A DNA stretch of 64,000 nucleotides from an uncultured Ectothiorhodospiraceae bacterium (GTDB lineage Bacteria > Pseudomonadota > Gammaproteobacteria > GCA-002705445 > GCA-002716945), in assembly GCA_964342155.1 (NCBI GenBank), contig CAYFEQ010000006.1, forward strand, positions 2,245 through 66,244, in the 5' to 3' direction. Within the stretch, counting starts at the first letter, position 1; every line of letters starts with the position of its first letter. Shown here piece by piece: positions 1 to 64,000 of this stretch. The notes below the pieces were generated by a model. That model had not been told where the DNA came from. It saw only the letters and a program-made list of their open reading frames with translations, and did no database searches. Both the position numbers and the translations under genes were made by a program.

Positions 1-927
1 TGATTTTTTAATATACGAACTACTCAAATTATCAATATCTAGATTTTCAATTACAACATACTCATCTTTATTAAATTTAATTGGAAATGAGAAAAAAATA
101 TCTGAGGAAATTTCATACTGTCCAGTTGATAAAATACCTAACGACTCCCAATCCTCTGAGCCATTTACTATGTTATTGAAATGATCATAAATAGCAGAAG
201 CTGCAGAAGCTGCACTAGATTTTCCTCTATGCTCAATTATTTCAGCCCCTCTATTTTGTATTCTTGGTATAAACTCATTTACAATCCAATCGTTATTAAT
301 ATTGTTGTCATGAACTACTAAATTGTTACTTACTAATGCATGGAAAATATTAGGATATTGAGTTGTTGAATGGTTTCCCCATACTACTAATTGCTTAATA
401 CTTTCAACAGATTGATTAAGTTGTCCTGCTAAAATACTTTTAGCTCGATTCTGATCTAACTTCATTAATGATGTAATATTATTGTCTGGTAAATTAGGTG
501 TCGAGTTTTGTATGATAAAGGCATTTGTGTTTGCCGGATTTCCAACAACTATAATCTTTGTTGTTTTTTTACAACATTCATTGATAATCTTTCCATGTTC
601 ATTAAAGATTTGAGCATTTTCTAATAATAAATCAGATCTTTGCATACCTTTTGTTCTAGGTTTAGCTCCTATAAGAAAAATAAAGTCATTGTCAGCAAAT
701 GCTGTTTCAGGATTATCTGTTATCGAAATAGAATCTAAAGATTCAAAAGCACAATCTTCTATTTCATACTTAAGACCCTGTAGGACAGGTAACATCTCCT
801 GTATATCAAGTAAGTTTAATTGTATTTTTGTATCTTTTTTAAATACAGAAGTAGAAAGTATTCTAAATATCAGTGAATAAGCAATATTTCCTGCAGCACC
901 TGTAATTGTTATTTTTTGCATACTCAT
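1..927 (-). CDS. mdh: Malate dehydrogenase (LDH2/MDH family), partial; C-terminus lies beyond the window start
   Basis: My minus-strand translation from the ATG at 927 reads MSMQKITITGAAGNIAYSL..GNPANTNA..WGNHS.., a GxGxxG Rossmann and MDH-like sequence. The frame runs open to base 1. It is absent from the ORF track, presumably because it runs off the window edge. Confidence 0.7.
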   Translation of the reverse strand, partial: MSMQKITITGAAGNIAYSLIFRILSTSVFKKDTKIQLNLLDIQEMLPVLQGLKYEIEDCAFESLDSISITDNPETAFADNDFIFLIGAKPRTKGMQRSDLLLENAQIFNEHGKIINECCKKTTKIIVVGNPANTNAFIIQNSTPNLPDNNITSLMKLDQNRAKSILAGQLNQSVESIKQLVVWGNHSTTQYPNIFHALVSNNLVVHDNNINNDWIVNEFIPRIQNRGAEIIEHRGKSSAASAASAIYDHFNNIVNGSEDWESLGILSTGQYEISSDIFFSFPIKFNKDEYVVIENLDIDNLSSSYIKKS

Positions 928-1643
928 GATTTAATTTTTCTAGCTAATCTCAAATCTTTTTGTGTATTGATACTTAAAGATGTATTATTTTTCAACAATA
1001 AACATTTGATTTTTACATTATTCCAAAGGAATCTTAATTGTTCAAGTTTTTCAGATATTTCAAATGGTGAGACTATTAAATTAGGGTATTTTTGTAATAC
1101 ATCAACCCTATAGCCATAAATTCCAATATGTATAAATGATGATTGGGAACTATTATAAGGAATTGGTAGTCTAGTAAAAACTAAAGCTTCATTATTTGAA
1201 TCTATTACAGTTTTAACCATGTTTGTATCATTTAGAATTTCTTTTTCATTATTTCTAAAAATTAAGGTTGAAACTTTAATCAGTCGTTTTCTTTTCATAG
1301 TTTCAATCATTTTGGTAACTCCCTTCAATGAAAAATTAAATTCATCTCCTTGAATATTTATCACAATATCATTCTTTTGAAATTTCAATGCCTTCGATAA
1401 TGCAGAAATTCTGTCAGTTCCATTAACAAATTTCTTATTCGAAAACCAGCAATCAATATTATATTTTTCAACAATTTTTTTTATTACTTTGCTGTCAGTA
1501 GCAACAATGATTGAATTACATTTTATTTTTTTAGCTCGTAAACATACATGTTCGATAAGTGTTTTATCACCAATTTTTTTTATTAATTTTTTGGGCAACC
1601 TTGATGATTGAAGTCTTGCTGGAATAACTATTCTAACTTTCAT
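924..1643 (-). CDS. kdsB: 3-deoxy-manno-octulosonate cytidylyltransferase (CMP-Kdo synthetase)
   Basis: N-terminus MKVRIVIPARLQSSRLPKK, typical of KdsB, and the expected 239 aa length. It lies downstream of lpxK as in the msbA-lpxK / kdsB neighbourhood. Confidence 0.9.
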   Translation of the reverse strand: MKVRIVIPARLQSSRLPKKLIKKIGDKTLIEHVCLRAKKIKCNSIIVATDSKVIKKIVEKYNIDCWFSNKKFVNGTDRISALSKALKFQKNDIVINIQGDEFNFSLKGVTKMIETMKRKRLIKVSTLIFRNNEKEILNDTNMVKTVIDSNNEALVFTRLPIPYNSSQSSFIHIGIYGYRVDVLQKYPNLIVSPFEISEKLEQLRFLWNNVKIKCLLLKNNTSLSINTQKDLRLARKIKS

Positions 1644-2616
1644 TTTTAATTATTTCTTTTAAAGATATATCTAAGTTATTTAAAAATTTTTTATTTGGAG
1701 TAATGCTTAATTGAAGTACCCATAATTTTTTATTATACATGCTTAGTTTTACAAAATCTTTTTCAGTTGTAAAAATTGGAAGATTATCATCAAATAATAT
1801 TTCTTTACCTGTATAACTATAATGATCTGGATATGTATGCATTATATATTTTATCTTATGTTCTTCTAATTCAGATTTAATACCTTCCATTGAACCAATT
1901 CCTGCAACAAGATGGATTGTAGTATTAGTGAATTTATCTAGTGATGTGATTTCAGAAGTTTCTGGATAAATAATATTATTGTTTGTCTCTATTGATGGAA
2001 TTCTTGTGTCTTTACTATTATTCCTAACTACAAGGTCAACAGACTTTAATCTTTCTTTAGGTTCACGTAATGGTCCAGCGGGTAAGAGAAACTCATTACC
2101 AAGTTTACGTTTTTGATCAATGACCAGTATCTCTAGATTTCTATGTAACGCATAATGTTGTAGCCCATCATCATGAATAATTAAATCTAGATTATTCTCG
2201 TTTTCCATTTTCTTTGTTGCATTAATCCTATTCCCTCCGGTAATGACTGGTACTTTTGTTTTTTTATAAATTAATATGGCTTCATCACCAAATTTTTCAA
2301 CAGCTGCATCATCTTTTACTAACTGCGGATTTTTTGCCTCAGACTTGTACCCAGATGAAACAATTCCTACTTTTAATCCCTTTTTAAGTAAATAGTTACA
2401 AAGCCAAATAGTTAATGGTGTTTTCCCCGTGCCTCCTACTGTTAGATTACCAATAATAATTATAGGAGTTGCAAATTCATGAGTTTTTAATATTTTTAGT
2501 TTATATAAAGCTTTTCTGATTTTTATTACTAAATAAAATACTAGCGAGAAAGGAGTTAGAATTAGACTTATTAAGTTTAACTTATTATACCAAATTTTAT
2601 TAAGAATCTTTTCCAT
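1633..2616 (-). CDS. lpxK: Tetraacyldisaccharide 4'-kinase
   Basis: P-loop GNLTVGGTGKTP and an N-terminal membrane anchor; 327 aa. It overlaps the kdsB start and follows msbA. Confidence 0.9.
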   Translation of the reverse strand: MEKILNKIWYNKLNLISLILTPFSLVFYLVIKIRKALYKLKILKTHEFATPIIIIGNLTVGGTGKTPLTIWLCNYLLKKGLKVGIVSSGYKSEAKNPQLVKDDAAVEKFGDEAILIYKKTKVPVITGGNRINATKKMENENNLDLIIHDDGLQHYALHRNLEILVIDQKRKLGNEFLLPAGPLREPKERLKSVDLVVRNNSKDTRIPSIETNNNIIYPETSEITSLDKFTNTTIHLVAGIGSMEGIKSELEEHKIKYIMHTYPDHYSYTGKEILFDDNLPIFTTEKDFVKLSMYNKKLWVLQLSITPNKKFLNNLDISLKEIIKNES

Positions 2617-4392
2617 TTAATGTTGCTGAGGGAATTGTATTTTGTGTAAACTAGCATATAAGCCATTTTTATCAAGCAAATCTAGATGTTTGCCTCTTTC
2701 AACAATTTCACCTCTGTCTAAAACTAGTATTTCATCAGCATTTTTTATTGTAGATAATCTATGAGCTATTACTATTGTTGTCCGGTTTTTTAATAATACT
2801 GCGATAGCTTTTTGTATAAATTTTTCAGATTCAGAATCTAAAGAACTTGTCGCTTCATCCAATAATAATATCGGTGATTCTTTTAGTATAGCTCTAGCAA
2901 TTGCAATTCTTTGACGCTGACCTCCAGATAGTAGGACTCCATTATCACCAACAATTGTCTCATATCCATCTGGAAATTTATCAATAAATTCACTAGCATT
3001 TGCACTTATAGAAGCAGATTTTATTTCATCAAAACTTTTATTCTCCAGGGAACCATATGCTATATTATTTCTGATTGTGTCATTAAACAAAGTTAAATCT
3101 TGGCCAACATATGCTATTAAACCTCTTAGATCATTTAAACTATATTGATTTATATTTGATTTATCTATTAATATTTTACCAGAAACAATATCATAAAATC
3201 GTGGTATAAGATTCATTAAAGTTGATTTTCCACTTCCAGATTTCCCAACAATTGCACAAGTAGACCCCTCCTTAACTGTAAAATTAATATTCTTTAAAAC
3301 TAATTGATTATCTCTTTCATAAGAAAAATTTATATCTTTGAAATGTATTTCAGAAAAATTTTTTAAATCAGTATTTTTTTTGTTAATAGTTTTTTGAATA
3401 TTATCCTTTTCAATTGAAGAATCAATCAAGCCAAATATTGATTCACTGGCTGCAATACCTCTTTGTAACACTACATTAATTTCAGCTAGTCTTTTTAGCG
3501 GAGCAAACATAAGTATCATTGCGGTTATAAATGACATAAAAGTGCCAACACTTATTACTCCTAGAAATTCTTGTGAAGTTACTAAGTAAATAATCCCAGA
3601 TAAGAATAAAGCAACTACAAATTGTACTAAAGGAATACTAGTGCCTTGTATAAATGCTAATTTCATATGTTTAGATCTATTATTTTCATTGACTGATTCA
3701 AATGATTTCTTTTCACTTTTTTCGCCACTAAATATTTTTACAACCCTGTGCCCTTGTATTAATTCTTCAACAACATGAGTAATAAAACCCATAGATTTTT
3801 GTATATCTTTACTGACATCACGAAACTTTGTACTCATATATTTAACAAATACAGCTATGACAGGACCTATTATTAACAAACCTAAGGCTAAATGCCAACT
3901 ATGATAGAACATTAAACCGAGCAATCCAATTATGGTCAATCCGTCACGAATAATAACTGTTATTGCTTTGGTTGCAGCCTCAGCTACTTGTTCAGTGTCA
4001 TATGTAAGTTTTGATATTAATTCTCCTGATGATGCTGTGTCATAAGTTTTGGTAGGTGTATGAACAAGCTTATCAAACATTTCATTACGGATATTTTTTA
4101 CTACATTTCTTCCAACCCATGCCATCCCATATGTCGACAAAAAGCCAGCAACACTTCTAGCAAAAAATAAAGCTACTAAAAGCAATGGAAAATTTCTAAT
4201 AGTCTCAGGATCCTTTTCGATAAAGCTACCATCGAGTAATGGTTTAATTAAGGCTGCGAATGCAGTATCGGTAACAGCAAAAATTGACATTGCGAAGATT
4301 GCAAGAAAGAAAACTAGCTTATATTTTAGTGTATAGCCAATTAGTCTCTTATATACATGCAGCCCTTTTTTTGGTTTATCATATTCTTGCAT
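2617..4392 (-). CDS. msbA: Lipid A export ABC transporter (permease and ATPase fused)
   Basis: 591 aa with six TM helices then an ABC domain: Walker A GKSGSGKST, signature LSGGQRQR and Walker B ILLLDEATS. It sits upstream of lpxK. Confidence 0.9.
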   Translation of the reverse strand: MQEYDKPKKGLHVYKRLIGYTLKYKLVFFLAIFAMSIFAVTDTAFAALIKPLLDGSFIEKDPETIRNFPLLLVALFFARSVAGFLSTYGMAWVGRNVVKNIRNEMFDKLVHTPTKTYDTASSGELISKLTYDTEQVAEAATKAITVIIRDGLTIIGLLGLMFYHSWHLALGLLIIGPVIAVFVKYMSTKFRDVSKDIQKSMGFITHVVEELIQGHRVVKIFSGEKSEKKSFESVNENNRSKHMKLAFIQGTSIPLVQFVVALFLSGIIYLVTSQEFLGVISVGTFMSFITAMILMFAPLKRLAEINVVLQRGIAASESIFGLIDSSIEKDNIQKTINKKNTDLKNFSEIHFKDINFSYERDNQLVLKNINFTVKEGSTCAIVGKSGSGKSTLMNLIPRFYDIVSGKILIDKSNINQYSLNDLRGLIAYVGQDLTLFNDTIRNNIAYGSLENKSFDEIKSASISANASEFIDKFPDGYETIVGDNGVLLSGGQRQRIAIARAILKESPILLLDEATSSLDSESEKFIQKAIAVLLKNRTTIVIAHRLSTIKNADEILVLDRGEIVERGKHLDLLDKNGLYASLHKIQFPQQH

Positions 4393-4447
4393 GATTTTAT
4401 TAACATTACTGTCAAAGAAATGTAGTATTATATGATATTAATACATT

Positions 4448-4482
4448 TACAAGAAAAATATCCATATTTTACATTCTTACAG
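4448..4482 (+). promoter_or_regulatory. Candidate sigma70 promoter for the DUF2062 gene (TTACAA, 17 bp, TACATT)
   Basis: Hexamers were read directly from the sequence upstream of the ATG at 4493. AT-rich background makes chance matches likely. Confidence 0.2.
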
Positions 4483-4492
4483 TTGATATTTA

Positions 4493-5005
4493 ATGAAGAA
4501 ATTTTTCAAGAAATATACACCAGATAAAACAGTAGTAGAAAAATATAAGATTCTAAGATTAATTGGAAGACCTTTGCTACATAATGAACTTTGGCAATTC
4601 TCTAAAAACTCTTTATGTGGAGGTATTGCAGTTGGGTTCTTTTGGGGATGGATGCCGATGCCATTCCAAATGTTACCTGCAGCCATATGTTCAATAATAT
4701 TCCGTGTTAATTTTCCTCTTTCACTTATTGGTGTTTGGATTTCAAATCCAATAACTATGCCTCCTATGATGTATTTTGCTTACTTAGTTGGGAATTGGTT
4801 ATTAAATTTAGATCCACAATATAAGGTGTTTGAACTTAGCATGACGTGGATAGAATCAGCATGGAGTAATATCTGGGAACCATTGTTGGTGGGAAGTTTA
4901 TTGCTAGGAATAATCAGCAGTATTCTTTCATATATGGCTATGTATATTATATGGAAAGCATTTATTTATAATAAAATGAAAGAAAGACAAAATTTCAATA
5001 AATAA
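4493..5005 (+). CDS. DUF2062-family small inner-membrane protein
   Basis: 170 aa; a Gly/Pro-rich TM core (GGIAVGFFWGWMPMPFQ..NPITMPP) resembles DUF2062. It is divergent from the msbA operon and convergent with lolD. Confidence 0.55.
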   Translation: MKKFFKKYTPDKTVVEKYKILRLIGRPLLHNELWQFSKNSLCGGIAVGFFWGWMPMPFQMLPAAICSIIFRVNFPLSLIGVWISNPITMPPMMYFAYLVGNWLLNLDPQYKVFELSMTWIESAWSNIWEPLLVGSLLLGIISSILSYMAMYIIWKAFIYNKMKERQNFNK

Positions 5006-5678
5006 ATTCTTTTAAATTTCCAGATTCTAATGAATATATTTTTTCGAATTTTTTTAATAGCTCTGTATCATGTGTAACCATCAACAGAGAAATATTATTT
5101 TTCTTACAGGTATCAATTAAAAAAGTAATAATTTTATCTGTATTGTTTTTATCTAAATTTCCAGTTGGCTCATCGGCTAATATTAATTTAGGTAAGCTAA
5201 TCATTGCTCTCGCAATAGCTACTCGTTGAGACTCTCCACCAGAAAGTGAAGTAACGTTTGAATTCGTTTTATCTGATAATCCTATCTCATTAAGTAATTT
5301 TTTGACTCTTTCTTCAATAATTTTATTATTTTCTTTTTGTATAAAAAGTGGCATTGCAATATTTTCAAATACACTAAAGTCATCTAATAAATTAAAAAAT
5401 TGAAATACTACACCTAAGTTATTATTTCTAAATTTTGTTCTTTTGTTCAGGCTTAATTGTTGAATGGAAATATCATCAAAAAAAACATTGCCAGAAGACG
5501 GATCATCTAACCCAGATATTATATTAAGCAATGTTGTTTTACCACTGCCAGATGGTCCTGTGAGAGCAACAAGCTCTCCTTCATTTATTTTTAGATTAAC
5601 TTCCTTAAGTACATTATTTCTATCAGAAGTTTTAGTATCTGAATATGACTTGGTAATGCCAATACAATTAATATTCAT
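4995..5678 (-). CDS. lolD: Lipoprotein-releasing system ATP-binding protein
   Basis: Walker A GPSGSGKTT, signature LSGGESQRVAIARA and Walker B LILADEPTGNLD. It is directly downstream of the LolC-type permease. Confidence 0.85.
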   Translation of the reverse strand: MNINCIGITKSYSDTKTSDRNNVLKEVNLKINEGELVALTGPSGSGKTTLLNIISGLDDPSSGNVFFDDISIQQLSLNKRTKFRNNNLGVVFQFFNLLDDFSVFENIAMPLFIQKENNKIIEERVKKLLNEIGLSDKTNSNVTSLSGGESQRVAIARAMISLPKLILADEPTGNLDKNNTDKIITFLIDTCKKNNISLLMVTHDTELLKKFEKIYSLESGNLKEFIY

Positions 5679-6925
5679 TATGAATTATTCCTTAAAATTT
5701 TAGAAGGTAAAATAGTTGATGCTTTTTTAGCTGGATATATAGTTGATAAAACTGATAAAACAAATGAAGATATTCCTATCATCAAAACATCGTTGTAATC
5801 TATAATTGATGGAATTTTATTCAAATGATAGATATCTGCAGGAAGGAGATTTAATCCAAAAATAGATTCAATTACATTCATAATGCTATCTATATTATGA
5901 GACAAAACTAATCCAAAAATAATTCCAAAAATAGTTCCTATCAATCCCAAAATGATACCTTGTAGGACAAATATCTTTAAAATTGCAGATCTATCAGCAC
6001 CAAGGGTCATTAAAATTGCTATATCTTTTTGTTTACTTATAACCAACATTAGTAATGATGACGTAATATTAAATGCAGCAACAACAATAATAAGGATAAG
6101 TATAATAAACATTATTCTTTTTTCATTATTTATTGCATTAAAAAAACTTTGATGAGTTTCTGACCAATCTTGAATAAAAAATGCTTTATTGGATTTTTCA
6201 AAATCTAGTGAGAACCTATAAGATTGCAATGGGTTTTTTAATTTTAATCTTATAGCATCTAAGTATAGATTTTCATTATTTCTTTCTTTAAATATTGATA
6301 AGAAATTATTGAGGTCAATAAAAACAAAAGCATTGTTATACTCATATAAACCAATATCAAAAATACCAGAAACTATATATTTGATTTTATAGGGGTATAG
6401 TTCTTGACTGTCTTTGATTCTAATTTGTGTTAATAATTCAAGCTCATCTCCAATACTTACCAACAGTTTCTGTGCTACGCCAGAACCAATGATGATAGAA
6501 TTATTAAATTTCTTGATATCATCAAAATTACCTAAGATCATATTGTTATCAATATCGCTAACATTTCTTTCTAATTCTGGCTTAATAGCTCTTAAAAAAA
6601 TAGTTTTAGTATTATTCCTTGATGAAAGCAAACCTTCTTTTTGTATATATGGGGAATAACCAATTACTTCTTCTAAATTTTCGATTGTTGAAAAAATTTT
6701 ATTAGATAATTTAAGATTATTGTTCTTAGCATATACTGTTGAATGAGAAGTAAAGCCTAAAATTTTAGATCTCAATTCTTTTTCAAACCCATTCATAACA
6801 GACATGACTGTAATTAAAATACCAACACCAACTATTATGCCTAATATAGAAATTTTTGATATTATAGAAATAAATCCTGTATTTTTCGCAGACGTAAGAA
6901 AACGATATGCTGTCAGAAATTGCAT
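5678..6925 (-). CDS. lolC: Lipoprotein-releasing system permease (LolC/LolE family; the only copy, hence LolF-like)
   Basis: 415 aa; an N-terminal TM helix, a large periplasmic domain and a C-terminal FtsX-like 3-TM bundle. It is followed only by lolD, with no second permease gene. Confidence 0.8.
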   Translation of the reverse strand: MQFLTAYRFLTSAKNTGFISIISKISILGIIVGVGILITVMSVMNGFEKELRSKILGFTSHSTVYAKNNNLKLSNKIFSTIENLEEVIGYSPYIQKEGLLSSRNNTKTIFLRAIKPELERNVSDIDNNMILGNFDDIKKFNNSIIIGSGVAQKLLVSIGDELELLTQIRIKDSQELYPYKIKYIVSGIFDIGLYEYNNAFVFIDLNNFLSIFKERNNENLYLDAIRLKLKNPLQSYRFSLDFEKSNKAFFIQDWSETHQSFFNAINNEKRIMFIILILIIVVAAFNITSSLLMLVISKQKDIAILMTLGADRSAILKIFVLQGIILGLIGTIFGIIFGLVLSHNIDSIMNVIESIFGLNLLPADIYHLNKIPSIIDYNDVLMIGISSFVLSVLSTIYPAKKASTILPSKILRNNS

Positions 6926-6982
6926 GATTCATTATACCATATGAAAATAATTTAGAAATAAATAAGGAAATTATTAAATGCA

Positions 6983-8038
6983 ATGAAAAAAATTATACCT
7001 GATGAAAATTGTAATATGATCATATTGGTCTGGCCATTCATGTATGAACAAAAACCTTATTGGAATCAGATAATAAATACATTTAAGGAGATGATTTTAA
7101 TTTTATTAGAAAATAAGAACCATGTCTTAATTGTGACCAATAATCCAAAGGAAATTAACGATAAAGCTAATGAAATCTATAAGGAAAACAGATTGGTTGA
7201 TTTAAAAAACAATTTTCATACATTTACCTATGAATGTAATGATATTTGGATTAGGGATTATGGTCCAATTCAAGTACAAAATAATGTCAGGAATGAATAT
7301 AACTTCTATGGATATAATTTTAATGGTTATGGCAATAAGTATGTACATGAAAAGGATAAATCTTTCGCAGATTATTTTTCTAAATACTTTATTAAATACT
7401 CTAAAGATATAAATTATAATCTCTTTGAAAAGCCGTTTGACGATCTAATAATAGAGGGTGGTAATGTGCAATCAAACAAAAATGGACTAATTATTTTTAA
7501 CAGGAAATGCTTATTAAAAAATAATAAAGAAAATTGGAGTTCTATAAAACAGTATTTTGATGATGCAGTAAAAAAATATTATATCAATGACTATCTTTTT
7601 TTTGATTTAGATCCAATAACAGGAGATGATACCAATGGTCATCTTGACAACTTAATTCGTATATATAATGAAAATCTTGTTTTTTATATGAGTAGCAATG
7701 ATATAGAGCATCCAGATTTCTATCTACTTCAAGAATTGAAACAACAATTAGAAGCATTACAAAAAAAAACATCAAACATAAAACAGATTATACCTATAAA
7801 CCATACAACAGATGATATTGTCCTTAATCAACAGAGTATGATGTTGCCATTCTCTTATTTGAACTTCATAATAACTAATAATGTAATAATTTTTCCTGCT
7901 AATAAAAATACCAAAATAGAAAGCTTGGATAAAATATTGCCCTTCTTTAATAATAAAAGAAATTATTTAATAAATGTAGAAGGCTTATTGAACGAACTTG
8001 GTGGATTACATTGCTGTAGTTTAAATATTTGTTATTAA
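6983..8038 (+). CDS. aguA: Agmatine deiminase (porphyromonas-type peptidyl-arginine deiminase fold)
   Basis: Motifs W-x-RD-x-GP (IWIRDYGPI), GHLD and a C-terminal catalytic-Cys region GGLHCCSLN; 351 aa. It lies immediately upstream of aguB. Confidence 0.75.
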   Translation: MKKIIPDENCNMIILVWPFMYEQKPYWNQIINTFKEMILILLENKNHVLIVTNNPKEINDKANEIYKENRLVDLKNNFHTFTYECNDIWIRDYGPIQVQNNVRNEYNFYGYNFNGYGNKYVHEKDKSFADYFSKYFIKYSKDINYNLFEKPFDDLIIEGGNVQSNKNGLIIFNRKCLLKNNKENWSSIKQYFDDAVKKYYINDYLFFDLDPITGDDTNGHLDNLIRIYNENLVFYMSSNDIEHPDFYLLQELKQQLEALQKKTSNIKQIIPINHTTDDIVLNQQSMMLPFSYLNFIITNNVIIFPANKNTKIESLDKILPFFNNKRNYLINVEGLLNELGGLHCCSLNICY

Positions 8039-8048
8039 TGAAATAATT

Positions 8049-8882
8049 ATGAAAAAGAAAATTAATATAGTAATAATACAGAAGAAATTTACTTCTACTA
8101 TAGAAAATAATATATCTGATTTAGATTTACTCATAACAAATAAGAAAATTGCTAAAAACAGTATTCTTGTCCTGCATGAATTAACATTAACTAAATATTT
8201 TTGCATATCAAAAGATAATAATAATTTTAAATATTCAATAAGTAATGATTCTGTCATCTTTAAACAATTAAAGGATATTTGTATTAAAAATAAAGTTTTC
8301 CTTTTAATTAGTTATTTCGAAAGGTTTAAAGGAAAATATTATAATTCATCATCATTGCTTTCTCCTAAAGGGACTGTGATAGGCAAATATCGTAAGAAAA
8401 ATCTACCAGATGAGCAATGTTATCATGAAAAATTTTATTTCAACTCATCTTCTCAGCCCTTTAAAATTTTTGATATTGGGTTATGTAAAATTGGGATTAT
8501 GTTGTGTTGGGATCAATGGTTTTCAAATTCATATTCAAAATTGAATAGTCTAGGTGCAGATATTATCTTTTGCCCTACATCAATAGGATATACCTATATA
8601 AATAATAAAAAAATATCCTTATCTACTGAAAAAGAAATGTGGTTGAAGATTATCCAAGCCAATAGTCTCATGAATAATATCCCTGTCGTAGTAGCGAATA
8701 GAATTGGAAAAGAAACTTCAGGCAATAAAACCATTTCATTCTGGGGATCTAGTTTCATTACTAATTCTGAAGGACAAATAATTGCAAAGGCAGGCAAAAG
8801 TACTTCTTTAGTGAGCGGATCTATAAGTCTTTTAGATAGAAAAAAATCTATAAAAAAATGGGGGTTTTCCTCTGTTGACTAA
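8049..8882 (+). CDS. aguB: N-carbamoylputrescine amidase (nitrilase / C-N hydrolase family)
   Basis: CWDQWF catalytic-Cys motif and a nitrilase-superfamily E-K-C architecture; 277 aa. Confidence 0.8.
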   Translation: MKKKINIVIIQKKFTSTIENNISDLDLLITNKKIAKNSILVLHELTLTKYFCISKDNNNFKYSISNDSVIFKQLKDICIKNKVFLLISYFERFKGKYYNSSSLLSPKGTVIGKYRKKNLPDEQCYHEKFYFNSSSQPFKIFDIGLCKIGIMLCWDQWFSNSYSKLNSLGADIIFCPTSIGYTYINNKKISLSTEKEMWLKIIQANSLMNNIPVVVANRIGKETSGNKTISFWGSSFITNSEGQIIAKAGKSTSLVSGSISLLDRKKSIKKWGFSSVD

Positions 8883-9055
8883 GCTTTGACCTCAAAATTG
8901 GCTAATTTTAGAGGGTATGAGTTAAATCTATGTATTCATGACATTAAAAAGTATTCAATTAAGGTTTTATATACTGTAGAATTGTTATATTGAATAAGGG
9001 GATTTGGTTCAATGACTAGGAAATTAAAGGACAAAATATATATGGAGATTAAATT

Positions 9056-9199
9056 ATGAAACTGTACGCCTTATTGTTAATAGGTTTTTTGATGACGTTT
9101 ACTTCATTTTCAGTTCATAGTTCTATAAATAATAATTTTCCTAATCTAATTTTTGCTGAAGAGGAAAAAGAAGCAGAAGAAGAGCCAGATTGCGAATAA
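9056..9199 (+). CDS. Small predicted secreted peptide (about 47 aa): signal-peptide-like N-terminus and an acidic Glu-rich tail ending ..PDCE
   Basis: My reading gives MKLYALLLIGFLMTFTSFSVHSSINNNFPNLIFAEEEKEAEE..PDCE, preceded by GGAGA 6 nt upstream. It is below the 60-aa ORF-track cutoff. My reading of one base near 9181-9189 is uncertain, but the frame agrees with the track coordinates. Confidence 0.3.
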   Translation: MKLYALLLIGFLMTFTSFSVHSSINNNFPNLIFAEEEKEAEEEPDCE

Positions 9200-9213
9200 T
9201 ATTTGGAGGAGAT

Positions 9214-9885
9214 ATGAAATTAAAAATTGTATTAAGTATGTTTTTGGTTTCTCTATTTACATTTTCAACTGCTTATGCAGATAAGCCTGTTGGAATATCA
9301 AAAGCTGACGGTCCATATTCGCTAGAAATTGGAACTTCTATATATGCTGGTAAGCATAAAATAATGAGAAATCAAAACAATAAAAATACTGTAAACCCTG
9401 CATTTGCTAAAACCTCAAGACCATGTCCACCGTTCTGTATTCAACCAATGCAGCTAAGACCTGGAATTGAAACTCTTGGTGAGCAAGAAATTATTCACTA
9501 CTTAGTAATGATGGGTAAAGGTCAAAAAATGCCTGATGGTTCTAAAATAATGGTAATTGATTCTAGAACACCTGATTGGGTTGCTAAAGGAACAATTCCT
9601 GGTGCAGTTAATGTACCTTGGACTCACCTTAGTGAAAAGAAAGGAGCAGATCCAATTTCAATAGCTGAGATTATGACTGATAAATTTGGAGCGACTGAGC
9701 AAAATGGTCTTTTCTATTTTGATAATGCAAAGACTCTAGTTATGTTCTGTAATGGAATGTGGTGCGGTCAATCACCAAATAATATCAAAAGCTTATTGAA
9801 GTATGGCTATCCAGCACATAAGATTAAATGGTATCGTGGTGGTATGCAGAATTGGGAAGCATTAGGTTTCAATACTGTAAAATAA
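9214..9885 (+). CDS. Periplasmic rhodanese-domain sulfurtransferase-like protein
   Basis: Signal peptide MKLKIVLSMFLVSLFTFSTAYA with GGAGGAG 6 nt upstream of the ATG at 9214; the track start at 9190 is a TTG. It has a rhodanese active-site loop FCNGMWCGQSP and an additional CPPFC pair. GC is about 40-45%, versus 20-30% in the flanks. Confidence 0.7.
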   Translation: MKLKIVLSMFLVSLFTFSTAYADKPVGISKADGPYSLEIGTSIYAGKHKIMRNQNNKNTVNPAFAKTSRPCPPFCIQPMQLRPGIETLGEQEIIHYLVMMGKGQKMPDGSKIMVIDSRTPDWVAKGTIPGAVNVPWTHLSEKKGADPISIAEIMTDKFGATEQNGLFYFDNAKTLVMFCNGMWCGQSPNNIKSLLKYGYPAHKIKWYRGGMQNWEALGFNTVK

Positions 9886-9909
9886 AATAGCTATATATTT
9901 ATTTAAAAA

Positions 9910-9936
9910 GCAGTGCCTCGGTACTGCTTTTTTTTA
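9910..9936 (+). terminator. Rho-independent terminator after the rhodanese gene
   Basis: GCAGTGCC..GGTACTGC hairpin followed by a T8 run; read directly from the sequence. Confidence 0.6.
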
Positions 9937-9938
9937 TT

Positions 9939-12900
9939 ATGAGTAGTTTATTAGCTAAAAAACAACGGGTATCACAATATGGTGGCCTCTACGGGTCATC
10001 ATCCATCTATTATATAAAAAAATTTTTAGCTGAATTCAAAAATATAATAGTGCTTGTAGACAATAATACTGAAATTAACAATTTGTCAAACGAGTTTAAT
10101 GTTTTTAAAAATGATCAAACCAAAATAAGTAAGTTTTTAGACTTGGAGTCATTACCGTATGAAGATGTTATAACAGATGTTGATATAAATGGGGAAAGAT
10201 TAAAAACATTTAATAATTTATTCAAAGCTAATAAAAATATAGTTTTTACAACATATTCAGCAATCATAAAAAGGTTAGTTCCAACAGATGTTTTAGAAAA
10301 TTATTTTATAGAAATTGATAAATCATCTAAATACAACAACATAAGAAAAATACTTAATGAATTTAATTATCATAGATGTGATCATGTTACTACTAAAGGT
10401 GAGTATTCAATACGTGGGCCAATAATTGATATTTTTTCAGCTACTTGTCAAAATCCTATTAGAATAGTTTTTGATGGAGAAAATATTGAAAATATAAAAG
10501 AATTTGATTCAATAAGTCAAAAGTCTTATAAAGAAATTAATGATTTTCTTTTATCAACAACTTCTGAAATTCTTCTTGATGATGATACAGTTAAATTGTA
10601 TAAAAAAAATTGTCATAAATATTTCGAGAAAGATTATATAGAAGATATTGAGTATGACAAAATAACAAATAAGATTAATCATCCAACAATTTTTACTCTT
10701 TTACCACTTTTTTATAACTATACGTCTTCATTTTTTGACCTTTTTGATGGTAATCAAACTGCTATAATAACGACAAAGGATATTAGCGTTCAATTAAAAA
10801 AGATTTCTATAATCTACAAAAAATACTATAAAAAATATTTTGATGAAAAATATCTTCTTGATCCAAAAAAACTGATTCTAGAACGTGTCGAATATGAAAA
10901 ATTATTGTCAAAATTTTATACTATTGAGTTATCAACCTATAAATTAGATAATAAAATTAATTCATTTAATCTGAATACAAAAAAACTTCCTTCATTAATC
11001 GTCAATAATACTTTTAACGACCCCTATAAATATTTTAAAACATTTATCACAAATACTATCTATAAATCACTTATTTGTATAAGAAGAAAAAGTTTATACA
11101 ATGAAATTAAAAATATTCTCAATAGTTTACAATTGAAATTTATTGAAATTGACTATTTTGATGACTTTATTAAATCTAAATCAAGTATATCATTAACAAA
11201 ACTTCCCGTTGACACTGGTTTTATAGATAATAATGATAAAATTGCAATAATTTCAGATAAAGATATTTTTGGGTCAAGATCATTAAGTAAGCCTGAATCT
11301 CAAACAAAAAAAAATATTATAGATGAATATATCAATGATATTGCATCATTAGAAATAGATTCTCCTATCGTTCATGATAATTATGGTGTTGGTAGGTATA
11401 AGGGTTTAATGAATATGGATGTAGAGGGAATACAAACTGAATTAGTAAAAATTGAATATGCAGATAGTGATATTTTATACATACCTGTAACATCTATTAA
11501 TCTCATCAAAAAATATGCTGGTTACACAGGAATAAATATACCTTTGCACCGACTTGGAACTAATCAATGGATTAAAATTAAAAATAGAGCTAAGAAAAAA
11601 ATTAATGATATAGCGGTTGAGCTACTAGAAATACAATCAAGGCGTTATGCAAACAAGGGTTTTAAATTTAATATTGATTATAATGAATACAAACAGTTTT
11701 GCGAGAAATTCCCATTTGTTGAAACTGAAGATCAATTAAAAGCAATAAATGATGTTATTGAATCAATGTCATTAGAAAACCCAATGGATAGGCTTATATG
11801 TGGTGATGTAGGTTTTGGGAAAACTGAAATAATAATGCGAGCAGGATATATTGCATCTCTGAATGATAAGAAGACAGTTATCTTAGCTCCTACTACAATT
11901 CTCGTTGAACAACATTATAAATCTTTTTTAAAAAGATTTGAAGATACTCCGATAATTATTAAAAAATACTCTAGATTACAAACTCCTGCACAAAGAAAAA
12001 AAATTTTTGATGCATTTAATTCTAATAAGATAGATATTTTGATAGGTACACATGCAATATTATCAAATTCTAGTAAATATCAAAATATTGGGCTTCTCGT
12101 GATTGATGAAGAACATAAGTTTGGAGTTATAGCAAAAGAAAAATTAAAAAAATTAAAAGGAAATGTAGATGTAATTACACTTACAGCTACACCAATACCA
12201 AGAACATTGAATTCTGCATTAGCAAAAATTAAAGATTTGAGTGTAATTGAAACACCTCCAAAAAATCGAAAATCTATCTCTACTCTAATTACAGAATGGG
12301 ATATAGATGTAATTTCTGATGCAATACAAAGAGAAATACAAAGAGGAGGTCAAATATATTTTGTAAATGACCAAATAAAAACAATGGATTTGCAAATAGA
12401 AAGGCTTCATGAGATTGATAAAAATTTACGAATTGGCATTATACATGGTCAATTATCAAATAAAGAAATAGAAACTCAAATGAATTCATTTCTAAATAAT
12501 AAAATTGATCTATTAATGTGCACAAGTATTATTGAGAGCGGATTAGATATACAAAATGTAAATACAATTATAATAAATAATGCGAATAAATTTGGATTAT
12601 CGCAATTACATCAGATAAGAGGGAGAGTTGGAAGAACTAATAGACAAGCTTACGCATATTTGATTGTGGATAGTAAAAAATTAACAACTAAAGATGCTGC
12701 CAAACGGCTTGAAGCATTTGACTCTGTAGATAGTCTTGGTGGTGGACTAGAATTAGCTACACATGATTTAGAAATACGTGGTGCTGGAGAATTACTTGGT
12801 GAAGAACAGAGCGGTCAAATATATGAAGTTGGATATGCAATGTTTACTGATATGTTGAAGAAAAGTATAGATTTTCTCAAAACAGGCCATTACATGGATG

Positions 12901-13340
12901 AAAATATTGACTTTGAAATCGACGTAAATATTTCAGCTTTGATTCCTCAGGAATATATAAATGATATTTTTACACGATTAACTTACTATAAAAAAATTTC
13001 AACTCAAAAAAATATTGAAGAATTGAAAGAAATAAAAAATGAGTTAATAGATAGGTTTGGTTTAATTCCAGATAATTTAGAAAATTTATTTATTATAACA
13101 CAACTGAAAATACAGCTAGCTAAATTTAATTTAAATTATCTTAAACTATCTGATACTTTTATAAGGATTAAATATAGAAGTCATAAAGATATAGATATAA
13201 ATAAAATTGTAAGTAAGTATAAAGGGAATGAAAAAATTAAAATCTTAAAGGATGGTTCAATTCAATATAATCAAGAATTTAACGACTTAATGGATCAATG
13301 TAAATTTATAAAAGATTTTGTTACAAACCTTAATCAATAA
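9939..13340 (+). CDS. mfd: Transcription-repair coupling factor
   Basis: 1133 aa; a UvrB-homology N-terminus, a CarD/RNAP-interacting domain (YGVGRYKG), DEAD/DEAH helicase motifs (GDVGFGKTE, DEEH) and a TRG domain. Confidence 0.9.
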   Translation: MSSLLAKKQRVSQYGGLYGSSSIYYIKKFLAEFKNIIVLVDNNTEINNLSNEFNVFKNDQTKISKFLDLESLPYEDVITDVDINGERLKTFNNLFKANKNIVFTTYSAIIKRLVPTDVLENYFIEIDKSSKYNNIRKILNEFNYHRCDHVTTKGEYSIRGPIIDIFSATCQNPIRIVFDGENIENIKEFDSISQKSYKEINDFLLSTTSEILLDDDTVKLYKKNCHKYFEKDYIEDIEYDKITNKINHPTIFTLLPLFYNYTSSFFDLFDGNQTAIITTKDISVQLKKISIIYKKYYKKYFDEKYLLDPKKLILERVEYEKLLSKFYTIELSTYKLDNKINSFNLNTKKLPSLIVNNTFNDPYKYFKTFITNTIYKSLICIRRKSLYNEIKNILNSLQLKFIEIDYFDDFIKSKSSISLTKLPVDTGFIDNNDKIAIISDKDIFGSRSLSKPESQTKKNIIDEYINDIASLEIDSPIVHDNYGVGRYKGLMNMDVEGIQTELVKIEYADSDILYIPVTSINLIKKYAGYTGINIPLHRLGTNQWIKIKNRAKKKINDIAVELLEIQSRRYANKGFKFNIDYNEYKQFCEKFPFVETEDQLKAINDVIESMSLENPMDRLICGDVGFGKTEIIMRAGYIASLNDKKTVILAPTTILVEQHYKSFLKRFEDTPIIIKKYSRLQTPAQRKKIFDAFNSNKIDILIGTHAILSNSSKYQNIGLLVIDEEHKFGVIAKEKLKKLKGNVDVITLTATPIPRTLNSALAKIKDLSVIETPPKNRKSISTLITEWDIDVISDAIQREIQRGGQIYFVNDQIKTMDLQIERLHEIDKNLRIGIIHGQLSNKEIETQMNSFLNNKIDLLMCTSIIESGLDIQNVNTIIINNANKFGLSQLHQIRGRVGRTNRQAYAYLIVDSKKLTTKDAAKRLEAFDSVDSLGGGLELATHDLEIRGAGELLGEEQSGQIYEVGYAMFTDMLKKSIDFLKTGHYMDENIDFEIDVNISALIPQEYINDIFTRLTYYKKISTQKNIEELKEIKNELIDRFGLIPDNLENLFIITQLKIQLAKFNLNYLKLSDTFIRIKYRSHKDIDINKIVSKYKGNEKIKILKDGSIQYNQEFNDLMDQCKFIKDFVTNLNQ

Positions 13341-13344
13341 ATAT

Positions 13345-14424
13345 TTATTTTTTTTGATCTGAAGTCCAATCTATAGTAGTTGTTGGATATGCTATTGCAG
13401 CACTGTTTTTACTTACAATCTCTGAAATTTTATATAATACGCTTTCTTTAATACTTAAAAATTCTCTCCACTCTTTAGTTATAGTAAATGCATAGATAAA
13501 AAAATCACAAGATGAAGGAGAAAAGCTTTTAAAATAAACAACTGGTTGATGTGTTTGATCAATGTTTTCATGACCAGCTAAATAATCTCTCACTTCGTCA
13601 ACAATCTTTGGAATCTTATCTATGTCATCATAACGAAGTCCTATAACCTCATTAATTCTTCTATTGGTCATTCTTGTAGCATTTTCTACAATAATATTAG
13701 AAAAAGCAGAATTGGGTACATATAGAACATTTTTAGAGAAAGTTCTCACCACTGTAAGTCTCCAACCGATTCTCTCAACAATTCCTTCAATATTCCGATC
13801 AGGTGATTTAATAAATTCACCTACTCGGAAAGGTCTATCAAAGAAAATCATTAGCCCACCAAAAAAATTCGATAATAAATCTTTTGCAGCTAAACCTACG
13901 ACTAATCCACCTACTCCTCCAAAAGCAAGGATTCCTGAAACACTTATTCCAAAATCTTGCATGATAACAAGGATTGTTATTATTATAATAACAGCTTTAA
14001 CAATTCTAAGAGTTATTTCATATGTCTGTCTTATTATTTTTGGATCGTCATCCGAATCAAGGTTATCTAAATATATCTCCTCTTTCTGATAATTATTAGC
14101 TATCCTAATTAATGTCCATGCAAAGATTAGGATTATAAATAAGTGAAATAACTTTTTGAGTGGTATAAATAAGGTAATTTGATAATGTTCATGAAAGATA
14201 TCTGTTATAAGGATAAATGAAACTAAAATAATTAAAAAGCTCAAAGGTGATTTTAAGGATTCAATAATAATATCGTCAACTCTAGTTTTTGTTTTTGATG
14301 AAATCCCTGACAACATATATAATATTTGATTTTTTAAAAAAAGAAAAAGAAATGCAAATATAATAATTGCTGTTATTTGAATTGATATTTCAGTACTAGT
14401 TATTAGTGTAATTAATTCATTCAT
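13345..14424 (-). CDS. Small-conductance mechanosensitive channel family protein
   Basis: 359 aa; an N-terminal multi-TM region then an MscS pore helix with a Gly/Ala-rich stretch (GGVGGLVVGLAAKD..FGG) and a beta domain. Confidence 0.8.
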   Translation of the reverse strand: MNELITLITSTEISIQITAIIIFAFLFLFLKNQILYMLSGISSKTKTRVDDIIIESLKSPLSFLIILVSFILITDIFHEHYQITLFIPLKKLFHLFIILIFAWTLIRIANNYQKEEIYLDNLDSDDDPKIIRQTYEITLRIVKAVIIIITILVIMQDFGISVSGILAFGGVGGLVVGLAAKDLLSNFFGGLMIFFDRPFRVGEFIKSPDRNIEGIVERIGWRLTVVRTFSKNVLYVPNSAFSNIIVENATRMTNRRINEVIGLRYDDIDKIPKIVDEVRDYLAGHENIDQTHQPVVYFKSFSPSSCDFFIYAFTITKEWREFLSIKESVLYKISEIVSKNSAAIAYPTTTIDWTSDQKK

Positions 14425-15457
14425 TCTGTTTAATAAAATTTAAAGCTTCATTATAGTATTCTTCATTTAAATCCTGCTTTATATAATCATCCATTACATA
14501 TAAATCATTACAAAATTCTTTGCAGTAATCAATCAATTCATCAGTAAGATAATGCTTTTTATAGTATTCGTATGATTTCTTTGATGATACAATATTTTTC
14601 TTCATATTCGTAGTTGCTATAACCATTTTACATCCAGCATCTAATGCATTCATTACTTTTTTAGTCTGAGTTTCTTCGTTGAATGCAGCTTTCATTTCTA
14701 TATCATCACTTATAAAAAAAACATTTTCATTTGAAAATATTTCTTGCGATATTTTATTTAACCATACCTTAGAGTATGTCACAATTTCATTATCAATTTT
14801 AGGAAATTTAAGATGGCTCGTCATGATTGGTATAGGTATATTTTTATAAAGCTTAATAAATGGCAATAAGTCTTTTTTAAGTAAATCATCTAAAGTTAAA
14901 TCTGATATACAAGTATCGGTATGACTATCATCTTGTGTAACACCATGCCCGGGGAAATGTTTTAGAACAGGAATTACACCAGCTTGCAGACAACCATCTA
15001 TATAGCTTTTAGCTAGCTTTATGATTATTTCTGGATCTGATCCAAAACACCTGTCTTTAAGTAAGTATTGTTTATTATCTAAAAAATATTGGTTTAAATC
15101 CACAACAGGTGAAAAGTTGATATCTATACCTATACATCTCAATTCATATGCAGATATATAACCGCTATATGTGCTAAGTTTTTCTGAATTTTGTTTTCCA
15201 ATAGTTTCAAAACTTGGGAGTTTAGTAAACCCATCCTTAAACCTTTGTACTCTCCCGCCTTCATGATCTACAGAAATAAAAATTTCATTTTTTATATCTT
15301 TAATTTCTTTAATTAGATTTTTAATTTGTTTATTATCCTTAAAGTTATGCGAAAATAGGATTATTGAGCCGATTAAATCATTCTCGATAAGTTTAGCTTC
15401 TTCCATAGACAGTTTTATGTCATCTATATTTATAATTAAAGGACCAGTGATTTTCAT
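14417..15457 (-). CDS. nagZ: Beta-N-acetylhexosaminidase (GH3, peptidoglycan recycling)
   Basis: 346 aa with the KHFPGHG motif and a GH3 N-terminal domain. Confidence 0.8.
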   Translation of the reverse strand: MKITGPLIINIDDIKLSMEEAKLIENDLIGSIILFSHNFKDNKQIKNLIKEIKDIKNEIFISVDHEGGRVQRFKDGFTKLPSFETIGKQNSEKLSTYSGYISAYELRCIGIDINFSPVVDLNQYFLDNKQYLLKDRCFGSDPEIIIKLAKSYIDGCLQAGVIPVLKHFPGHGVTQDDSHTDTCISDLTLDDLLKKDLLPFIKLYKNIPIPIMTSHLKFPKIDNEIVTYSKVWLNKISQEIFSNENVFFISDDIEMKAAFNEETQTKKVMNALDAGCKMVIATTNMKKNIVSSKKSYEYYKKHYLTDELIDYCKEFCNDLYVMDDYIKQDLNEEYYNEALNFIKQNE

Positions 15458-15933
15458 GAATTCTTTTGTAATAAAGAAACAATACTATAACATGTAAGGC
15501 CAAGGTTTTTACCAATAAAGCCTAATTTTTCGGATGTACTGGCCTTCAAACTAATATTATTAATATCAGTTTTTAAAACTTCTGAAAGATTTCTAGTTAT
15601 TTCTGCTTTGTATTTAGAAATTTTCGGGCTTTCTAAAATTATAGTTATATCAATATTATTAATGTAAAACCCCATACTTTCAGTTTGTTTAACTGCATGA
15701 TCCATTATGATAGAGCTATCAATATTTTCATTCGATTTATTTGTATCTGGAAAATGTTCACCAATATCACCAATAGCAAGCGCTCCATAAACTGCATCAG
15801 CACAAGCATGATATACAATGTCACCATCAGAATGAGCTACAATTGAATAATCAGATGGTATGTCAATACCTCCCAATCGGATTGATGTGCCTTTTTCTAA
15901 TTCATGAGTGTCAAATCCAAATCCTACTCGCAT
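15454..15933 (-). CDS. ispF: 2-C-methyl-D-erythritol 2,4-cyclodiphosphate synthase
   Basis: MRVGFGFDTHEL, conserved His/Asp zinc ligands, 159 aa. It is downstream of ispD. Confidence 0.9.
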   Translation of the reverse strand: MRVGFGFDTHELEKGTSIRLGGIDIPSDYSIVAHSDGDIVYHACADAVYGALAIGDIGEHFPDTNKSNENIDSSIIMDHAVKQTESMGFYINNIDITIILESPKISKYKAEITRNLSEVLKTDINNISLKASTSEKLGFIGKNLGLTCYSIVSLLQKNS

Positions 15934-15936
15934 AAA

Positions 15937-16617
15937 TTACCTCAATAAGTCTTTTATTACAGCTAAATCATCTTGATAAGTTAATTTGATATTTCTATTA
16001 GAAGAAAAAATAAGACCAACTTTATATGATAAAAGTGACATAGCTTGGATGTCATCATCTATTTTATATTTATTTTCAACAACTTTTTTATACGATGCAA
16101 AGAGTTTCTTAAAATTAAAGATTTGGGGAGTAAAAGATAGCCACAGATTGTTTTTAGTTAGATGGTCAACAACGTTTATTTTCTTATTCACTCGTTTTAA
16201 GGCATGTGTAAGAGGATAACCTAATGCTAATCCTGTTTTAAGGTTATTTGAAGTTTTGATAAGTTTTTTAATTTCTTCATCATTTACACATGGTCTTACT
16301 GAATCATGGATCAAAATATTATCTGGTAATTGAGAACTAGTATTTATATGAGCCAAAGAATTAAATACAGATTTAGATCTAGTTCTTCCACCAATAATTA
16401 TCTTAACTTTAGTAGGCGTGTTTTTAAAAAGATAATTATATTTTTTATTAATCACTAGATAAATATTTCTGATAGATTTTATATTAATTAATTTACTTAG
16501 AGATATTTCAACTGATGATTGATCAATAATTTTAGTAAATTGTTTTGGTAAATCTTTTTTAAATCTTTTACCTGTGCCAGCTGCTAGTATAATTGCATCA
16601 GTTATCTTGATTTTCAT
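15937..16617 (-). CDS. ispD: 2-C-methyl-D-erythritol 4-phosphate cytidylyltransferase
   Basis: N-terminal AIILAAGTGKRF motif, 226 aa, in ftsB-ispD-ispF order. Confidence 0.85.
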   Translation of the reverse strand: MKIKITDAIILAAGTGKRFKKDLPKQFTKIIDQSSVEISLSKLINIKSIRNIYLVINKKYNYLFKNTPTKVKIIIGGRTRSKSVFNSLAHINTSSQLPDNILIHDSVRPCVNDEEIKKLIKTSNNLKTGLALGYPLTHALKRVNKKINVVDHLTKNNLWLSFTPQIFNFKKLFASYKKVVENKYKIDDDIQAMSLLSYKVGLIFSSNRNIKLTYQDDLAVIKDLLR

Positions 16618-16891
16618 TTTTAATTATCTGAAAGAAAATTTCATTACTCTTTATCAGTCCAAACTTCTCTCTTGCATATACCTCTAGATATTCATTATTA
16701 TTTTTAATATTTTTTATTTCTGTCTGTAAACTATTATTTTTAAATTTATACTTCGTTAAATCAGATTGATTTTGTTCTAATTTATCTTTCAGATAGTAAT
16801 AACTTATTAGACTATTTTCACTTAGAAAAAGAGAGTATTGTAATGATAGAAAAATAATAAGAGCTACGGTATAAAATATTTTCATAGCCAT
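16598..16891 (-). CDS. ftsB: Cell division protein FtsB
   Basis: 97 aa; an N-terminal TM helix plus coiled coil, in the conserved position between eno and ispD. Confidence 0.7.
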   Translation of the reverse strand: MAMKIFYTVALIIFLSLQYSLFLSENSLISYYYLKDKLEQNQSDLTKYKFKNNSLQTEIKNIKNNNEYLEVYAREKFGLIKSNEIFFQIIKNENQDN

Positions 16892-18162
16892 TTACCAAAA
16901 ACATCATTGGAATTGTAATTATTCAGCCCTATTGCTTCTTCTATTCTTAACAATTGATTATATTTAGATGTCCGATCTGATCTTGATAAAGATCCAGTTT
17001 TAATTTGTCCTGAAAATGTTGCAACTGATAAATCAGCAATCGTTACATCTTCTGTTTCGCCTGATCTATGTGAAATAATATAATTATAATTATTTTTTCT
17101 TGCTAATTGGATTGTATTTAAAGTTTCAGTAACAGTACCTATTTGATTTAATTTTATCAGAATTGAGTTCGCTATTTTCTGATCTATTCCTTTTTGAAGT
17201 ATTTTTGGGTTGGTTACAAATATATCATCACCAACTAATTGAATTTTTTCACCTAATAATTGAGTAAGTATTCTCCATCCATCCCAATCATCTTCTGCCA
17301 TTCCATCTTCAATACTAATTATGGGAAATTTTTTACATAACTCTTCTAAATGGTTTGATAATTCTGTGCTAGTAAATATCTGGTTAGTTGAATTAAGGTG
17401 ATATTTGCCATTATTATAAAGTTCTGAGCTAGCAACATCTAAGCCTAAATAAATATTTTCCCCAGGAATGTAGCCAGATTGGTCAATTGCTTCTAGAAGT
17501 AAATTGAGTGCTTCTTCATTATTTTTTAGATTTGGTGCAAACCCACCTTCATCGCCTACAGTAGTACTCATATTTTTCTTGTTTAGAATATTCTTTAGCT
17601 TATGAAATGTTTCAACACCGGCTCTCAAAGAATCACTAAAGGTTTCAAAACCAATTGGTAAAATCATAAATTCTTGGAAATCTAAATTATTATTAGCATG
17701 GGCTCCTCCATTAATTATATTCATCATTGGTACGGGTAAAGTATAATTTTGTTGATTAGTAAGTGATTTATATAATGGCTGATTTTTTTCATGCGAATTT
17801 GCATGAGCAAAAGCTAGAGATAAAGCTAATGTTGTATTAGCACCATAATTGCTTTTATTTTCTGTTCCATCATTATCTATAAGAAATTTATCAAAAGTAG
17901 ATTGGTCGTAGTCAAAGTTAGTATCAATAGTATTCGATATTAAAGAATTAATATTATTGACCGCTTTATTGACAGACTTTCCTAAATAGATTTTCGCATC
18001 ATTATCTCTTAATTCTAAAGCTTCAAGTTTTCCAGTAGAAGCTCCTGACGGAGACATACCTCTTCCGCTAATACCTGATTGAAAAGTAATGTCAGCTTCC
18101 ACTGTCGGATTACCTCTTGAATCGATGATTTGTCTAGCACAAATATTTTTTATCTTACTCAA
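16882..18162 (-). CDS. eno: Enolase
   Basis: 426 aa with the enolase signature IKLNQIGTVTET and SHRSGETED. Confidence 0.95.
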   Translation of the reverse strand: MSKIKNICARQIIDSRGNPTVEADITFQSGISGRGMSPSGASTGKLEALELRDNDAKIYLGKSVNKAVNNINSLISNTIDTNFDYDQSTFDKFLIDNDGTENKSNYGANTTLALSLAFAHANSHEKNQPLYKSLTNQQNYTLPVPMMNIINGGAHANNNLDFQEFMILPIGFETFSDSLRAGVETFHKLKNILNKKNMSTTVGDEGGFAPNLKNNEEALNLLLEAIDQSGYIPGENIYLGLDVASSELYNNGKYHLNSTNQIFTSTELSNHLEELCKKFPIISIEDGMAEDDWDGWRILTQLLGEKIQLVGDDIFVTNPKILQKGIDQKIANSILIKLNQIGTVTETLNTIQLARKNNYNYIISHRSGETEDVTIADLSVATFSGQIKTGSLSRSDRTSKYNQLLRIEEAIGLNNYNSNDVFGKWL

Positions 18163-18178
18163 TTTAACAGCCTTGATA

Positions 18179-18988
18179 TTATATAGGTTTTGTTATTTTA
18201 TTAATTTCAACTAATTGATTGATGAGCTTTCCTAAATCATGTAGAGGTAAGGAGTTTTTTCCGTCACTAAGAGCAGTCTCAGGGTTTGGATGTGTTTCTA
18301 TAAACAAAGCATCAATTCCAACAGCCACAGCTGCTTTGGCTAAAATTGAAATAAATTTACTCTCTCCACCCGATTTAATGCCATCTATGCCAGGTTGTTG
18401 TACTGAATGAGATGCATCATAAACTACTGGGCAATTTGTTTCTCTCAAAATCACTAATGACCTCATATCTGAAACCAAATTATTGTAGCCAAATGAAACT
18501 CCTCTCTCGCAAACAAAGATATCATTATTTCCAGTTGATTTTGCTTTTTCAACAACATTAATCATTTCTTTGGGTGATAAAAATTGTCCCTTTTTTATAT
18601 TTACTGGCTTCATTGTTGAAGCAACTTTAGTTATAAAGTTAGTTTGACGACATAAAAAGGCCGGTGTTTGTATAATATCTACAACATCAGCAACTTCATC
18701 AAGCGGCGTATCTTCATGAACATCTGTCAATACAGGGATATTATATGTTGTTCTAACTTTATCTAAAATCTTTAGTCCATTAGTTAAGCCAACTCCTCTT
18801 GGAGACTTTATAGATGATCGGTTTGCTTTATCAAATGATGATTTAAAAATATATGATATTGGTAGTTTTTCCGTAATTTTACAGATTTTTTCAGCTACAC
18901 TCATTACTAATTCCTCGGACTCAATAGCGCAAGGGCCAGAAATTAAGCATAAATCATTAGATTTTCCAATTTTAATATTATTTTTCAT
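18179..18988 (-). CDS. kdsA: 2-dehydro-3-deoxyphosphooctonate aldolase (Kdo-8-P synthase)
   Basis: 269 aa, DAHP-synthase-I-family TIM barrel, in pyrG-kdsA-eno order. Confidence 0.9.
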   Translation of the reverse strand: MKNNIKIGKSNDLCLISGPCAIESEELVMSVAEKICKITEKLPISYIFKSSFDKANRSSIKSPRGVGLTNGLKILDKVRTTYNIPVLTDVHEDTPLDEVADVVDIIQTPAFLCRQTNFITKVASTMKPVNIKKGQFLSPKEMINVVEKAKSTGNNDIFVCERGVSFGYNNLVSDMRSLVILRETNCPVVYDASHSVQQPGIDGIKSGGESKFISILAKAAVAVGIDALFIETHPNPETALSDGKNSLPLHDLGKLINQLVEINKITKPI

Positions 18989-20608
18989 TTAAATTTTATT
19001 GTTAATTGAGGCTTTTATAAAGCCATTAAATAATGGGTGTCCTTTAACTGGCGAAGAGGTAAATTCAGGATGAAATTGACAACCCAAATACCATGGATGG
19101 TTCTTTATTTCTGCTATTTCCATTAAATTATCTTTTTTAGATATTCCCGTGAATACTAATTCTGATCCTTTGAATTTTTCAACATAATTCTTATTGACTT
19201 CATAACGGTGACGATGTCTTTCTATAATAGTTTTTTTATTATACATTTTATAGGCCAAAGATTTATGGGATAAGTTACATGTTTGTGCACCTAATCTCAT
19301 AGTCCCTCCGTAATTAACTTGGTCTGCTAATATTTTTTTACCTTTGTAGTTTTTCCACTCTGTAACAAGTGCTATAACTGGATTAGGTGTATTTTTATGA
19401 AACTCTGTACTATTAGCCTTTGATAAACGTATACAATTTCTTGCATACTCTATTACAGCAATTTGCATTCCTAAACATATACCAAAAAAAGGAATGTTAT
19501 TTAGTCTTGCATATTGAGCAGCTAATATTTTTCCCTCTATTCCTCTATTGCCGAATCCACCTGGAACTATGATTCCATTCATTTTACTTAAGAGTTTGAT
19601 GTTTTTCTTAGTTATTGTTTCAGAATCAATATAATTAACATTAACAATTTTATCGTTAAATACTCCAGCATGGAAAACAGCTTCATTCAAAGATTTATAC
19701 GAGTCAACTAAGTCAATATACTTGCCTATCATTACGATATCAATTTGTTTCTTGCGATTCTTAATTTTTGATTGAAGATCTTTCCACGGTTTTAAATTAA
19801 TTTTCTTTGCTCTAATTTTAAAGTTGTTAATAATATAATCATCAATCCTTTGTTCTTTAAAATTCAACGGAATATTATATATTGAGTCTGTATCTTTAGC
19901 AGAAAAGACTGCATTTTTTGGTACGTTTGTAAATAGAGCGATCTTATTTTTAAGGTTCTGATTTAAATCATTTTTTCCGCGACACAATAACATATCTGGT
20001 TGTATTCCTATTGAACGGAGTTCCTTAACAGAATGTTGTGTCGGCTTTGTTTTTATTTCATTCGTAACATCTATTATAGGTAATAATGTGAGATGAATAA
20101 ATATTGATTTTGAATCCCCTAGTTCAAGGTTTAATTGTCGAATAGCTTCTAGAAAAGGCAAAGATTCAATATCACCTACAGTACCACCTACTTCTACAAA
20201 AGCAATATCAGATTTATGAGCACCTTTGATGATTAGTCTTTTTATTTCATCTGTTATATGTGGTATTACTTGAACAGTGCTACCTAAATAATCCCCTTTT
20301 CTTTCTTTATTGATAACGTTTGAATAAATTCTTCCTGCGGTGACATTACTGTCTTGAGATGTTTTAATTCCAACAAATCTTTCGTAATGACCTAAATCTA
20401 AATCTGTTTCAGCTCCATCCTCAGTTACAAAAACCTCTCCATGTTGAAATGGACTCATTGTGCCAGGGTCAAGGTTTATATAAGGATCTAATTTCTGAAG
20501 TGAGACTTTATAGCCTCGTAATTTAAACAAGGACGCTAGGGAGGCTGCCGCTATGCCTTTTCCAAGAGAAGACACTACGCCACCAGTAATAAAAACGTAT
20601 CTTGTCAT
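18989..20608 (-). CDS. pyrG: CTP synthase
   Basis: 539 aa; the N-terminal synthase domain MTRYVFITGGVVSSLGKG and the C-terminal GATase GICLGMQ. Confidence 0.95.
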   Translation of the reverse strand: MTRYVFITGGVVSSLGKGIAAASLASLFKLRGYKVSLQKLDPYINLDPGTMSPFQHGEVFVTEDGAETDLDLGHYERFVGIKTSQDSNVTAGRIYSNVINKERKGDYLGSTVQVIPHITDEIKRLIIKGAHKSDIAFVEVGGTVGDIESLPFLEAIRQLNLELGDSKSIFIHLTLLPIIDVTNEIKTKPTQHSVKELRSIGIQPDMLLCRGKNDLNQNLKNKIALFTNVPKNAVFSAKDTDSIYNIPLNFKEQRIDDYIINNFKIRAKKINLKPWKDLQSKIKNRKKQIDIVMIGKYIDLVDSYKSLNEAVFHAGVFNDKIVNVNYIDSETITKKNIKLLSKMNGIIVPGGFGNRGIEGKILAAQYARLNNIPFFGICLGMQIAVIEYARNCIRLSKANSTEFHKNTPNPVIALVTEWKNYKGKKILADQVNYGGTMRLGAQTCNLSHKSLAYKMYNKKTIIERHRHRYEVNKNYVEKFKGSELVFTGISKKDNLMEIAEIKNHPWYLGCQFHPEFTSSPVKGHPLFNGFIKASINNKI

Positions 20609-20657
20609 ATATAACTTATCGAATTATAGACGATAATTAGCTGAAAATATAGAGATA

Positions 20658-21950
20658 TTAATGGTTAGTATTTGAAATTATTATGTCATTGGGTCCATAT
20701 GCAGCAATTAATTCCTCTTTGACAAAGATAAATGCATATGAGTCTCTTTCCCAAATAGGGATATTCTTTGATTGGAATATTTTTTTTAGCTTTTGATGAA
20801 ATTTTGAATTCAACAAAATCTTTTCACCGCCTTCTCTTCTTCTGACAATTACAGGTTGGTTTATATGTAGAAAATCATAAATTCCTAACTCTTTGAGTTT
20901 AGATATTTTAATTATTAATTCATTAAATTTCAAATCATCAGATAAATCCCATTTTTTTGATTTATGGATATCTTTGTTTGATAATTTATTTATTAAATAT
21001 AAAAATCCTTGGTATTTTCTAATTGAAAAAGAATGAAAAGTAAATTCTGGTGTTGAATCCTTATCAGTATTAATAATAGTATTTAATATTTCACTAATTT
21101 GATAATGATTTAATAAAATGTTAGTTTCTAAAGAGAACCATTTATGTATTATCTCAGATTGAATAAAATTATTTTCTTGCTTAAGTTTTACTAATGAAAG
21201 TTTTTTAGAGCCACTATCATAAATGTGATTTAGTTTATCAATTATTATATCATCTAAAATTATTGAATTAATTTTCTGATGTTCTATATTACTTTTCATA
21301 ACATTATTCAGGCTACTCCATCTACTTTTAAGTTTAGGAATAATTTCATTTCTAATAAAATTCCTATCAAATTTATTTGAATTATTTGTCGTATCATTTA
21401 AAAAACTTAATTGATTTCTCTTTTGATAATCCTCAATATCTTTTTTATTAATATTTAATAATGGTCTTGCAATTATTTTATTGTTTATGTTATTAAATAA
21501 AGACATACAGGATAAGCCTTTATTGCTTGAACCTCTCATTAAACGAAGAAAAAAAGTCTCTATTTGATCATCAAAATGATGTCCAGTTAAGATATATTCA
21601 TTTTGATATGCAATTTCTGTTAGTGCGTTATAACGTTTATTCCTTAACTGTTCTTCTATATTAGATGATTTATCTAAATATATATCAATATTTATAAATT
21701 CTAAATTATATTTGTGACAAATATTTTTACAGTGTATAGCAAATGCTTCAGATTCTTTTGTCAAATTATGATTTATATGCGCAACTCTGATATTTAATTG
21801 AAATTTATCTTTTAATAGATTCATAGTATGCAATAAAACACTAGAATCACATCCACCGCTATACGCAATTAAAAAACTTTTTATCTCTGAACTTGATATG
21901 AAGTCTTTGCATGCAGAGATAATCTTTTGTTCAGACTTGATAATCCCCAT
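20658..21950 (-). CDS. tilS: tRNA(Ile)-lysidine synthetase
   Basis: PP-loop SGGCDS near the N-terminus, 430 aa, adjacent to accA. Confidence 0.85.
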
Positions 21951-22893
21951 ACGACTCTAATTTTTTCTTACGCGATGATAATAAATCACCAATACTTTGC
22001 ATCTTAAGTTCATCTAAGATAGAAATTAAATTCATTTTTAAAGAAGAACCCATAGCGGCATGATCTCTATGAGCGCCACCTAATGGCTCAGGTATAATAA
22101 TGTCTATTAATTTATGATCTAATAATTTTGTCGCAGTTATGCATAATGCTTCAGCGGCTTTTTCAGCCATTTTTGCATCTTTCCATAAAATAGAAGCACA
22201 ACCTTCCGGGCTTATTACTGAATATATACTGTATTGTAGCATTGCGATTTTATCGCCTATACCAATAGCTAATGCGCCACCAGACCCACCTTCACCAATG
22301 ATTATGCAGATAATTGGTACAGATAAATTAGACATAGTATATAAGTTTTCAGCAATTGCTTGGCTCTGATTTCTTGATTCTGCATCTATTCCTGGGTAAG
22401 CTCCTGGAGTGTCAATAAAAGTTATGATTGGAAGTTTAAATTTTTCAGCCATCTTCATTACACGCAACGCTTTTCTATACCCCTCAGGTTTTGGCATGCC
22501 AAAATTGCGCTGAACTTTTTCTTTAGCATCTCTCCCTTTTTGATGTCCAATAAAAACAAAATCATGCTGTTCAATTTTTCCTAATCCTGTAATTATTGCA
22601 GGATCATCACCAAACATTCTATCACCATGTAATTCTGTAAATTCTGAAAAAACTTGAGAAATATAGTCAAGTGAGTATGGTCTCAGAGGGTGGCGTGCTA
22701 ATTGGGATATTTGCCAATCAGTTAAACTATCAAAAATTTTATTAGTTTTTGATTCATATTCATTTGATAGTTTTGATATTTCAGTCTGTGTTTTTTCAGT
22801 TTTTTCGTGATTATTTTTAAGCGTGTTTATTTCAGCCTCAATTTCAAGAAGCGGTTGTTCAAAATCTAAATAATTAGGATTAAATTCTCTCAT
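21931..22893 (-). CDS. accA: Acetyl-CoA carboxylase carboxyltransferase alpha subunit
   Basis: 320 aa; conserved [12 protein letters not shown] and downstream of dnaE. Confidence 0.9.
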
Positions 22894-22929
22894 AAGTTAA
22901 ATTAATTATAAACAATATTAGAAAAATAA

Positions 22930-25900
22930 CTATTGATATTTAACTTTTATATTTTCATGCCCTAACAAATCTTTCAAATTATTTATCAAAGTTGTAGAAG
23001 GGATAATATACCATTTTTTATCAAGCACTAATGGCACAGTATGTCCTTTTGTTTCGCATTTAATTGTTAATTGGCAGCTGCCATTTTTATAAGGCTCCAG
23101 AAGATTATCAATATTGCTTAAAAGTTGTGAATCTGACTTTTCTGGATCAAGAGTAAGTTCTATCTTTTTGGAGAATTTTTTTCTTGCCTCTTCAAAATCA
23201 AATATCCCAGTAGCTCTAAGTGTTAACTGGGAATCAAAATCATCAATTGACATTTTTCCCTGGAAGAATAAAATCTTATTTTCCGTTATCAAAGATTTAT
23301 ATTTAAAAAATATTTCAGCAAATAGAATGACTTGCATTCTTGCTGTAGAGTCATCAACAGTAATAATATAAAGAAATTTATCTTGACCAACTCTTTGTTG
23401 CCTTACATTAATTATTACGCCACACACTATAGAGTTATCTACAGCTTGATTAGCTCTAGCGCTTGAATAAAATTCATTATAGTAAGAATAAATATTTGAT
23501 ATAGACATTTCACTTATTTCATTTTGATATTCTTTAATTGGATGTCCTGATAAATAAAAACCTATCATATTCTTTTCTTGGGACAAAATTTGTTCCTTGC
23601 TATATTTAATGTTCCCATTATTAGATAAGTCTGATCCATTTTGGTTTACCCCGTTTTTCATGACTGATGTTGAATCATTAGTAAATAATTCTTTTTGTCC
23701 CATAGAAACTGTCGTTTGGCGCTGTTGACCATAGGAGATTGCTTTATTAAGTATATTTATTAAATTATTCCTTTGTTCTCCAAATACATCAAAAGATCCT
23801 GAATATACGAGAGATTCTAGCGTTCCAATATTTACTATATTATGAGGTACTCTTTCACAAAAATTATAAATATTTTCATACGGCCCATTCTTCTCTCTTT
23901 CATTAACTATATGGACCGATGCAGCATTACCAACACCTTTAATTGCAGCTAACCCAAATAGAATAGTTTTTCTATCTATAGATTCAAAATATGTATTAGA
24001 TGAGTTGATGTTGGGTATCTGTATGTTTATTCCCATTTCTTTGCAGGCATCATTAAGTGTAATAATTTTATCAGTTTTGTCCATATCTGATGACATTGCT
24101 GCAGCAAGAAATTCTGAGGGGTAGTATGATTTTAAGTATGCTGTTTGATATGCAATATTTGCATAAGCAACGGAGTGTGATTTATTGAAGCCATAACCAG
24201 CAAACTTTTCCATTTTTGAAAAAATAGAATTAGCAATATATTTATTAATGCCATTCTCCTCTGAACCAGCTAAGAATTTCTTTCTGTGTAACTCCATTTC
24301 TTTCTTTTTCTTTTTCCCCATTGCTCTACGAAGTAAATCAGCTTCACCTAGGGTATAATTTGCAAGTGATCTAGATATTTCCATGACCTGTTCCTGATAA
24401 AGTATAAGGCCGTAAGTATCAGACAATATGTCTTCCAAAAGTGGGTGTTCATAATTAACTTCTCTACCATGTTTATTGCTTATAAAATCATCAACCATAT
24501 TTGTACCTAAAGGTCCAGGTCTATATAGTGCGACTAGGGCGACTATGTCATTAAAACAGTCAGGTTTTAATTTTCCCATATATCTTTTCATTCCAAAAGA
24601 CTCTAGCTGAAATACACCTGTTGTTAATTTATTTTGTAATAATTTAAAAACTTTATTATCATCTAATTCTTTATTCTGAAAATCAAATTCAATATCCTTT
24701 GACTTCTTACTGATTGTTTTAATAGCTTTATCAATGATTGTTAATGTTCTAAGGCCAAGAATATCAAATTTTATTAAACCTAAATTTTCTATGTCATCTT
24801 TATCAAATTGTGTTACTAACTCATTACTTTCATCAACTCTATAAATTGGCATATAGTTAGTTATATTGCTAGGAGCAATAACTATTCCAGCTGCATGTTT
24901 GCTGATATTTCTAGGTAATCCTTCTAGTTCCTTTGAAAAGTCAATTAAGGTTTTAATATCATCATTATTTTTATATTCTTTTTTTAGTTCAGAATTTTGA
25001 GATAGTGATTCGTCGATAGTGATTCCTGGTACGAATGGTATTTGTTTCGCTATTTTATCAACAAATCCATAGGGTAAACCTAGAACTCTTCCTACATCAC
25101 GTATGACAGCTCTAGCAGTCATTGAACCATAGGTAATAATCTGTGATACTTTATCCTCTCCATAAATCTCAACAATATGATCAATAACTTTCTGTCTATT
25201 ATTGACACAAAAATCAATATCAAAATCAGGTAAAGAAATTCTTTCAAGATTTAAAAACCTTTCAAACAATAGATTATGCTTGATTGGATCAATTGATGTA
25301 ATATTTAAAACATAGGCAACCAATGAGCCAGCGCCAGACCCTCTACCTGGGCCAACAGGAATAGAGTTATTTTTGGCCCATGATATAAACTCATATACTA
25401 TTAAAAAATAACTAGCAAATCCCATTTTTGAGATTGTTTGCATTTCTTTTTTTAATCTATCTTCATAAATAGCTTCATCTAAAGATTTATCTTTCTCCAA
25501 AATAGTTTGTAAGCCTGATAATGCTAATCTTTCAAAATAATTGTCAGTTGGTTCGCCATCGGGAGTTTTAAATTTTGGCAATTGATACTCTGTTGTATCC
25601 AAATGGAAATTACATCTTTTAATAACTTCTGTAATATTTTGTAAGGCATCTGGTATGTCACCAAATATTCTTTCCATATCTTCTTGTGATTTAAAAAACT
25701 GCTCTTCAGTAAATTGATTCTGATTTATTCTATCTTCAAGTTTAATTTTTTTATTAATGCAAACTCTTATTTCATGGGCCTGAAATTCATTTTTTGTAAG
25801 AAACTGTACATCATTTGTAGCAATTAAGGGCAATTCATATTCTTCAGCTATCAAAACGGACTGGTTATTATATTCCTTTTCAAACTCTCTCTGTGTTCTT

Positions 25901-26406
25901 TCAATTTGAACATAAAATCGTGATTTAAAGATTTCTGTGAGCTTATTGAGCGATTCTTTAAAAAAGTTTTTTTGACTCAGTAGGAGGTTTTTCCCCAATA
26001 ACCCATTTCTTCCTCCAGTTAATAAAATTAATCCTTCATTATATTTTTCTAGTTGATCAATCGTTGTGGTTGGATTCTCATTCATATCTTTTTCAAAATG
26101 GGCAGCAGAAATTAGTTTTATTAAATTCTTGTAACCAATAATATTTTGACAGAGAAGAATAATATTTGGGTTTACACCTTTATAAATATTTCTTATAGGT
26201 ACCTCACATCCAATAATGGGTTTAATGCGATTTTCTATACATTTTCTATAAAATTTAATAGCTGCAAATAAATTTAAATGGTCAGTTATTGCTAAACTAG
26301 TAATTTTATTTTTAATTGCAAAGTTTATGAGTTTTTCTATACCAGCAGATCCAGTATTAATAGAGTATGCTGTATGTAAATGAAGATGTGTAAATTCCTT
26401 ATTCAT
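22930..26406 (-). CDS. dnaE: DNA polymerase III alpha subunit
   Basis: 1158 aa; a PHP domain (HLHLHTAYS), a polymerase core and an OB fold. Confidence 0.95.
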   Translation of the reverse strand: MNKEFTHLHLHTAYSINTGSAGIEKLINFAIKNKITSLAITDHLNLFAAIKFYRKCIENRIKPIIGCEVPIRNIYKGVNPNIILLCQNIIGYKNLIKLISAAHFEKDMNENPTTTIDQLEKYNEGLILLTGGRNGLLGKNLLLSQKNFFKESLNKLTEIFKSRFYVQIERTQREFEKEYNNQSVLIAEEYELPLIATNDVQFLTKNEFQAHEIRVCINKKIKLEDRINQNQFTEEQFFKSQEDMERIFGDIPDALQNITEVIKRCNFHLDTTEYQLPKFKTPDGEPTDNYFERLALSGLQTILEKDKSLDEAIYEDRLKKEMQTISKMGFASYFLIVYEFISWAKNNSIPVGPGRGSGAGSLVAYVLNITSIDPIKHNLLFERFLNLERISLPDFDIDFCVNNRQKVIDHIVEIYGEDKVSQIITYGSMTARAVIRDVGRVLGLPYGFVDKIAKQIPFVPGITIDESLSQNSELKKEYKNNDDIKTLIDFSKELEGLPRNISKHAAGIVIAPSNITNYMPIYRVDESNELVTQFDKDDIENLGLIKFDILGLRTLTIIDKAIKTISKKSKDIEFDFQNKELDDNKVFKLLQNKLTTGVFQLESFGMKRYMGKLKPDCFNDIVALVALYRPGPLGTNMVDDFISNKHGREVNYEHPLLEDILSDTYGLILYQEQVMEISRSLANYTLGEADLLRRAMGKKKKKEMELHRKKFLAGSEENGINKYIANSIFSKMEKFAGYGFNKSHSVAYANIAYQTAYLKSYYPSEFLAAAMSSDMDKTDKIITLNDACKEMGINIQIPNINSSNTYFESIDRKTILFGLAAIKGVGNAASVHIVNEREKNGPYENIYNFCERVPHNIVNIGTLESLVYSGSFDVFGEQRNNLINILNKAISYGQQRQTTVSMGQKELFTNDSTSVMKNGVNQNGSDLSNNGNIKYSKEQILSQEKNMIGFYLSGHPIKEYQNEISEMSISNIYSYYNEFYSSARANQAVDNSIVCGVIINVRQQRVGQDKFLYIITVDDSTARMQVILFAEIFFKYKSLITENKILFFQGKMSIDDFDSQLTLRATGIFDFEEARKKFSKKIELTLDPEKSDSQLLSNIDNLLEPYKNGSCQLTIKCETKGHTVPLVLDKKWYIIPSTTLINNLKDLLGHENIKVKYQ

Positions 26407-26410
26407 AATC

Positions 26411-26983
26411 TTAAGTTGACGTCATATCACTAATAGGGCTAAACGATTGTCGATGATAAATAGATGGTCCAAATCTTTCTAATGCCATTTTATGATCTTT
26501 GGTTGGGTAGCCTTTGTTTTTTTCAAAGCTGTAGACTCTAGTTTTCTTATCTAAATACATCATTTCATTATCGCGTATAACTTTTGCAACAATTGAGGCA
26601 GCTGATATCTCCGGGATTATAGAATCACCTTTTACAAAACATTTTGATGAAATATTAGTTTTAGGTGCATATAGTCCATCAATATAAATAACATTCGGCG
26701 TAATAGATAAATTATTAATTGCTCTTTTCATTGATAATAATGTTGCATTATGAATATTTATTTTATCAATCTCAACATTAGTAGAGAGACCAATACCTAT
26801 TGAATATGAGTGCCTAATTATATAGTCTGCCAATTTACATCTTTTATTATGGGATATAGTTTTTGAATCAACCAAGAGTGCTCTATCAATTTTATTACTT
26901 AAGATAATAGCGGCCGACATAACTGGCCCTGCAAGGCATCCACGCCCCACTTCATCAACTCCAGCTAAAAATTTGATTGTCAT
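26411..26983 (-). CDS. rnhB: Ribonuclease HII
   Basis: The MTIKFLAGVDEVGRGCLAGPV start aligns with the canonical RNase HII N-terminus. The track ORF extends 44 aa further upstream to 27115, but that would overlap the divergent gnnA-like start. Confidence 0.85.
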   Translation of the reverse strand: MTIKFLAGVDEVGRGCLAGPVMSAAIILSNKIDRALLVDSKTISHNKRCKLADYIIRHSYSIGIGLSTNVEIDKINIHNATLLSMKRAINNLSITPNVIYIDGLYAPKTNISSKCFVKGDSIIPEISAASIVAKVIRDNEMMYLDKKTRVYSFEKNKGYPTKDHKMALERFGPSIYHRQSFSPISDMTST

Positions 26984-27049
26984 TGGTAATTCACTATATA
27001 ATTGAGCTTTATATAAATATATCAAAATTCTTGAGCCGATGCTGTTAAA

Positions 27050-27976
27050 ATGATCAATAAAAAAATTAATATAGGTATTATAGGGCTTGGGTATCTTGGT
27101 AATTATCATTATCAAAAATTTAATAAAAGCACATTATGTAACATAAAATGGGTCGTAGATAGTGACCAAAGAACATATAAACAAATTAAAAATAAAAACA
27201 TAAAAAAAAGTAAGGATTTTCATAAAATAGTTGATGATATAGATGCAGTATCAATAATTACTCCGACAAAAACACATTTTCATATAGCTAAATTTTTTTT
27301 AATGAATAAGAAGCATGTATTATTGGAAAAACCTATGACTGAAAATACAGCTCAAGCCAACAAATTAATTGAAATAGCAAAAAAAAATAAAGTTATTTTA
27401 CAAATTGGACACCTAGAAAGATTCAATCCTGTAATGAAAAAACTAGAAAATGATATAAAAAAGCCTGTTTTCATAGAAGGTCACAGATTATCTGAATTTA
27501 ACACACGATCTACAGATATAAATGTCATATTTGACTTAATGATTCATGATATAGACATTATTTCTAATATTGTTAAATCTAAAATTAAAAAAGTTTCAGC
27601 ATTTGGAAAAAAAATAATTACATCTTCACCTGATATAGCAAATGTCAGACTAGAATTTGTTGGAGGCTGTATTGTAAATTTAACAGCAAGTAGAATAAGT
27701 CAAAAAAATGAAAGAAAAATTAGGATTTTTGAAAAGAATAAATATTGGTCAGTTGATTTTATGAATCATAAAATTAATAAATATTCTAAAATCATGAAAA
27801 ATAAAAAATTTCTATTTAAAAATGAAAAATTCTCCTTTTTAAAAAAAGATTCTCTTAAATCTGAAATTGATAATTTTTTGAAATCCTGCTCTGGAATAGA
27901 AAAACCTTTAGTTACTGGAATTGATGGCAGAAATGCTATTATTGCTGCTACTAGGATTTCTAAAATTTTAAAATGA
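27050..27976 (+). CDS. gnnA: Gfo/Idh/MocA-family NAD-dependent oxidoreductase (GnnA-like UDP-GlcNAc 3-dehydrogenase)
   Basis: N-terminal Rossmann IGIIGLGYLG, the EKP motif and 308 aa. Its placement with a DegT aminotransferase between rnhB and lpxB next to lpxA matches the described gnnA/gnnB context. Confidence 0.6.
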   Translation: MINKKINIGIIGLGYLGNYHYQKFNKSTLCNIKWVVDSDQRTYKQIKNKNIKKSKDFHKIVDDIDAVSIITPTKTHFHIAKFFLMNKKHVLLEKPMTENTAQANKLIEIAKKNKVILQIGHLERFNPVMKKLENDIKKPVFIEGHRLSEFNTRSTDINVIFDLMIHDIDIISNIVKSKIKKVSAFGKKIITSSPDIANVRLEFVGGCIVNLTASRISQKNERKIRIFEKNKYWSVDFMNHKINKYSKIMKNKKFLFKNEKFSFLKKDSLKSEIDNFLKSCSGIEKPLVTGIDGRNAIIAATRISKILK

Positions 27977-29076
27977 TGAAAAGAAAAATAAAATTTTTTG
28001 ACTTAACTAAACAATATAAAAGTATTTCAAAAGAAATTAATAATAAAGTTATTAAAGTGATACGACAGGGGCAATACATCCTTGGTCCAAATGTTAATGA
28101 TTTTGAAAAAAAATTTTCAAAGAAGTTCTCAACCAAATATGCGGTCACATGTAATTCTGGTACTGATTCTCTAATATTTGCCTTAAAAGCTATAAATATA
28201 AATCAAGGTGATGAAGTGATAACTACTCCTTTCACATATTTCTCTACAGTTGAATCGATTATACAATGTGGAGCTAAACCTGTTTTTGTTGATATCGATC
28301 CATTAACTTTCAATATAAATACAAACTTAATAGAAAATGCTTTAACAAAAAAGACAAAAGCCATTATGCCAGTTCATATATTTGGCCAATCATCAAATAT
28401 GATTCATATAAGAAAAATAGCTAATAAATATAAGCTTAAGGTGATAGAGGATTGCGCACAATCAATTGGCGCAACTTTTAATAAAATTCAAACAGGGACT
28501 TTTGGTGATCTTGGCTGTTTTAGCTTTTTTCCAACAAAGAATTTAGGAGCGATAGGTGATGCTGGAATTACAATAACTTCTAACAAACAATATGCAGAAA
28601 AACTTAAAAAATTACGGAATCATGGAGGAATAGTTAGAAATGAACATGAAATGCTTGGTTATAACAGCAGAATGGATGAAATACAAGCTGCTGTATTGAG
28701 TGCAAAGTTGAAATATTTAGAAATTTTTAATCGTAAGAGAAACCAAATTGCAAAACTATATAGCTCTATGATTCAAAATAAACTTATTAGACTGCCATAT
28801 AAAAATAAAGAGAATTATCATGTATATCATCAATTCACTTTATGTGTTAATAATCGTAGTAGATTCATTAAGCACCTAACAAAATATAAAGTGCCATATG
28901 GGATTTATTATCCTAAACCACTATACAAACAAAAAGCATTAAAAGGGATATGTTCTTCAAAAAAAATGCCAATAACTGAAAATATTACAAAACAATGTAT
29001 ATCAATACCTATTTATCCTGAATTAGATAATGCTTCAATTGAATACATATCAACAACTATAAATAAATATAAATAA
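27973..29076 (+). CDS. gnnB: DegT/DnrJ/EryC1-family PLP-dependent sugar aminotransferase (GnnB-like)
   Basis: 367 aa; a PLP-lysine region FSFFPTKNLGAIGDAG. Start overlaps the stop of the preceding oxidoreductase. Confidence 0.6.
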   Translation: MMKRKIKFFDLTKQYKSISKEINNKVIKVIRQGQYILGPNVNDFEKKFSKKFSTKYAVTCNSGTDSLIFALKAININQGDEVITTPFTYFSTVESIIQCGAKPVFVDIDPLTFNINTNLIENALTKKTKAIMPVHIFGQSSNMIHIRKIANKYKLKVIEDCAQSIGATFNKIQTGTFGDLGCFSFFPTKNLGAIGDAGITITSNKQYAEKLKKLRNHGGIVRNEHEMLGYNSRMDEIQAAVLSAKLKYLEIFNRKRNQIAKLYSSMIQNKLIRLPYKNKENYHVYHQFTLCVNNRSRFIKHLTKYKVPYGIYYPKPLYKQKALKGICSSKKMPITENITKQCISIPIYPELDNASIEYISTTINKYK

Positions 29077-30170
29077 TGGAACAAAAACATATATTTGTAA
29101 TTGCAGGCGAATCTTCGGGTGATCAACATGCTGCAAACTATATTAAAGAACATAAAAAACTAAATCCTAACCATCAATTTTCTGCAATTGGGCAACAAGA
29201 ACTAGCTAAAGTTGGAGTTGATCTAATTTTTAATTCAGAAAGTATATCAGTTGTTGGAATAATGGAAGTAATTTCTAAATATGGAAAAATTAGAAAAGCA
29301 CTAAATATAGCATATAATCATATTGTTGAAAAAAAACCTGACTTAATTGTACTTGTAGATTATGTCGAGTTTAATTTAAAAATTGCTAAGTTTGCTAAAA
29401 GCAAAAATATCCCAGTGCTTTTTTATATTGCACCTCAAGTTTGGGCATGGAGAGAAAAAAGAATAAAAAAGATTATTGGTTTAGTTAATCATCTTGCCGT
29501 AGTTTTTCCATTTGAGGAAAAATTATTTAAAAAATATATGTCTAATGTCACTTATGTTGGTCATCCTCTTGCAGATGATATAAGATTTTCTTTACCACAG
29601 ACAGATACTGACAAAAAACCAATTGATGTTGGAATATTTCCTGGCAGTAGAGACTCAGAAATTAAAAATAATATTAAATTCATGATCGCTGTAGCCCATA
29701 CACTAACAAAGAATATTAAAATTTTTTACTCTAATGAAACATCAAAAAAATTAATTGAGAATTTGTGGCCTGAAAGTATAAAGTACTTGACCAGTGGTAA
29801 AGATACAGATGAAATAAAAAAATGTAAGAAAGCAATAACAGCATCAGGAACAATAACGCTAGAACTTGCATTGCTTAATATCCCGATGATTATTATGTAC
29901 AGATTGTCACCTATAACCTACTTTATTATGAAACAAATGGTTAAATTAAAATACATTGGTCTCGTGAATTTAATTCTTGGAGAAACGCTTGGGTCAAAGC
30001 CAATAGTTCAGGAGTTTGTTCAGCCTCATATAAATGATAATAATGCATCAACAGCTCTAAAAAGCCTTAATTCGCATGATTTTAAAGATAATTATGAACA
30101 AATTAGAAAAATACTTAAACCGGGAGCATCAAAGAATGTGGCTCAGATAGCTGAAAAAATGATTCAATGA
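29076..30170 (+). CDS. lpxB: Lipid-A-disaccharide synthase
   Basis: N-terminus HIFVIAGESSGDQHAANYIK, typical of LpxB; 364 aa. Confidence 0.9.
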   Translation: MEQKHIFVIAGESSGDQHAANYIKEHKKLNPNHQFSAIGQQELAKVGVDLIFNSESISVVGIMEVISKYGKIRKALNIAYNHIVEKKPDLIVLVDYVEFNLKIAKFAKSKNIPVLFYIAPQVWAWREKRIKKIIGLVNHLAVVFPFEEKLFKKYMSNVTYVGHPLADDIRFSLPQTDTDKKPIDVGIFPGSRDSEIKNNIKFMIAVAHTLTKNIKIFYSNETSKKLIENLWPESIKYLTSGKDTDEIKKCKKAITASGTITLELALLNIPMIIMYRLSPITYFIMKQMVKLKYIGLVNLILGETLGSKPIVQEFVQPHINDNNASTALKSLNSHDFKDNYEQIRKILKPGASKNVAQIAEKMIQ

Positions 30171-30941
30171 CTATCTGGTTACTCCTCTACTGCTGTTTTC
30201 AATAAACCTAATGAAATTATCGACTTCAGTGTAAGTTAAATTAAGTTTTTTATATGTCTTCATAGCTTCCTCTCTGCTATGTTTAGATTTTATAAAAATT
30301 TTAAACGCTTTTTCCAGAGCTGAAATAGTATCACTATCAAATCCTTTTCTTTTTAGGCCAGCGCTATTTATTTTGTAGGCTTGGGCATGATTACCAGCTA
30401 CAAGTGTATATGGAGTGACATCCATAGATATTACAGTCCCCAAACCTGAGAAAGCATATTCTCCTAATACACAATACTGATGTACCAGCGTAAAACCACC
30501 TAGTGTTACATAATCAGATATTTCAACATGTCCTGCAAGTGAGGCTGCATTTGAAAAAATACAATTATTATTGACAATACAATCATGAGCAACATGAGTA
30601 TACGCCATAAAAAGATTATGATTTCCGATAGATGTTTTATTTATACCTTTTTCAGTGCCTCTATTTAAAGTACAGTATTCACGGATAGTATTATTATCTC
30701 CAACTATTAAAGTAGATTCTTCACCTACAAATTTAAGATCTTGAGGAATCTCTCCTATAGAAGCAAATTGAAAAATATGATTATTCTTTCCAATAATTGT
30801 ATTTTTTTTTATAACAACATGGCTTTCAATAATTGTACCTTCATCAATTTTTACATCATCATCAATTATTGAATATGGTCCAACTTGAACGCTTGAATCA
30901 ATTTCTGCTTTCGAACTAACAATTGCAGTATTATGTATCAT
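30171..30941 (-). CDS. lpxA: Acyl-ACP--UDP-N-acetylglucosamine (or UDP-GlcNAc3N) O/N-acyltransferase
   Basis: Left-handed beta-helix hexapeptide repeats. The start was moved to MIHNTAIV by alignment with canonical LpxA, giving the usual ATGA overlap with the fabZ stop. Confidence 0.9.
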   Translation of the reverse strand: MIHNTAIVSSKAEIDSSVQVGPYSIIDDDVKIDEGTIIESHVVIKKNTIIGKNNHIFQFASIGEIPQDLKFVGEESTLIVGDNNTIREYCTLNRGTEKGINKTSIGNHNLFMAYTHVAHDCIVNNNCIFSNAASLAGHVEISDYVTLGGFTLVHQYCVLGEYAFSGLGTVISMDVTPYTLVAGNHAQAYKINSAGLKRKGFDSDTISALEKAFKIFIKSKHSREEAMKTYKKLNLTYTEVDNFIRFIENSSRGVTR

Positions 30942-31372
30942 TTTCCTTTTACGGCACCTAAAAGCTCGGCTGTACAAACTATTTCATCATTAACTTTACA
31001 ATTAGCTGAGAATTTATGAACATCTTGTTTGCTTTGAATCAGTACAACTTCGATTATAAGTATGTCTCCAGGAATAACTTGTTTCTTGAATCGTGCTTTA
31101 TCAATTCCTACAAGATAATATAAGAGTTCATTTTCATTTCTTTTATTGCTCTTAAAATCAAGGATAGCTGTAGCTTGAGCCATAGCCTCAAGCAAAAGAA
31201 CTCCTGGGAAAACTGGATAGTCAGGAAAGTGGCCCTGAAAAAATGGCTCATTATTTGATACATTTTTTTGCGCTCTTAAAGATTTATGCTCTACAAAATC
31301 TATAACTTTATCAATTAATAGGAATGGATATCGGTGTGGTAGATAATTTCTAACATCATCATTATTCATCAT
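30938..31372 (-). CDS. fabZ: 3-hydroxyacyl-ACP dehydratase
   Basis: 144 aa hotdog fold with the HFPxxPVxPG motif, in lpxD-fabZ-lpxA order. Confidence 0.9.
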   Translation of the reverse strand: MMNNDDVRNYLPHRYPFLLIDKVIDFVEHKSLRAQKNVSNNEPFFQGHFPDYPVFPGVLLLEAMAQATAILDFKSNKRNENELLYYLVGIDKARFKKQVIPGDILIIEVVLIQSKQDVHKFSANCKVNDEIVCTAELLGAVKGK

Positions 31373-32330
31373 TTTCTCCTTTTTTATCTTTTCGTATTAA
31401 CTTAGCTAGCTCATCAAGTTTTTTAAATCTTGCTTGGTTTTTTCTCCAAGAAGAAGCAGTTTCAACAGTTGTGCCAGAAGCATATTGACCTGGTGTGTCA
31501 ATGGAGCATGTGACCATGGTCATACCATTAATATGAACATCATCTACTATCGTAATATGTCCATTTAAACCAGCGCCGCCGCCAATTGTGCAATTTCTTC
31601 CAATTATTGTGCTTCCTGCTATTCCAACACATGCTGCTATTGCAGTATTTTCACCAATTATGACATTATGTGCTATATGGACTTGGTTATCTATTTTTAC
31701 ATTACTTTTAATAACAGTGCTATCTATAGCAGCTCTATCAATTGTAGTCCCTGAACCAATTTCTACTCCATCTTCAATAATAACATTGCCTATTTGAGAA
31801 ACCTTCTTCCATTGCTTTTCATGCATGACTAGTCCAAAACCATCTGAACCAATAATAGCTCCCGGATGTATGATCACATCATCGCCAATAAATGTGTAAT
31901 CATTAACTACTACATTTGGGTAGATAATAGTATTTTTTCCAATATGAACTCCTTTACCTATAGAAACATTCTCTGCTATCTTAGAACTTGGATCAATCGA
32001 ATTACCTATTGAATCCTGATTATCAAGTAAAGCACTATTTTTTGAATCAACGCAATCATTAACAATTCTAGAAAAAATATATAGCGGTTCATCAGTTATT
32101 ATGCAAGGGACATTAATTTGTTTGGATAGTTTTTCAGTAGCTATTACAGCTGAAAGAATCGAGTCATTGAGATTGTTCAATAGGTGGCTATTAGCTAGAT
32201 ATGAAAGACCATTTTTCTTCATGTTAGCAATACTGCAAATGCAATCTACTTTGATAATGTTAGTAGTATTTACAGTACAGTTGTATTTTTCAGAAAGTTC
32301 CTGAATTGAATATTCTTTATTGAGTTTCAT
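31362..32330 (-). CDS. lpxD: UDP-3-O-(3-hydroxyacyl)glucosamine N-acyltransferase
   Basis: 322 aa; an N-terminal uridine-binding domain plus hexapeptide repeats; downstream of skp. Confidence 0.9.
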   Translation of the reverse strand: MKLNKEYSIQELSEKYNCTVNTTNIIKVDCICSIANMKKNGLSYLANSHLLNNLNDSILSAVIATEKLSKQINVPCIITDEPLYIFSRIVNDCVDSKNSALLDNQDSIGNSIDPSSKIAENVSIGKGVHIGKNTIIYPNVVVNDYTFIGDDVIIHPGAIIGSDGFGLVMHEKQWKKVSQIGNVIIEDGVEIGSGTTIDRAAIDSTVIKSNVKIDNQVHIAHNVIIGENTAIAACVGIAGSTIIGRNCTIGGGAGLNGHITIVDDVHINGMTMVTCSIDTPGQYASGTTVETASSWRKNQARFKKLDELAKLIRKDKKGENDE

Positions 32331-32842
32331 TATTCTAGTTCAGATATGATATCTTGAGTTATATCTAGATGATTCTTCCTATAAAGGGTTGTACCATCAG
32401 ACCTTATTATTAAATCAAAATCATTATCTTTAGCATATTCATTTATGGCATTTTCAACAGTTACTTTAATCTTCTCTAATTCAGTTCCTCTAACTGTCTC
32501 AAAATCTTTACCAAATTTTTCAGCTTCTGAACGTAATTTCAATTCAACTTTTTGAATTTCTTTTATCAATGACTCTTTTTCAGCTTTAGCCATTACTTTT
32601 TCATTTTTTAAATATTTATTATTGAGCGAAGTTAATTCAGTTTCCATTGTTTTTAGCTGTCTTTGTCTTGGATCAAATTGTTTTTTTATTTTTGCTTGCG
32701 ACTCTCTCCACATCGGTATTTCTTTTAGAATAACACCTAGATTAACTAACCCAATTTTTAAATCTTCTGAAAATACCGGCTTAGTCATAAATGTCAGAAC
32801 AGTAATAAGTAATATGGATAATATTTTTTTATTTTTATGCAT
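32330..32842 (-). CDS. skp: Periplasmic chaperone Skp (OmpH)
   Basis: 170 aa; a signal peptide and a coiled-coil Lys/Glu-rich body; between bamA and lpxD. Confidence 0.8.
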   Translation of the reverse strand: MHKNKKILSILLITVLTFMTKPVFSEDLKIGLVNLGVILKEIPMWRESQAKIKKQFDPRQRQLKTMETELTSLNNKYLKNEKVMAKAEKESLIKEIQKVELKLRSEAEKFGKDFETVRGTELEKIKVTVENAINEYAKDNDFDLIIRSDGTTLYRKNHLDITQDIISELE

Positions 32843-35209
32843 TTAAAAACTTCCTCCTAATGTAAAAACAACTGGCTGTGTATCATCACCGGTTTTCTTT
32901 TTAAACGCCTCTACAAACCCAAATGTTACAGCTCCTACTGGAGTAATAAAATCTACTTGTATTCCATAGCTCGCTCTAAGTTCATCATATTCAAAATCAT
33001 TAAATTTTTCAAATACATTTCCTATATCAGTGAATAATGATAATCGCATTGTTCTAGAACCAATTCCAAGCATTGGAGGTGGAGGAAAAACCCAGTTGAA
33101 TTGAGCAACTGCAACAAAGTCACCTCCTATTGAGTCACATGTTTTTGCGGTACAACCATGAGTTGCACTTGAATCATTATATGTTAATGGTCCAAGACTA
33201 GCAGCTTTAAAACCTCTAACAGATGTCGAGCCGCCTGCAAAAAACTTTGAATGAAACGGGACTGATGTAGAACCAAATAGACCAGCTCCTATACCAACTT
33301 GAGTATTGAGTCTAAATACTGTATCCCAATCAAATAAACCAAATGTTTCAAATAAATATGGAACATTGTATTCACCCTTAAAAAGTGCTGTAGTATATGC
33401 CGCTCCAGTTACAGGTAAAAAGACATCAGCAGTGAAAGAGTTGAGTACTCCAGTTCGGGCAAAAACAGTTCTATCTCTAGTATCATTAACGTATGTAGCT
33501 TTTAGTTTTGCACCAAGTGAATTTTTTCCCCATTCATCTATATGGTGAGTTACGACAATCGGTGACCCCAATGTTGTAGTATAACTAGTATAAAGAAGAT
33601 CGTAACCAATCCCAAATGAATCTGTTTCAGATATCGGAGTACTGTAAAAAACTCCTCCGCCAAATGTATCCGCAATGTATGTAGCTGTTGATGTAGAACT
33701 TACATCTGTTTCAGCATAAACAAGATTATTTGTTTTTGAAATTCCATCTGGAGTATAATAAGGATCTGTATAATACAAAGTCAGTTTTTGAGTTACATTG
33801 CTTTGTGCTGCATCTAAAGTGATGTTATTACCTGTACCAAGGAAATTGTCTTGTTGAACTTTAATATTGAAAAGTGTTCCATTAGTATCAGACCAGCCAG
33901 CGCCGACTTTAAATTCACCAGATGCTCTTTCACTAATTTCAAAAATAATGTCAACTTGATCATCGCTATCAAAAACCCTTACTTTTTTTACATCTACATT
34001 GTCTACATACTTTAATCTTTGTAGCCTAATTTTTGATCTTTCTATTTTACTATTAGAATGTAAAGATGATTCAAATTGTCTAATTTCTCTCCTATAAACT
34101 TCATCATTTGTATTTTCATTTCCAGTAATATTGATTCTTCTAACTATAGTTCTCGAACCAGGATTTACTCTAAATTCGACATCCACTATCTGTGTTTCGT
34201 CATTTATGATAGGAACCGCAACAATTTCAGGAAAGGCATAGCCCTTATCTCCAAGTAAAAAAGATAATCTATTTTTAGTTACTTCAATTTTAGCTCGAGA
34301 AAATAATTCACCTGGTTTAACAATACGCTTAACAGCTGCTTTAGCATCGTCTGGTGGGATTATGGTATTACCATATAATTTTAAATCACCAAATTCATAA
34401 ACATCTCCTTCTTCTAAACTAATTGTAATATATATATCTTTGTTATTATTCGATAAATTTACTTGATGAGATAAAATCTGAAAACGGACATAACCTTGAT
34501 TTAAATAAAAATCTCTTATTTTATCCAAATCTGATTGAAGTTTTGGTCCGGAATATACATCTTTGTCTGACCAAAAATCATAAAATGCGGCTGTACCAGA
34601 ATCCATCAAGCGAGTGATTTGTTTATAATTAAATGCTTTATTGCCTATAACATTTATACCTTGAATTGTAGACGCTTCTCCCTCATCTATTAATAAAGCT
34701 ACAGTTACCCTATTACGCTCAAGTGTAATAACAGAAGTGTCAATCCTTGCATCATATCTACCTCTATCATAATATAGTCGCACTAATTCCTGCTCTACTT
34801 TATCAAAGATATTTTTATCAAAAGGTCGAGCTCTTGATATTCCCACATTCTCTAAGGCCTCAATTACATCATCAGATTCAACTATCTTATTACCTTCAAT
34901 CATAATTTCTGAGATGATTGGTTTTTCTTTCACGCTTATAATTAAAGTATTAAAATCTAAAACTACATCAATGTCATCAAAGTATTTAGTTGAATATAGC
35001 TTTTTAATAATATTTCCGGTGAGAGTGCTAGAAAAAGTGTCTCCTTCTTCAACTTCTGCATAGGAAAGTACAGTATTTGTGCTTACCCTCTCATTACCTT
35101 TAACAACAATCTTATTGATAGTAGTTCCATTTTCAGCATTCACAAATACTGGATTACAAATTAATAATAAGAAAATTATTAGTGTTGTGCAGATTTTATA
35201 TCTGCTCAT
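32843..35209 (-). CDS. bamA: Outer membrane protein assembly factor BamA
   Basis: 788 aa; a signal peptide, POTRA repeats and a C-terminal beta-barrel ending in an aromatic residue (..GGSF). Confidence 0.9.
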   Translation of the reverse strand: MSRYKICTTLIIFLLLICNPVFVNAENGTTINKIVVKGNERVSTNTVLSYAEVEEGDTFSSTLTGNIIKKLYSTKYFDDIDVVLDFNTLIISVKEKPIISEIMIEGNKIVESDDVIEALENVGISRARPFDKNIFDKVEQELVRLYYDRGRYDARIDTSVITLERNRVTVALLIDEGEASTIQGINVIGNKAFNYKQITRLMDSGTAAFYDFWSDKDVYSGPKLQSDLDKIRDFYLNQGYVRFQILSHQVNLSNNNKDIYITISLEEGDVYEFGDLKLYGNTIIPPDDAKAAVKRIVKPGELFSRAKIEVTKNRLSFLLGDKGYAFPEIVAVPIINDETQIVDVEFRVNPGSRTIVRRINITGNENTNDEVYRREIRQFESSLHSNSKIERSKIRLQRLKYVDNVDVKKVRVFDSDDQVDIIFEISERASGEFKVGAGWSDTNGTLFNIKVQQDNFLGTGNNITLDAAQSNVTQKLTLYYTDPYYTPDGISKTNNLVYAETDVSSTSTATYIADTFGGGVFYSTPISETDSFGIGYDLLYTSYTTTLGSPIVVTHHIDEWGKNSLGAKLKATYVNDTRDRTVFARTGVLNSFTADVFLPVTGAAYTTALFKGEYNVPYLFETFGLFDWDTVFRLNTQVGIGAGLFGSTSVPFHSKFFAGGSTSVRGFKAASLGPLTYNDSSATHGCTAKTCDSIGGDFVAVAQFNWVFPPPPMLGIGSRTMRLSLFTDIGNVFEKFNDFEYDELRASYGIQVDFITPVGAVTFGFVEAFKKKTGDDTQPVVFTLGGSF

Positions 35210-36561
35210 GAAAATAACCTCAGAAAATCATTATAAAAGGCCAGTATCATAATTCCAAATAAAATTACCAAACCGATTTGTTGACCGACTAATTGAACTC
35301 TTTCTGAAATAGGATTGCCTGTTAAAATTTCAAAAAGATAGAACATTAAATGTCCTCCATCAAGCATTGGTATTGGAAGTAAGTTTAAGATACCAAGACT
35401 GATGCTTAAAATTGCTAAAATATATGCAAAATACACTATTCCCATTGTTAATGACTTGCCGGTATATTCAGCAATACTAATAGGGCCGCTAATATTTTTT
35501 AAATTAGCTTGCCCGGTAAACAATTTATAAATCATTTTTAATGTTAATAAGGAGTATTGGTAAGTCAAAATGAACGAATGATGTACTGAATTAAAAAAAG
35601 AATAAGCTACTGTAACTTTGTATTGTTCCAGACTGCTTGTATCAGCAGTTACTCCTGCAAAACCAAATATTTTTTTATCTATTTCTTTTTGAGTAGGAAT
35701 AAGCAATGTTTTTTGTTCTTTATTATCACGTATTAGTGTAATTTCTAACTCATTATTAGGATTATCTTTAATAGTTTGGGTCCAGTCAGTCCAATTGCTA
35801 ACATCTTTGCCATTTATGGATTGAATAAAATCACCTGCCTTAAGCCCAGCTAAAGAAGCTGGAGTATTTGGTTGAACCCCACCAATAATTGGCAATAAGT
35901 TTGGTTGACTTGGTTGTATACCAAGATTTCTAATAATATCTCCTTCTTTTTGCAATATCTCATCATAATTTATTGCTAAATTGATAGTATAATCTTTGTC
36001 AGTATCATCCTTTAAATATAAAGTTATTGGTTTTCTATCTACAGTACTATTTAAAATCTCAATTCTTACATCCTGCCACCTTTTTGTGTATTGATCATTA
36101 ACCTTATATATTTCCATATTATTAACTTGAAGAGCTAATCCAGAATTATGTATAGAGTCTACAGAATCAACTATTGGTTTAATTCCTGAAATACCTTTGA
36201 AATGGACAAAGGTAAAAAAAATAATAGCCAGTATCAAATTAAAAACTGGTCCTGCGGCAACTATAAGGAATCTTTTATACACATTTTGCTTATCAAAACA
36301 ATATTCTAGATCTGAGTGTTGATCAGATACCTCATGAGACTCAAGCATCTTGACATAACCGCCAAGTGGTATTAGCCCAATACTATATTCAGTATCATTC
36401 CCCTTAAATTTTTTAGTATATATATTTTTTCCAAATCCAATGGAGAAATTAAGCACTTTCACATTACATAATCGTGCAACATAGTAATGCCCAAACTCAT
36501 GGAATGTTACCAGTATTCCAATTGCAATAATAAATCCTAATATGCTAACTAAAATTTCCAT
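35206..36561 (-). CDS. rseP: Regulator of sigma-E protease RseP (site-2 zinc metalloprotease)
   Basis: HEFGHY zinc motif, PDZ domain and a C-terminal LDGG motif; 451 aa. Confidence 0.9.
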   Translation of the reverse strand: MEILVSILGFIIAIGILVTFHEFGHYYVARLCNVKVLNFSIGFGKNIYTKKFKGNDTEYSIGLIPLGGYVKMLESHEVSDQHSDLEYCFDKQNVYKRFLIVAAGPVFNLILAIIFFTFVHFKGISGIKPIVDSVDSIHNSGLALQVNNMEIYKVNDQYTKRWQDVRIEILNSTVDRKPITLYLKDDTDKDYTINLAINYDEILQKEGDIIRNLGIQPSQPNLLPIIGGVQPNTPASLAGLKAGDFIQSINGKDVSNWTDWTQTIKDNPNNELEITLIRDNKEQKTLLIPTQKEIDKKIFGFAGVTADTSSLEQYKVTVAYSFFNSVHHSFILTYQYSLLTLKMIYKLFTGQANLKNISGPISIAEYTGKSLTMGIVYFAYILAILSISLGILNLLPIPMLDGGHLMFYLFEILTGNPISERVQLVGQQIGLVILFGIMILAFYNDFLRLFS

Positions 36562-37753
36562 TACTTTTTCTTCTTATTAATTCAGTTGTGAATTCACGTG
36601 TTACCCTATCATCTTCAAGGATTTTATCTATAGAAGTGCTTTTTCTTACTGCAACTTCATTTAGAGCTTTCTCAATTATAACTGGAATATCAGTAAATTT
36701 TATCTTATTTTTAAGAAAATTGTTTACACTTATTTCATTTGCCGCGTTAAGTATTGTGGGTGCATTTTTACCTATTTTTATGGCATCATATGCCAACTCT
36801 AAACATCTAAATTTCCTTCTATCAACTTTCTTAAAAGTTAGGTTTTTTACCTTTATCAAATCTAATTTATTCATAGATAAATTAAACCTAGATGGATAAG
36901 AAAGAGCAAAACTTATTGGAACTCTCATATCATGATTACTCATATGAGATATAGTTGCACCATCTTTAAATGCGACCATTGCATGTATGATGCTTTGCTC
37001 ATGAATTAGAACCTCAATTTTTTTTGGATTAATACCAAATAAAAGATGAGCTTCAATCAACTCCAACCCTTTATTCATCATTGTTGCAGAATCAACAGAA
37101 ATTTTTTTTCCCATTCTCCAGTTTGGGTGTTTGGTGGCCTGGTTAGGGGTGACATTACTTAATTTTGCTAAATTAAAATTAAGGAAAGGGCCGCCAGATG
37201 CTGTCAAAGAAATCTTATCTATGTGTTCCTCATAATAACGAGTATTTCCTATTTTATAATCTAATCCTGACGCAAGTAATATTTGAAGAATAGAATTATG
37301 CTCACTATCAACTGGGATAATAAGAGACTTAGATTTTTTTGCAGCTCTAATTAATAAATCTCCTGACATTATCAAAGATTCTTTGTTTGCAAGGAATACT
37401 GTTTTTCCTGCTTTGATCGCATAATATGTTGGTTCCAAAGCGGCAGAGCCTACAATAGCAGACATGACACTATTACAGCCTTTATGCGTTGATACATAAA
37501 GCAATTCTTTAAGACCACATAAGATTTTAGTTTTGTATCTGTTTTTTTTGCATAAGGCTTCTAGTTTTTCAGCACTAGCTGGGCATACTAATACGGCATA
37601 TTTAGGCTTATATAATTTAATTTGATTAAATAATATTTTGAAATTGGATTTTGCTGTAAGTGCAAAAATTTGATAATTTTTTGCAGTTTTTGAAATTACT
37701 GATAAAGTATTTATCCCAATCGTACTTGTTGAGCCTAGTATAGTTATTTTCAT
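36545..37753 (-). CDS. dxr: 1-deoxy-D-xylulose 5-phosphate reductoisomerase
   Basis: N-terminal ILGSTSTIG motif. The start is probably the internal MKITILG, abutting the cdsA stop; the track ORF extends to 37768. Confidence 0.9.
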   Translation of the reverse strand: MKITILGSTSTIGINTLSVISKTAKNYQIFALTAKSNFKILFNQIKLYKPKYAVLVCPASAEKLEALCKKNRYKTKILCGLKELLYVSTHKGCNSVMSAIVGSAALEPTYYAIKAGKTVFLANKESLIMSGDLLIRAAKKSKSLIIPVDSEHNSILQILLASGLDYKIGNTRYYEEHIDKISLTASGGPFLNFNLAKLSNVTPNQATKHPNWRMGKKISVDSATMMNKGLELIEAHLLFGINPKKIEVLIHEQSIIHAMVAFKDGATISHMSNHDMRVPISFALSYPSRFNLSMNKLDLIKVKNLTFKKVDRRKFRCLELAYDAIKIGKNAPTILNAANEISVNNFLKNKIKFTDIPVIIEKALNEVAVRKSTSIDKILEDDRVTREFTTELIRRKSNGNFS

Positions 37754-38604
37754 TAGAGGAACAACCATAATTGAAAAATAGGTATGACTGGTAAATAGCT
37801 ATCAATCCTGTCTAATATGCCCCCATGTCCAGGTAAAATACTTCCTGTGTCCTTAACTGCATAAAATCTTTTTATTGAGCTAATGAACAAATCTCCTAGA
37901 CTAGTAAAAACACAACATATTAAAATAAATAAAAAATCTATGATTAAAAACTCTATATTCAAAAAATATATCAATATAATATAAGCTATTACAATAGGGA
38001 ATATCAATGATGATAAAAACCCTTCAACTGTTTTATTGGGACTTATTCTTGGACATAATGGAATTGAACCAAAATTTTTTCCTACAATATATGCGGAAGT
38101 ATCGGAGAATGACACTAATATAAATAAAAAAATGAAATAATAATTTAAATTATCCCCAATTGATTGATGAGAAAATATTAATCCTCTAGTATCTGTCAAA
38201 AGGGTGGCATCAGATAAATTAAAAGATAGCAACAAATACCAAGAGCATAACATCACAAAAGATGCCAATAGAATTGGAAAGTTTTGAAGAGTGTATTTAA
38301 TGGTTCTAGATCCAAACAACATATCTAGAGAAACAATAGCCCAAAATAAAAGATATATGGTGTTGATAGTGGTTGTTAGGTTGAAATTACTAAAGTTAAT
38401 TAATAAGGCCATTGAAGAAATAAATAGAATTAATATAATTTTTCTCTTCATAGGATCAACATTCATTACACCTATCCATTCATTAAATGCCAATATAGCA
38501 ATGATTGAAAGAATTAAACCAAATACTATAGGATTAAAAAAGACTAATACTATAATAAAAAAACCAGCTAGAAAAATAGCTGTTATAGTTCTGTTAAACA
38601 TCAT
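37753..38604 (-). CDS. cdsA: Phosphatidate cytidylyltransferase
   Basis: 283 aa polytopic membrane protein with the C-terminal CTP-transferase signature (SxxKRxxxxKDxGxxxPGHGGxxDRxD). Confidence 0.85.
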   Translation of the reverse strand: MMFNRTITAIFLAGFFIIVLVFFNPIVFGLILSIIAILAFNEWIGVMNVDPMKRKIILILFISSMALLINFSNFNLTTTINTIYLLFWAIVSLDMLFGSRTIKYTLQNFPILLASFVMLCSWYLLLSFNLSDATLLTDTRGLIFSHQSIGDNLNYYFIFLFILVSFSDTSAYIVGKNFGSIPLCPRISPNKTVEGFLSSLIFPIVIAYIILIYFLNIEFLIIDFLFILICCVFTSLGDLFISSIKRFYAVKDTGSILPGHGGILDRIDSYLPVIPIFQLWLFL

Positions 38605-39325
38605 TTTTTACTGATGATTTATCTTGACCGAGTGCCCCAAACTTTCTTTCTCTTTCTTGAAACCATTTTATAGCTTGATCTAAATCAGATATATCAAAAT
38701 CCGGCCATAAACATTCAGTAAAATATAATTCTGTATAGGCATGTTGCCACAATAAAAAATTACTTAATCTATATTCTCCGCCAGTTCTAATGAGAAGATC
38801 GGGGCAATTTGAATAGGTTGAGAGATATTTTTCTATGTTATCTTCTGTTATGTCAGCTATATCAATTTTATATTTTTTTTCTTCAGCCAACTTTCTAAAA
38901 GCATTTAGTAGATCCCAACGGCCTCCATAATTTACAGCGAGATTAAGAATCATCCCGGTATTGGAGTTTGTTAATTCTTCAGCATAACGTATCCTGCCTA
39001 TTAATGTTTTTGAAAAATTTTCATAATTTCCGATAAACTTGATTTTAATATTATTACCATCCAACTCAGAAATATATTCATCTATAGATTTCTTAAATAA
39101 AGTCATTAAAAAATCTACTTCATAGTTTGGCCTTTTCCAATTCTCACTACTAAATGCAAAAAGAGTTAATTGCGATATTTGTCTTACTGAACAGGCGCGA
39201 ACAATTTTAGTAATAACTTTCACTCCATTTCGGTGACCATATGCTCTTGGCATATTTCTTTGTTGGGCCCACCTTCCGTTGCCATCCATAATTATTGAGA
39301 TATGCTTAAGGGGTTTATTTGTCAT
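38594..39325 (-). CDS. uppS: Undecaprenyl diphosphate synthase
   Basis: HISIIMDGNGRWA motif, 243 aa. Confidence 0.9.
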   Translation of the reverse strand: MTNKPLKHISIIMDGNGRWAQQRNMPRAYGHRNGVKVITKIVRACSVRQISQLTLFAFSSENWKRPNYEVDFLMTLFKKSIDEYISELDGNNIKIKFIGNYENFSKTLIGRIRYAEELTNSNTGMILNLAVNYGGRWDLLNAFRKLAEEKKYKIDIADITEDNIEKYLSTYSNCPDLLIRTGGEYRLSNFLLWQHAYTELYFTECLWPDFDISDLDQAIKWFQERERKFGALGQDKSSVKNDV

Positions 39326-39327
39326 GC

Positions 39328-39885
39328 TTAGACTTCGCTAATTTCAGTTATCTTTTTAGATATGACTTCTTCGGATGTTTTAATATATTTATCAGTCAAT
39401 TCCTGAATTTCAATTGTATAATCTCTTTCAAAATCTTTTGAAATCTTTTTATCTTTTTCTAAATTACTGATTGAAGTATTAGTATTTCTTCGTATATTTC
39501 TGAGAACAATTTTTGTATTTTCTCCTTCTTTCTTTACAACTTTTATTAATTCCTCTCTTCTATCTTGTGTGAGTGGGGGAATTTTTATATGAATATTCAT
39601 CCCATTAACGGTTGGAGTTAATCCTAATCCAGATTCATGAATGGCTTTTTCAATAGATTGAATAGCGTTTTTATCCCATACATTTAAAGTAATTGTTGAT
39701 CCATCAGTCACACTTATATTAGCTAATTGTTTCAATGGTGTTTTTACATCAAAATAATCAGCTTCTACTTGATCTAACATGCTAGGGTTAGGTCTTCCTG
39801 CTCTGATCTTCCCTAATGATTGATGTAATGAATCAATAGATTTAATCATCAAATTATCAGTTTCTTTTTTTATTTCTTCAAACAT
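39328..39885 (-). CDS. frr: Ribosome recycling factor
   Basis: 185 aa, conserved RRF sequence (..IRAGRPNPSMLD..). Confidence 0.9.
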   Translation of the reverse strand: MFEEIKKETDNLMIKSIDSLHQSLGKIRAGRPNPSMLDQVEADYFDVKTPLKQLANISVTDGSTITLNVWDKNAIQSIEKAIHESGLGLTPTVNGMNIHIKIPPLTQDRREELIKVVKKEGENTKIVLRNIRRNTNTSISNLEKDKKISKDFERDYTIEIQELTDKYIKTSEEVISKKITEISEV

Positions 39886-39965
39886 AATTATAGAGTTTTA
39901 AATATCTATTTTATCATCATAGAGTATATTTTTTAAGTTTTTATAGAGGATATAATAATTAGGTA

Positions 39966-40832
39966 TTACTTAATTTGGTTATAGACTTCTTGTGCAAAAT
40001 CATCCTTTCCTTTATCAATCCCTTCTCCCAGTTGATAACGAACAAAACTGACTATTTTATTATTTTTTATTATTTTTTTTAAGGTTGTAGTATCGTCTTT
40101 TATAAAAGGCTGATTAAGGAGAGTATTACTGTCTAAAAATTTTTTAATTTTACCATCCAAAATATTCCGCTTTATGTCATCTTTTTTGTTTATTTTATCC
40201 AGCTCAGATTTATAAACTTCTTTCTCTGTAGCCAAGATTTTTTTATCCACAGAGTCATGATCAATAGCTATTGGGTTTGATGCTACAATTTGCATTGAAA
40301 TATCTTTACAAAGACTTTCATCTTTTTTTTCTAAAACAACAACAGCACCAATTTTTCCATTATGTACATATCCCCCAATAAAATTATTTGTTTGTTCTTG
40401 CAATATATACCTTCTTATACGTATATTTTCACCAAGTTTAGTTATTATATTTTTTCTTGTATTTTCTATATCTTCATATGTATCTGAGCTCTTATCTATA
40501 TTAAACTCTTTAAAATTAGGAATATTAGATGATAATATTTTTGAAGCTATAGTTTCTACAAAACCCCTAAAATCATCACTCCGGGCTACAAAATCTGTTT
40601 CTGAGTTTACCTCAATTAAAAGAAATTTACTTTTATTTACATGTAAATGAATTAATCCTTCAGCTGCAGTTCGAGCAGATTTTTTATCTGCTTTTACACC
40701 TTCTTCTGATCTCATCAGCTTGATGGCCTTATCTAAATCACCTTCTGCTTTTTTTAAATACTTTTTACAGTCTAAAATCCCAGCTCCAGTTATATCCCTA
40801 AGATCTCTCAAAAGATTTAAATCTTCTTTCAT
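39966..40832 (-). CDS. tsf: Elongation factor Ts
   Basis: 288 aa; the N-terminal UBA-like LRDITGAGILDCKKYL and a dimerisation core. Confidence 0.9.
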   Translation of the reverse strand: MKEDLNLLRDLRDITGAGILDCKKYLKKAEGDLDKAIKLMRSEEGVKADKKSARTAAEGLIHLHVNKSKFLLIEVNSETDFVARSDDFRGFVETIASKILSSNIPNFKEFNIDKSSDTYEDIENTRKNIITKLGENIRIRRYILQEQTNNFIGGYVHNGKIGAVVVLEKKDESLCKDISMQIVASNPIAIDHDSVDKKILATEKEVYKSELDKINKKDDIKRNILDGKIKKFLDSNTLLNQPFIKDDTTTLKKIIKNNKIVSFVRYQLGEGIDKGKDDFAQEVYNQIK

Positions 40833-40840
40833 TGTTATCC

Positions 40841-41695
40841 TTATGTTTTCTTTTCTTCTGATTGTATGTTATCTACTTTTTTCTGTTTTTTTCTATGAGG
40901 AGCTGTGGGTTGTTTAGCTTTAGCATCTACCTTTACTACTTGCTTTTTCTTAACACTTTTTTTATTAGCGGCACTTTTATCTGATGTAGCTGATTTACTA
41001 GGAACCTTGACTATATTCTTTGTTGTGTTAGCTATTTTTTCTGAAATTAGTCTTATAAATAATTCTATTGATTTCATTGAATCATCATTTGCAGGTATCA
41101 TATAATCTACGCCATCATACGAATTATTGCTATCAACCAATGCTATCACAGGAATATTTAGTTTATTTGCTTCCTGTATGGCAATCCTCTCATATCTTGT
41201 ATCAACAACAAATAAAGCATCGGGAGTCTTATCTAAATCTTTTATTCCTTCTAGATTCTTATTCAGTTTAGCAATTAATTTTTTGATTTTGAGAGATTCT
41301 TTCTTTGTAAGATTATTAGTGTGCTCTAAGTCTAATTGTTTTTTTAGACTATCAAGTTTAGAGATTGATTTTTTTACCGTATTAAAGTTTGTGAGCATTC
41401 CGCCCAACCAGCGATTATTAACGTAAGGCATTTTTGCTTCTTTTGCGTATTTTACTATAATTTCTTTTGCCGCTCTTTTAGTTCCCACAAAAAGTATTTT
41501 TGAATTTTTAGAGGCGAGCTCTGTTATATAACCTAATGCTTTACTAAAACTATCAGCGGTTTTTTCCAGATTAATAATGTGGAGTTTCTTGTGTGTTGTA
41601 TATATGTAAGGTTGCATTTTCGGGTTCCAATACTTTGATTGATGACCAAAATGCACACCAGCTTCAAACATTTCTTTTATAGAGATATCAGCCAT
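40841..41695 (-). CDS. rpsB: 30S ribosomal protein S2 with a Lys-rich C-terminal extension
   Basis: N-terminus MADISIKEMFEAGVHFGHQ, identical in pattern to bacterial S2. Confidence 0.95.
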   Translation of the reverse strand: MADISIKEMFEAGVHFGHQSKYWNPKMQPYIYTTHKKLHIINLEKTADSFSKALGYITELASKNSKILFVGTKRAAKEIIVKYAKEAKMPYVNNRWLGGMLTNFNTVKKSISKLDSLKKQLDLEHTNNLTKKESLKIKKLIAKLNKNLEGIKDLDKTPDALFVVDTRYERIAIQEANKLNIPVIALVDSNNSYDGVDYMIPANDDSMKSIELFIRLISEKIANTTKNIVKVPSKSATSDKSAANKKSVKKKQVVKVDAKAKQPTAPHRKKQKKVDNIQSEEKKT

Positions 41696-41831
41696 AAAAA
41701 TTAGTTAGCCCTTTTTAAACTTATTTATAATTTCTTCTAAATTTATCATAATTATATATGTTAGGGAGTTTTTAGCATATTTACATGGATTCAACAATAA
41801 AAATCTGATAATTTGAGCTAAAAAGTGTCAT

Positions 41832-42626
41832 TTGAGTTATAAAATTATGGTTGATATCAAATCAGAGAGCGATATTCAAAAAATGAGAGTTGCAGGCAAA
41901 CTTGCTTCAGAGGTCTTAGAAATGATCGAGGATCATGTAGTTCCAGGAACTACCACAGGTTTATTGGATGAAATTTGCCATGACTATATTGTGCAAAAAC
42001 AAAATGCTATACCGGCACCTTTAAATTATAAAGGCTTTCCTAAATCTATTTGCACTTCTGTTAATCATCAGGTTTGTCATGGAATACCATCTAAAGATAA
42101 AAGACTCAAAGATGGGGATATTATAAATATAGATGTAACCGTAATTAAGGATCAATTTCATGGTGATACCAGTAAAATGTTCTTTGTTGGAGAAACATCT
42201 GTTCTAGCAAAAAGGCTATGTAAAGTAACAAAAGAATGTATGATGAAAGCGATAAATTTGGTAAAACCTGGTCTACATCTTGGTGATATTGGAGCTATAA
42301 TACAGGAACATGCAAACAAGCATAATTTTTCAGTAGTAAAAGATTATTGTGGGCATGGTATTGGAAAGAAATTTCATGAATTACCACAAATATTACATTA
42401 TGGTACAAAAAATACAGGTATGAAATTAGAAGAAGGGATGACTTTTACTATAGAACCAATGATAAATTCTGGTGGAGAAAAAACTAGATTACTTGGTGAT
42501 GGTTGGACAGTTGTAACACAAGATCATTCCTTGTCTGCACAATATGAACATACAATTTTAGTCACTACTAACGGATATGAGGTTTTAACTATAAGAAACG
42601 AAGAAAAAGGATTAGAATTTAAATAA
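41832..42626 (+). CDS. map: Methionine aminopeptidase type I
   Basis: 264 aa; pita-bread fold with conserved metal ligands (..DxxD..H..E..E), divergent from rpsB as in E. coli. Confidence 0.9.
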   Translation: MSYKIMVDIKSESDIQKMRVAGKLASEVLEMIEDHVVPGTTTGLLDEICHDYIVQKQNAIPAPLNYKGFPKSICTSVNHQVCHGIPSKDKRLKDGDIINIDVTVIKDQFHGDTSKMFFVGETSVLAKRLCKVTKECMMKAINLVKPGLHLGDIGAIIQEHANKHNFSVVKDYCGHGIGKKFHELPQILHYGTKNTGMKLEEGMTFTIEPMINSGGEKTRLLGDGWTVVTQDHSLSAQYEHTILVTTNGYEVLTIRNEEKGLEFK

Positions 42627-42629
42627 TAG

Positions 42630-43763
42630 ATGGAAAAAAAACTAATACATATCCTAGATGAACTAATCTCATGCCAATCTATTACTCCTGATGATCAAGG
42701 CTGTCAGGATTTTATTGCAAAATACTTAGAGGAATTGGGTTTCGAAATAACTAAAAAGAAATATGGAGATGTTAACAATTTAATTGCAAAGAAAGGATCT
42801 AATAAACCCATCATTGCTTTTGCAGGGCATACAGACGTAGTTCCTGTAGGTGATATAAAAAAATGGACCAGCAATCCTTTTAAACTCACTCAAGATAATG
42901 AGTTATTGGTAGGTCGCGGTGTTGCCGATATGAAAGGCAGCATAGCGTCGATGTTGATAGCTATTGAATCTTTCTTGGAAAATAACTCATCTCATAATGG
43001 GTCAATTGTTATTGTGTTAACAAGTGATGAAGAAGGTATCGCAATAAATGGTATTAAAAAATTAATTGAAGAAAATGAGCTACAAAAACTTAAAATTGAT
43101 ATGTGTTTAATAGGTGAACCTACATCTAAAAAAATTTTTGGCGATACTATTAAAATTGGCAGAAGAGGATCTCTTTCAGCTAAAACAAAGATTTTTGGAT
43201 TACAAGGACATATTGCTTATCCAAAAAATGCAGTTAACCCTATCCATAAAATAGTGCCTGCTATCAATGAATTGAGTAATATTAAATATGATAATGGAAA
43301 TAAGTTTTTTCCACCCACATCATTTCAGATTTCAAATATCAATAGTGGAATCGGTGCAGATAATGTAATTCCTGGTGAATTATTACTGAATTTTAATTTT
43401 AGATATTCGCCTGAAATAACGAAAGATAAACTTATATCAATTGTTGAAACCTTGTTTGATAAGCATGAATTAAAGTATGAGATATCGTGGCATCATTCTG
43501 GCGAACCATATTTAACCACACAAGAAAAATTTTTGAATATTTGTTGTGAATCAATAGAAGAAATTATAGATTCAAAACCAACAATTTCAACAGATGGTGG
43601 CACTTCTGATGGAAGATTTATAGCAAAAATATGTGATCAAGTTATAGAGTTTGGTTTAATTAATGAGTCAATTCATAAAGTAAATGAAAATACTAAAAAA
43701 ATAGATTTAATTTTATTATCTAAAATTTATGAAAAAATTCTATCTAAATCACTATCCGTTTGA
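42630..43763 (+). CDS. dapE: Succinyl-diaminopimelate desuccinylase (M20 peptidase)
   Basis: 377 aa; M20 metal-binding motifs GHTDVVP and GRGVADMKG. Confidence 0.85.
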   Translation: MEKKLIHILDELISCQSITPDDQGCQDFIAKYLEELGFEITKKKYGDVNNLIAKKGSNKPIIAFAGHTDVVPVGDIKKWTSNPFKLTQDNELLVGRGVADMKGSIASMLIAIESFLENNSSHNGSIVIVLTSDEEGIAINGIKKLIEENELQKLKIDMCLIGEPTSKKIFGDTIKIGRRGSLSAKTKIFGLQGHIAYPKNAVNPIHKIVPAINELSNIKYDNGNKFFPPTSFQISNINSGIGADNVIPGELLLNFNFRYSPEITKDKLISIVETLFDKHELKYEISWHHSGEPYLTTQEKFLNICCESIEEIIDSKPTISTDGGTSDGRFIAKICDQVIEFGLINESIHKVNENTKKIDLILLSKIYEKILSKSLSV

Positions 43764-45350
43764 ATTTAAAAAAGATGACTTTATCAAATCTTTAGTATAT
43801 TTATTTTTTGGATTGTCAAAAATCTGATTAACAAAGTTATTTTCTATTATTTTTGAATCTTTGATTATATAAATTCTATGTGCTATAGCTCTAATTAACT
43901 TTAAATCATGGCTAATAAAACAATAGCTGATAGAATATTTTTTTTGCAAAGAAACTAGAAGTTCAAGTATATTCTTTTGTACAACAACGTCCAGTGCGCT
44001 AGTTGGTTCGTCTAATATGATGAGCTTGGGTTTCATGGATAGCGCCCTAGCAATTGCAATCCTTTGTCTTTGTCCTCCGGAAAATTGATGAGGGTAACGT
44101 GACAACATATTTTGATCTAGACCTACTTCAGAAAGGAGTAATTCACATAATTTGTTAATTTCAGCTGGATTTATTTCTTCATTGAATTCTAAAATACCTT
44201 CAGAAAGAATTTCTTTAATAGTCAATCTCGGCGATAGGGACGAAAATGGGTCTTGAAAGACTATTTGAAAATTTCTTCTAGTTTTTCTCAACTCTTGTTT
44301 AGTGATTTTTTTTAAATCTTGTTCATCAAATTTTATTGTTCCGTTATATGATAATAATTGTAATATAGCTAATCCAAGAGTAGTTTTTCCTGAACCTGAT
44401 TCACCTACAATCCCTACTGTTTCACCTTCTTTAATGCTTATACTTACATCATCTAGTGCTGTATAGAATTTTTTCTTTCTTTCAAAAAAACTGTTTTCAA
44501 CTAAAAATTTGCATCCTAATTTATCTACTTCCAATATAGTTCTACCTTCTACTAAATTAGTAACTAATCTTTGAGGTTGGCTTGTAATTAGTTCTTTTGT
44601 ATATTCATTTTTTGGACTCTTAAATATTTCTTCAGTTGTTCCTTTTTCAATCACTTCACCATTTTTTAATATTAAAATGTCGTCAGCATATTTTTTTATC
44701 AAATCTAGATCATGTGATATTAAAATAAGAGACATCATTTTTTCTCTTTTTAAAGATTTCAATAGTTCTAAAATCTGTAGTTGCAATGTTACATCAAGAG
44801 CAGTAGTTGGTTCATCTGCAATCAAAATATCAGGATTACAAACAAGAGCAATTGCAATCATCACTCTCTGCCTCTGTCCTCCTGAGAGCATATATGGATA
44901 ACTCTGTAAGATTTTTTCTGTATTTTCTAAGCCACTTTGTATTAAAATTGCCTTAGATAAATTTTGAACCTCCGAATGCACAGAGGTTATGTGTAATTTA
45001 ATTATTTCCTCTAATTGTTTTTTTATTGTTTGAACAGGGTTTAGAGATAACATTGGTTCTTGAAAAATCATAGATATTTTATTACCTCTAATTTTCCTTA
45101 GTTCACTATCATTTAAGTTTGTAATTTCAAGCTCATTAAAATGGATAGTTCCAGAATCAATATTAAAAATGTCTGAATCTAATAATTTAGTAATAGACAA
45201 TCCCGTTAAAGTTTTACCAGAACCCGACTCACCGACAATACCGAGGGTTCTGCCTTGATGTAGTTCGAATGAGACATTATTAAGGAGATTCTTCTTCAAT
45301 GAATCATTATTTAGTTTTATTGATAAATTATTTACCCTTAATATACTCAT
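43752..45350 (-). CDS. yejF: ABC transporter ATP-binding protein with duplicated ATPase domains (YejF-like peptide/microcin importer)
   Basis: 532 aa with two Walker A sites (GESGSGKT at both) and two LSGGQRQR signatures. Confidence 0.8.
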   Translation of the reverse strand: MSILRVNNLSIKLNNDSLKKNLLNNVSFELHQGRTLGIVGESGSGKTLTGLSITKLLDSDIFNIDSGTIHFNELEITNLNDSELRKIRGNKISMIFQEPMLSLNPVQTIKKQLEEIIKLHITSVHSEVQNLSKAILIQSGLENTEKILQSYPYMLSGGQRQRVMIAIALVCNPDILIADEPTTALDVTLQLQILELLKSLKREKMMSLILISHDLDLIKKYADDILILKNGEVIEKGTTEEIFKSPKNEYTKELITSQPQRLVTNLVEGRTILEVDKLGCKFLVENSFFERKKKFYTALDDVSISIKEGETVGIVGESGSGKTTLGLAILQLLSYNGTIKFDEQDLKKITKQELRKTRRNFQIVFQDPFSSLSPRLTIKEILSEGILEFNEEINPAEINKLCELLLSEVGLDQNMLSRYPHQFSGGQRQRIAIARALSMKPKLIILDEPTSALDVVVQKNILELLVSLQKKYSISYCFISHDLKLIRAIAHRIYIIKDSKIIENNFVNQIFDNPKNKYTKDLIKSSFLNSNG

Positions 45351-46360
45351 GATGATCTAGAATCAAAAGATTCGCGAATGCCCTCTCCTATAAATATTAA
45401 TAGCATTAGTGTTCCAACTAAAACAAAAAATGTTGTAAGCGATAACCACCAAGCTTCTATATTCTCTTTACCTTGTGAAAGGAGTTCTCCAAGACTAGGA
45501 GTATTTGGTGGTACTCCAAGCCCTAAAAAATCTAAACTTGTTAAAATTAATATTGCTCCACTTATTCTAAAAGGTAGAAAGGTGATTACTGAAATCATAC
45601 TATTAGGTAAAATATGTCTAAAAATAATTTTTATATCTGATAGCCCAAGTGCTCGCGCAGCAGTTACATAATCTAGATTACGGCCCTTTAAAAATTCAGC
45701 TCTAACATAATCTGAAAGACTCATCCAGCCAAAAAGCGATAATAAGATTACAAGGAGAAATATGCTGGGTTCAAAAAGCGATGAAAAAATTATAAGGAGA
45801 TACAATTCAGGCATCGAACTCCAAATTTCAATAAACCTTTGTAAGAATAAATCTGTTCTGCCTGCAAAATATCCTTGGATAGCACCAAAAAAAATACCAA
45901 TTATTATCCCAATAGCTGTAAGTATAAGTGCAAAAATAACTGAAAGACGAAAACCATAAATCAATCTAGCAAGAACATCTCTTCCTCGATCGTCTGTTCC
46001 TAGGAAATTATATTGTGATGGTGGGGCTGGATTAGGTGTTGAATTATTTAAGTTAATACTATTATAAGAATGTGGGTTCATAGGAAAAAATGCCCAATTA
46101 TCTTTCTTGCTTATTTTTTTTGTTACAAAATATCCTTTATAATCTGCTTCTGTTTCAAAGGTACCTCCTAACTCTTTGTCAGTATAAGTAAAAATAATAG
46201 GTATATATAATTCATTGTCTAATTTCATGATTAATGGTTTATCATTGCTTATAAATTCAGCAAATAAGCTCAAAATAAATAAAAATAAAAAAATATATAA
46301 ACTAAATAAATTTCTTTTATTTGATTTAAACTTTATCCAGGTATTAGAAGTACTAAACAT
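45347..46360 (-). CDS. yejE: ABC transporter permease (YejE/OppC-like)
   Basis: 337 aa; BPD-transporter inner-membrane component, part of an SBP-permease-permease-ATPase operon. Confidence 0.75.
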   Translation of the reverse strand: MFSTSNTWIKFKSNKRNLFSLYIFLFLFILSLFAEFISNDKPLIMKLDNELYIPIIFTYTDKELGGTFETEADYKGYFVTKKISKKDNWAFFPMNPHSYNSINLNNSTPNPAPPSQYNFLGTDDRGRDVLARLIYGFRLSVIFALILTAIGIIIGIFFGAIQGYFAGRTDLFLQRFIEIWSSMPELYLLIIFSSLFEPSIFLLVILLSLFGWMSLSDYVRAEFLKGRNLDYVTAARALGLSDIKIIFRHILPNSMISVITFLPFRISGAILILTSLDFLGLGVPPNTPSLGELLSQGKENIEAWWLSLTTFFVLVGTLMLLIFIGEGIRESFDSRSS

Positions 46361-46369
46361 AATATATTA

Positions 46370-47431
46370 TTAGTTTTCCGTTTTATTTAATGAACTAAAC
46401 TGAATTCTTGGGTCAACAAAAACATAGCTTATATCTGTTAAAAGTTTTGCAATTAAACCTAAAAGTGTAAATAAGAATAAAGTTCCTAATACAACTGGGT
46501 AATCTCTATGTAGAATTGATTCATATGATAAAAGACCAATACCATCAAGTGAAAATATTGTTTCGATAAGTATGCTGCCAGTAAAAAATGCAGCAATAAA
46601 TTGAGCAGGAAAACCAGTTAAAATTGGGATTAAAGCATTCTTAAATACATGTCTATATAGAATAGTATTTTCTGTCAAACCTTTTGATCGGGCTGTAAGA
46701 ACATATTGTTTTTTAATTTCTTCTATAAAACTATTTTTTGTAAGCATGGTCATAACAGCAAAACTTCCAATTACAGAAGAGATTATTGGTAAAGTCATAT
46801 GCCAAAGATAGTCAAATATTTTATCAACCATTGATAGAGTATGCCAATTATCTGAAACTATTCCTCTGGTTGGAAAAACATCTAAGAAGCTTCCGCCACC
46901 TAAAAGTACTATTAAACCTATTCCAAGCACAAATCCAGGTATAGAATAACCTATAAGTATTAAAATACTCGTCGTTACATCAAATCTAGAGCCATGTGAG
47001 ATAGCTTTTTTAATCCCTAAAGGAATGCAAATAGAATATATAATAAAAAAACTCCATAAACCTAAACTGATGGATACAGGAAGTTTGTCAATAATTAAAT
47101 CGGAAACCGATTGATGATGGAAATAACTTTCACCTAAATTGAAACTTAAATAGTTTAAAATTAAATCTAAAAATCTTTCCAAAAATGGTTTATCAAATCC
47201 ATAGAATTTTTTTAATTGGTTAATATGTTCTTCATCTAATCCACTAGAACCTCTATATAAATTAGTGCTTCCTTGAGATGCTTCTCCAGAAACATTTAAG
47301 TCGCTAAGTTGATTCACCATCTGTTCAACTGGTCCACCAGGAACGAACTGTATAACTGCAAATGTTAAAAACAATACTCCAATTATAGTTGGAAATATTA
47401 AAAGGATTCTTTTGAATATATATTTATACAA
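46370..47431 (-). CDS. yejB: ABC transporter permease (YejB/OppB-like)
   Basis: 353 aa; BPD-transporter permease. Confidence 0.75.
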   Translation of the reverse strand: MYKYIFKRILLIFPTIIGVLFLTFAVIQFVPGGPVEQMVNQLSDLNVSGEASQGSTNLYRGSSGLDEEHINQLKKFYGFDKPFLERFLDLILNYLSFNLGESYFHHQSVSDLIIDKLPVSISLGLWSFFIIYSICIPLGIKKAISHGSRFDVTTSILILIGYSIPGFVLGIGLIVLLGGGSFLDVFPTRGIVSDNWHTLSMVDKIFDYLWHMTLPIISSVIGSFAVMTMLTKNSFIEEIKKQYVLTARSKGLTENTILYRHVFKNALIPILTGFPAQFIAAFFTGSILIETIFSLDGIGLLSYESILHRDYPVVLGTLFLFTLLGLIAKLLTDISYVFVDPRIQFSSLNKTEN

Positions 47432-47433
47432 AA

Positions 47434-49221
47434 TTATTTATACCACCATGTTTTAAGCACATAATTAGTTGCTTCAAAAAATTTTGGCAAAGTTTCTGGT
47501 TGTTCAAATTTATCAAAGTATGCAATTCTGTGCTTATTAATATACCAATTTGGAAGCATATAGTATTCATTCCATAATAAACGATCTAATAAATGAGCCG
47601 CATTAATGAGTTCATCTCTATTTGAGTTATAAATAATTTTCGATAATACCTTATCAACATCACTATCATTAATTCCAGCTAAATTATAAGACCCTTTTTT
47701 ATTTGCTGTAGATGAATGAAACATTGAGATTAATTCATTTCCCGGTGATTGAGATTGAGGATAGCTCATTACCATCATGTCATAATCAAATGTATCAACT
47801 CTTCTTTGGTACAATGATAAGTCGATTGTACGATAGTGAAGAACAATTCCTAGTTTTTTCAAATTTTCTGCAAACGGAGCCAATATTCTTTCAAAACCTT
47901 TTTGTGCTAAAAGAAAATTAAATTCTATTTTATTTCCTTTGTCATCATACAGAATATTATCTATCACTTTCCAGCCAAGTCTATCTAATATTGCTTTTGC
48001 TTTTATAAGATTAGCCCTCATTTCTTTCGGGGTAACAGGGTTTGATAAAATTTCTTTATTTTGAAGCCTTTCTGATGAAATATTTAATTCATTAGCTAGT
48101 TTAAATTCTTCCAAACTTGGTTTTACCATCGACGAAAGTTCACTATTGCTAAAATAACTTTTACATCTTTCATATTGATTATAAAATAAATTCTTGTTTG
48201 ACCAACTAAAATCAAATGCAAGCGTGATTGCCTTCCTAACATCTTTATTTTTAAACATTTCTTTTCTTGTGTTAAAAATAAATCCTTGAATTCCAGCATT
48301 ATTTTGATGCACTAATTCTTTTTTTATAATCTCATTAGATTTAAATTTAGGTCCATTATAATCTCGAGCCCATCTCTTTGAATGATTTTCAAAGATAAAA
48401 TCATATTCACCACCTTTAAATGCCTCAAGAGCAACTGTCATATCCTTGTAATATTTAAATACAATTGTATCAAAATTAAACATACCTCTTCTTGTTGGTT
48501 TTTTTTCTGCCCAGTAATTAGGATTTTTCTTATAAACTATATATCTTCCAAATTCATATTTATCTATAATATATGGCCCACTTGCAATTGGCTTATTTAA
48601 AATTGTTTTACCGAAATTATTATTCACTATCCATTTTTTAGAAAATATAGGTATATCACCAACAATCATATGTAATTCTGGATTAGTTTTTTTGAAATGA
48701 AATTTAATAGTTTGATTATTTATAACTTCTACTTTTTTAATATCAGACCAATAGATTTTATATTGTGGATGAGCTGATGCGCTTGTTAACATTTCAAATG
48801 AAAATTTTATGTCTTCTGCTGTTATTAAATCATTATTAGAAAATCTTGCTTTCTCATTGATGATGTATATGACTGAAAGTTTGTCTTTTGACAAAATGAA
48901 TTTCTCTGCAATATGGCCATAACTGGAAGATGGTTCATCTAAACTTCTTTCCATGAGTGTTTCAAAAATTAGTTCATTCATTCCTACAGGAGCAAGTGAT
49001 TTCAATAAAAATGGATTAAGGGATTCAAAAGTGCCAAATGCAGATAATTTAATCTCTCCACCTTTATTTGCATATGGGTTTACGTAATCAAAATGAGTAA
49101 AATTTTCAGGATATTTTGGTTTATAGCCAATTGCCGCAGAATACTCTGAAGATACTGGTGAAGCCAGTATCAGACTAAGAAGAATCGTTAGGTATTTAAA
49201 ATTTTTTTTTATCATTACCAA
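47434..49221 (-). CDS. yejA: Periplasmic substrate-binding protein (family 5, YejA-like)
   Basis: 595 aa; a signal peptide and SBP_bac_5 size and architecture; first gene of the operon. Confidence 0.75.
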   Translation of the reverse strand: MVMIKKNFKYLTILLSLILASPVSSEYSAAIGYKPKYPENFTHFDYVNPYANKGGEIKLSAFGTFESLNPFLLKSLAPVGMNELIFETLMERSLDEPSSSYGHIAEKFILSKDKLSVIYIINEKARFSNNDLITAEDIKFSFEMLTSASAHPQYKIYWSDIKKVEVINNQTIKFHFKKTNPELHMIVGDIPIFSKKWIVNNNFGKTILNKPIASGPYIIDKYEFGRYIVYKKNPNYWAEKKPTRRGMFNFDTIVFKYYKDMTVALEAFKGGEYDFIFENHSKRWARDYNGPKFKSNEIIKKELVHQNNAGIQGFIFNTRKEMFKNKDVRKAITLAFDFSWSNKNLFYNQYERCKSYFSNSELSSMVKPSLEEFKLANELNISSERLQNKEILSNPVTPKEMRANLIKAKAILDRLGWKVIDNILYDDKGNKIEFNFLLAQKGFERILAPFAENLKKLGIVLHYRTIDLSLYQRRVDTFDYDMMVMSYPQSQSPGNELISMFHSSTANKKGSYNLAGINDSDVDKVLSKIIYNSNRDELINAAHLLDRLLWNEYYMLPNWYINKHRIAYFDKFEQPETLPKFFEATNYVLKTWWYK

Positions 49222-49285
49222 TGAATAATTATAAATATTATATTATTATGATATTCTATATGTCTTTAAAATCAAAATATTAAAA

Positions 49286-50056
49286 ATGAACCTAAAAAAT
49301 AAAAAAGCACTCATTATTGGTATAGCAAGTAACAGATCAATAGCAGCAGCAATAGCATCAGCATTTGGAGCAAATGGTGCTGATTTACTATTAACCTTTC
49401 AAAATGAGAAGTTGAAAAGTAGAGTTGAGAACATAGCAAAAGAGATAGATGCAGATATTGATTGTCACCCATGTGATTTGTCATCTGATAAAGAAATAAC
49501 AGATCTTAAAAATTATATTGAAAATAAATGGGGTAAATTAGATATAATAATTCACTCTGCCGCTTATGCTCCAAGAGAACTCCTTGCGGGCGATTATGTT
49601 GATAATGTAACAAGAGAAGGTTTTAATATTGCGCATGATGTCAGTTCATATTCATTTGTAGCCTTAGCTAAAGAATTTTCTAATATTCTAAACGAAAATG
49701 CATCGCTATTGACTTTGACATATTTAGGTTCTCAAAAAGTCATAAAAAATTATAATATTATGGGACTTGCTAAAGCAAGTTTAGAAACAAATGTCAGATA
49801 CATGGCACATTCTCTAGGAGAAAAAAATATAAGAGTTAACGCAATATCAGCTGGTCCAATTAAAACACTTGCAGCTGCAGGTATTGCTGGATTCAATGAA
49901 ATTCTCAAACATGTAGAAGAAAAATCTCCATTGAAAAGAAATATTACTTTAGAAGATGTCTCTAACACTGCTGTTTTTTTAGGGAGTGATTTCTCGTCAG
50001 GAATAACTGGTCAAATAATTTATGTAGACTGCGGATATAGTATCAGTGGTTTTTAA
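49286..50056 (+). CDS. fabI: Enoyl-ACP reductase [NADH]
   Basis: 256 aa SDR fold with GIASNRSIA and the FabI catalytic Y..K. Confidence 0.9.
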   Translation: MNLKNKKALIIGIASNRSIAAAIASAFGANGADLLLTFQNEKLKSRVENIAKEIDADIDCHPCDLSSDKEITDLKNYIENKWGKLDIIIHSAAYAPRELLAGDYVDNVTREGFNIAHDVSSYSFVALAKEFSNILNENASLLTLTYLGSQKVIKNYNIMGLAKASLETNVRYMAHSLGEKNIRVNAISAGPIKTLAAAGIAGFNEILKHVEEKSPLKRNITLEDVSNTAVFLGSDFSSGITGQIIYVDCGYSISGF

Positions 50057-51933
50057 TCTAAGTTTATATAATTTTCATTTATTTCTATATTCGCATTTGA
50101 CTTAAGAATTTGTTGGAAGAGACTATATTCTGATTCACTCCTTGTATTAATAATAAAATTAGAAAATTCATTATCTTTTTTATAAACTTCTTCTATGTTT
50201 TCAGGGTATTCTATTGAATCTACGGTATAAATAAGGTAATCACCATTATCCATTTTTATAGATTGGTACTCATTCATAATATTATTACCAAAAATAATTT
50301 TTTTTATCCTTGATTCCAATTCATCTGAGTTTAAAGCAACATCAAAAGTAATTTTCTTATATTCTGTAAGTTCTCCAGTATCATTTAAATTATCTCGGAT
50401 TAATTTAGTATCAGCTAAAATCTTTTTATTAGATTCTTGTATTTGTAGCAATGCTACGATAGCTTTTTTAGATTCATCAAAAGAAAGGTTTTCTGGCGGA
50501 TGGTATTTTTTTAGTTTAGCAACAATGAATCTATTATCATTTACATAAATTAGACCAGAGTTGAAATTATTTTTTATAATATCATCAGTGAATAGAACTT
50601 CTCTTATATGGTCATAATTAAAAATATTATATCCACCGGATTTAGTAATTTTTTTTGAAGTATTAATTTTAAGATCAAATGTTGCAGCTATACTATTTAA
50701 ATCTTTATTTTCAAAACTTTGTTCACCAATTTTATCAGAAAGATCGAAAAATAATCTGGTTCCTTGTTCTGTTTTATATTCATCTATGATGTCATTTTTC
50801 ACTTTTTCAAAACTGTAGTTCATTTCATGAGTTTTTGCTTTAACCGAGAGAATATGAAAACCATTAGTTGATTGTATAATTTTAGACACCTCATTTAATT
50901 TTAACGTTTCCACTTCATCTTGAAGGTAACTTGGCAAGTCATCAAGAAAAAATTCACCAAGATATCCCCTAGTACTTTTTGTTTCTTCATCATTTGAGTG
51001 TAATTCAGCAGCTTCACTAAATGACATTCCATTAAGTAATTCTTTACGGGCTTTTTCAGCAATAGCTTTAAGCTTTTCATCGGTTTCATTATCAAGATTA
51101 GAGATCAAAATATGATTAATTTGATAGCTTGCAGGTTGGAAATACTCTTGATTATTAAGTTTTTCATCATAGATTTCTTTCAAAATAGTATCATTTAAAG
51201 AAATGGATTTTATTAAATCAAACTTATCAATATCAATATATTTAAAAACTGCTTTGCCTTCTGTCATAAAAGAATCACGATTTTTTTGATAATAATCAAA
51301 TACCTGTTTTTCAGATATATTAACTTTATTTTTTATTGAATTATAAGGAATTAAAATATACGCACCCTTTCTTTTATGAAATCTAAAGCTTGCTAAATCT
51401 CTTTGTTCTTGTTGAGTTAAAAAAGATGTATCTGTTATTGCAAACCTTAATTGATCGGTTATGCCTTTCTGATAAACATATAGTTCATAGTCTTTTGGTT
51501 TCATATTGAAATTAATCAATCTCTGATTATATAGATTTTGATTAAACCCTTTATCATCTTTGAATGCTGCGGTATTTTTAATTTCCTGAATAATTGATTC
51601 ATTGCTAAACTTAAGTCCCATTTCTCTAGCAGCTTTTTCAAGTAAAATTGCTCTCATCATATATTCAAGAGTAATTTTTTTAATAAAATCATCTGTATAA
51701 ATTGGCGGAGGTTTTCCTTTATAATTCTGATTTAAAGCCCTTTTGTATTGGAATATTTCTTGTTCCAATCTAGCTTTGCTTATTACTTGATCATCAATTA
51801 TGACAGAATAGCTTTGTTGTGGTGCTTGATAATTCCCGAGCCCCATAAACACGAGCGGTATCGCTACGAGTATCAATAAAATACCAACTACCCAAATTTT
51901 TAGTTTTTCTCGTATCGTAGATAACATAATCAA
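50053..51933 (-). CDS. ppiD: Periplasmic chaperone / peptidyl-prolyl isomerase PpiD
   Basis: 626 aa; an N-terminal TM anchor, SurA-like and parvulin domains; downstream of the hupB/tRNA block as in lon-hupB-ppiD. Confidence 0.8.
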   Translation of the reverse strand: MIMLSTIREKLKIWVVGILLILVAIPLVFMGLGNYQAPQQSYSVIIDDQVISKARLEQEIFQYKRALNQNYKGKPPPIYTDDFIKKITLEYMMRAILLEKAAREMGLKFSNESIIQEIKNTAAFKDDKGFNQNLYNQRLINFNMKPKDYELYVYQKGITDQLRFAITDTSFLTQQEQRDLASFRFHKRKGAYILIPYNSIKNKVNISEKQVFDYYQKNRDSFMTEGKAVFKYIDIDKFDLIKSISLNDTILKEIYDEKLNNQEYFQPASYQINHILISNLDNETDEKLKAIAEKARKELLNGMSFSEAAELHSNDEETKSTRGYLGEFFLDDLPSYLQDEVETLKLNEVSKIIQSTNGFHILSVKAKTHEMNYSFEKVKNDIIDEYKTEQGTRLFFDLSDKIGEQSFENKDLNSIAATFDLKINTSKKITKSGGYNIFNYDHIREVLFTDDIIKNNFNSGLIYVNDNRFIVAKLKKYHPPENLSFDESKKAIVALLQIQESNKKILADTKLIRDNLNDTGELTEYKKITFDVALNSDELESRIKKIIFGNNIMNEYQSIKMDNGDYLIYTVDSIEYPENIEEVYKKDNEFSNFIINTRSESEYSLFQQILKSNANIEINENYINLD

Positions 51934-51964
51934 ATTTTTGAAATATTAAAATATATTCAGCCTT

Positions 51965-52038
51965 CGGAGACGAAGGGACTCGAACCCTCGACCTCCTGCG
52001 TGACAGGCAGGCGTTCTAACCAACTGAACTACGCCTCC
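51965..52038 (-). tRNA. tRNA-Asp (anticodon GTC)
   Basis: Reverse complement reads GGAGGCGTAGTTCAGTTGGTTAGAACGCCTGCCTGTCACGCAGGAGGTCGAGGGTTCGAGTCCCTTCGTCTCCG, with a cloverleaf and GTC anticodon. CCA is not encoded. Confidence 0.85.
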
Positions 52039-52083
52039 AAAACTAAAAGTATAGTAACATTTTTTAAAATTTACATAAATAAA

Positions 52084-52112
52084 AAGAAGCAGTGGAGACT
52101 GCTTCTTTTAAA
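52084..52112 (-). terminator. Hairpin with flanking T-runs between tRNA-Val and tRNA-Asp (possible bidirectional terminator or processing signal)
   Basis: AAGAAGCAGT-GGAG-ACTGCTTCTT, a perfect 10-bp stem, with T-runs on both strands. Confidence 0.4.
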
Positions 52113-52120
52113 TTTTTCTC

Positions 52121-52194
52121 TGGGTGCTGTAAGAGTCGAACTTACGACCTCCGCCTTGTAAGGGCGGCGCTCTAACCAGCTGAGCTAAGCACCC
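52121..52194 (-). tRNA. tRNA-Val (anticodon TAC)
   Basis: Reverse complement reads GGGTGCTTAGCTCAGCTGGTTAGAGCGCCGCCCTTACAAGGCGGAGGTCGTAAGTTCGACTCTTACAGCACCCA. Confidence 0.85.
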
Positions 52195-52210
52195 CTCTAT
52201 TAAGGTTGAC

Positions 52211-52483
52211 TTAGTTTAGAGCATCTTTTAGAGCTTTACCAGCCTTGAAAGAGGGAACGTTAGATGCTTGTATTTGGATAGTTTCACCTGTTCTAGGATT
52301 TCTACCTTGACGAGCTTCTCTGCGTTTAGATTTAAAGGTGCCAAATCCCGCTATAGCGACTTCTTGACCTTGTTTTAGCGTGTTTGTTATAACACTAACC
52401 ATTGCTTCAACATGAGCTGTTGCATCAGATTTACTTGCTCCTGATGCATCTGCTAATGCTGCGATAAATTCTGCTTTATTCAT
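52211..52483 (-). CDS. hupB: DNA-binding protein HU
   Basis: 90 aa; HU signature GFGTF and RNPRTGE; downstream of lon. Confidence 0.9.
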   Translation of the reverse strand: MNKAEFIAALADASGASKSDATAHVEAMVSVITNTLKQGQEVAIAGFGTFKSKRREARQGRNPRTGETIQIQASNVPSFKAGKALKDALN

Positions 52484-52664
52484 TCAAAAACCTCTGTTTG
52501 AAATTGATTGTTTTTTTATAATTAGAATCACTTATTAAAGACTATAAGTTTTCCAATCCACCGCATAATATTCTTACGAAATTACAGTACTATTCTACAT
52601 TATTTTCTATGAAAAAAATTTGGAATTACACATTTTTCCACATTTACAAGGGTATTGAAATGTG

Positions 52665-55085
52665 CTAGTGAGTTAGCTCTTTTTCTTTTATTGTTTTGAT
52701 CTTTTTAACTTGTATTTTAGGTTTCTTAGAAATATTCTTTTTATTTGGTAACTTAGATTTCATACCAATAGCAAAAACCTCATCAACAAATTTTACAGGG
52801 TGTATTTTTAATGCCTTTAAGATATTTTTTGGCATTTCTTTTAAGTCTTTCTCATTATCTTTAGGGATAATGACTTCTTTTATCCCGCCTCTCATTGCTG
52901 CAAGCAACTTTTCTTTAAGTCCTCCTATCTCTAAGACCTCTCCACGAAGAGTTATCTCTCCAGTCATTGCTACATCTGCTCTAACTGGTATACCTGATAG
53001 TGTCGAAGCAACAGCTAAGGCCATACTTATGCCTGCACTTGGACCATCTTTTGGTGTTGCGCCCTCAGGTACATGTATGTGTAAGTCTTTGGTATCATGA
53101 AAATCACAACTTATATCAAGTGATTTTGATCTAGTTCTTACAACTGTGATAGCTGCTTTAATAGATTCTTGCATTACATCTCCCAATTGACCTGTTTGGA
53201 TAAATTTACCCTTACCTGCCATTAGGGCACATTCAATTCTAAGTAACTCTCCACCTACAGAAGTCCATGCTAAGCCATTGACTTGACCGACTTGATCTTT
53301 ATTGTCAACGACACCAAAATTATATTTTTTAACCCCTAGGTAGTCTTCAAGGTTTTGAGGAATGATTTTGATTTTTTTACTAATTTTAGATTTCTTTATA
53401 AGTATATTTTTTACAACTTTTCTGCAAATTTTAGATATAGCTCTATCAAGTCCTCTGACTCCTGCTTCACGAGTATAATAACGAATTATTTCTTTAATTA
53501 CATTTATATTAATCGACAATTCTTTTGACTGAAGTCCATTTTGTTTGAATTGTTTTGTCGTTAAATATTTTTTTGCTATATTAACTTTTTCATCTTCTGT
53601 ATATCCTGGTAATCTAATTACTTCCATTCGGTCCAATAATGGTAATGGAATATTATCAACAGAATTTGCTGTTGCTATAAACATAACATCAGATAAGTCG
53701 AAATCAATTTCCAAGTAATGATCACTAAAACTATAATTCTGTTCTGGATCAAGTACTTCTAGTAAAGCAGATGAAGGGTCGCCTCTAAAATCCATAGCCA
53801 TTTTATCAATCTCATCAAGCAAAAATAAAGGATTGCGTTCTTTAGCTTTAGATAAATTTTGTATTACTTTGCCAGGCATAGAACCGATATAGGTTCTTCT
53901 ATGGCCTCTAATTTCTGCTTCATCACGCACACCACCAAGCGACATTTTCAAAAATTTTCTATTCGTAGCTCTTGCAATTGACATGCCAAGAGATGTCTTA
54001 CCTACCCCAGGTGGTCCTACTAGGCATAAGATTGGTCCTTTTAGTTTTTTAACTCTTTTAGTAACAGCCAAATATTCTAAAATTCTTTCTTTAACTTTTT
54101 GTAGTCCATAATGGTCATCTTCTAAAATTTTATTTGCATGTGAAATATCTGTATTAACCTTTGCTTCTTTATTCCAAGGTAAACTAATCACCGTATCGAT
54201 ATAGTTACGAACTACAGTTGCTTCTGCAGACATAGGTGACATCATTTTAAGCTTATTGTACTCTGACATAACTTTTTCATTAGCATCGGTAGGAAGACCT
54301 AAGCTTTCAATTTTATTTAATAATGAATCTAAATCATTTCCTTCCTCACCGATTTCGCCTAATTCTTTTTGAATTGCTTTCATTTGTTCATTAAGATAAT
54401 ATTCTCTCTGACTTTTTTCCATTTGTTGCTTGACTCTACCTCTTATCTTTTTTTCTACTTGCAATACATCCAATTCATTTCCCATTGAACTAATAAGGAA
54501 TTCACTACGTTCTTTAATATTAAATAATTCTAAGACTTTCTGTTTCTCATTTAATTTCAATGTCATATGTGCAGCAATGCTATCCGCTAATTTTGAAATA
54601 TCATCAATACCTGCAACCGAAGATAGTACTTCAGGTGGTACTTTTTTATTAAGCTTTACATATTGACTAAATGTATCCTCTAAAGTCCTTGAAATTGCAT
54701 CTACTTGCGTCTGGTTTAAATTAAGTTTTTCATCAATTACTGAATAATCAGCAACTAGATGTTTATCTGTATCTGACACATTGATTATTTTTGCTCTGCT
54801 CTCTCCTTCTACCAGCACCTTCATTGTTCCATCGGGCAATTTTAAAAGTTGCAATATAGTTGCAATACTACCAACTTCATATAAGTTTTCTGGATCAGGG
54901 TCATCAATTTCTGAAGATTTCTGTGTAACCAGCAATATTTTCTTATTGTGAATATTCATTGAATTTTCAAGAGCAACAATTGATTTTGGTCTACCCACAA
55001 ACAGTGGAACAACCATATTCGGGTATACAACTACATCTCTTAATGGCAGCAAAGGAATTTGATCTATTTTAGTCTTCTTAATCAT
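52665..55085 (-). CDS. lon: ATP-dependent Lon protease
   Basis: 806 aa; the LON N-domain, AAA+ GPPGVGKTS and the protease Ser-Lys dyad region PKDGPSAG. Confidence 0.95.
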   Translation of the reverse strand: MIKKTKIDQIPLLPLRDVVVYPNMVVPLFVGRPKSIVALENSMNIHNKKILLVTQKSSEIDDPDPENLYEVGSIATILQLLKLPDGTMKVLVEGESRAKIINVSDTDKHLVADYSVIDEKLNLNQTQVDAISRTLEDTFSQYVKLNKKVPPEVLSSVAGIDDISKLADSIAAHMTLKLNEKQKVLELFNIKERSEFLISSMGNELDVLQVEKKIRGRVKQQMEKSQREYYLNEQMKAIQKELGEIGEEGNDLDSLLNKIESLGLPTDANEKVMSEYNKLKMMSPMSAEATVVRNYIDTVISLPWNKEAKVNTDISHANKILEDDHYGLQKVKERILEYLAVTKRVKKLKGPILCLVGPPGVGKTSLGMSIARATNRKFLKMSLGGVRDEAEIRGHRRTYIGSMPGKVIQNLSKAKERNPLFLLDEIDKMAMDFRGDPSSALLEVLDPEQNYSFSDHYLEIDFDLSDVMFIATANSVDNIPLPLLDRMEVIRLPGYTEDEKVNIAKKYLTTKQFKQNGLQSKELSININVIKEIIRYYTREAGVRGLDRAISKICRKVVKNILIKKSKISKKIKIIPQNLEDYLGVKKYNFGVVDNKDQVGQVNGLAWTSVGGELLRIECALMAGKGKFIQTGQLGDVMQESIKAAITVVRTRSKSLDISCDFHDTKDLHIHVPEGATPKDGPSAGISMALAVASTLSGIPVRADVAMTGEITLRGEVLEIGGLKEKLLAAMRGGIKEVIIPKDNEKDLKEMPKNILKALKIHPVKFVDEVFAIGMKSKLPNKKNISKKPKIQVKKIKTIKEKELTH

Positions 55086-55128
55086 ATTATTCGTTATCTT
55101 ATTATTGGGGCAAAATATAAATTTTCAA

Positions 55129-56397
55129 CTATTCTTTTGACCCTGCTTTTGTTTTCTTATTCTTTCCATAAATTAACAGTGGGTTTTTAGTTGCCTCTAC
55201 GACACTTTTATCGATTACTACCTTAGATATATCTGGCGTAGATGGTAAATCATACATTGTATCAAGCAATATTTTTTCCAGCAGAGTCCTAAGGCCTCTT
55301 GCTCCCGTCTTTCTTTCCATTGCTTTTTTTGAAATACTAAGTAGAGCATCTTTTCTGAACTCCAATTCACAGTTTTCCATTTGAAATAATCGATGATATT
55401 GCTTAACTAAAGCATTTTTTGGTTCAGTTAGAATTTTTATCAAACTATTTTCATCTAATTCTGCTAATGTTGCAATAACTGGTAATCTACCTACAAACTC
55501 TGGGATTAAACCATATTTAATTAGATCTTCAGGGCCAACACTATTTAGCGCTTCAAAGAAATGTAAGTTATCACTTTTCTCACGTACAGTTGCAGAAAAA
55601 CCTATTCCTGATTTATCGGTTCTTTCTTGGATTATTTTGTCTAATCCTGCAAATGCTCCTCCGACAATAAATAAAATATTAGAAGTATTAACTTGTAAAA
55701 ATTCCTGTTGAGGGTGCTTTCTACCGCCTTGAGGTGGTACAGAAGCAACAGTTCCTTCTATTAGTTTGAGTAGCGCTTGTTGCACTCCCTCTCCTGAAAC
55801 ATCTCGTGTGATTGATGGGTTATCAGATTTTTTTGAGATTTTATCAATTTCATCTATATATACAATTCCAGTTTGAGCTTTTTCGACATCATATTCACAA
55901 TTTTGTAAAAGTTTTTGAATTATATTCTCTACATCCTCTCCTACATATCCAGCTTCTGTTAATGTTGTGGCATCAGCAATTGTGAATGGAACGTTAAGAA
56001 GCCTTGCAAGTGTCTCAGCTAATAGAGTTTTACCACAACCAGTCGGACCTATGAGCAATATATTACTTTTATTTAGTTCAACAGAGTTTTTTGAAACTTT
56101 TGAGTTTAATCTTTTATAATGATTATATACTGCAACAGACAATACTTTCTTTGCATGCTCTTGCCCTATGACATATTCATCTAAAAAACTTTTTATTTCA
56201 CTCGGTTTTGGTAAACTTTCCCTTGATTGTAAAGATTTTTCTTCTTGTTCTTCTTTTATAATCTCATTACATAGTTCTACACATTCATCACAAATAAAAA
56301 CTGATGGTCCCGCAATAAGTTTATTAACTTCATTCTGGTTTTTACCACAAAATGAACAATGCAGTAATTTATTTGAATCTTTGATATCAGTATCCAT
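55129..56397 (-). CDS. clpX: ATP-dependent Clp protease ATP-binding subunit ClpX
   Basis: Zinc-finger CSFCGK..CDEC and AAA+ GPTGCGKT; 422 aa. Confidence 0.95.
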
Positions 56398-56476
56398 GTA
56401 TATATTCCTTACCTAGAATTATACATCTCATTTACCATATTGTAAAAAAATAAAGAAAGTAGTTAAATTATGGTAT

Positions 56477-57094
56477 TTATTTCTTTTTTAGGGGTCTAGT
56501 TTGAAGAATACTATCGATAATTCCATACTTTTTTGCCTCACTTGCTATCATGAAATTATCCCTTTCTGTATCAACCTGTATTTGTTTAAGTGATTGGCCT
56601 GTATTTTTTGATAAAATTTCATTCAATCTTGATCTTATATTTAAAATCTCTTTTGCTTGTATATCAAAGTCAGTTGCTTGGCCTTGGAATGAACCAATAG
56701 GTTGATGTATCATTACTCTAGAATTAGGTAAAGCATGTCTTTTTTTCTTAGCACCACCAGATAATAATACTGCTCCCATACTAGCGGCTTGACCTATACA
56801 CAGGGTACTTACATCTGGGTTAATAAATTGCATAGTATCATATATTGACATACCTGCTGTCACAGAACCCCCTGGAGAGTTAATATATAAATGAATATCT
56901 TTAGTTGGGTTCTCAGATTCTAAAAAAAGTAATTGAGCAACTATTAAATTTGCAGCATGGTCATCTAAAGCCCCTACAAGAAAAATTATTCGTTCTTTTA
57001 AAAGACGAGAATAAATGTCATAGGCTCTTTCACCTCTTGAGGTTTGCTCTACAACCATAGGGACTAAATTATTTTTTATTTCATTCTTTCCCAT
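56477..57094 (-). CDS. clpP: ATP-dependent Clp protease proteolytic subunit
   Basis: 205 aa; catalytic Ser region GQAASMGA and His/Asp. Confidence 0.95.
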
Positions 57095-58399
57095 TTAATT
57101 CATTACCTCTGTAAAACTTTTTTTAATTTTATTAAGTTTACATTTTTCCTTTATATGCTTAATAATATCATTTTCTAGGATTTGGTTCTTTATTTGATTT
57201 AAATATTTTTCATCTTTTTTAATTTTTTCTATTATAGACTCAGACTCAGTTGGATATTTTTTTGCAATAAAAGTATATACATCTTGTTCATTTATGTTAA
57301 TTTTTATTTGATCAGCGATTTTCATATAAAGTAAATTTAGTTTAGCTCTTTTTATTGCTACTCTTTCTAGCTCTAATTTTGTTACATCATCAATTTTCTT
57401 CATCATTCCTTGATATTGATTAGTTATGGATTGTTTCTCTGATTCAATCATATATTTTGGTATTTCAAATTTATTTGATTCTACTAATGCATGGTTTATT
57501 GATGCAGTTTTATGAGAATTTATTTTTTCTTCTAACTCATGCTCCATATGTTTTAAAATATTTTCTCTAAATTCTTTCTCGTTAGAGCCCTTTAAACCAA
57601 ATTTACTAAAAAAATCATTATTAAGTTCTGGGAGTATGCCTTTGTATACTGACTTGATAGTTATATTGTATTTTGCCTCTTTTCCAGCTATATTTTTGTC
57701 TGGAAAATTTACAGGTAATTTGTATAAGAATTCTTTTTTAGTTCCAGTTATTTGACCTGTAACAGATTTATAGAATTCATTATATAAACCAACTGTCGCT
57801 ATATCCCCTTTTACTTTTTCATCAATTATCAATGTAAAATCTTTTTGATTACTACCTTCAAATGTTTTATTTTCTACCAGAGCTTCGTAATCAATAATTA
57901 CTTTGTCACCAGAAATAGCTTTTTCTTTAGTTCTCTCCCACTTTGTGTGTTGCTTTTGTATATTTTTTATTACATCATCTATATCTGTATCTTTTATATC
58001 AACTTCATATTCTTCTACATCCATATTAGATAAGTCTTCAATTTCAAATGTCGGAATAATCTCAAATTTTACAGTAAAAACAAAATCATTTTCAAAAGAT
58101 GGTTCTGTGTCAATAGATAACTTTGGGGGGCTAGCTGTTTTAAGATTATTTTCTGATAAAACTTTTTGAAGATTAGTTTCGACTAAATCATTAATTGAGT
58201 CTTTGTGTATTTGATTTTTATATTTACTCAAAATAAGCTTGTCTGGTACCTTGCCGGAGCGAAAACCATCAAATTTAGCTTTAGTTTTGTATTCAAGCAA
58301 ATATTTATCAAAGGTGGATTTATAACCTTGTTTTGGTACTGTTATTGTAACAGCTCGCTCAAGTCCGTCTAAAACATTGATTTTAGTCGCAATATTCAT
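57095..58399 (-). CDS. tig: Trigger factor
   Basis: 434 aa; the N-terminal ribosome-binding GFRxGxxP motif (DGFRSGKVP) and an FKBP domain; upstream of clpP. Confidence 0.9.
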   Translation of the reverse strand: MNIATKINVLDGLERAVTITVPKQGYKSTFDKYLLEYKTKAKFDGFRSGKVPDKLILSKYKNQIHKDSINDLVETNLQKVLSENNLKTASPPKLSIDTEPSFENDFVFTVKFEIIPTFEIEDLSNMDVEEYEVDIKDTDIDDVIKNIQKQHTKWERTKEKAISGDKVIIDYEALVENKTFEGSNQKDFTLIIDEKVKGDIATVGLYNEFYKSVTGQITGTKKEFLYKLPVNFPDKNIAGKEAKYNITIKSVYKGILPELNNDFFSKFGLKGSNEKEFRENILKHMEHELEEKINSHKTASINHALVESNKFEIPKYMIESEKQSITNQYQGMMKKIDDVTKLELERVAIKRAKLNLLYMKIADQIKININEQDVYTFIAKKYPTESESIIEKIKKDEKYLNQIKNQILENDIIKHIKEKCKLNKIKKSFTEVMN

Positions 58400-58401
58400 A
58401 A

Positions 58402-58668
58402 TTAATTACATTTGAAAGTTAAAAGATATTTATCATTTTCAAACGTATTATCTTCTACTTCCTCACGAATTACCATAAATTCTTTAGACATGCATTTATT
58501 TTTTGCCAACTCTAGACACTCTTCCTCTTCTTCAGATAGACACATCATTTGTTCACCAGACATTATAAGTTTAGCCTTAGTAGAAGTAGCACTACTGGGT
58601 AAATCTTTAGTAGCACAAGCAGATAAAGTTATCAGCATAAATAATAAAGTATATATAGTCTTTTTCAT
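58402..58668 (-). CDS. Small Cys-rich predicted lipoprotein, unknown function
   Basis: 88 aa with a lipobox LSAC and four additional Cys (C..EEEEEC..C..C). It is co-directional and nearly abutting tig. Confidence 0.5.
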   Translation of the reverse strand: MKKTIYTLLFMLITLSACATKDLPSSATSTKAKLIMSGEQMMCLSEEEEECLELAKNKCMSKEFMVIREEVEDNTFENDKYLLTFKCN

Positions 58669-58696
58669 TGTTATTGTCCTAAAATTAATTTGAGAT

Positions 58697-58779
<83 letters not shown>

Positions 58780-58863
58780 AACATTAATTCATATATAAAG
58801 TTAATATATTTATATAAAGACAATAATATCATTAAATTTCAAAACTTTTCTATAAGAAAATAT

Positions 58864-60537
58864 TTAATCAATATTCTTTTTTATATATTCCTTCAAATAT
58901 AATCCATTTTTTAGGGATAATTTAATTTCATCTAAATATTCAGCATTTAAATTATCTGAAACAATAAAATTCTCTATTTGATTTATATTTTCAGCAAACG
59001 GTATTTTAATATTATCAAAAAGATGTATAGGCTTATCCTTATTTTGTCCTGATGTAGCACTTGAGTTTTTATAAACAATAAAAGGTATACCATGTATTGC
59101 GGCATATAAAATCCCAGTTGTCCAAGTCATAAAAATTATTTTTTTATGCTCAACCATTAATGATTGACTGTTTAGAAAAGGATTTGAAATATCAATTTTA
59201 TATTTAATCAATTCTTCAACTCTATTTCTTTGTAAGAGCATAGTGGATGAAGAGTCAATCCTAGTTGTTTGGTTTTTTAGTTCATGGTATTTCCATGTTG
59301 CATGAAGATTATACTTTTTCATTAGAGTTGCTAAATCAAGAATATGTTCTTCGAAAGAGTTAAGATCTATTCGATCTCCATGCCCTAACATAATCAGCAA
59401 ATTTTTTCTTTTCTCCTTATTGTTTTTTATTATTCCTAAAGGAAATCTTATAATTTCTGTATTCCAACCTTTGCTACGTAATTCTGTTGATGACTCTTGA
59501 TTCCAAGCTAGTAGCTTTGTTGGTAAATAATTTGCATCCTGAATGTAAGGGTAGTCACTCTCGGAATATAAGCCATGCGGCAAGTGTTCAACTAAAATAT
59601 TATTATTTCTTGCAATGTGTGTAACTAATCTTCTAAGTGGTGTATTGGTGTCATCAGTGATAATTTTCTTAGTGCAAGAACTAATTAACAAAGTTTCTAT
59701 TTTTGATGACAAATTTTCAAGATAATCGTAAGAATAATAATTTAGAAAATTATCTACTATTAATTGTATAATTTGAATTTGATCATCACGGAAAAAATTC
59801 CAATTTTTTTTATCCAATTGATTACTATCTAAATTAGGTCTCATAAAGTCCTTATAAAATTCACGAACATTATTTTTTGAGAATAAACCAACTATCAATA
59901 ATTTAATCCAATTAGTGATTTTTAAATAACTAATACGAAATAATGTAAGAGATTTATCTTTTACCTGAGAATCAAAAACAAATATCTTATGATTGGTAAG
60001 TTGAAGAGCTTTTCCTATGAGATATAATAGGATATTGGTTTTATCAAGTGTATTGCTTGATGGTATATCACTCGCAATTAATTGGCTGTGTGAATAACTA
60101 AATTTAGGTGCTGGCCGATCATTATATTTTACATTTAATCCATTTTTTTTAACTATATTTTCAATAGCATATTTGAATAGTATTGATATAGAAGAGCTTG
60201 CTTCTATAGTCTTTATATTTGGATATTTTTTAATTAATGCCTGGAATCGATTATATATAGCATTATATTGTATTAATATTCTATAAATAAATGTAAATGA
60301 CAAAAATAACCATTTAAAATTTTCTTTATCTTGAGATTCTTTATAAAGAGATTTCTCTATATTATCTATTTCTTCTTCTTCATTCATTATATTATCTAAA
60401 GAAAAAAAATAATCGATATTAGTATATTCTTTTATTAATCTTTTATAACAAGATTTTGAGAACGTCATGTATAGGGTGTCACTATTTGATGAAATTTGCT
60501 TCGGGTCGTCTATTAATATTACTTTTGATTGTTTCAT
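58864..60537 (-). CDS. Hypothetical 557-aa protein; the C-terminal half resembles GT-B-fold capsule/LPS-type transferases (KpsC/KpsS- or TagF-like)
   Basis: A long ORF with local codon usage. The C-terminal segment KKIIFMTWTTGILYAAIHGIPFIVY resembles the last Rossmann strand-helix of KpsS/KpsC-type enzymes. I recognise no clear family signature in the N-terminal half. Confidence 0.35.
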   Translation of the reverse strand: MKQSKVILIDDPKQISSNSDTLYMTFSKSCYKRLIKEYTNIDYFFSLDNIMNEEEEIDNIEKSLYKESQDKENFKWLFLSFTFIYRILIQYNAIYNRFQALIKKYPNIKTIEASSSISILFKYAIENIVKKNGLNVKYNDRPAPKFSYSHSQLIASDIPSSNTLDKTNILLYLIGKALQLTNHKIFVFDSQVKDKSLTLFRISYLKITNWIKLLIVGLFSKNNVREFYKDFMRPNLDSNQLDKKNWNFFRDDQIQIIQLIVDNFLNYYSYDYLENLSSKIETLLISSCTKKIITDDTNTPLRRLVTHIARNNNILVEHLPHGLYSESDYPYIQDANYLPTKLLAWNQESSTELRSKGWNTEIIRFPLGIIKNNKEKRKNLLIMLGHGDRIDLNSFEEHILDLATLMKKYNLHATWKYHELKNQTTRIDSSSTMLLQRNRVEELIKYKIDISNPFLNSQSLMVEHKKIIFMTWTTGILYAAIHGIPFIVYKNSSATSGQNKDKPIHLFDNIKIPFAENINQIENFIVSDNLNAEYLDEIKLSLKNGLYLKEYIKKNID

Positions 60538-60573
60538 ATTTTTGAAATTGTTATATAGGTAAGAATTTTATGG

Positions 60574-60646
60574 GTGGACGATGGGATTTGAACCCACGAC
60601 AACTGGTACCACAAACCAGGGCTCTACCGCTGAGCTACGCCCACCA
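60574..60646 (-). tRNA. tRNA-His (anticodon GTG) with the extra 5' G(-1)
   Basis: Reverse complement reads GGTGGGCGTAGCTCAGCGGTAGAGCCCTGGTTTGTGGTACCAGTTGTCGTGGGTTCAAATCCCATCGTCCACCC, close to E. coli hisR. Confidence 0.85.
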
Positions 60647-60669
60647 TAATAAAATTTTAACATATATTA

Positions 60670-60744
60670 CGCGCCTGGAAGGATTCGAACCTCCGACCTC
60701 ATCGTTCGTAGCGATGCACTCTAATCCAACTGAGCTACAGGCGC
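60670..60744 (-). tRNA. tRNA-Arg (anticodon ACG)
   Basis: Reverse complement reads GCGCCTGTAGCTCAGTTGGATTAGAGTGCATCGCTACGAACGATGAGGTCGGAGGTTCGAATCCTTCCAGGCGC. Confidence 0.85.
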
Positions 60745-60749
60745 AAATT

Positions 60750-60823
60750 TCGGGGTGATAGGATTCGAACCTACGACCTACTGGTCCCAAACCAGCCGCG
60801 CTACCAAGCTGCGCTACACCCCG
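60750..60823 (-). tRNA. tRNA-Pro (anticodon TGG)
   Basis: Reverse complement reads CGGGGTGTAGCGCAGCTTGGTAGCGCGGCTGGTTTGGGACCAGTAGGTCGTAGGTTCGAATCCTATCACCCCG. Confidence 0.85.
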
Positions 60824-60835
60824 GAACATTAGACT

Positions 60836-60868
60836 ATTATACATATCATAATTAAATTTGAAATTATA
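60836..60868 (-). promoter_or_regulatory. Candidate promoter for the tRNA Pro-Arg-His cluster (minus-strand TATAAT about 12 nt upstream of the tRNA-Pro 5' end)
   Basis: Minus strand reads ..TTTCAAATTTAATTATGATATGTATAATAGTCTAATGTTCC then GGGG (tRNA). AT-rich context makes this uncertain. Confidence 0.25.
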
Positions 60869-60870
60869 AG

Positions 60871-62205
60871 TTACTTTATCTTCCAAACAGTCTTATCTTT
60901 CAAATCCTCAATTTCTATATTCATTTGATTAAGTTTTTTCCTAATCTTGTCAGCTTTGCCAAAGTCTTTATTTCTTCTAGCTAGATTTCTTTCATCAATT
61001 AATTTTATTATTAGGTCTTCATCTATTTCTGTAATTGATTTAGTTTTCTCAAAATTCAAACCTAAAAAATTACATGATAATATAAAGTTTCTCTTATCAG
61101 TTGGATTAAGTTTTGCTTTTTTTGATAAAGAAGATAAATAGGTTATTGCTTGAGGAGTATTTAAATCATCAGCAAGAATAGATAATAATTCATTATCATT
61201 TTCATCATCGTCTATTGGATCACTTTGTTCATAAATGTTTAAAAATTTTTTTGCTAGATTGGATGAATCATTAACCGTATTGTCAGTCCAATTCAAAGGT
61301 TGCCTGTAATGCGCAGACATAAGGGCAAGTCTAATTGTTAATGGGGATTCTTTTTTAAGGATTTCGTTAATCAGTATTACATTACCAAGAGATTTAGACA
61401 TCTTCTTTTTATTAACAAGTACAATTCCATTATGAAACCAGTAATTACAATATTTTACTTGTTTCATACAAAAACCTTGTGCAATTTCATTCTCATGGTG
61501 TGGAAAAATTAAATCATTTCCTCCACCATGTATGTCTAAAGTAGTATCCATTCCAATTATTTTTTTTATCATACTGGTGCATTCAATATGCCAGCCTGGT
61601 CGCCCATAACCCCATGGGCTATCCCACCCTGGCTGATTATTAATTGAAGGTTTCCACAATACAAAATCCCTTGGTGATTTTTTATAAGACGCTACTTCAA
61701 TTCTAACGCCATCGATCATTTCATCTAAGGTACGATTAGATAATTTCCCATAATCAGAAAATTTTTCGGTATTGAATAGTACATGATCTTCAGCTATATA
61801 TGTATAGCCACTGTTGATAATATTTTGTATAACCTCAATGATAGAAGAAATGTTCTCTGTAACCCTTGGTTCATATGTAGGATTAAGCAGTCCTAGTGCC
61901 TGCATATTTTGCTGATATATTTTTGTGTATTCATCACTAACATCAGAGACAGTTTTTTTTCTCTTTATGGCTGAGTCTATTATCTTGTCATCAACATCAG
62001 TAATGTTGCGTATGTAATTAACTTCATTATATTGACTTTTTAATAAACGAAATAATATATCTGGTATAAGGGCTGCACGAGCATTACCTATGTGTGGTTC
62101 GCTGTAGACTGTTGGCCCACATACATACATGTTTACACATTGTTCGTTTATAGGCTTAAATATTTCTTTTTTTCTGGTTAAAGTATTAAATATTTTTATC
62201 TTCAT
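60871..62205 (-). CDS. cysS: Cysteinyl-tRNA synthetase
   Basis: HIGN motif (EPHIGNARA), KMSKS (KKMSKSLGN), 444 aa. Confidence 0.9.
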   Translation of the reverse strand: MKIKIFNTLTRKKEIFKPINEQCVNMYVCGPTVYSEPHIGNARAALIPDILFRLLKSQYNEVNYIRNITDVDDKIIDSAIKRKKTVSDVSDEYTKIYQQNMQALGLLNPTYEPRVTENISSIIEVIQNIINSGYTYIAEDHVLFNTEKFSDYGKLSNRTLDEMIDGVRIEVASYKKSPRDFVLWKPSINNQPGWDSPWGYGRPGWHIECTSMIKKIIGMDTTLDIHGGGNDLIFPHHENEIAQGFCMKQVKYCNYWFHNGIVLVNKKKMSKSLGNVILINEILKKESPLTIRLALMSAHYRQPLNWTDNTVNDSSNLAKKFLNIYEQSDPIDDDENDNELLSILADDLNTPQAITYLSSLSKKAKLNPTDKRNFILSCNFLGLNFEKTKSITEIDEDLIIKLIDERNLARRNKDFGKADKIRKKLNQMNIEIEDLKDKTVWKIK

Positions 62206-62232
62206 GCTATGATAATTATGTTTGATAGAATT

Positions 62233-62832
62233 ATGAAATCTAAATCTCTTTTTTTAACATTATCATATTTTTTACTTCTATTTTCCTTTGTTTCCTGTAA
62301 TAGTATACAGGAATCAAGAAAAAACGAGGATATAAAGTTGGTCAAACTAGAAACTAATAAGGGAGTGATTAGTATTAAACTTTTCAATGATAAAGCTCCT
62401 GAAACAGTCAAAAATTTTTTATATTATGCTGAAAATGGACACTATGAAGGCACTATTTTCCATAGAGTTATCAAAGGCTTTATGATACAGGGTGGCGGTC
62501 ATCTACCAGATATGTCGTCAATCAACTCAATTGCGCCTGTTGTAAATGAATCTAATAATAATCTAAAGAATAAAAAAGGGACTATCGCTATGGCTAGAAC
62601 AATGGACCCTCATTCCGCTACATCACAATTTTTTATAAATTTAGTTACAAATGAATTTCTTGATAAAGAAAATGCTCAGGATGGATATGGTTATTGTGTT
62701 TTTGGTGAAGTAATTGATGGAATGGAGATTGTTGAAAGTATTGGTATGGTTGATACTGAAAATAAATCTGGGCATTCTGATGTACCGATAGAAAACATAA
62801 CAATAAATAAAATTGAAGTTATTAATCAGTAA
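62233..62832 (+). CDS. ppiA: Peptidyl-prolyl cis-trans isomerase, cyclophilin type, with a signal/lipoprotein-like N-terminus
   Basis: Cyclophilin core (FHRVIKGFMIQGGG). The likely start is MKSKSLFLTLSYFLLLFSFVSCN; the track ORF begins 24 nt earlier at 62209. It occupies the ppiB position between cysS and lpxH. Confidence 0.8.
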   Translation: MKSKSLFLTLSYFLLLFSFVSCNSIQESRKNEDIKLVKLETNKGVISIKLFNDKAPETVKNFLYYAENGHYEGTIFHRVIKGFMIQGGGHLPDMSSINSIAPVVNESNNNLKNKKGTIAMARTMDPHSATSQFFINLVTNEFLDKENAQDGYGYCVFGEVIDGMEIVESIGMVDTENKSGHSDVPIENITINKIEVINQ

Positions 62833-62834
62833 AT

Positions 62835-63578
62835 ATGTCAACTCTTTTTATATCTGATCTACATTTAGATAGAAATAGACCTGAAATAATAGACTATTTT
62901 GTAGATGCTCTCACAAATCTTGAAAAAAATATATCATCAATATATATATTGGGTGATCTAGTAGAATATTGGGTGGGTGACGATGATCCAGGAAAAGGAT
63001 TAGAAAAAGCTTTTAATGCAATACAAAAAAAATCTACTACTACACGTATTTATTTTATGCATGGAAACAGAGACTTCCTTATTAGTGATAAATTTTGTAA
63101 AAAATATGGTATGGAATTAATAGATGATCCAACTGTTATTGAGTTATCTGGAAAAAAAATCTTATTAATGCATGGTGATACCTTATGTACTGATGATATA
63201 AAGTATCAAAATTATAGAAAGTTAGTCCGATCCAAAGAATGGCAAGTTGAAATGCTAAAAAAAACACTTGAAGAAAGATTGTCTATTGCAGAAGAGTTAA
63301 GAAAAAAAAGCCAAGAAGAAATTAAAAATAAAGAAGATGATATTATGGATGTCAATAATCACGCGGTTGAAGAAATTATCAAACAATACCAAGTTGATAT
63401 ATTAATTCATGGTCATACACATAGACCAAATATACATGAATTGGAAATTAATAATAAGAATGTAAAAAGGCTTGTGCTGGGTGATTGGTATAAAAGCGCG
63501 TATTTGCTGAAATATGAGAATGAAAAAATTATTATAGATAAAAAAAGTCTTATTAATCAAAAAGTTCATAACTCATAA
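62835..63578 (+). CDS. lpxH: UDP-2,3-diacylglucosamine pyrophosphatase
   Basis: Calcineurin-like metallophosphoesterase motifs: ISDLHLD, GDLVEYWVGDD, GNRD and GHTHRP; 247 aa. Confidence 0.85.
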   Translation: MSTLFISDLHLDRNRPEIIDYFVDALTNLEKNISSIYILGDLVEYWVGDDDPGKGLEKAFNAIQKKSTTTRIYFMHGNRDFLISDKFCKKYGMELIDDPTVIELSGKKILLMHGDTLCTDDIKYQNYRKLVRSKEWQVEMLKKTLEERLSIAEELRKKSQEEIKNKEDDIMDVNNHAVEEIIKQYQVDILIHGHTHRPNIHELEINNKNVKRLVLGDWYKSAYLLKYENEKIIIDKKSLINQKVHNS

Positions 63579-64000
63579 TCTTTTTTGTTCCCAATAGTCG
63601 TTGAAAAATATTACGTACAATTGATCTGAGGCTATTAACTTTGCTTATATTATGAATACTATTCCCGATTAATAATTTCAAATCTCCACCAGTTATTGAA
63701 AGATTTAAATCTAATTTATTATTAACCTCTTTAAAGCCACTATCATACTGATAGTAATAATTTTTACTATCACTTATTTCTTCTTTTGAAATAGCTGATG
63801 TTATCTCATAACCTATTTCTTTTAAAAATAGAATTTCAAATTTTAGAAGTTGCAGATCTAGGCTAACTCTATTATCTGACATGTTGTTAAGTTGATATTT
63901 ATATAATTTATATAAAGATATGCAAGGTTCTCTTTGTGGAATAAATTTATATATAAGTTCATTCATGTACATTCCATAAAGTATGAGGTTATTTTTGCTT
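63553..64000 (-). CDS. recO: DNA repair protein RecO, C-terminal part; the N-terminus lies beyond the window end
   Basis: LLKFEILFLKEIGYEI resembles the RecO C-terminal helical region. The reading frame stays open upstream of the ATG at 63972 to the window edge. Confidence 0.5.
   Translation of the reverse strand, partial: SKNNLILYGMYMNELIYKFIPQREPCISLYKLYKYQLNNMSDNRVSLDLQLLKFEILFLKEIGYEITSAISKEEISDSKNYYYQYDSGFKEVNNKLDLNLSITGGDLKLLIGNSIHNISKVNSLRSIVRNIFQRLLGTKKIMSYELFD

Follow-up and report, generated by a model that had tools for sequence, protein, structure and literature searches.

To our knowledge, the movement of reactive sulfur and the upkeep of single thiols in the oxidising periplasm are understood only in the Sox system and in a handful of Dsb clients. 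SoxY folds into a protein of ~110-140 aa that bears a Gly-rich arm, pairs with SoxZ and is encoded in sox clusters. In DsrC/TusE, a penultimate Cys on a flexible C-terminal arm takes sulfur from a partner enzyme. According to PMC11237559 and its reference 75, SoxY is exported for the sole task of presenting one Cys near its C-terminus, on a flexible swinging arm, and carries sulfur on that Cys. The enzymes of the pathway load and unload sulfur species on that Cys. Rhodaneses act via a Cys persulfide; their active-site loop ends in Arg, Thr or Ser in all 13 solved rhodaneses, and mutants of three enzymes showed that this residue is needed for thiosulfate cleavage (PMC8533005). Single-domain periplasmic or secreted enzymes of the E. 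coli PspE, Wolinella Sud and GlpE types carry a single Cys, and their loop ends in a basic or hydroxyl residue.

We analysed a 64,000-nt stretch of DNA (hereafter the window) and found a compact unit at 8977-9939 on its plus strand, on which all features given below lie. A promoter-like -10 element comes first, followed by a gene for a 47-aa peptide, a gene for a 223-aa rhodanese and a terminator. The two products look like an undescribed periplasmic thiol/sulfur-handling pair, in which known sulfur-carrier logic recurs in changed form. The -10-like hexamer TAGAAT (8977-8982), with TG before it, lies ~75 nt 5′ of the peptide ATG; it is a consensus match only, and was absent from the list of a default promoter scan of the locus. 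TAGAAT, TATAAT or a near variant is located at a similar upstream distance in the window as well as in almost every one of 11 close relatives (L001-L011). A Shine-Dalgarno sequence GGAG (9044-9047) was read directly 8 nt ahead of the peptide ATG, and GGAG/AGGA-type purine-rich sites precede the peptide start in most of the close relatives compared. The rhodanese has its own Shine-Dalgarno sequence, GGAGG (9205-9209, also read directly), 5 nt past the peptide stop codon and 4 nt ahead of the ATG. The gap between the two genes is 14 nt in the window clade, so translational coupling is possible there, and 14-334 nt in other clades. An intrinsic-terminator-like hairpin with a T-run (9905-9939; hairpin 9905-9932) ends the unit directly 5′ of the mfd ATG at 9939. 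It has a 12-pair stem with 4 G-C pairs, a loop of 4 and a T-rich tail, and one such site was found versus 0.4 expected in shuffled sequences. The positions given in a preliminary description for both ORFs, the Cys motifs, the ribosome-binding sites and the terminator were all reproduced. The genes it had placed beside the pair, aguA, aguB and mfd, were identified there as agmatine deiminase, CN-hydrolase and mfd; together with lolE, also a neighbour, these are housekeeping genes. The description had further listed a tiny upstream ORF with its ATG at 9012. This ORF does exist (9012-9059, 15 codons) and overlaps the peptide start in an ATGA arrangement, but it was rejected as a feature: it is missing from the 11 close relatives and is thus a chance ORF in AT-rich DNA.

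The small ORF (9056-9199), taken from the ORF list and supported by conservation, is translated as MKLYALLLIGFLMTFTSFSVHSSINNNFPNLIFAEEEKEAEEEPDCE and is predicted to encode the precursor of an exported acidic peptide ending in E-P-D-C-E. Residues 1-22, MKLYALLLIGFLMTFTSFSVHS (9056-9121), form a predicted Sec-type signal peptide with an 11-aa Kyte-Doolittle maximum of 2.57 at residues 3-13. The n-h-c architecture of this region recurs in all 70 extracted peptide homologues. A signal peptide is also predicted for the rhodanese, MKLKIVLSMFLVSLFTFSTAYA / DKPV (9214-9279), with A-Y-A ahead of a conserved (D/G)KPVGI. At each of the two N-termini, an n-region with Lys is followed by a hydrophobic core (11-aa Kyte-Doolittle mean 2.6-2.75) and a cleavage-type c-region (VHS/AYA). 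The architectures and both cleavage sites were assigned by inspection, by which no twin-arginine motif or lipobox was seen in the two N-termini. Given these predicted Sec-type signals, both products should reach the periplasm. The mature peptide would be ~25 aa, SINNNFPNLIFAEEEKEAEEEPDCE, strongly acidic, its only thiol being that of the penultimate residue. It contains a hydrophobic patch, NLIFA (residues 30-34, 9143-9157), which is a second, weaker conserved element ahead of the acidic run. The homologues repeat it as (C)-x-hydrophobic-hydrophobic-[A/S/N]-[D/E], 12-30 residues from the C-terminus, and it may serve as a docking strand. The acidic run and terminal motif, EEEKEAEEEPDCE (9158-9196), hold the conserved E43, P44 and C46 (TGC at 9191-9193). 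Our alignments A3 and A5 both show P44 and C46 as invariant; E43 is likewise invariant in A5, with a conservation of ≥90% in A3. In the AF2 model of the peptide, only residues 3-15 are helical, and residues 21-47 are coil. Over the last 25 residues of the homologues, the net charge has a median of -8. The length of the acidic linker varies among homologues, and only the signal peptide, the short hydrophobic patch and the terminal E-P-x-C are kept; this pattern fits a tethered arm.

The comparison with the sulfur carriers gave both likenesses and differences. Like SoxY, the peptide, whose export is predicted, would present one Cys near the C-terminus on a flexible arm and would have a dedicated partner, so the carrier logic is alike. 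The carrier here, however, would be acidic, unstructured and 25-50 aa long, end in an E-P-[DE]-C-[DE] tail and have a rhodanese as its partner. It shares the single C-terminal Cys on a flexible arm with SoxY-type proteins but has no detectable homology to them; there is no SoxZ, and no sox or other sulfur-oxidation gene adjoining the pair was found in the window. The resemblance to SoxY is one of design only and not of membership. DsrC/TusE, in contrast to the peptide, are cytoplasmic, folded and ~100 aa long; their arm carries another Cys ten residues before the penultimate one, a signal peptide and an acidic run are both absent, and their sequences are not similar to that of the peptide. Precursors of RiPPs and of cofactors (such as PqqA) are, like the peptide, encoded by very small ORFs directly 5′ of an enzyme gene, and only a few residues close to the C-terminus are invariant in them. 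However, they are cytoplasmic substrates of radical-SAM, YcaO or lanthionine-type enzymes, whereas for the peptide a Sec signal peptide of its own is predicted, an export signal and not a leader, and no modifying-enzyme gene is conserved nearby. The rhodanese gene is the only one conserved with it.

The preliminary description had noticed a short ORF of ~47 aa upstream of the rhodanese, with its own ribosome-binding site and a single Cys near the C-terminus, and had suggested that the two genes form a periplasmic module for the transfer of sulfur (or selenium/tellurite), with the peptide as thiol carrier or partner. The ORF and the pairing hold, and the pairing withstands the refutation that the description had set for itself, namely absence of the small ORF beside rhodanese homologues; the carrier chemistry would be a further step. 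A co-directional small ORF just 5′ of the rhodanese was present in 72/78 assessable species-level loci, at GC contents of 25-67%. In 69/76 loci a regular expression for the C-terminal motif had a same-strand match no more than 400 nt upstream, and 3 more loci were recognised by eye, giving 72. Each of these ORFs encodes a predicted signal peptide, then a variable stretch, a run of acidic residues and an invariant E-P-[DE]-C-[DE]-stop. Among 1.15 million six-frame residues of those loci the motif occurred elsewhere once, in the same gene displaced by an insertion. Wherever the pair is present, the peptide gene is first and on the same strand as the rhodanese, and look-ups from the peptide side found a rhodanese gene immediately downstream in 5/5 cases. 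A profile search recovered 331 peptide clusters at 50% identity, and 133 of 136 new representative matches end in E-P-[DE]-C-[DE] or E-P-[DE]-C; the conserved Cys is invariant and lies at position -2, rarely -1. The gene is often missed by gene callers, unannotated in most records or overwritten by over-extended rhodanese calls. This, and a length of 47 aa, would be expected of a chance ORF in AT-rich DNA with the rhodanese as the sole gene, but such a reading is hardly credible here. The ORF has a ribosome-binding site and hundreds of related clusters, and its motif is invariant at the protein level across the whole GC range while being encoded by all synonymous codons: CCA/CCT/CCG/CCC were used 17/21/18/11 times for the invariant Pro and TGT/TGC 32/35 times for the Cys, and all three stop codons occur. 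Moreover, dN/dS was 0.06-0.54, below 1 in 22/22 pairs for which it could be estimated. The small ORF is a genuine gene, under purifying selection at the protein level. No Pfam or NCBIfam family matched the window peptide or five diverse homologues, and a literature search for the motif strings, for a periplasmic rhodanese with a small Cys protein and for CXXCW found nothing relevant.

The second gene (9214-9885) encodes a four-Cys rhodanese-like protein of 223 aa with a predicted periplasmic location. It belongs to Pfam Rhodanese (PF00581) with 50.8 bits versus a cut-off of 22.2. Both Cys motifs noted in the preliminary description, a two-Cys loop FCNGMWCGQ and a CPPFC pair, are present in this ORF. 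The pair C71 and C75 (9424-9438), within the invariant motif FAKTSRPCPPFCIQP, lies in an 80-residue N-terminal extension that has no Pfam domain. C71, P73, F74 and C75 are invariant among 69 rhodanese sequences, and residues 62-76 of the AF2 model have pLDDT <50. The active-site loop C179-N-G-M-W-C184 (CX4C, 9748-9765), within FCNGMWCGQ, was assigned from invariance and from an alignment to yeast RDL1/YOR285W (3d1p). C179 falls on the loop Cys of RDL1 (FYCASGKRG), with C184 five residues on, and C179, N180, G181, W183, C184, G185 and Q186 are all invariant in the same 69 sequences. In the AF2 model C179 is the end of strand 174-179, as for the catalytic Cys that opens a six-residue loop after the central beta-strand of rhodanese domains. 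The other end of the loop differs from that of a functional thiosulfate:cyanide sulfurtransferase, since it is the invariant Cys184 and the loop contains no basic residue. A classical thiosulfate donor is therefore unlikely. Judged by sequence, the rhodanese is atypical: it has the invariant CPPFC and CNGMWC motifs, with a second loop Cys in place of Arg/Thr/Ser. The protein is like PspE, Sud and GlpE-type enzymes in being a single-domain rhodanese, here with a periplasmic location predicted from the signal peptide, and differs from them in the CPPFC extension, the CX4C loop with its end Cys and the co-conserved peptide gene. TIGR03865 (PQQ_CXXCW) and BH2092 (PDB 3o3w/3nhv) have two Cys in or at the active-site loop, as this protein does. 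However, TIGR03865 scored only 27.8 bits versus a cut-off of 128, over residues 170-221 only, and no PQQ genes were located near the pair in 76 loci. BH2092, which together with marginal rhodanese matches was all that PDB sequence searches returned, is a structural-genomics target of uncharacterised function that lacks both the N-terminal extension and a peptide. Further NCBIfam matches, to TsoB, LYCAU and SelU-like (23 bits) families, were likewise weak and far below their cut-offs.

The preliminary description had regarded the rhodanese as compositionally foreign and horizontally acquired, citing 40-45% GC and the use of CCG, GGT, GCG and CGT codons. The ORF measures 34.7% GC; its 60-nt windows have 37% as their median and reach 47% at most. 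The 34.7% is the highest of the 53 ORFs in the window (mean 29.3%, sd 2.8), and together with the promoter-like site and the terminator of the unit it is what favours a recently acquired island. Nevertheless, we consider acquisition very improbable. When GC3 and codon usage were computed, both proved to be within the norm of the window: GC3 is 21.4% versus 18.8 ± 2.6, the excess GC falling on the first two codon positions, and for synonymous codons the score ranks 26/53 (z = -0.14). CCG accounts for 1/15 Pro codons, GCG for 1/14 Ala and CGT for 1/5 Arg; GGT accounts for 12/20 Gly codons and is also the common Gly codon of the window. The total GC is high because the conserved residues are rich in Gly, Ala, Pro, Arg and Trp, and the amino-acid composition (z = 2.9) accounts for the excess. 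Across 72 genomes the GC3 of the rhodanese follows that of its flanking genes (r = 0.96, slope 1.17). The locus position is kept in 12-16 related loci, and the order lolE ... peptide-rhodanese-mfd is common to clades whose rhodaneses are only ~61% identical to the query; the homologues of marine Gammaproteobacteria are 60-65% identical. No integrase, transposase, tRNA target or repeat was found beside the pair. The pair is native to this genome and vertically inherited, and a conserved Gly/Ala/Pro-rich protein in a 29% GC genome looks 'GC-rich' although it is not foreign.

We propose, with a probability of roughly 40%, that this vertically inherited two-gene operon encodes a persulfide relay, in which the peptide is the dedicated thiol partner of the rhodanese and presents its Cys on a flexible acidic arm. 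The hydrophobic patch and the acidic run of the peptide would dock on the basic enzyme, and the E-P-D-C-E tail would reach the active site as a swinging arm. Cys46 could then take sulfane sulfur from persulfidated Cys179, or give one back. Cys184 would serve as the resolving thiol, and recycling of the enzyme might fall to the CPPFC pair, to a periplasmic thioredoxin-fold protein or to both. The net role of the peptide would be that of a ribosomally made, exported mini-carrier of periplasmic sulfur. The consistent pairing of the two genes argues for this proposal, as do their fixed order and strand, the protein-level selection on the peptide, its tethered-arm pattern without modelled secondary structure past the signal-peptide region, and the alignment of C179 with the catalytic Cys of yeast RDL1. 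No other gene was conserved with the pair: the best was present in 21/76 loci, and beyond that there was only clade-specific housekeeping synteny, indicating that the peptide-rhodanese partnership is specific. The charges also fit. The mature enzyme is basic (pI ~9.3; median of homologues 8.9), with 8 Lys/Arg versus 3 Asp/Glu among its invariant charged residues, and the peptide is as acidic as described above. On the other hand, peptide and enzyme show no co-variation in net charge (rho = -0.01), the model of the CPPFC region is of low confidence, and a lone thiol in an oxidising periplasm would need protection. The loop end disfavours a classical thiosulfate donor, and the window neighbours (aguA, aguB, mfd, lolE) are housekeeping and not sulfur-oxidation genes. 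Furthermore, alphaproteobacterial homologues with 38-40% identity keep all four Cys and have no such peptide, and four gammaproteobacterial loci also lack it, so the enzyme can work without the peptide.

The most serious competitor of the persulfide relay is a thiol-disulfide pair that handles no sulfane sulfur, and we regard it as possible, if on the unlikely side. The rhodanese would then be a CX4C plus CX3C redox enzyme that forms a mixed disulfide between C179 and the peptide Cys, with the peptide as a cap that protects or regulates the catalytic Cys in the oxidising periplasm, or as a small redox substrate or buffer. The four invariant Cys do form two close pairs, and a Cys that replaces Arg/Thr/Ser at the loop end suits a resolving thiol better than thiosulfate cleavage. 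PQQ_CXXCW, TsoB and LYCAU, the families matched weakly and below cut-off, are relatives with two-residue redox loops. Thioredoxin-fold CxxC genes lie directly beside the pair in 25/76 loci of three clades and belong to three unrelated families (Thioredoxin_2, TlpA-like Redoxin and AhpC/TSA). These neighbours would also be expected under the relay, because thioredoxins are ordinary acceptors of rhodanese persulfides as well, and they thus do not separate the two models. The fold and the position of the catalytic Cys, however, are of the sulfurtransferase type, and a cap has no obvious need for an invariant E-P-x-C-x tail and a long acidic linker.

It is improbable that the small ORF acts in cis, as a leader whose translation tunes that of the rhodanese, either as an export monitor or through a ribosome-destabilising nascent chain. 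SecM and VemP are secretion-monitor leaders with a signal peptide and a conserved C-terminal motif, a layout that the small ORF shares; it is also always upstream and co-directional, and in the window clade just 5 nt separate its stop codon from the rhodanese Shine-Dalgarno sequence. Its acidic run with prolines belongs to a class, negatively charged runs with intermittent prolines, that reportedly destabilises translating ribosomes; such destabilisation is reported to peak at N-termini and to be suppressed by a nascent chain that fills the tunnel (Chadani et al., bioRxiv 10.1101/2021.02.02.429294). Here, however, the D/E-Pro stretch is not N-terminal but begins at residue 35, after at least 34 residues, and the acidic linker is free to vary in length. 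The gap of variable length contains no conserved hairpin that could couple the genes, the invariant residue is a Cys beside a Cys-based enzyme, and the gene downstream encodes neither a secretion factor nor an Mg2+ factor. An attenuator or terminator between the genes would imply an excess of peptide, but the median folding z of the gaps was ~0, a hairpin with a T-run occurred in 6/53 gaps only, and an Rfam search of the locus found no element. Somewhat less probable again is the handling of a metal or metalloid (selenium or tellurite, as raised in the preliminary description, or arsenic or copper), bound or shuttled by the peptide and reduced or transferred by the rhodanese-fold protein. Carboxylates and a thiol are a plausible ligand set, and SelU-like, TsoB and LYCAU families are selenium-linked, but the scores of the selenium families were 10-50 times below the cut-offs. 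No transporter, reductase or resistance gene is conserved near the pair, which lies among housekeeping genes. Sulfurtransferases have six-residue loops and the reductase/phosphatase branch has the longer CX5R; the loop found by the RDL1 alignment has six residues, which also argues against this reading.

Returning to the persulfide relay, the E-P-x-C-tail peptides could, as a tentative generalisation, form a new class of ribosomally made, Sec-exported thiol carriers that are charged and discharged with sulfane sulfur or disulfide by a CX4C rhodanese. If this is true, a minimal peptide-based carrier joins the known sulfur-relay designs, and the E-P-x-C peptides amount to a gene-encoded 'periplasmic low-molecular-weight thiol' borne on an acidic arm. 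It would also give a function to the highly conserved 'rhodanese-like domain-containing protein' of marine Gammaproteobacteria, and would imply a Sox-independent traffic or detoxification of reactive sulfur outside the cytoplasm in many of them. The pair is small, widespread and easy to express. Relatives of the enzyme were present in at least 588 species-level genomes, and a plasmid collection yielded only distant rhodanese homologues (at most 40% identity) without the peptide. Among the loci compared are those of the scaly-foot snail endosymbiont (L081) and of a culturable carrier, Marinobacterium sp. xm-d-530 (L073). The hosts of the pair are many marine gammaproteobacteria, including sulfur-oxidising symbionts, SUP05 and an AT-rich pelagic clade.

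The two genes lie in an AT-rich window (29.2% GC), downstream of an agmatine-deiminase-type gene (6983-8038) and of the aguB-like CN-hydrolase gene that it precedes (8049-8882). The intergenic stretch that follows (8883-9055) carries the -10-like element cTGTAGAAT (hexamer TAGAAT, 8977-8982), and such a TAGAAT/TATAAT element, 55-75 nt 5' of the peptide ATG, was common to most of the close relatives L001-L011, which suggests a dedicated promoter with a 5' UTR of ~65 nt. No Rfam element was found in this UTR. The peptide ORF (47 codons, MKLYALLLIGFLMTFTSFSVHSSINNNFPNLIFAEEEKEAEEEPDCE, 9056-9199) is preceded by a Shine-Dalgarno-type GGAG 8 nt before its ATG, and a 14-base gap containing GGAGG separates it from the rhodanese ORF (223 codons, 9214-9885). 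The product of the latter has a predicted signal-peptide-like N-terminus (MKLKIVLSMFLVSLFTFSTAYA/DKPV), a CPPFC motif and the loop FCNGMWCGQ, and it scores 50.8 bits in the Rhodanese model of Pfam (cut-off 22.2). A terminator-like hairpin with a T-run (9905-9932) closes the unit just 5' of mfd, which starts at 9939. A uORF of 15 codons (MTRKLKDKIYMEIKL, 9012-9059) overlaps the peptide ATG; it had a counterpart in none of 11 close relatives and was treated as chance. Mechanical and public gene calls over-extend the rhodanese N-terminally (window 9190-9213; proteins P0015, 245 aa; P0007, 231 aa; P0014, 233 aa): some begin at a TTG at 9190, others read across the peptide ORF in a different frame, and the peptide gene is often left uncalled. 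The window also holds six minus-strand tRNA genes (Asp, Val, Leu, His, Arg and Pro; 51964-52194, 58696-58779 and 60572-60823), which are ordinary and unrelated to the pair.

The preliminary description had proposed, as speculation, that the peptide is a partner of the rhodanese, and in co-occurrence this idea withstood a strong comparative test. At least 588 rhodanese relatives were detected in a one-genome-per-species scan, and the best 80 loci were kept. A regular expression for [DE]P[DE]C[DE]-stop matched in 69 of 76 loci on the strand of the rhodanese, no more than 400 nt upstream of it; elsewhere in 1.15 million six-frame residues the expression matched once, in the same gene displaced 646 nt by an insertion. 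The peptide was also present in three of the four loci skipped by the rhodanese-finding script. Two loci were too near a contig end to assess, and the peptide was apparently absent upstream of the rhodanese in four (L034, L050, L069 and L074). All homologues share one layout: a predicted signal peptide, a variable stretch (often with one Cys, then 2-3 hydrophobic residues), a linker that is acidic or rich in Lys and differs in length, and the tail. Pro44 and Cys46 were invariant, and Glu43 was invariant in peptide alignment A5, while in alignment A3 its conservation was 90% or more. The tail codons varied (Pro CCA/CCT/CCG/CCC, 17/21/18/11; Cys TGT/TGC, 32/35), and all three stop codons occurred. 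The peptide dN/dS was 0.06-0.54 in the 22 pairs yielding an estimate, and the pooled pN/pS was 0.39 for the peptide versus 0.11 for the rhodanese. By these comparisons, selection on the peptide gene acts at the protein level, and the small ORF is a real gene co-conserved with the rhodanese.

A word-based database search with the window's peptide matched only 6 entries. A profile search of 1.84 billion proteins returned 331 clusters at 50% identity; 133 of the 136 new top matches ended in the motif and none was fused to a larger protein. Look-ups from five different peptides each placed a Rhodanese gene immediately downstream. Every source that names the peptides calls them 'hypothetical protein', no Pfam or NCBIfam model matched them, and a literature search with the peptide and rhodanese motif strings found no relevant paper; the family appears undescribed. 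In SUP05/Thioglobus- and Arenicellales-type genomes, a five-Cys variant (...AWCEANQNACVTWCE(S/T)xPDxEICQEPECD) occurs (L043, L046, L048, L051-L053, L055 and L083-L086; gene at ~3520-3925, L083 6001-6192), whose extra Cys could form a small disulfide-knotted head; a divergently transcribed TlpA-like WATWCGPC redoxin gene adjoins it. In one genome (L039, ~3354-4000), a repeat-rich insertion of ~600 nt, with reading frames that repeat VFRKEPWRRCGYVQGWT-like units, lies between the two genes; the pair tolerates being split.

The preliminary description was largely right as a whole, except in reading the rhodanese gene as compositionally foreign and horizontally acquired. The GC content, put there at 40-45%, was measured as 34.7%, the highest of the 53 window ORFs (mean 29.3%, sd 2.8), and the codons supposed to be foreign were rare (CCG 1/15 Pro, GCG 1/14 Ala, CGT 1/5 Arg). 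GC1 (42.9%) and GC2 (39.7%) were high, GC3 was 21.4% versus 18.8 ± 2.6 for the window, and Gly/Ala/Pro/Arg/Trp made up 26.5% of the protein versus 16.5% (z = 2.9). By mean log frequency of synonymous codons, the rhodanese ranked 26th of 53 ORFs (z = -0.14; small ORF, z = -0.35). Across 72 genomes of 25-66% GC, rhodanese GC3 tracked that of the flanking genes (r = 0.96, slope 1.17), while its total GC was compressed (slope 0.72), as expected of a constrained protein. The order lolE/aguA/aguB/peptide/rhodanese/mfd was found again in 12-16 related loci, and in a 45% GC clade with a rhodanese ~61% identical to the query the pair still lies between lolDE and mfd. Given its typical GC3 and codon usage, host-tracking GC3 and kept gene order, the unit is native and old.

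The rhodanese has at least 7982 homologues in databases, with marine Gammaproteobacteria at 60-65% identity. All four Cys were invariant and fall in two extended motifs that are themselves invariant, FAKTSRPCPPFCIQP and CNGMWCGQSPNNIK. In the AF2 model (mean pLDDT 73.9) the rhodanese domain was confident, and residues 62-76 around CPPFC fell below 50. Alignment to yeast RDL1 placed C179 on the RDL1 loop Cys, with C184 five residues further. The rhodanese active site is a six-residue loop opening with Cys; among 13 solved enzymes surveyed, its last residue was Arg in 8, Thr in 3 and Ser in 2, and mutational work on RDL2, DUF442 and human TST ties this residue to thiosulfate S-S cleavage (PMC8533005). 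Here the loop ends in Cys184 and has no basic residue, which argues against classical thiosulfate:cyanide chemistry; from its position, Cys184 would better suit a resolving thiol. NCBIfam gave only far-sub-threshold matches to relatives with a two-residue loop (among them PQQ_CXXCW, 27.8 bits versus 128; TsoB; LYCAU), and the CX4C loop is common to BH2092, which is functionally uncharacterised. The rhodanese belongs to a known fold, of which it represents a new subfamily. Alphaproteobacterial megaplasmid homologues of 38-40% identity (Salipiger, L093 5971-6561; Hoeflea, L094 5878-6480) retain both Cys motifs (KTSRxCPxFCIQP and FCNGxWCGQSP); no E-P-x-C peptide was found upstream of them, and they have instead an internal insert, LGCEPDFDGWDC, that adds two Cys.

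Both products carry export signals predicted by inspection. The mature peptide was unstructured in an AF2 model, with a strongly acidic tail (median net charge -8) and one invariant thiol next to its C-terminus; the enzyme is basic (median pI 8.9, 8 invariant Lys/Arg) and has a Cys-based catalytic loop. We infer that the peptide is a dedicated thiol partner of the enzyme. The version we tentatively prefer, at a probability of about 0.4, is a persulfide relay, in which C179 would carry sulfane sulfur and the peptide tail Cys would take or give it there, the hydrophobic patch and acidic run tethering the peptide during transfer; the enzyme would be reset by C184 and the CPPFC pair, or by a thioredoxin-fold protein. 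This model mirrors the swinging-arm principle of SoxY (PMC11237559), although the parts are non-homologous, and the pair would best be filed under known sulfur-carrier/relay logic, as a variation on it.

The main rival, that the same partners perform pure disulfide exchange or that the peptide forms a protective mixed-disulfide cap, is in our view rather unlikely. That the small ORF is a cis-regulatory leader would accord with its D/E-Pro-rich end (Chadani et al., bioRxiv 10.1101/2021.02.02.429294), but is made improbable by the invariant Cys, the position of the motif after at least 34 residues, the peptide-rhodanese spacing of 14-334 nt, and the lack of conserved RNA structure in Rfam and intergenic folding searches. 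Metal or metalloid handling, for which gene context offered no support, seems very improbable.

The neighbours of the pair are housekeeping genes (aguB, lysA, dapF, mfd and lolE), and no larger gene accompanies it across clades, the commonest neighbour occurring at 21 of 76 loci. Thiol redox is one recurrent theme: in three clades, amounting to 25 of the 76 loci, members of three different thioredoxin-fold families directly adjoin the pair. Directly downstream lies a Thioredoxin_2 protein with the motif D/E-C-x-Y-C, upstream and divergent a TlpA-like redoxin with WATWCGPC, and downstream and convergent an AhpC/TSA protein with WCPYC. In one gammaproteobacterial clade (L012-L015, L018, L020, L027, L031, L032, L038 and L072), a Thioredoxin_2 protein (~165 aa, predicted signal peptide, [DEY]C-x-[YF]-C) is encoded co-directionally 20-170 nt 3' of the rhodanese; the two genes probably share an operon, and the protein is a candidate redox partner. 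The pair is also present in the complete chromosome of the well-studied, sulfur-oxidising scaly-foot snail endosymbiont (AP012978.1; L081, 1-1301 and 6001-6958), where aguA/aguB-type genes ~5 kb upstream echo the gene order of the window.

Follow-up and report, generated by a model that had tools for sequence, protein, structure and literature searches.

We find a three-gene operon, gnnA-gnnB-lpxB, inside the lipid A gene cluster of an uncultured, AT-rich (29% GC) marine gammaproteobacterium, in a 64-kb stretch of DNA (64,000 nucleotides; hereafter the window). Labels on source sequences read Gammaproteobacteria or Pseudomonadota, with one reading Pelagibacterales, and membership in SAR86 would be plausible from habitat and GC content. 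Taken as a whole, the locus is probably a GnnA/GnnB operon that feeds a predicted lipid A of the GlcN3N type. The three genes (27050–30170) lie on the plus strand, are translationally coupled, and are flanked by minus-strand blocks on both sides, rnhB-dnaE-accA-tilS and lpxA-fabZ-lpxD-skp-bamA. The first, gnnA (27050–27976, 308 aa), encodes a predicted NAD-dependent UDP-GlcNAc 3-dehydrogenase (GFO_IDH_MocA plus C3 domain, E = 6e-26); gnnB (27973–29076, 367 aa) encodes a predicted PLP-dependent UDP-3-keto-GlcNAc 3-aminotransferase (DegT_DnrJ_EryC1, E = 1.7e-113); and lpxB (29076–30170, 364 aa) encodes lipid A disaccharide synthase (Pfam LpxB, 267 bits; TIGR00215, 229 bits with a cutoff of 190). 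An earlier note on this DNA had given coordinates for the oxidoreductase and the aminotransferase and had placed both, with lpxB, on the plus strand, and our re-check agrees with it. The reading frames meet in an ATGA overlap between gnnA and gnnB (27973–27976) and a TAATG overlap between gnnB and lpxB (29074–29078), where the lpxB start shares 1 nt with the stop codon of gnnB.

Downstream, lpxB converges on lpxA (30171–30941, minus strand; acyl-ACP:UDP-GlcNAc(3N) acyltransferase; NF003657, 342 bits). The stop codon of lpxB runs to 30170 and that of lpxA starts at the next base, 30171, leaving 0 nt between the two genes, and no terminator-like site was found between them. LpxA is given here as 256 aa; a length of 268 aa was dropped. 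Upstream of lpxA in its minus-strand operon are fabZ and lpxD (30938–32330), and Pfam and NCBIfam matches identify FabZ, LpxD, Skp and BamA past lpxA as well as DnaE, AccA and TilS beyond rnhB, all on the minus strand. Elsewhere in the window are lpxK, msbA, kdsA, kdsB and an lpxH-like candidate. An Rfam scan returned tRNAs only.

On the other side, rnhB (26411–26983, minus strand; RNase HII, 190 aa, by Pfam and NCBIfam) heads the divergent rnhB-dnaE-accA-tilS block. A 234-aa rnhB reading frame overlapping gnnA was discarded as a first-start-codon artifact; 190 aa are called on identical metagenome contigs. At this length a divergent spacer of 66 nt (26984–27049) remains before gnnA. Promoter-like elements overlap on the two strands, with a plus-strand site at 26973–27002 (TTGATT-18-TATAAT) and a minus-strand site at 27025–26998 (TTGATA-16-AATTAT), although in this AT-rich DNA such hexamers are no commoner than in shuffled sequence. 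Relatives too have a spacer of exactly 66 nt, and its identity exceeds that of the genes on either side of it (95.5% vs. 78–84.5%, and 75.8% vs. 64–70%). We infer a promoter function for this region, such that transcription of gnnA-gnnB-lpxB would start within the spacer, divergent from rnhB.

The dehydrogenase and the aminotransferase

Both its sequence and its modeled structure indicate that the oxidoreductase is clearly of the GnnA type. It has the two-domain Gfo/Idh/MocA fold (PF01408 and PF22725) with an N-terminal Rossmann NAD site, and its best sequence match in the PDB is Acidithiobacillus ferrooxidans GnnA (7BVJ, E = 3.9e-49; runner-up 5e-21), to which it is only 31% identical. WbpB and WlbA are absent from its top 60 PDB matches even at E ≤ 10. 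The AlphaFold model (pLDDT 91.8) superposes on 7BVJ, and Foldseek ranks 1–5 are all A. ferrooxidans GnnA (TM 0.90–0.92, rmsd ~2 Å). Conserved motifs are present in both: the GxGxxG glycines (G12/G14/G17), E93-K94-P95, D162 and H166 are invariant in 82/82 homologs including 7BVJ, and we take EKP and D-x3-H to be the catalytic motifs of the family. The earlier note had proposed a GnnA/GnnB-type pair, as distinct from the WbpB/WbpE enzymes of O-antigen synthesis, and for the oxidoreductase PDB sequence search and Foldseek alike return a GnnA-like, not a WbpB-like, protein. The activity of A. ferrooxidans GnnA is confirmed in the literature (structures 7BVJ/7BVK, Manissorn et al. 2020), and the window enzyme would likewise oxidize the 3-OH of UDP-GlcNAc using NAD+.

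The aminotransferase, as far as its sequence tells, is a sugar C3-aminotransferase with a PLP lysine, and the GnnB label comes chiefly from its genomic neighborhood. It belongs to DegT_DnrJ_EryC1 (PF01041, 380 bits) and matches 7B0D (342 bits), 7N63 (291), QdtB (275) and WbpE (270 bits, 39% identity) in the PDB. Its K189 aligns with the PLP lysine of WbpE and is invariant in 45/45 sequences, as are D160, Q163 and S184. The deposited name of 7B0D, the best match, is generic, and a search of the literature on this entry returned nothing relevant. An HMM built from 38 putative, lpx-linked GnnBs scores the window protein at 460 bits, WbpE and QdtB at 406, the unrelated PDB entry 7B0D at 485 and the training set at ≥612, which points to a divergent member relative to the training GnnBs. 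For the aminotransferase, sequence alone gives no clean split from WbpE or QdtB: the window protein outscores both, but a neighbor-joining tree puts WbpE amid the lpx-linked GnnBs. WbpE departs from the GnnB consensus at 54 positions, and of these the window protein agrees with GnnB at 27 and with WbpE at 6. The corresponding counts are 32 and 10 for QdtB and 35 and 7 for 7B0D, and because these two behave like the window protein, the positions show that it is not WbpE-like but do not establish it as GnnB; we dropped them as proof. Acting with PLP and an amino donor, GnnB would convert the 3-keto intermediate to UDP-GlcNAc3N.

LpxA and the predicted lipid A

UDP-GlcNAc3N would then be N-acylated by the single adjoining LpxA, and the ordinary Raetz enzymes would carry it into a lipid A that has 2,3-diamino-2,3-dideoxyglucose for some or all of its backbone sugars and amide-linked acyl chains at position 3 of this diamino sugar. 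The window encodes LpxD, LpxB, LpxK, MsbA, KdsA and KdsB and a candidate LpxH. A lipid A containing GlcN3N is likely. In many lineages, one of them a Coxiella endosymbiont, a gnnA homolog lies directly before lpxB without gnnB between, so a gnnA linked to lpxB does not on its own prove that such a lipid A is made.

LpxA reads as an ordinary gammaproteobacterial enzyme, closest to GlcN-type LpxAs. It scores highest against the Pseudomonas aeruginosa (252 bits) and Escherichia coli (246 bits) proteins, compared with 203 bits for that of Leptospira. All catalytic residues are present: H116, H119, H138, H154 and Q67-D-L-K70 correspond to E. coli H122, H125, H144, H160 and Q73-K76. At the acyl-chain ruler position it has L167, where E. 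coli has G173 and P. aeruginosa M169. Leptospira LpxA reportedly owes its selectivity for the 3-NH2 substrate to how the backbone carbonyl of Q68 is oriented. Comparison of residues in the window LpxA found no signature of UDP-GlcNAc3N selectivity. Pro-Gln at E. coli LpxA positions 72–73 (Asn-Gln in E. coli itself, Thr-Pro in P. aeruginosa) occurs in 40/40 gnnA-linked LpxAs, and the tandem LpxAs of Simiduia include one of each type. This motif was nevertheless rejected as a mark of selectivity, being found also in 124/150 diverse LpxA representatives and in Burkholderia LpxA (4EQY). The earlier note had suggested checking LpxA for residue changes linked to UDP-GlcNAc3N selectivity; the comparison established none, the catalytic residues being those of E. 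coli and Pro-Gln failing the base-rate control.

A real possibility, to which we give appreciable but less than even weight, is that the pair is truly GnnA/GnnB and LpxA takes both UDP-GlcNAc and UDP-GlcNAc3N, yielding a hybrid (GlcN3N-GlcN) or mixed lipid A instead of a uniform four-amide one. The E. coli-like active site of this standard gammaproteobacterial LpxA fits such an enzyme. E. coli LpxA reportedly acts on either substrate in vitro, and a mixed lipid A is reported for A. ferrooxidans. Campylobacter jejuni and Capnocytophaga canimorsus, which possess gnnA/gnnB orthologs, also have hybrid GlcN3N-GlcN backbones. However, Capnocytophaga has two LpxAs (lpxA/lpxA') and Simiduia two in tandem, whereas the window's cluster has one lpxA, and the sequence does not fix a ratio of the two sugars. 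The "four or more acyl amides" and the effect on TLR4 proposed in the earlier note are extrapolations from other organisms. Inactivation of gnnA/gnnB in C. jejuni changed TLR4 activation and antimicrobial peptide sensitivity, but the window host is free-living and such host-interaction consequences are not obviously transferable; the relevance of TLR4 to a planktonic marine bacterium is doubtful.

Gene order and linkage

The window keeps the E. coli gene order from rpsB to tilS, adds gnnA and gnnB, and inverts gnnA-gnnB-lpxB. In E. coli K-12 the order rpsB...bamA-skp-lpxD-fabZ-lpxA-lpxB-rnhB-dnaE-accA...tilS lies on a single strand, so a three-gene block that faces the other way is a real difference; the block is likewise inverted relative to the collinear order of Geobacter and Desulfobacterota. 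A. ferrooxidans, too, has a gene for a Gfo/Idh/MocA dehydrogenase and, right after it, one for a DegT aminotransferase among lpxA and lpxB. There gnnA and gnnB reportedly lie collinear between the two lpx genes, whereas the window's gnnA-gnnB-lpxB is on the strand opposite to lpxA and rnhB, and its host is an AT-rich uncultured marine gammaproteobacterium. Compared with E. coli, the inversion creates the putative divergent promoter region at rnhB and the convergent 0-nt junction with lpxA. The window also differs from E. coli in having no pyrH between tsf and frr.

One route to this order, which we consider unlikely though not negligibly so, is acquisition of a pre-formed module (gnnA> gnnB> lpxB> <lpxA) that replaced the native lpxA and lpxB, with no inversion in place. 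Simiduia (L060) keeps a Pseudomonas-type lpxA beside fabZ, and its second lpxA, alongside gnnA-gnnB-lpxB, groups with the LpxAs of other gnnAB-associated gammaproteobacterial loci. Gammaproteobacterial and Geobacter sequences are moreover mixed in the GnnA, LpxB and LpxA trees, although these are neighbor-joining trees without support values. Against acquisition, the window has only one lpxA, and inverting the three-gene block once accounts exactly for its order.

Among the loci of the 80 closest GTDB relatives, the gnnA homolog adjoins lpxA, lpxB or rnhB in 66, and gnnB follows it directly in 41. This bears out the proposed placement of a GnnA/GnnB-type pair within the lipid A cluster, and the linkage to lpx genes is kept across phyla. 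It argues against a reading in which the UDP-GlcNAc3N from this pair, or a derivative of it, goes into another surface glycan while lipid A stays GlcN-based; an example would be a di-N-acetylated O-antigen or capsule sugar made by a WbpB/WbpE or archaeal acetamido-sugar pathway. WbpB/WbpE of P. aeruginosa and WlbA/WlbC of Bordetella oxidize and then transaminate UDP-GlcNAcA at C3 for O-antigen synthesis, a two-step chemistry on a UDP-2-acetamido sugar that the window pair is also predicted to perform. The DegT protein's closeness to WbpE and QdtB and the oxidoreductase's top NCBIfam match, an archaeal UDP-GlcNAc 3-dehydrogenase model (171.6 bits, under its cutoff of 450), would fit this reading. 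Yet the oxidoreductase is GnnA-like, with no detectable specific similarity to WbpB/WlbA, and translational coupling ties the pair to lpxB within the lipid A cluster. Neither wbpA-, wbpD- or wbpI-type neighbors among the annotated reading frames nor partner 6-dehydrogenase, N-acetyltransferase and 2-epimerase genes were found in the 64-kb window, and we regard a destination outside lipid A as improbable.

The inverted layout is ancient and recurs widely in Gammaproteobacteria; it did not arise recently in the window genome. The arrangement rnhB< gnnA> gnnB> lpxB> <lpxA, with its 66-nt spacer and 0-nt lpxB/lpxA junction, is present in relatives at 82% and 63% GnnA identity. The gene order itself (loci L088-L092, L007, L017, L039, L044, L060, L071, L076, L083 and L085) recurs in Thioalkalivibrio, Simiduia, Thiohalomonadaceae and Chromatiales, and in at least five named gammaproteobacterial groups. 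The earlier note had read the plus-strand block as a 3.1-kb local inversion; inverted it is with respect to a collinear order of lpxA, gnnA, gnnB, lpxB and rnhB, but a recent, lineage-specific event is highly improbable given this recurrence, a search for flanking inverted repeats that returned only chance-level AT-rich matches, and GC and AT skews of the block that agree with its own direction of transcription.

Distribution and significance

Both the pathway and its enzymes, as well as the genomic setting in which these usually occur, are well documented, and the window is an ordinary further case whose practical value lies in correct annotation and a testable prediction. The gene-order change is without demonstrated functional consequence, and the case calls for no new mechanism. 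More tentatively, the inverted module and its conserved 66-nt region could be an ancient trait of many environmental Gammaproteobacteria, including abundant AT-rich marine plankton, which would make GlcN3N lipid A a major overlooked form of surface-ocean LPS, transcriptionally tied to rnhB/dnaE through overlapping divergent promoters. If the lipid A prediction is correct, a widespread group of uncultured marine Gammaproteobacteria would attach the position-3 chains through amides in place of esters, giving a lipid A of greater chemical robustness. This would constitute a distinct environmental LPS, relevant to lipid biomarkers, to enzymatic LPS turnover in seawater and to marine endotoxin assays. 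Many metagenome protein clusters contain GnnA at 61–82% identity to that of the window.

The gnnA-gnnB-lpxB locus and its enzymes

Three plus-strand ORFs, which the earlier note had placed between long minus-strand gene runs, have coordinates that agree with our ORF map. By Pfam and NCBIfam they encode a Gfo/Idh/MocA oxidoreductase (gnnA, 27050–27976), a DegT/DnrJ/EryC1 aminotransferase (gnnB, 27973–29076; 380 bits), and LpxB (29076–30170; TIGR00215, 229 bits, cutoff 190). By the same databases, the minus-strand genes on the left encode RNase HII, DnaE, AccA, and TilS, and those on the right LpxA, FabZ, LpxD, Skp, BamA, and RseP. An ATGA overlap (27973–27976) joins gnnA to gnnB and a TAATG overlap (29074–29078) joins gnnB to lpxB; the three genes are translationally coupled. 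The window has a GC content of 29%, and its GnnA protein is matched exactly by proteins encoded on contigs from Tara and other marine metagenomes.

Sequence and predicted fold both identify the oxidoreductase as GnnA-type, as the earlier note had proposed. Its top solved match in a PDB sequence search is Acidithiobacillus ferrooxidans GnnA (7BVJ/7BVK; E = 3.9e-49, 171 bits; runner-up 5e-21), while structures of the O-antigen counterparts WbpB/WlbA are absent from the 60 best matches even at a cutoff of E = 10. In a Foldseek search with an AlphaFold model built from 30 homologues (mean pLDDT 91.8), the five best PDB matches are all A. ferrooxidans GnnA chains (TM 0.90–0.92, rmsd ~2 Å, 31% identity), with E-values eight orders of magnitude ahead of the next protein. 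The Rossmann GxGxxG motif (G12, G14, and G17), E93-K94-P95, D162, and H166 are invariant in 82 aligned sequences, including the solved GnnA. A. ferrooxidans GnnA oxidizes UDP-GlcNAc to UDP-3-oxo-GlcNAc, and GnnA and GnnB jointly make the precursor of 2,3-diamino-2,3-dideoxyglucose (GlcN3N).

The aminotransferase is predicted to be a sugar C3-aminotransferase, not specifically WbpE. Its K189 aligns with the PLP lysine of WbpE, and D160, Q163, and S184 are also present. PDB matches include 7B0D, deposited under a generic name (342 bits), the putative aminotransferase 7N63 (291 bits), QdtB (3FRK, 275 bits), and WbpE (3NYU, 270 bits). In a neighbor-joining tree WbpE nests among lipid-A-linked GnnB homologues. 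An HMM trained on 38 lpx-linked GnnBs scores the window protein at 460 bits, WbpE and QdtB at 406, 7B0D at 485, and training members at 612 or more. Where the GnnB consensus and WbpE disagree, the window protein follows GnnB at 27 positions and WbpE at 6, a pattern shared by QdtB and 7B0D. The comparison with GnnB and WbpE paralogues that the earlier note proposed thus upholds a C3-aminotransferase but does not separate it from WbpE or QdtB by sequence alone. Instead, the enzyme is GnnB by gene context, with a predicted activity, because its gene overlaps that of a bona fide GnnA and lies directly upstream of lpxB, and because no WbpA-, WbpD-, or WbpI-type partners were found anywhere in the 64-kb window.

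A predicted route to GlcN3N lipid A

The most likely pathway of this locus runs from GnnA and GnnB through LpxA into the Raetz pathway. GnnA would oxidize C3 of UDP-GlcNAc with NAD+, and GnnB would aminate the resulting keto sugar to UDP-GlcNAc3N. LpxA would then N-acylate this product, and the remaining Raetz enzymes would yield lipid A with GlcN3N units carrying amide-linked chains at position 3. A uniform GlcN3N backbone, a hybrid, and a mixture are all compatible with the sequence. The earlier note's TLR4 argument is drawn by analogy from pathogens and would have little bearing on a planktonic bacterium.

Lipid A and LPS genes in the window encode LpxD, LpxB, LpxK (1633–2616), MsbA, KdsA, and KdsB. 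A minus-strand kdsB-lpxK-msbA cluster occupies 924–4392, followed by lolD/lolC-like ABC genes (4995–6925). Across 60871–63578, cysS (minus) and ppiB (plus) precede a calcineurin-like phosphoesterase identified by Pfam (62835–63578), an order matching the cysS-ppiB-lpxH neighborhood of E. coli; the phosphoesterase is probably LpxH.

LpxA itself (256 aa, 30171–30941, minus strand) scores highest with Pseudomonas aeruginosa LpxA (252 bits), followed by the E. coli (246), Leptospira (203), and Campylobacter jejuni (182) proteins, and retains every E. coli catalytic residue. E. coli LpxA reportedly accepts both sugars in vitro (Sweet et al. in 2004), and Robins et al. are said to have ascribed the selectivity of Leptospira LpxA in 2009 to the orientation of the Q68 backbone carbonyl, not to a side-chain change. 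The earlier note suggested examining LpxA for changes associated with UDP-GlcNAc3N selectivity. One candidate was Pro-Gln at E. coli positions 72–73, found in 40/40 gnnA-linked LpxAs (the E. coli and P. aeruginosa enzymes carry Asn-Gln and Thr-Pro, respectively). We rejected it as a signature, since it also occurs in Burkholderia LpxA and in 124/150 diverse LpxA representatives; judged from this sample, Pro-Gln is a common state and not diagnostic. At the acyl-chain ruler position (G173 in E. coli, M169 in P. aeruginosa) the window protein has Leu167, a rare residue (1 of the 150 representatives, compared with 89 for Gly and 9 for Met). By analogy with Met169 of P. aeruginosa, leucine here may select short 3-hydroxyacyl chains, ~C10–C12.

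Gene order across genomes

Among the 80 closest GTDB loci of gnnA homologues, lpxA, lpxB, or rnhB adjoins the gnnA homologue in 66, and gnnB lies directly downstream of it in 41. In 24/80, a gap of 15–264 nt that contains no aminotransferase gene separates the gnnA homologue from lpxB downstream of it (these include loci L012, L020, L045, L051, and L061, as well as L064 of a Coxiella endosymbiont and L075 of a member of the Legionellaceae). Either these genomes encode gnnB elsewhere or their oxidoreductase serves a different function. Because such loci are numerous, gene linkage alone is not proof of GlcN3N chemistry.

Two arrangements recur. A collinear (bamA-)lpxD-fabZ-lpxA-gnnA-(gnnB)-lpxB order occurs at 26 loci, in Desulfobacterota, Geobacter, and Methylococcales, the last with a divergent lpxA-like gene before gnnA. 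At 18 gammaproteobacterial loci, gnnA, gnnB, and lpxB instead run divergently from rnhB and converge on lpxA-fabZ, as in Thioalkalivibrio (L085), Simiduia (L060), Thiohalomonadaceae (L044), Chromatiales (L071), and several MAGs. Marine relatives with 82% (L091, L092) or 63% (L088–L090) GnnA identity match the window layout exactly, including the 66-nt rnhB-gnnA spacer and the 0-nt lpxB/lpxA junction.

The earlier note read the window order as a local inversion. The block does lie on the opposite strand relative to E. coli, where the whole region is on one strand, and a single inversion of three genes accounts for the order. However, the event was not local: a layout common to the 82% and 63% relatives and to several gammaproteobacterial groups is old and widely inherited in Gammaproteobacteria. 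No inverted repeats survive around the block, and its strand skews agree with its present orientation. Alternatively, the layout may possibly have originated as a ready-made module of convergent gnnA-gnnB-lpxB and lpxA able to move between genomes. In favor of such a module, Simiduia retains a Pseudomonas-type lpxA beside fabZ and carries another lpxA that belongs to the gnnAB-associated type. The GnnA and GnnB enzymes, the pathway they form, and their occurrence among lpx genes have been described already, in 2004 and later. Modestly new here are the abundant uncultured marine host lineage, the ancient and widespread inverted layout in Gammaproteobacteria, and the conserved bidirectional spacer.

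Additional lpxA-like genes accompany some of these loci. The tandem lpxA genes of Simiduia aestuariiviva L060 lie at 14276–15046 and 15057–15827; the Pseudomonas-like copy (motif ATPDLKY) adjoins fabZ, and the gnnAB-associated copy (motif EEPQDLSY) has a gene for an LpxL-like acyltransferase after it. By analogy with lpxA/lpxA' of Capnocytophaga, the pair may be a dual-substrate arrangement. In Methylococcales, a divergent lpxA-like gene lies upstream of gnnA (L025, L036, L053, and L078; directly so in all but L036). These genes, at 35–39% identity to the window LpxA, form a separate clade in the LpxA tree together with that of L059, which lies on the other strand; they probably represent a dedicated paralogue.

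Boundaries of the block and other genes

Both block boundaries are conserved. A 234-aa rnhB ORF overlapping gnnA was discarded as a product of choosing the earliest start codon available; on identical metagenome contigs the gene is called at 190 aa (26411–26983), which leaves a 66-nt divergent spacer before gnnA. The spacer (26984–27049 in the window, 5935–6000 in L088/L089 and L091/L092) keeps its 66-nt length exactly in all close relatives. Its conservation exceeds that of every flanking gene, at 95.5% identity to the 82% relative (flanking genes 78–84.5%) and 75.8% to the 63% relative (64–70%). It contains promoter-like sites for gnnA (TTGATT-18-TATAAT) and rnhB (TTGATA-16-AATTAT) whose −10 hexamers overlap on opposite strands. 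Because hexamers of this kind are no more frequent than expected by chance in this AT-rich DNA, we infer a putative promoter function only from the conservation of the spacer. At the other boundary, lpxB ends at 30170 and the lpxA stop begins at 30171, leaving 0 nt between convergent stops, as in relatives (9157/9158 in L088, 9121/9122 in L091). No terminator-like hairpin was found at this junction (30168–30173), an arrangement that implies putative overlapping convergent transcripts.

Elsewhere in the window, tsf and frr are only 80 nt apart (39885–39966) and pyrH, which E. coli carries between these two genes, is absent from the cluster. A 557-aa minus-strand ORF (58864–60537) with no Pfam match at E ≤ 1e-4 lies between tRNA-Leu and a tRNA-His/Arg/Pro cluster. 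On the plus strand, an agmatine deiminase-like gene (PAD_porph) adjoins a carbon-nitrogen hydrolase gene (6983–8882), a pair that looks like an agmatine-to-putrescine route.
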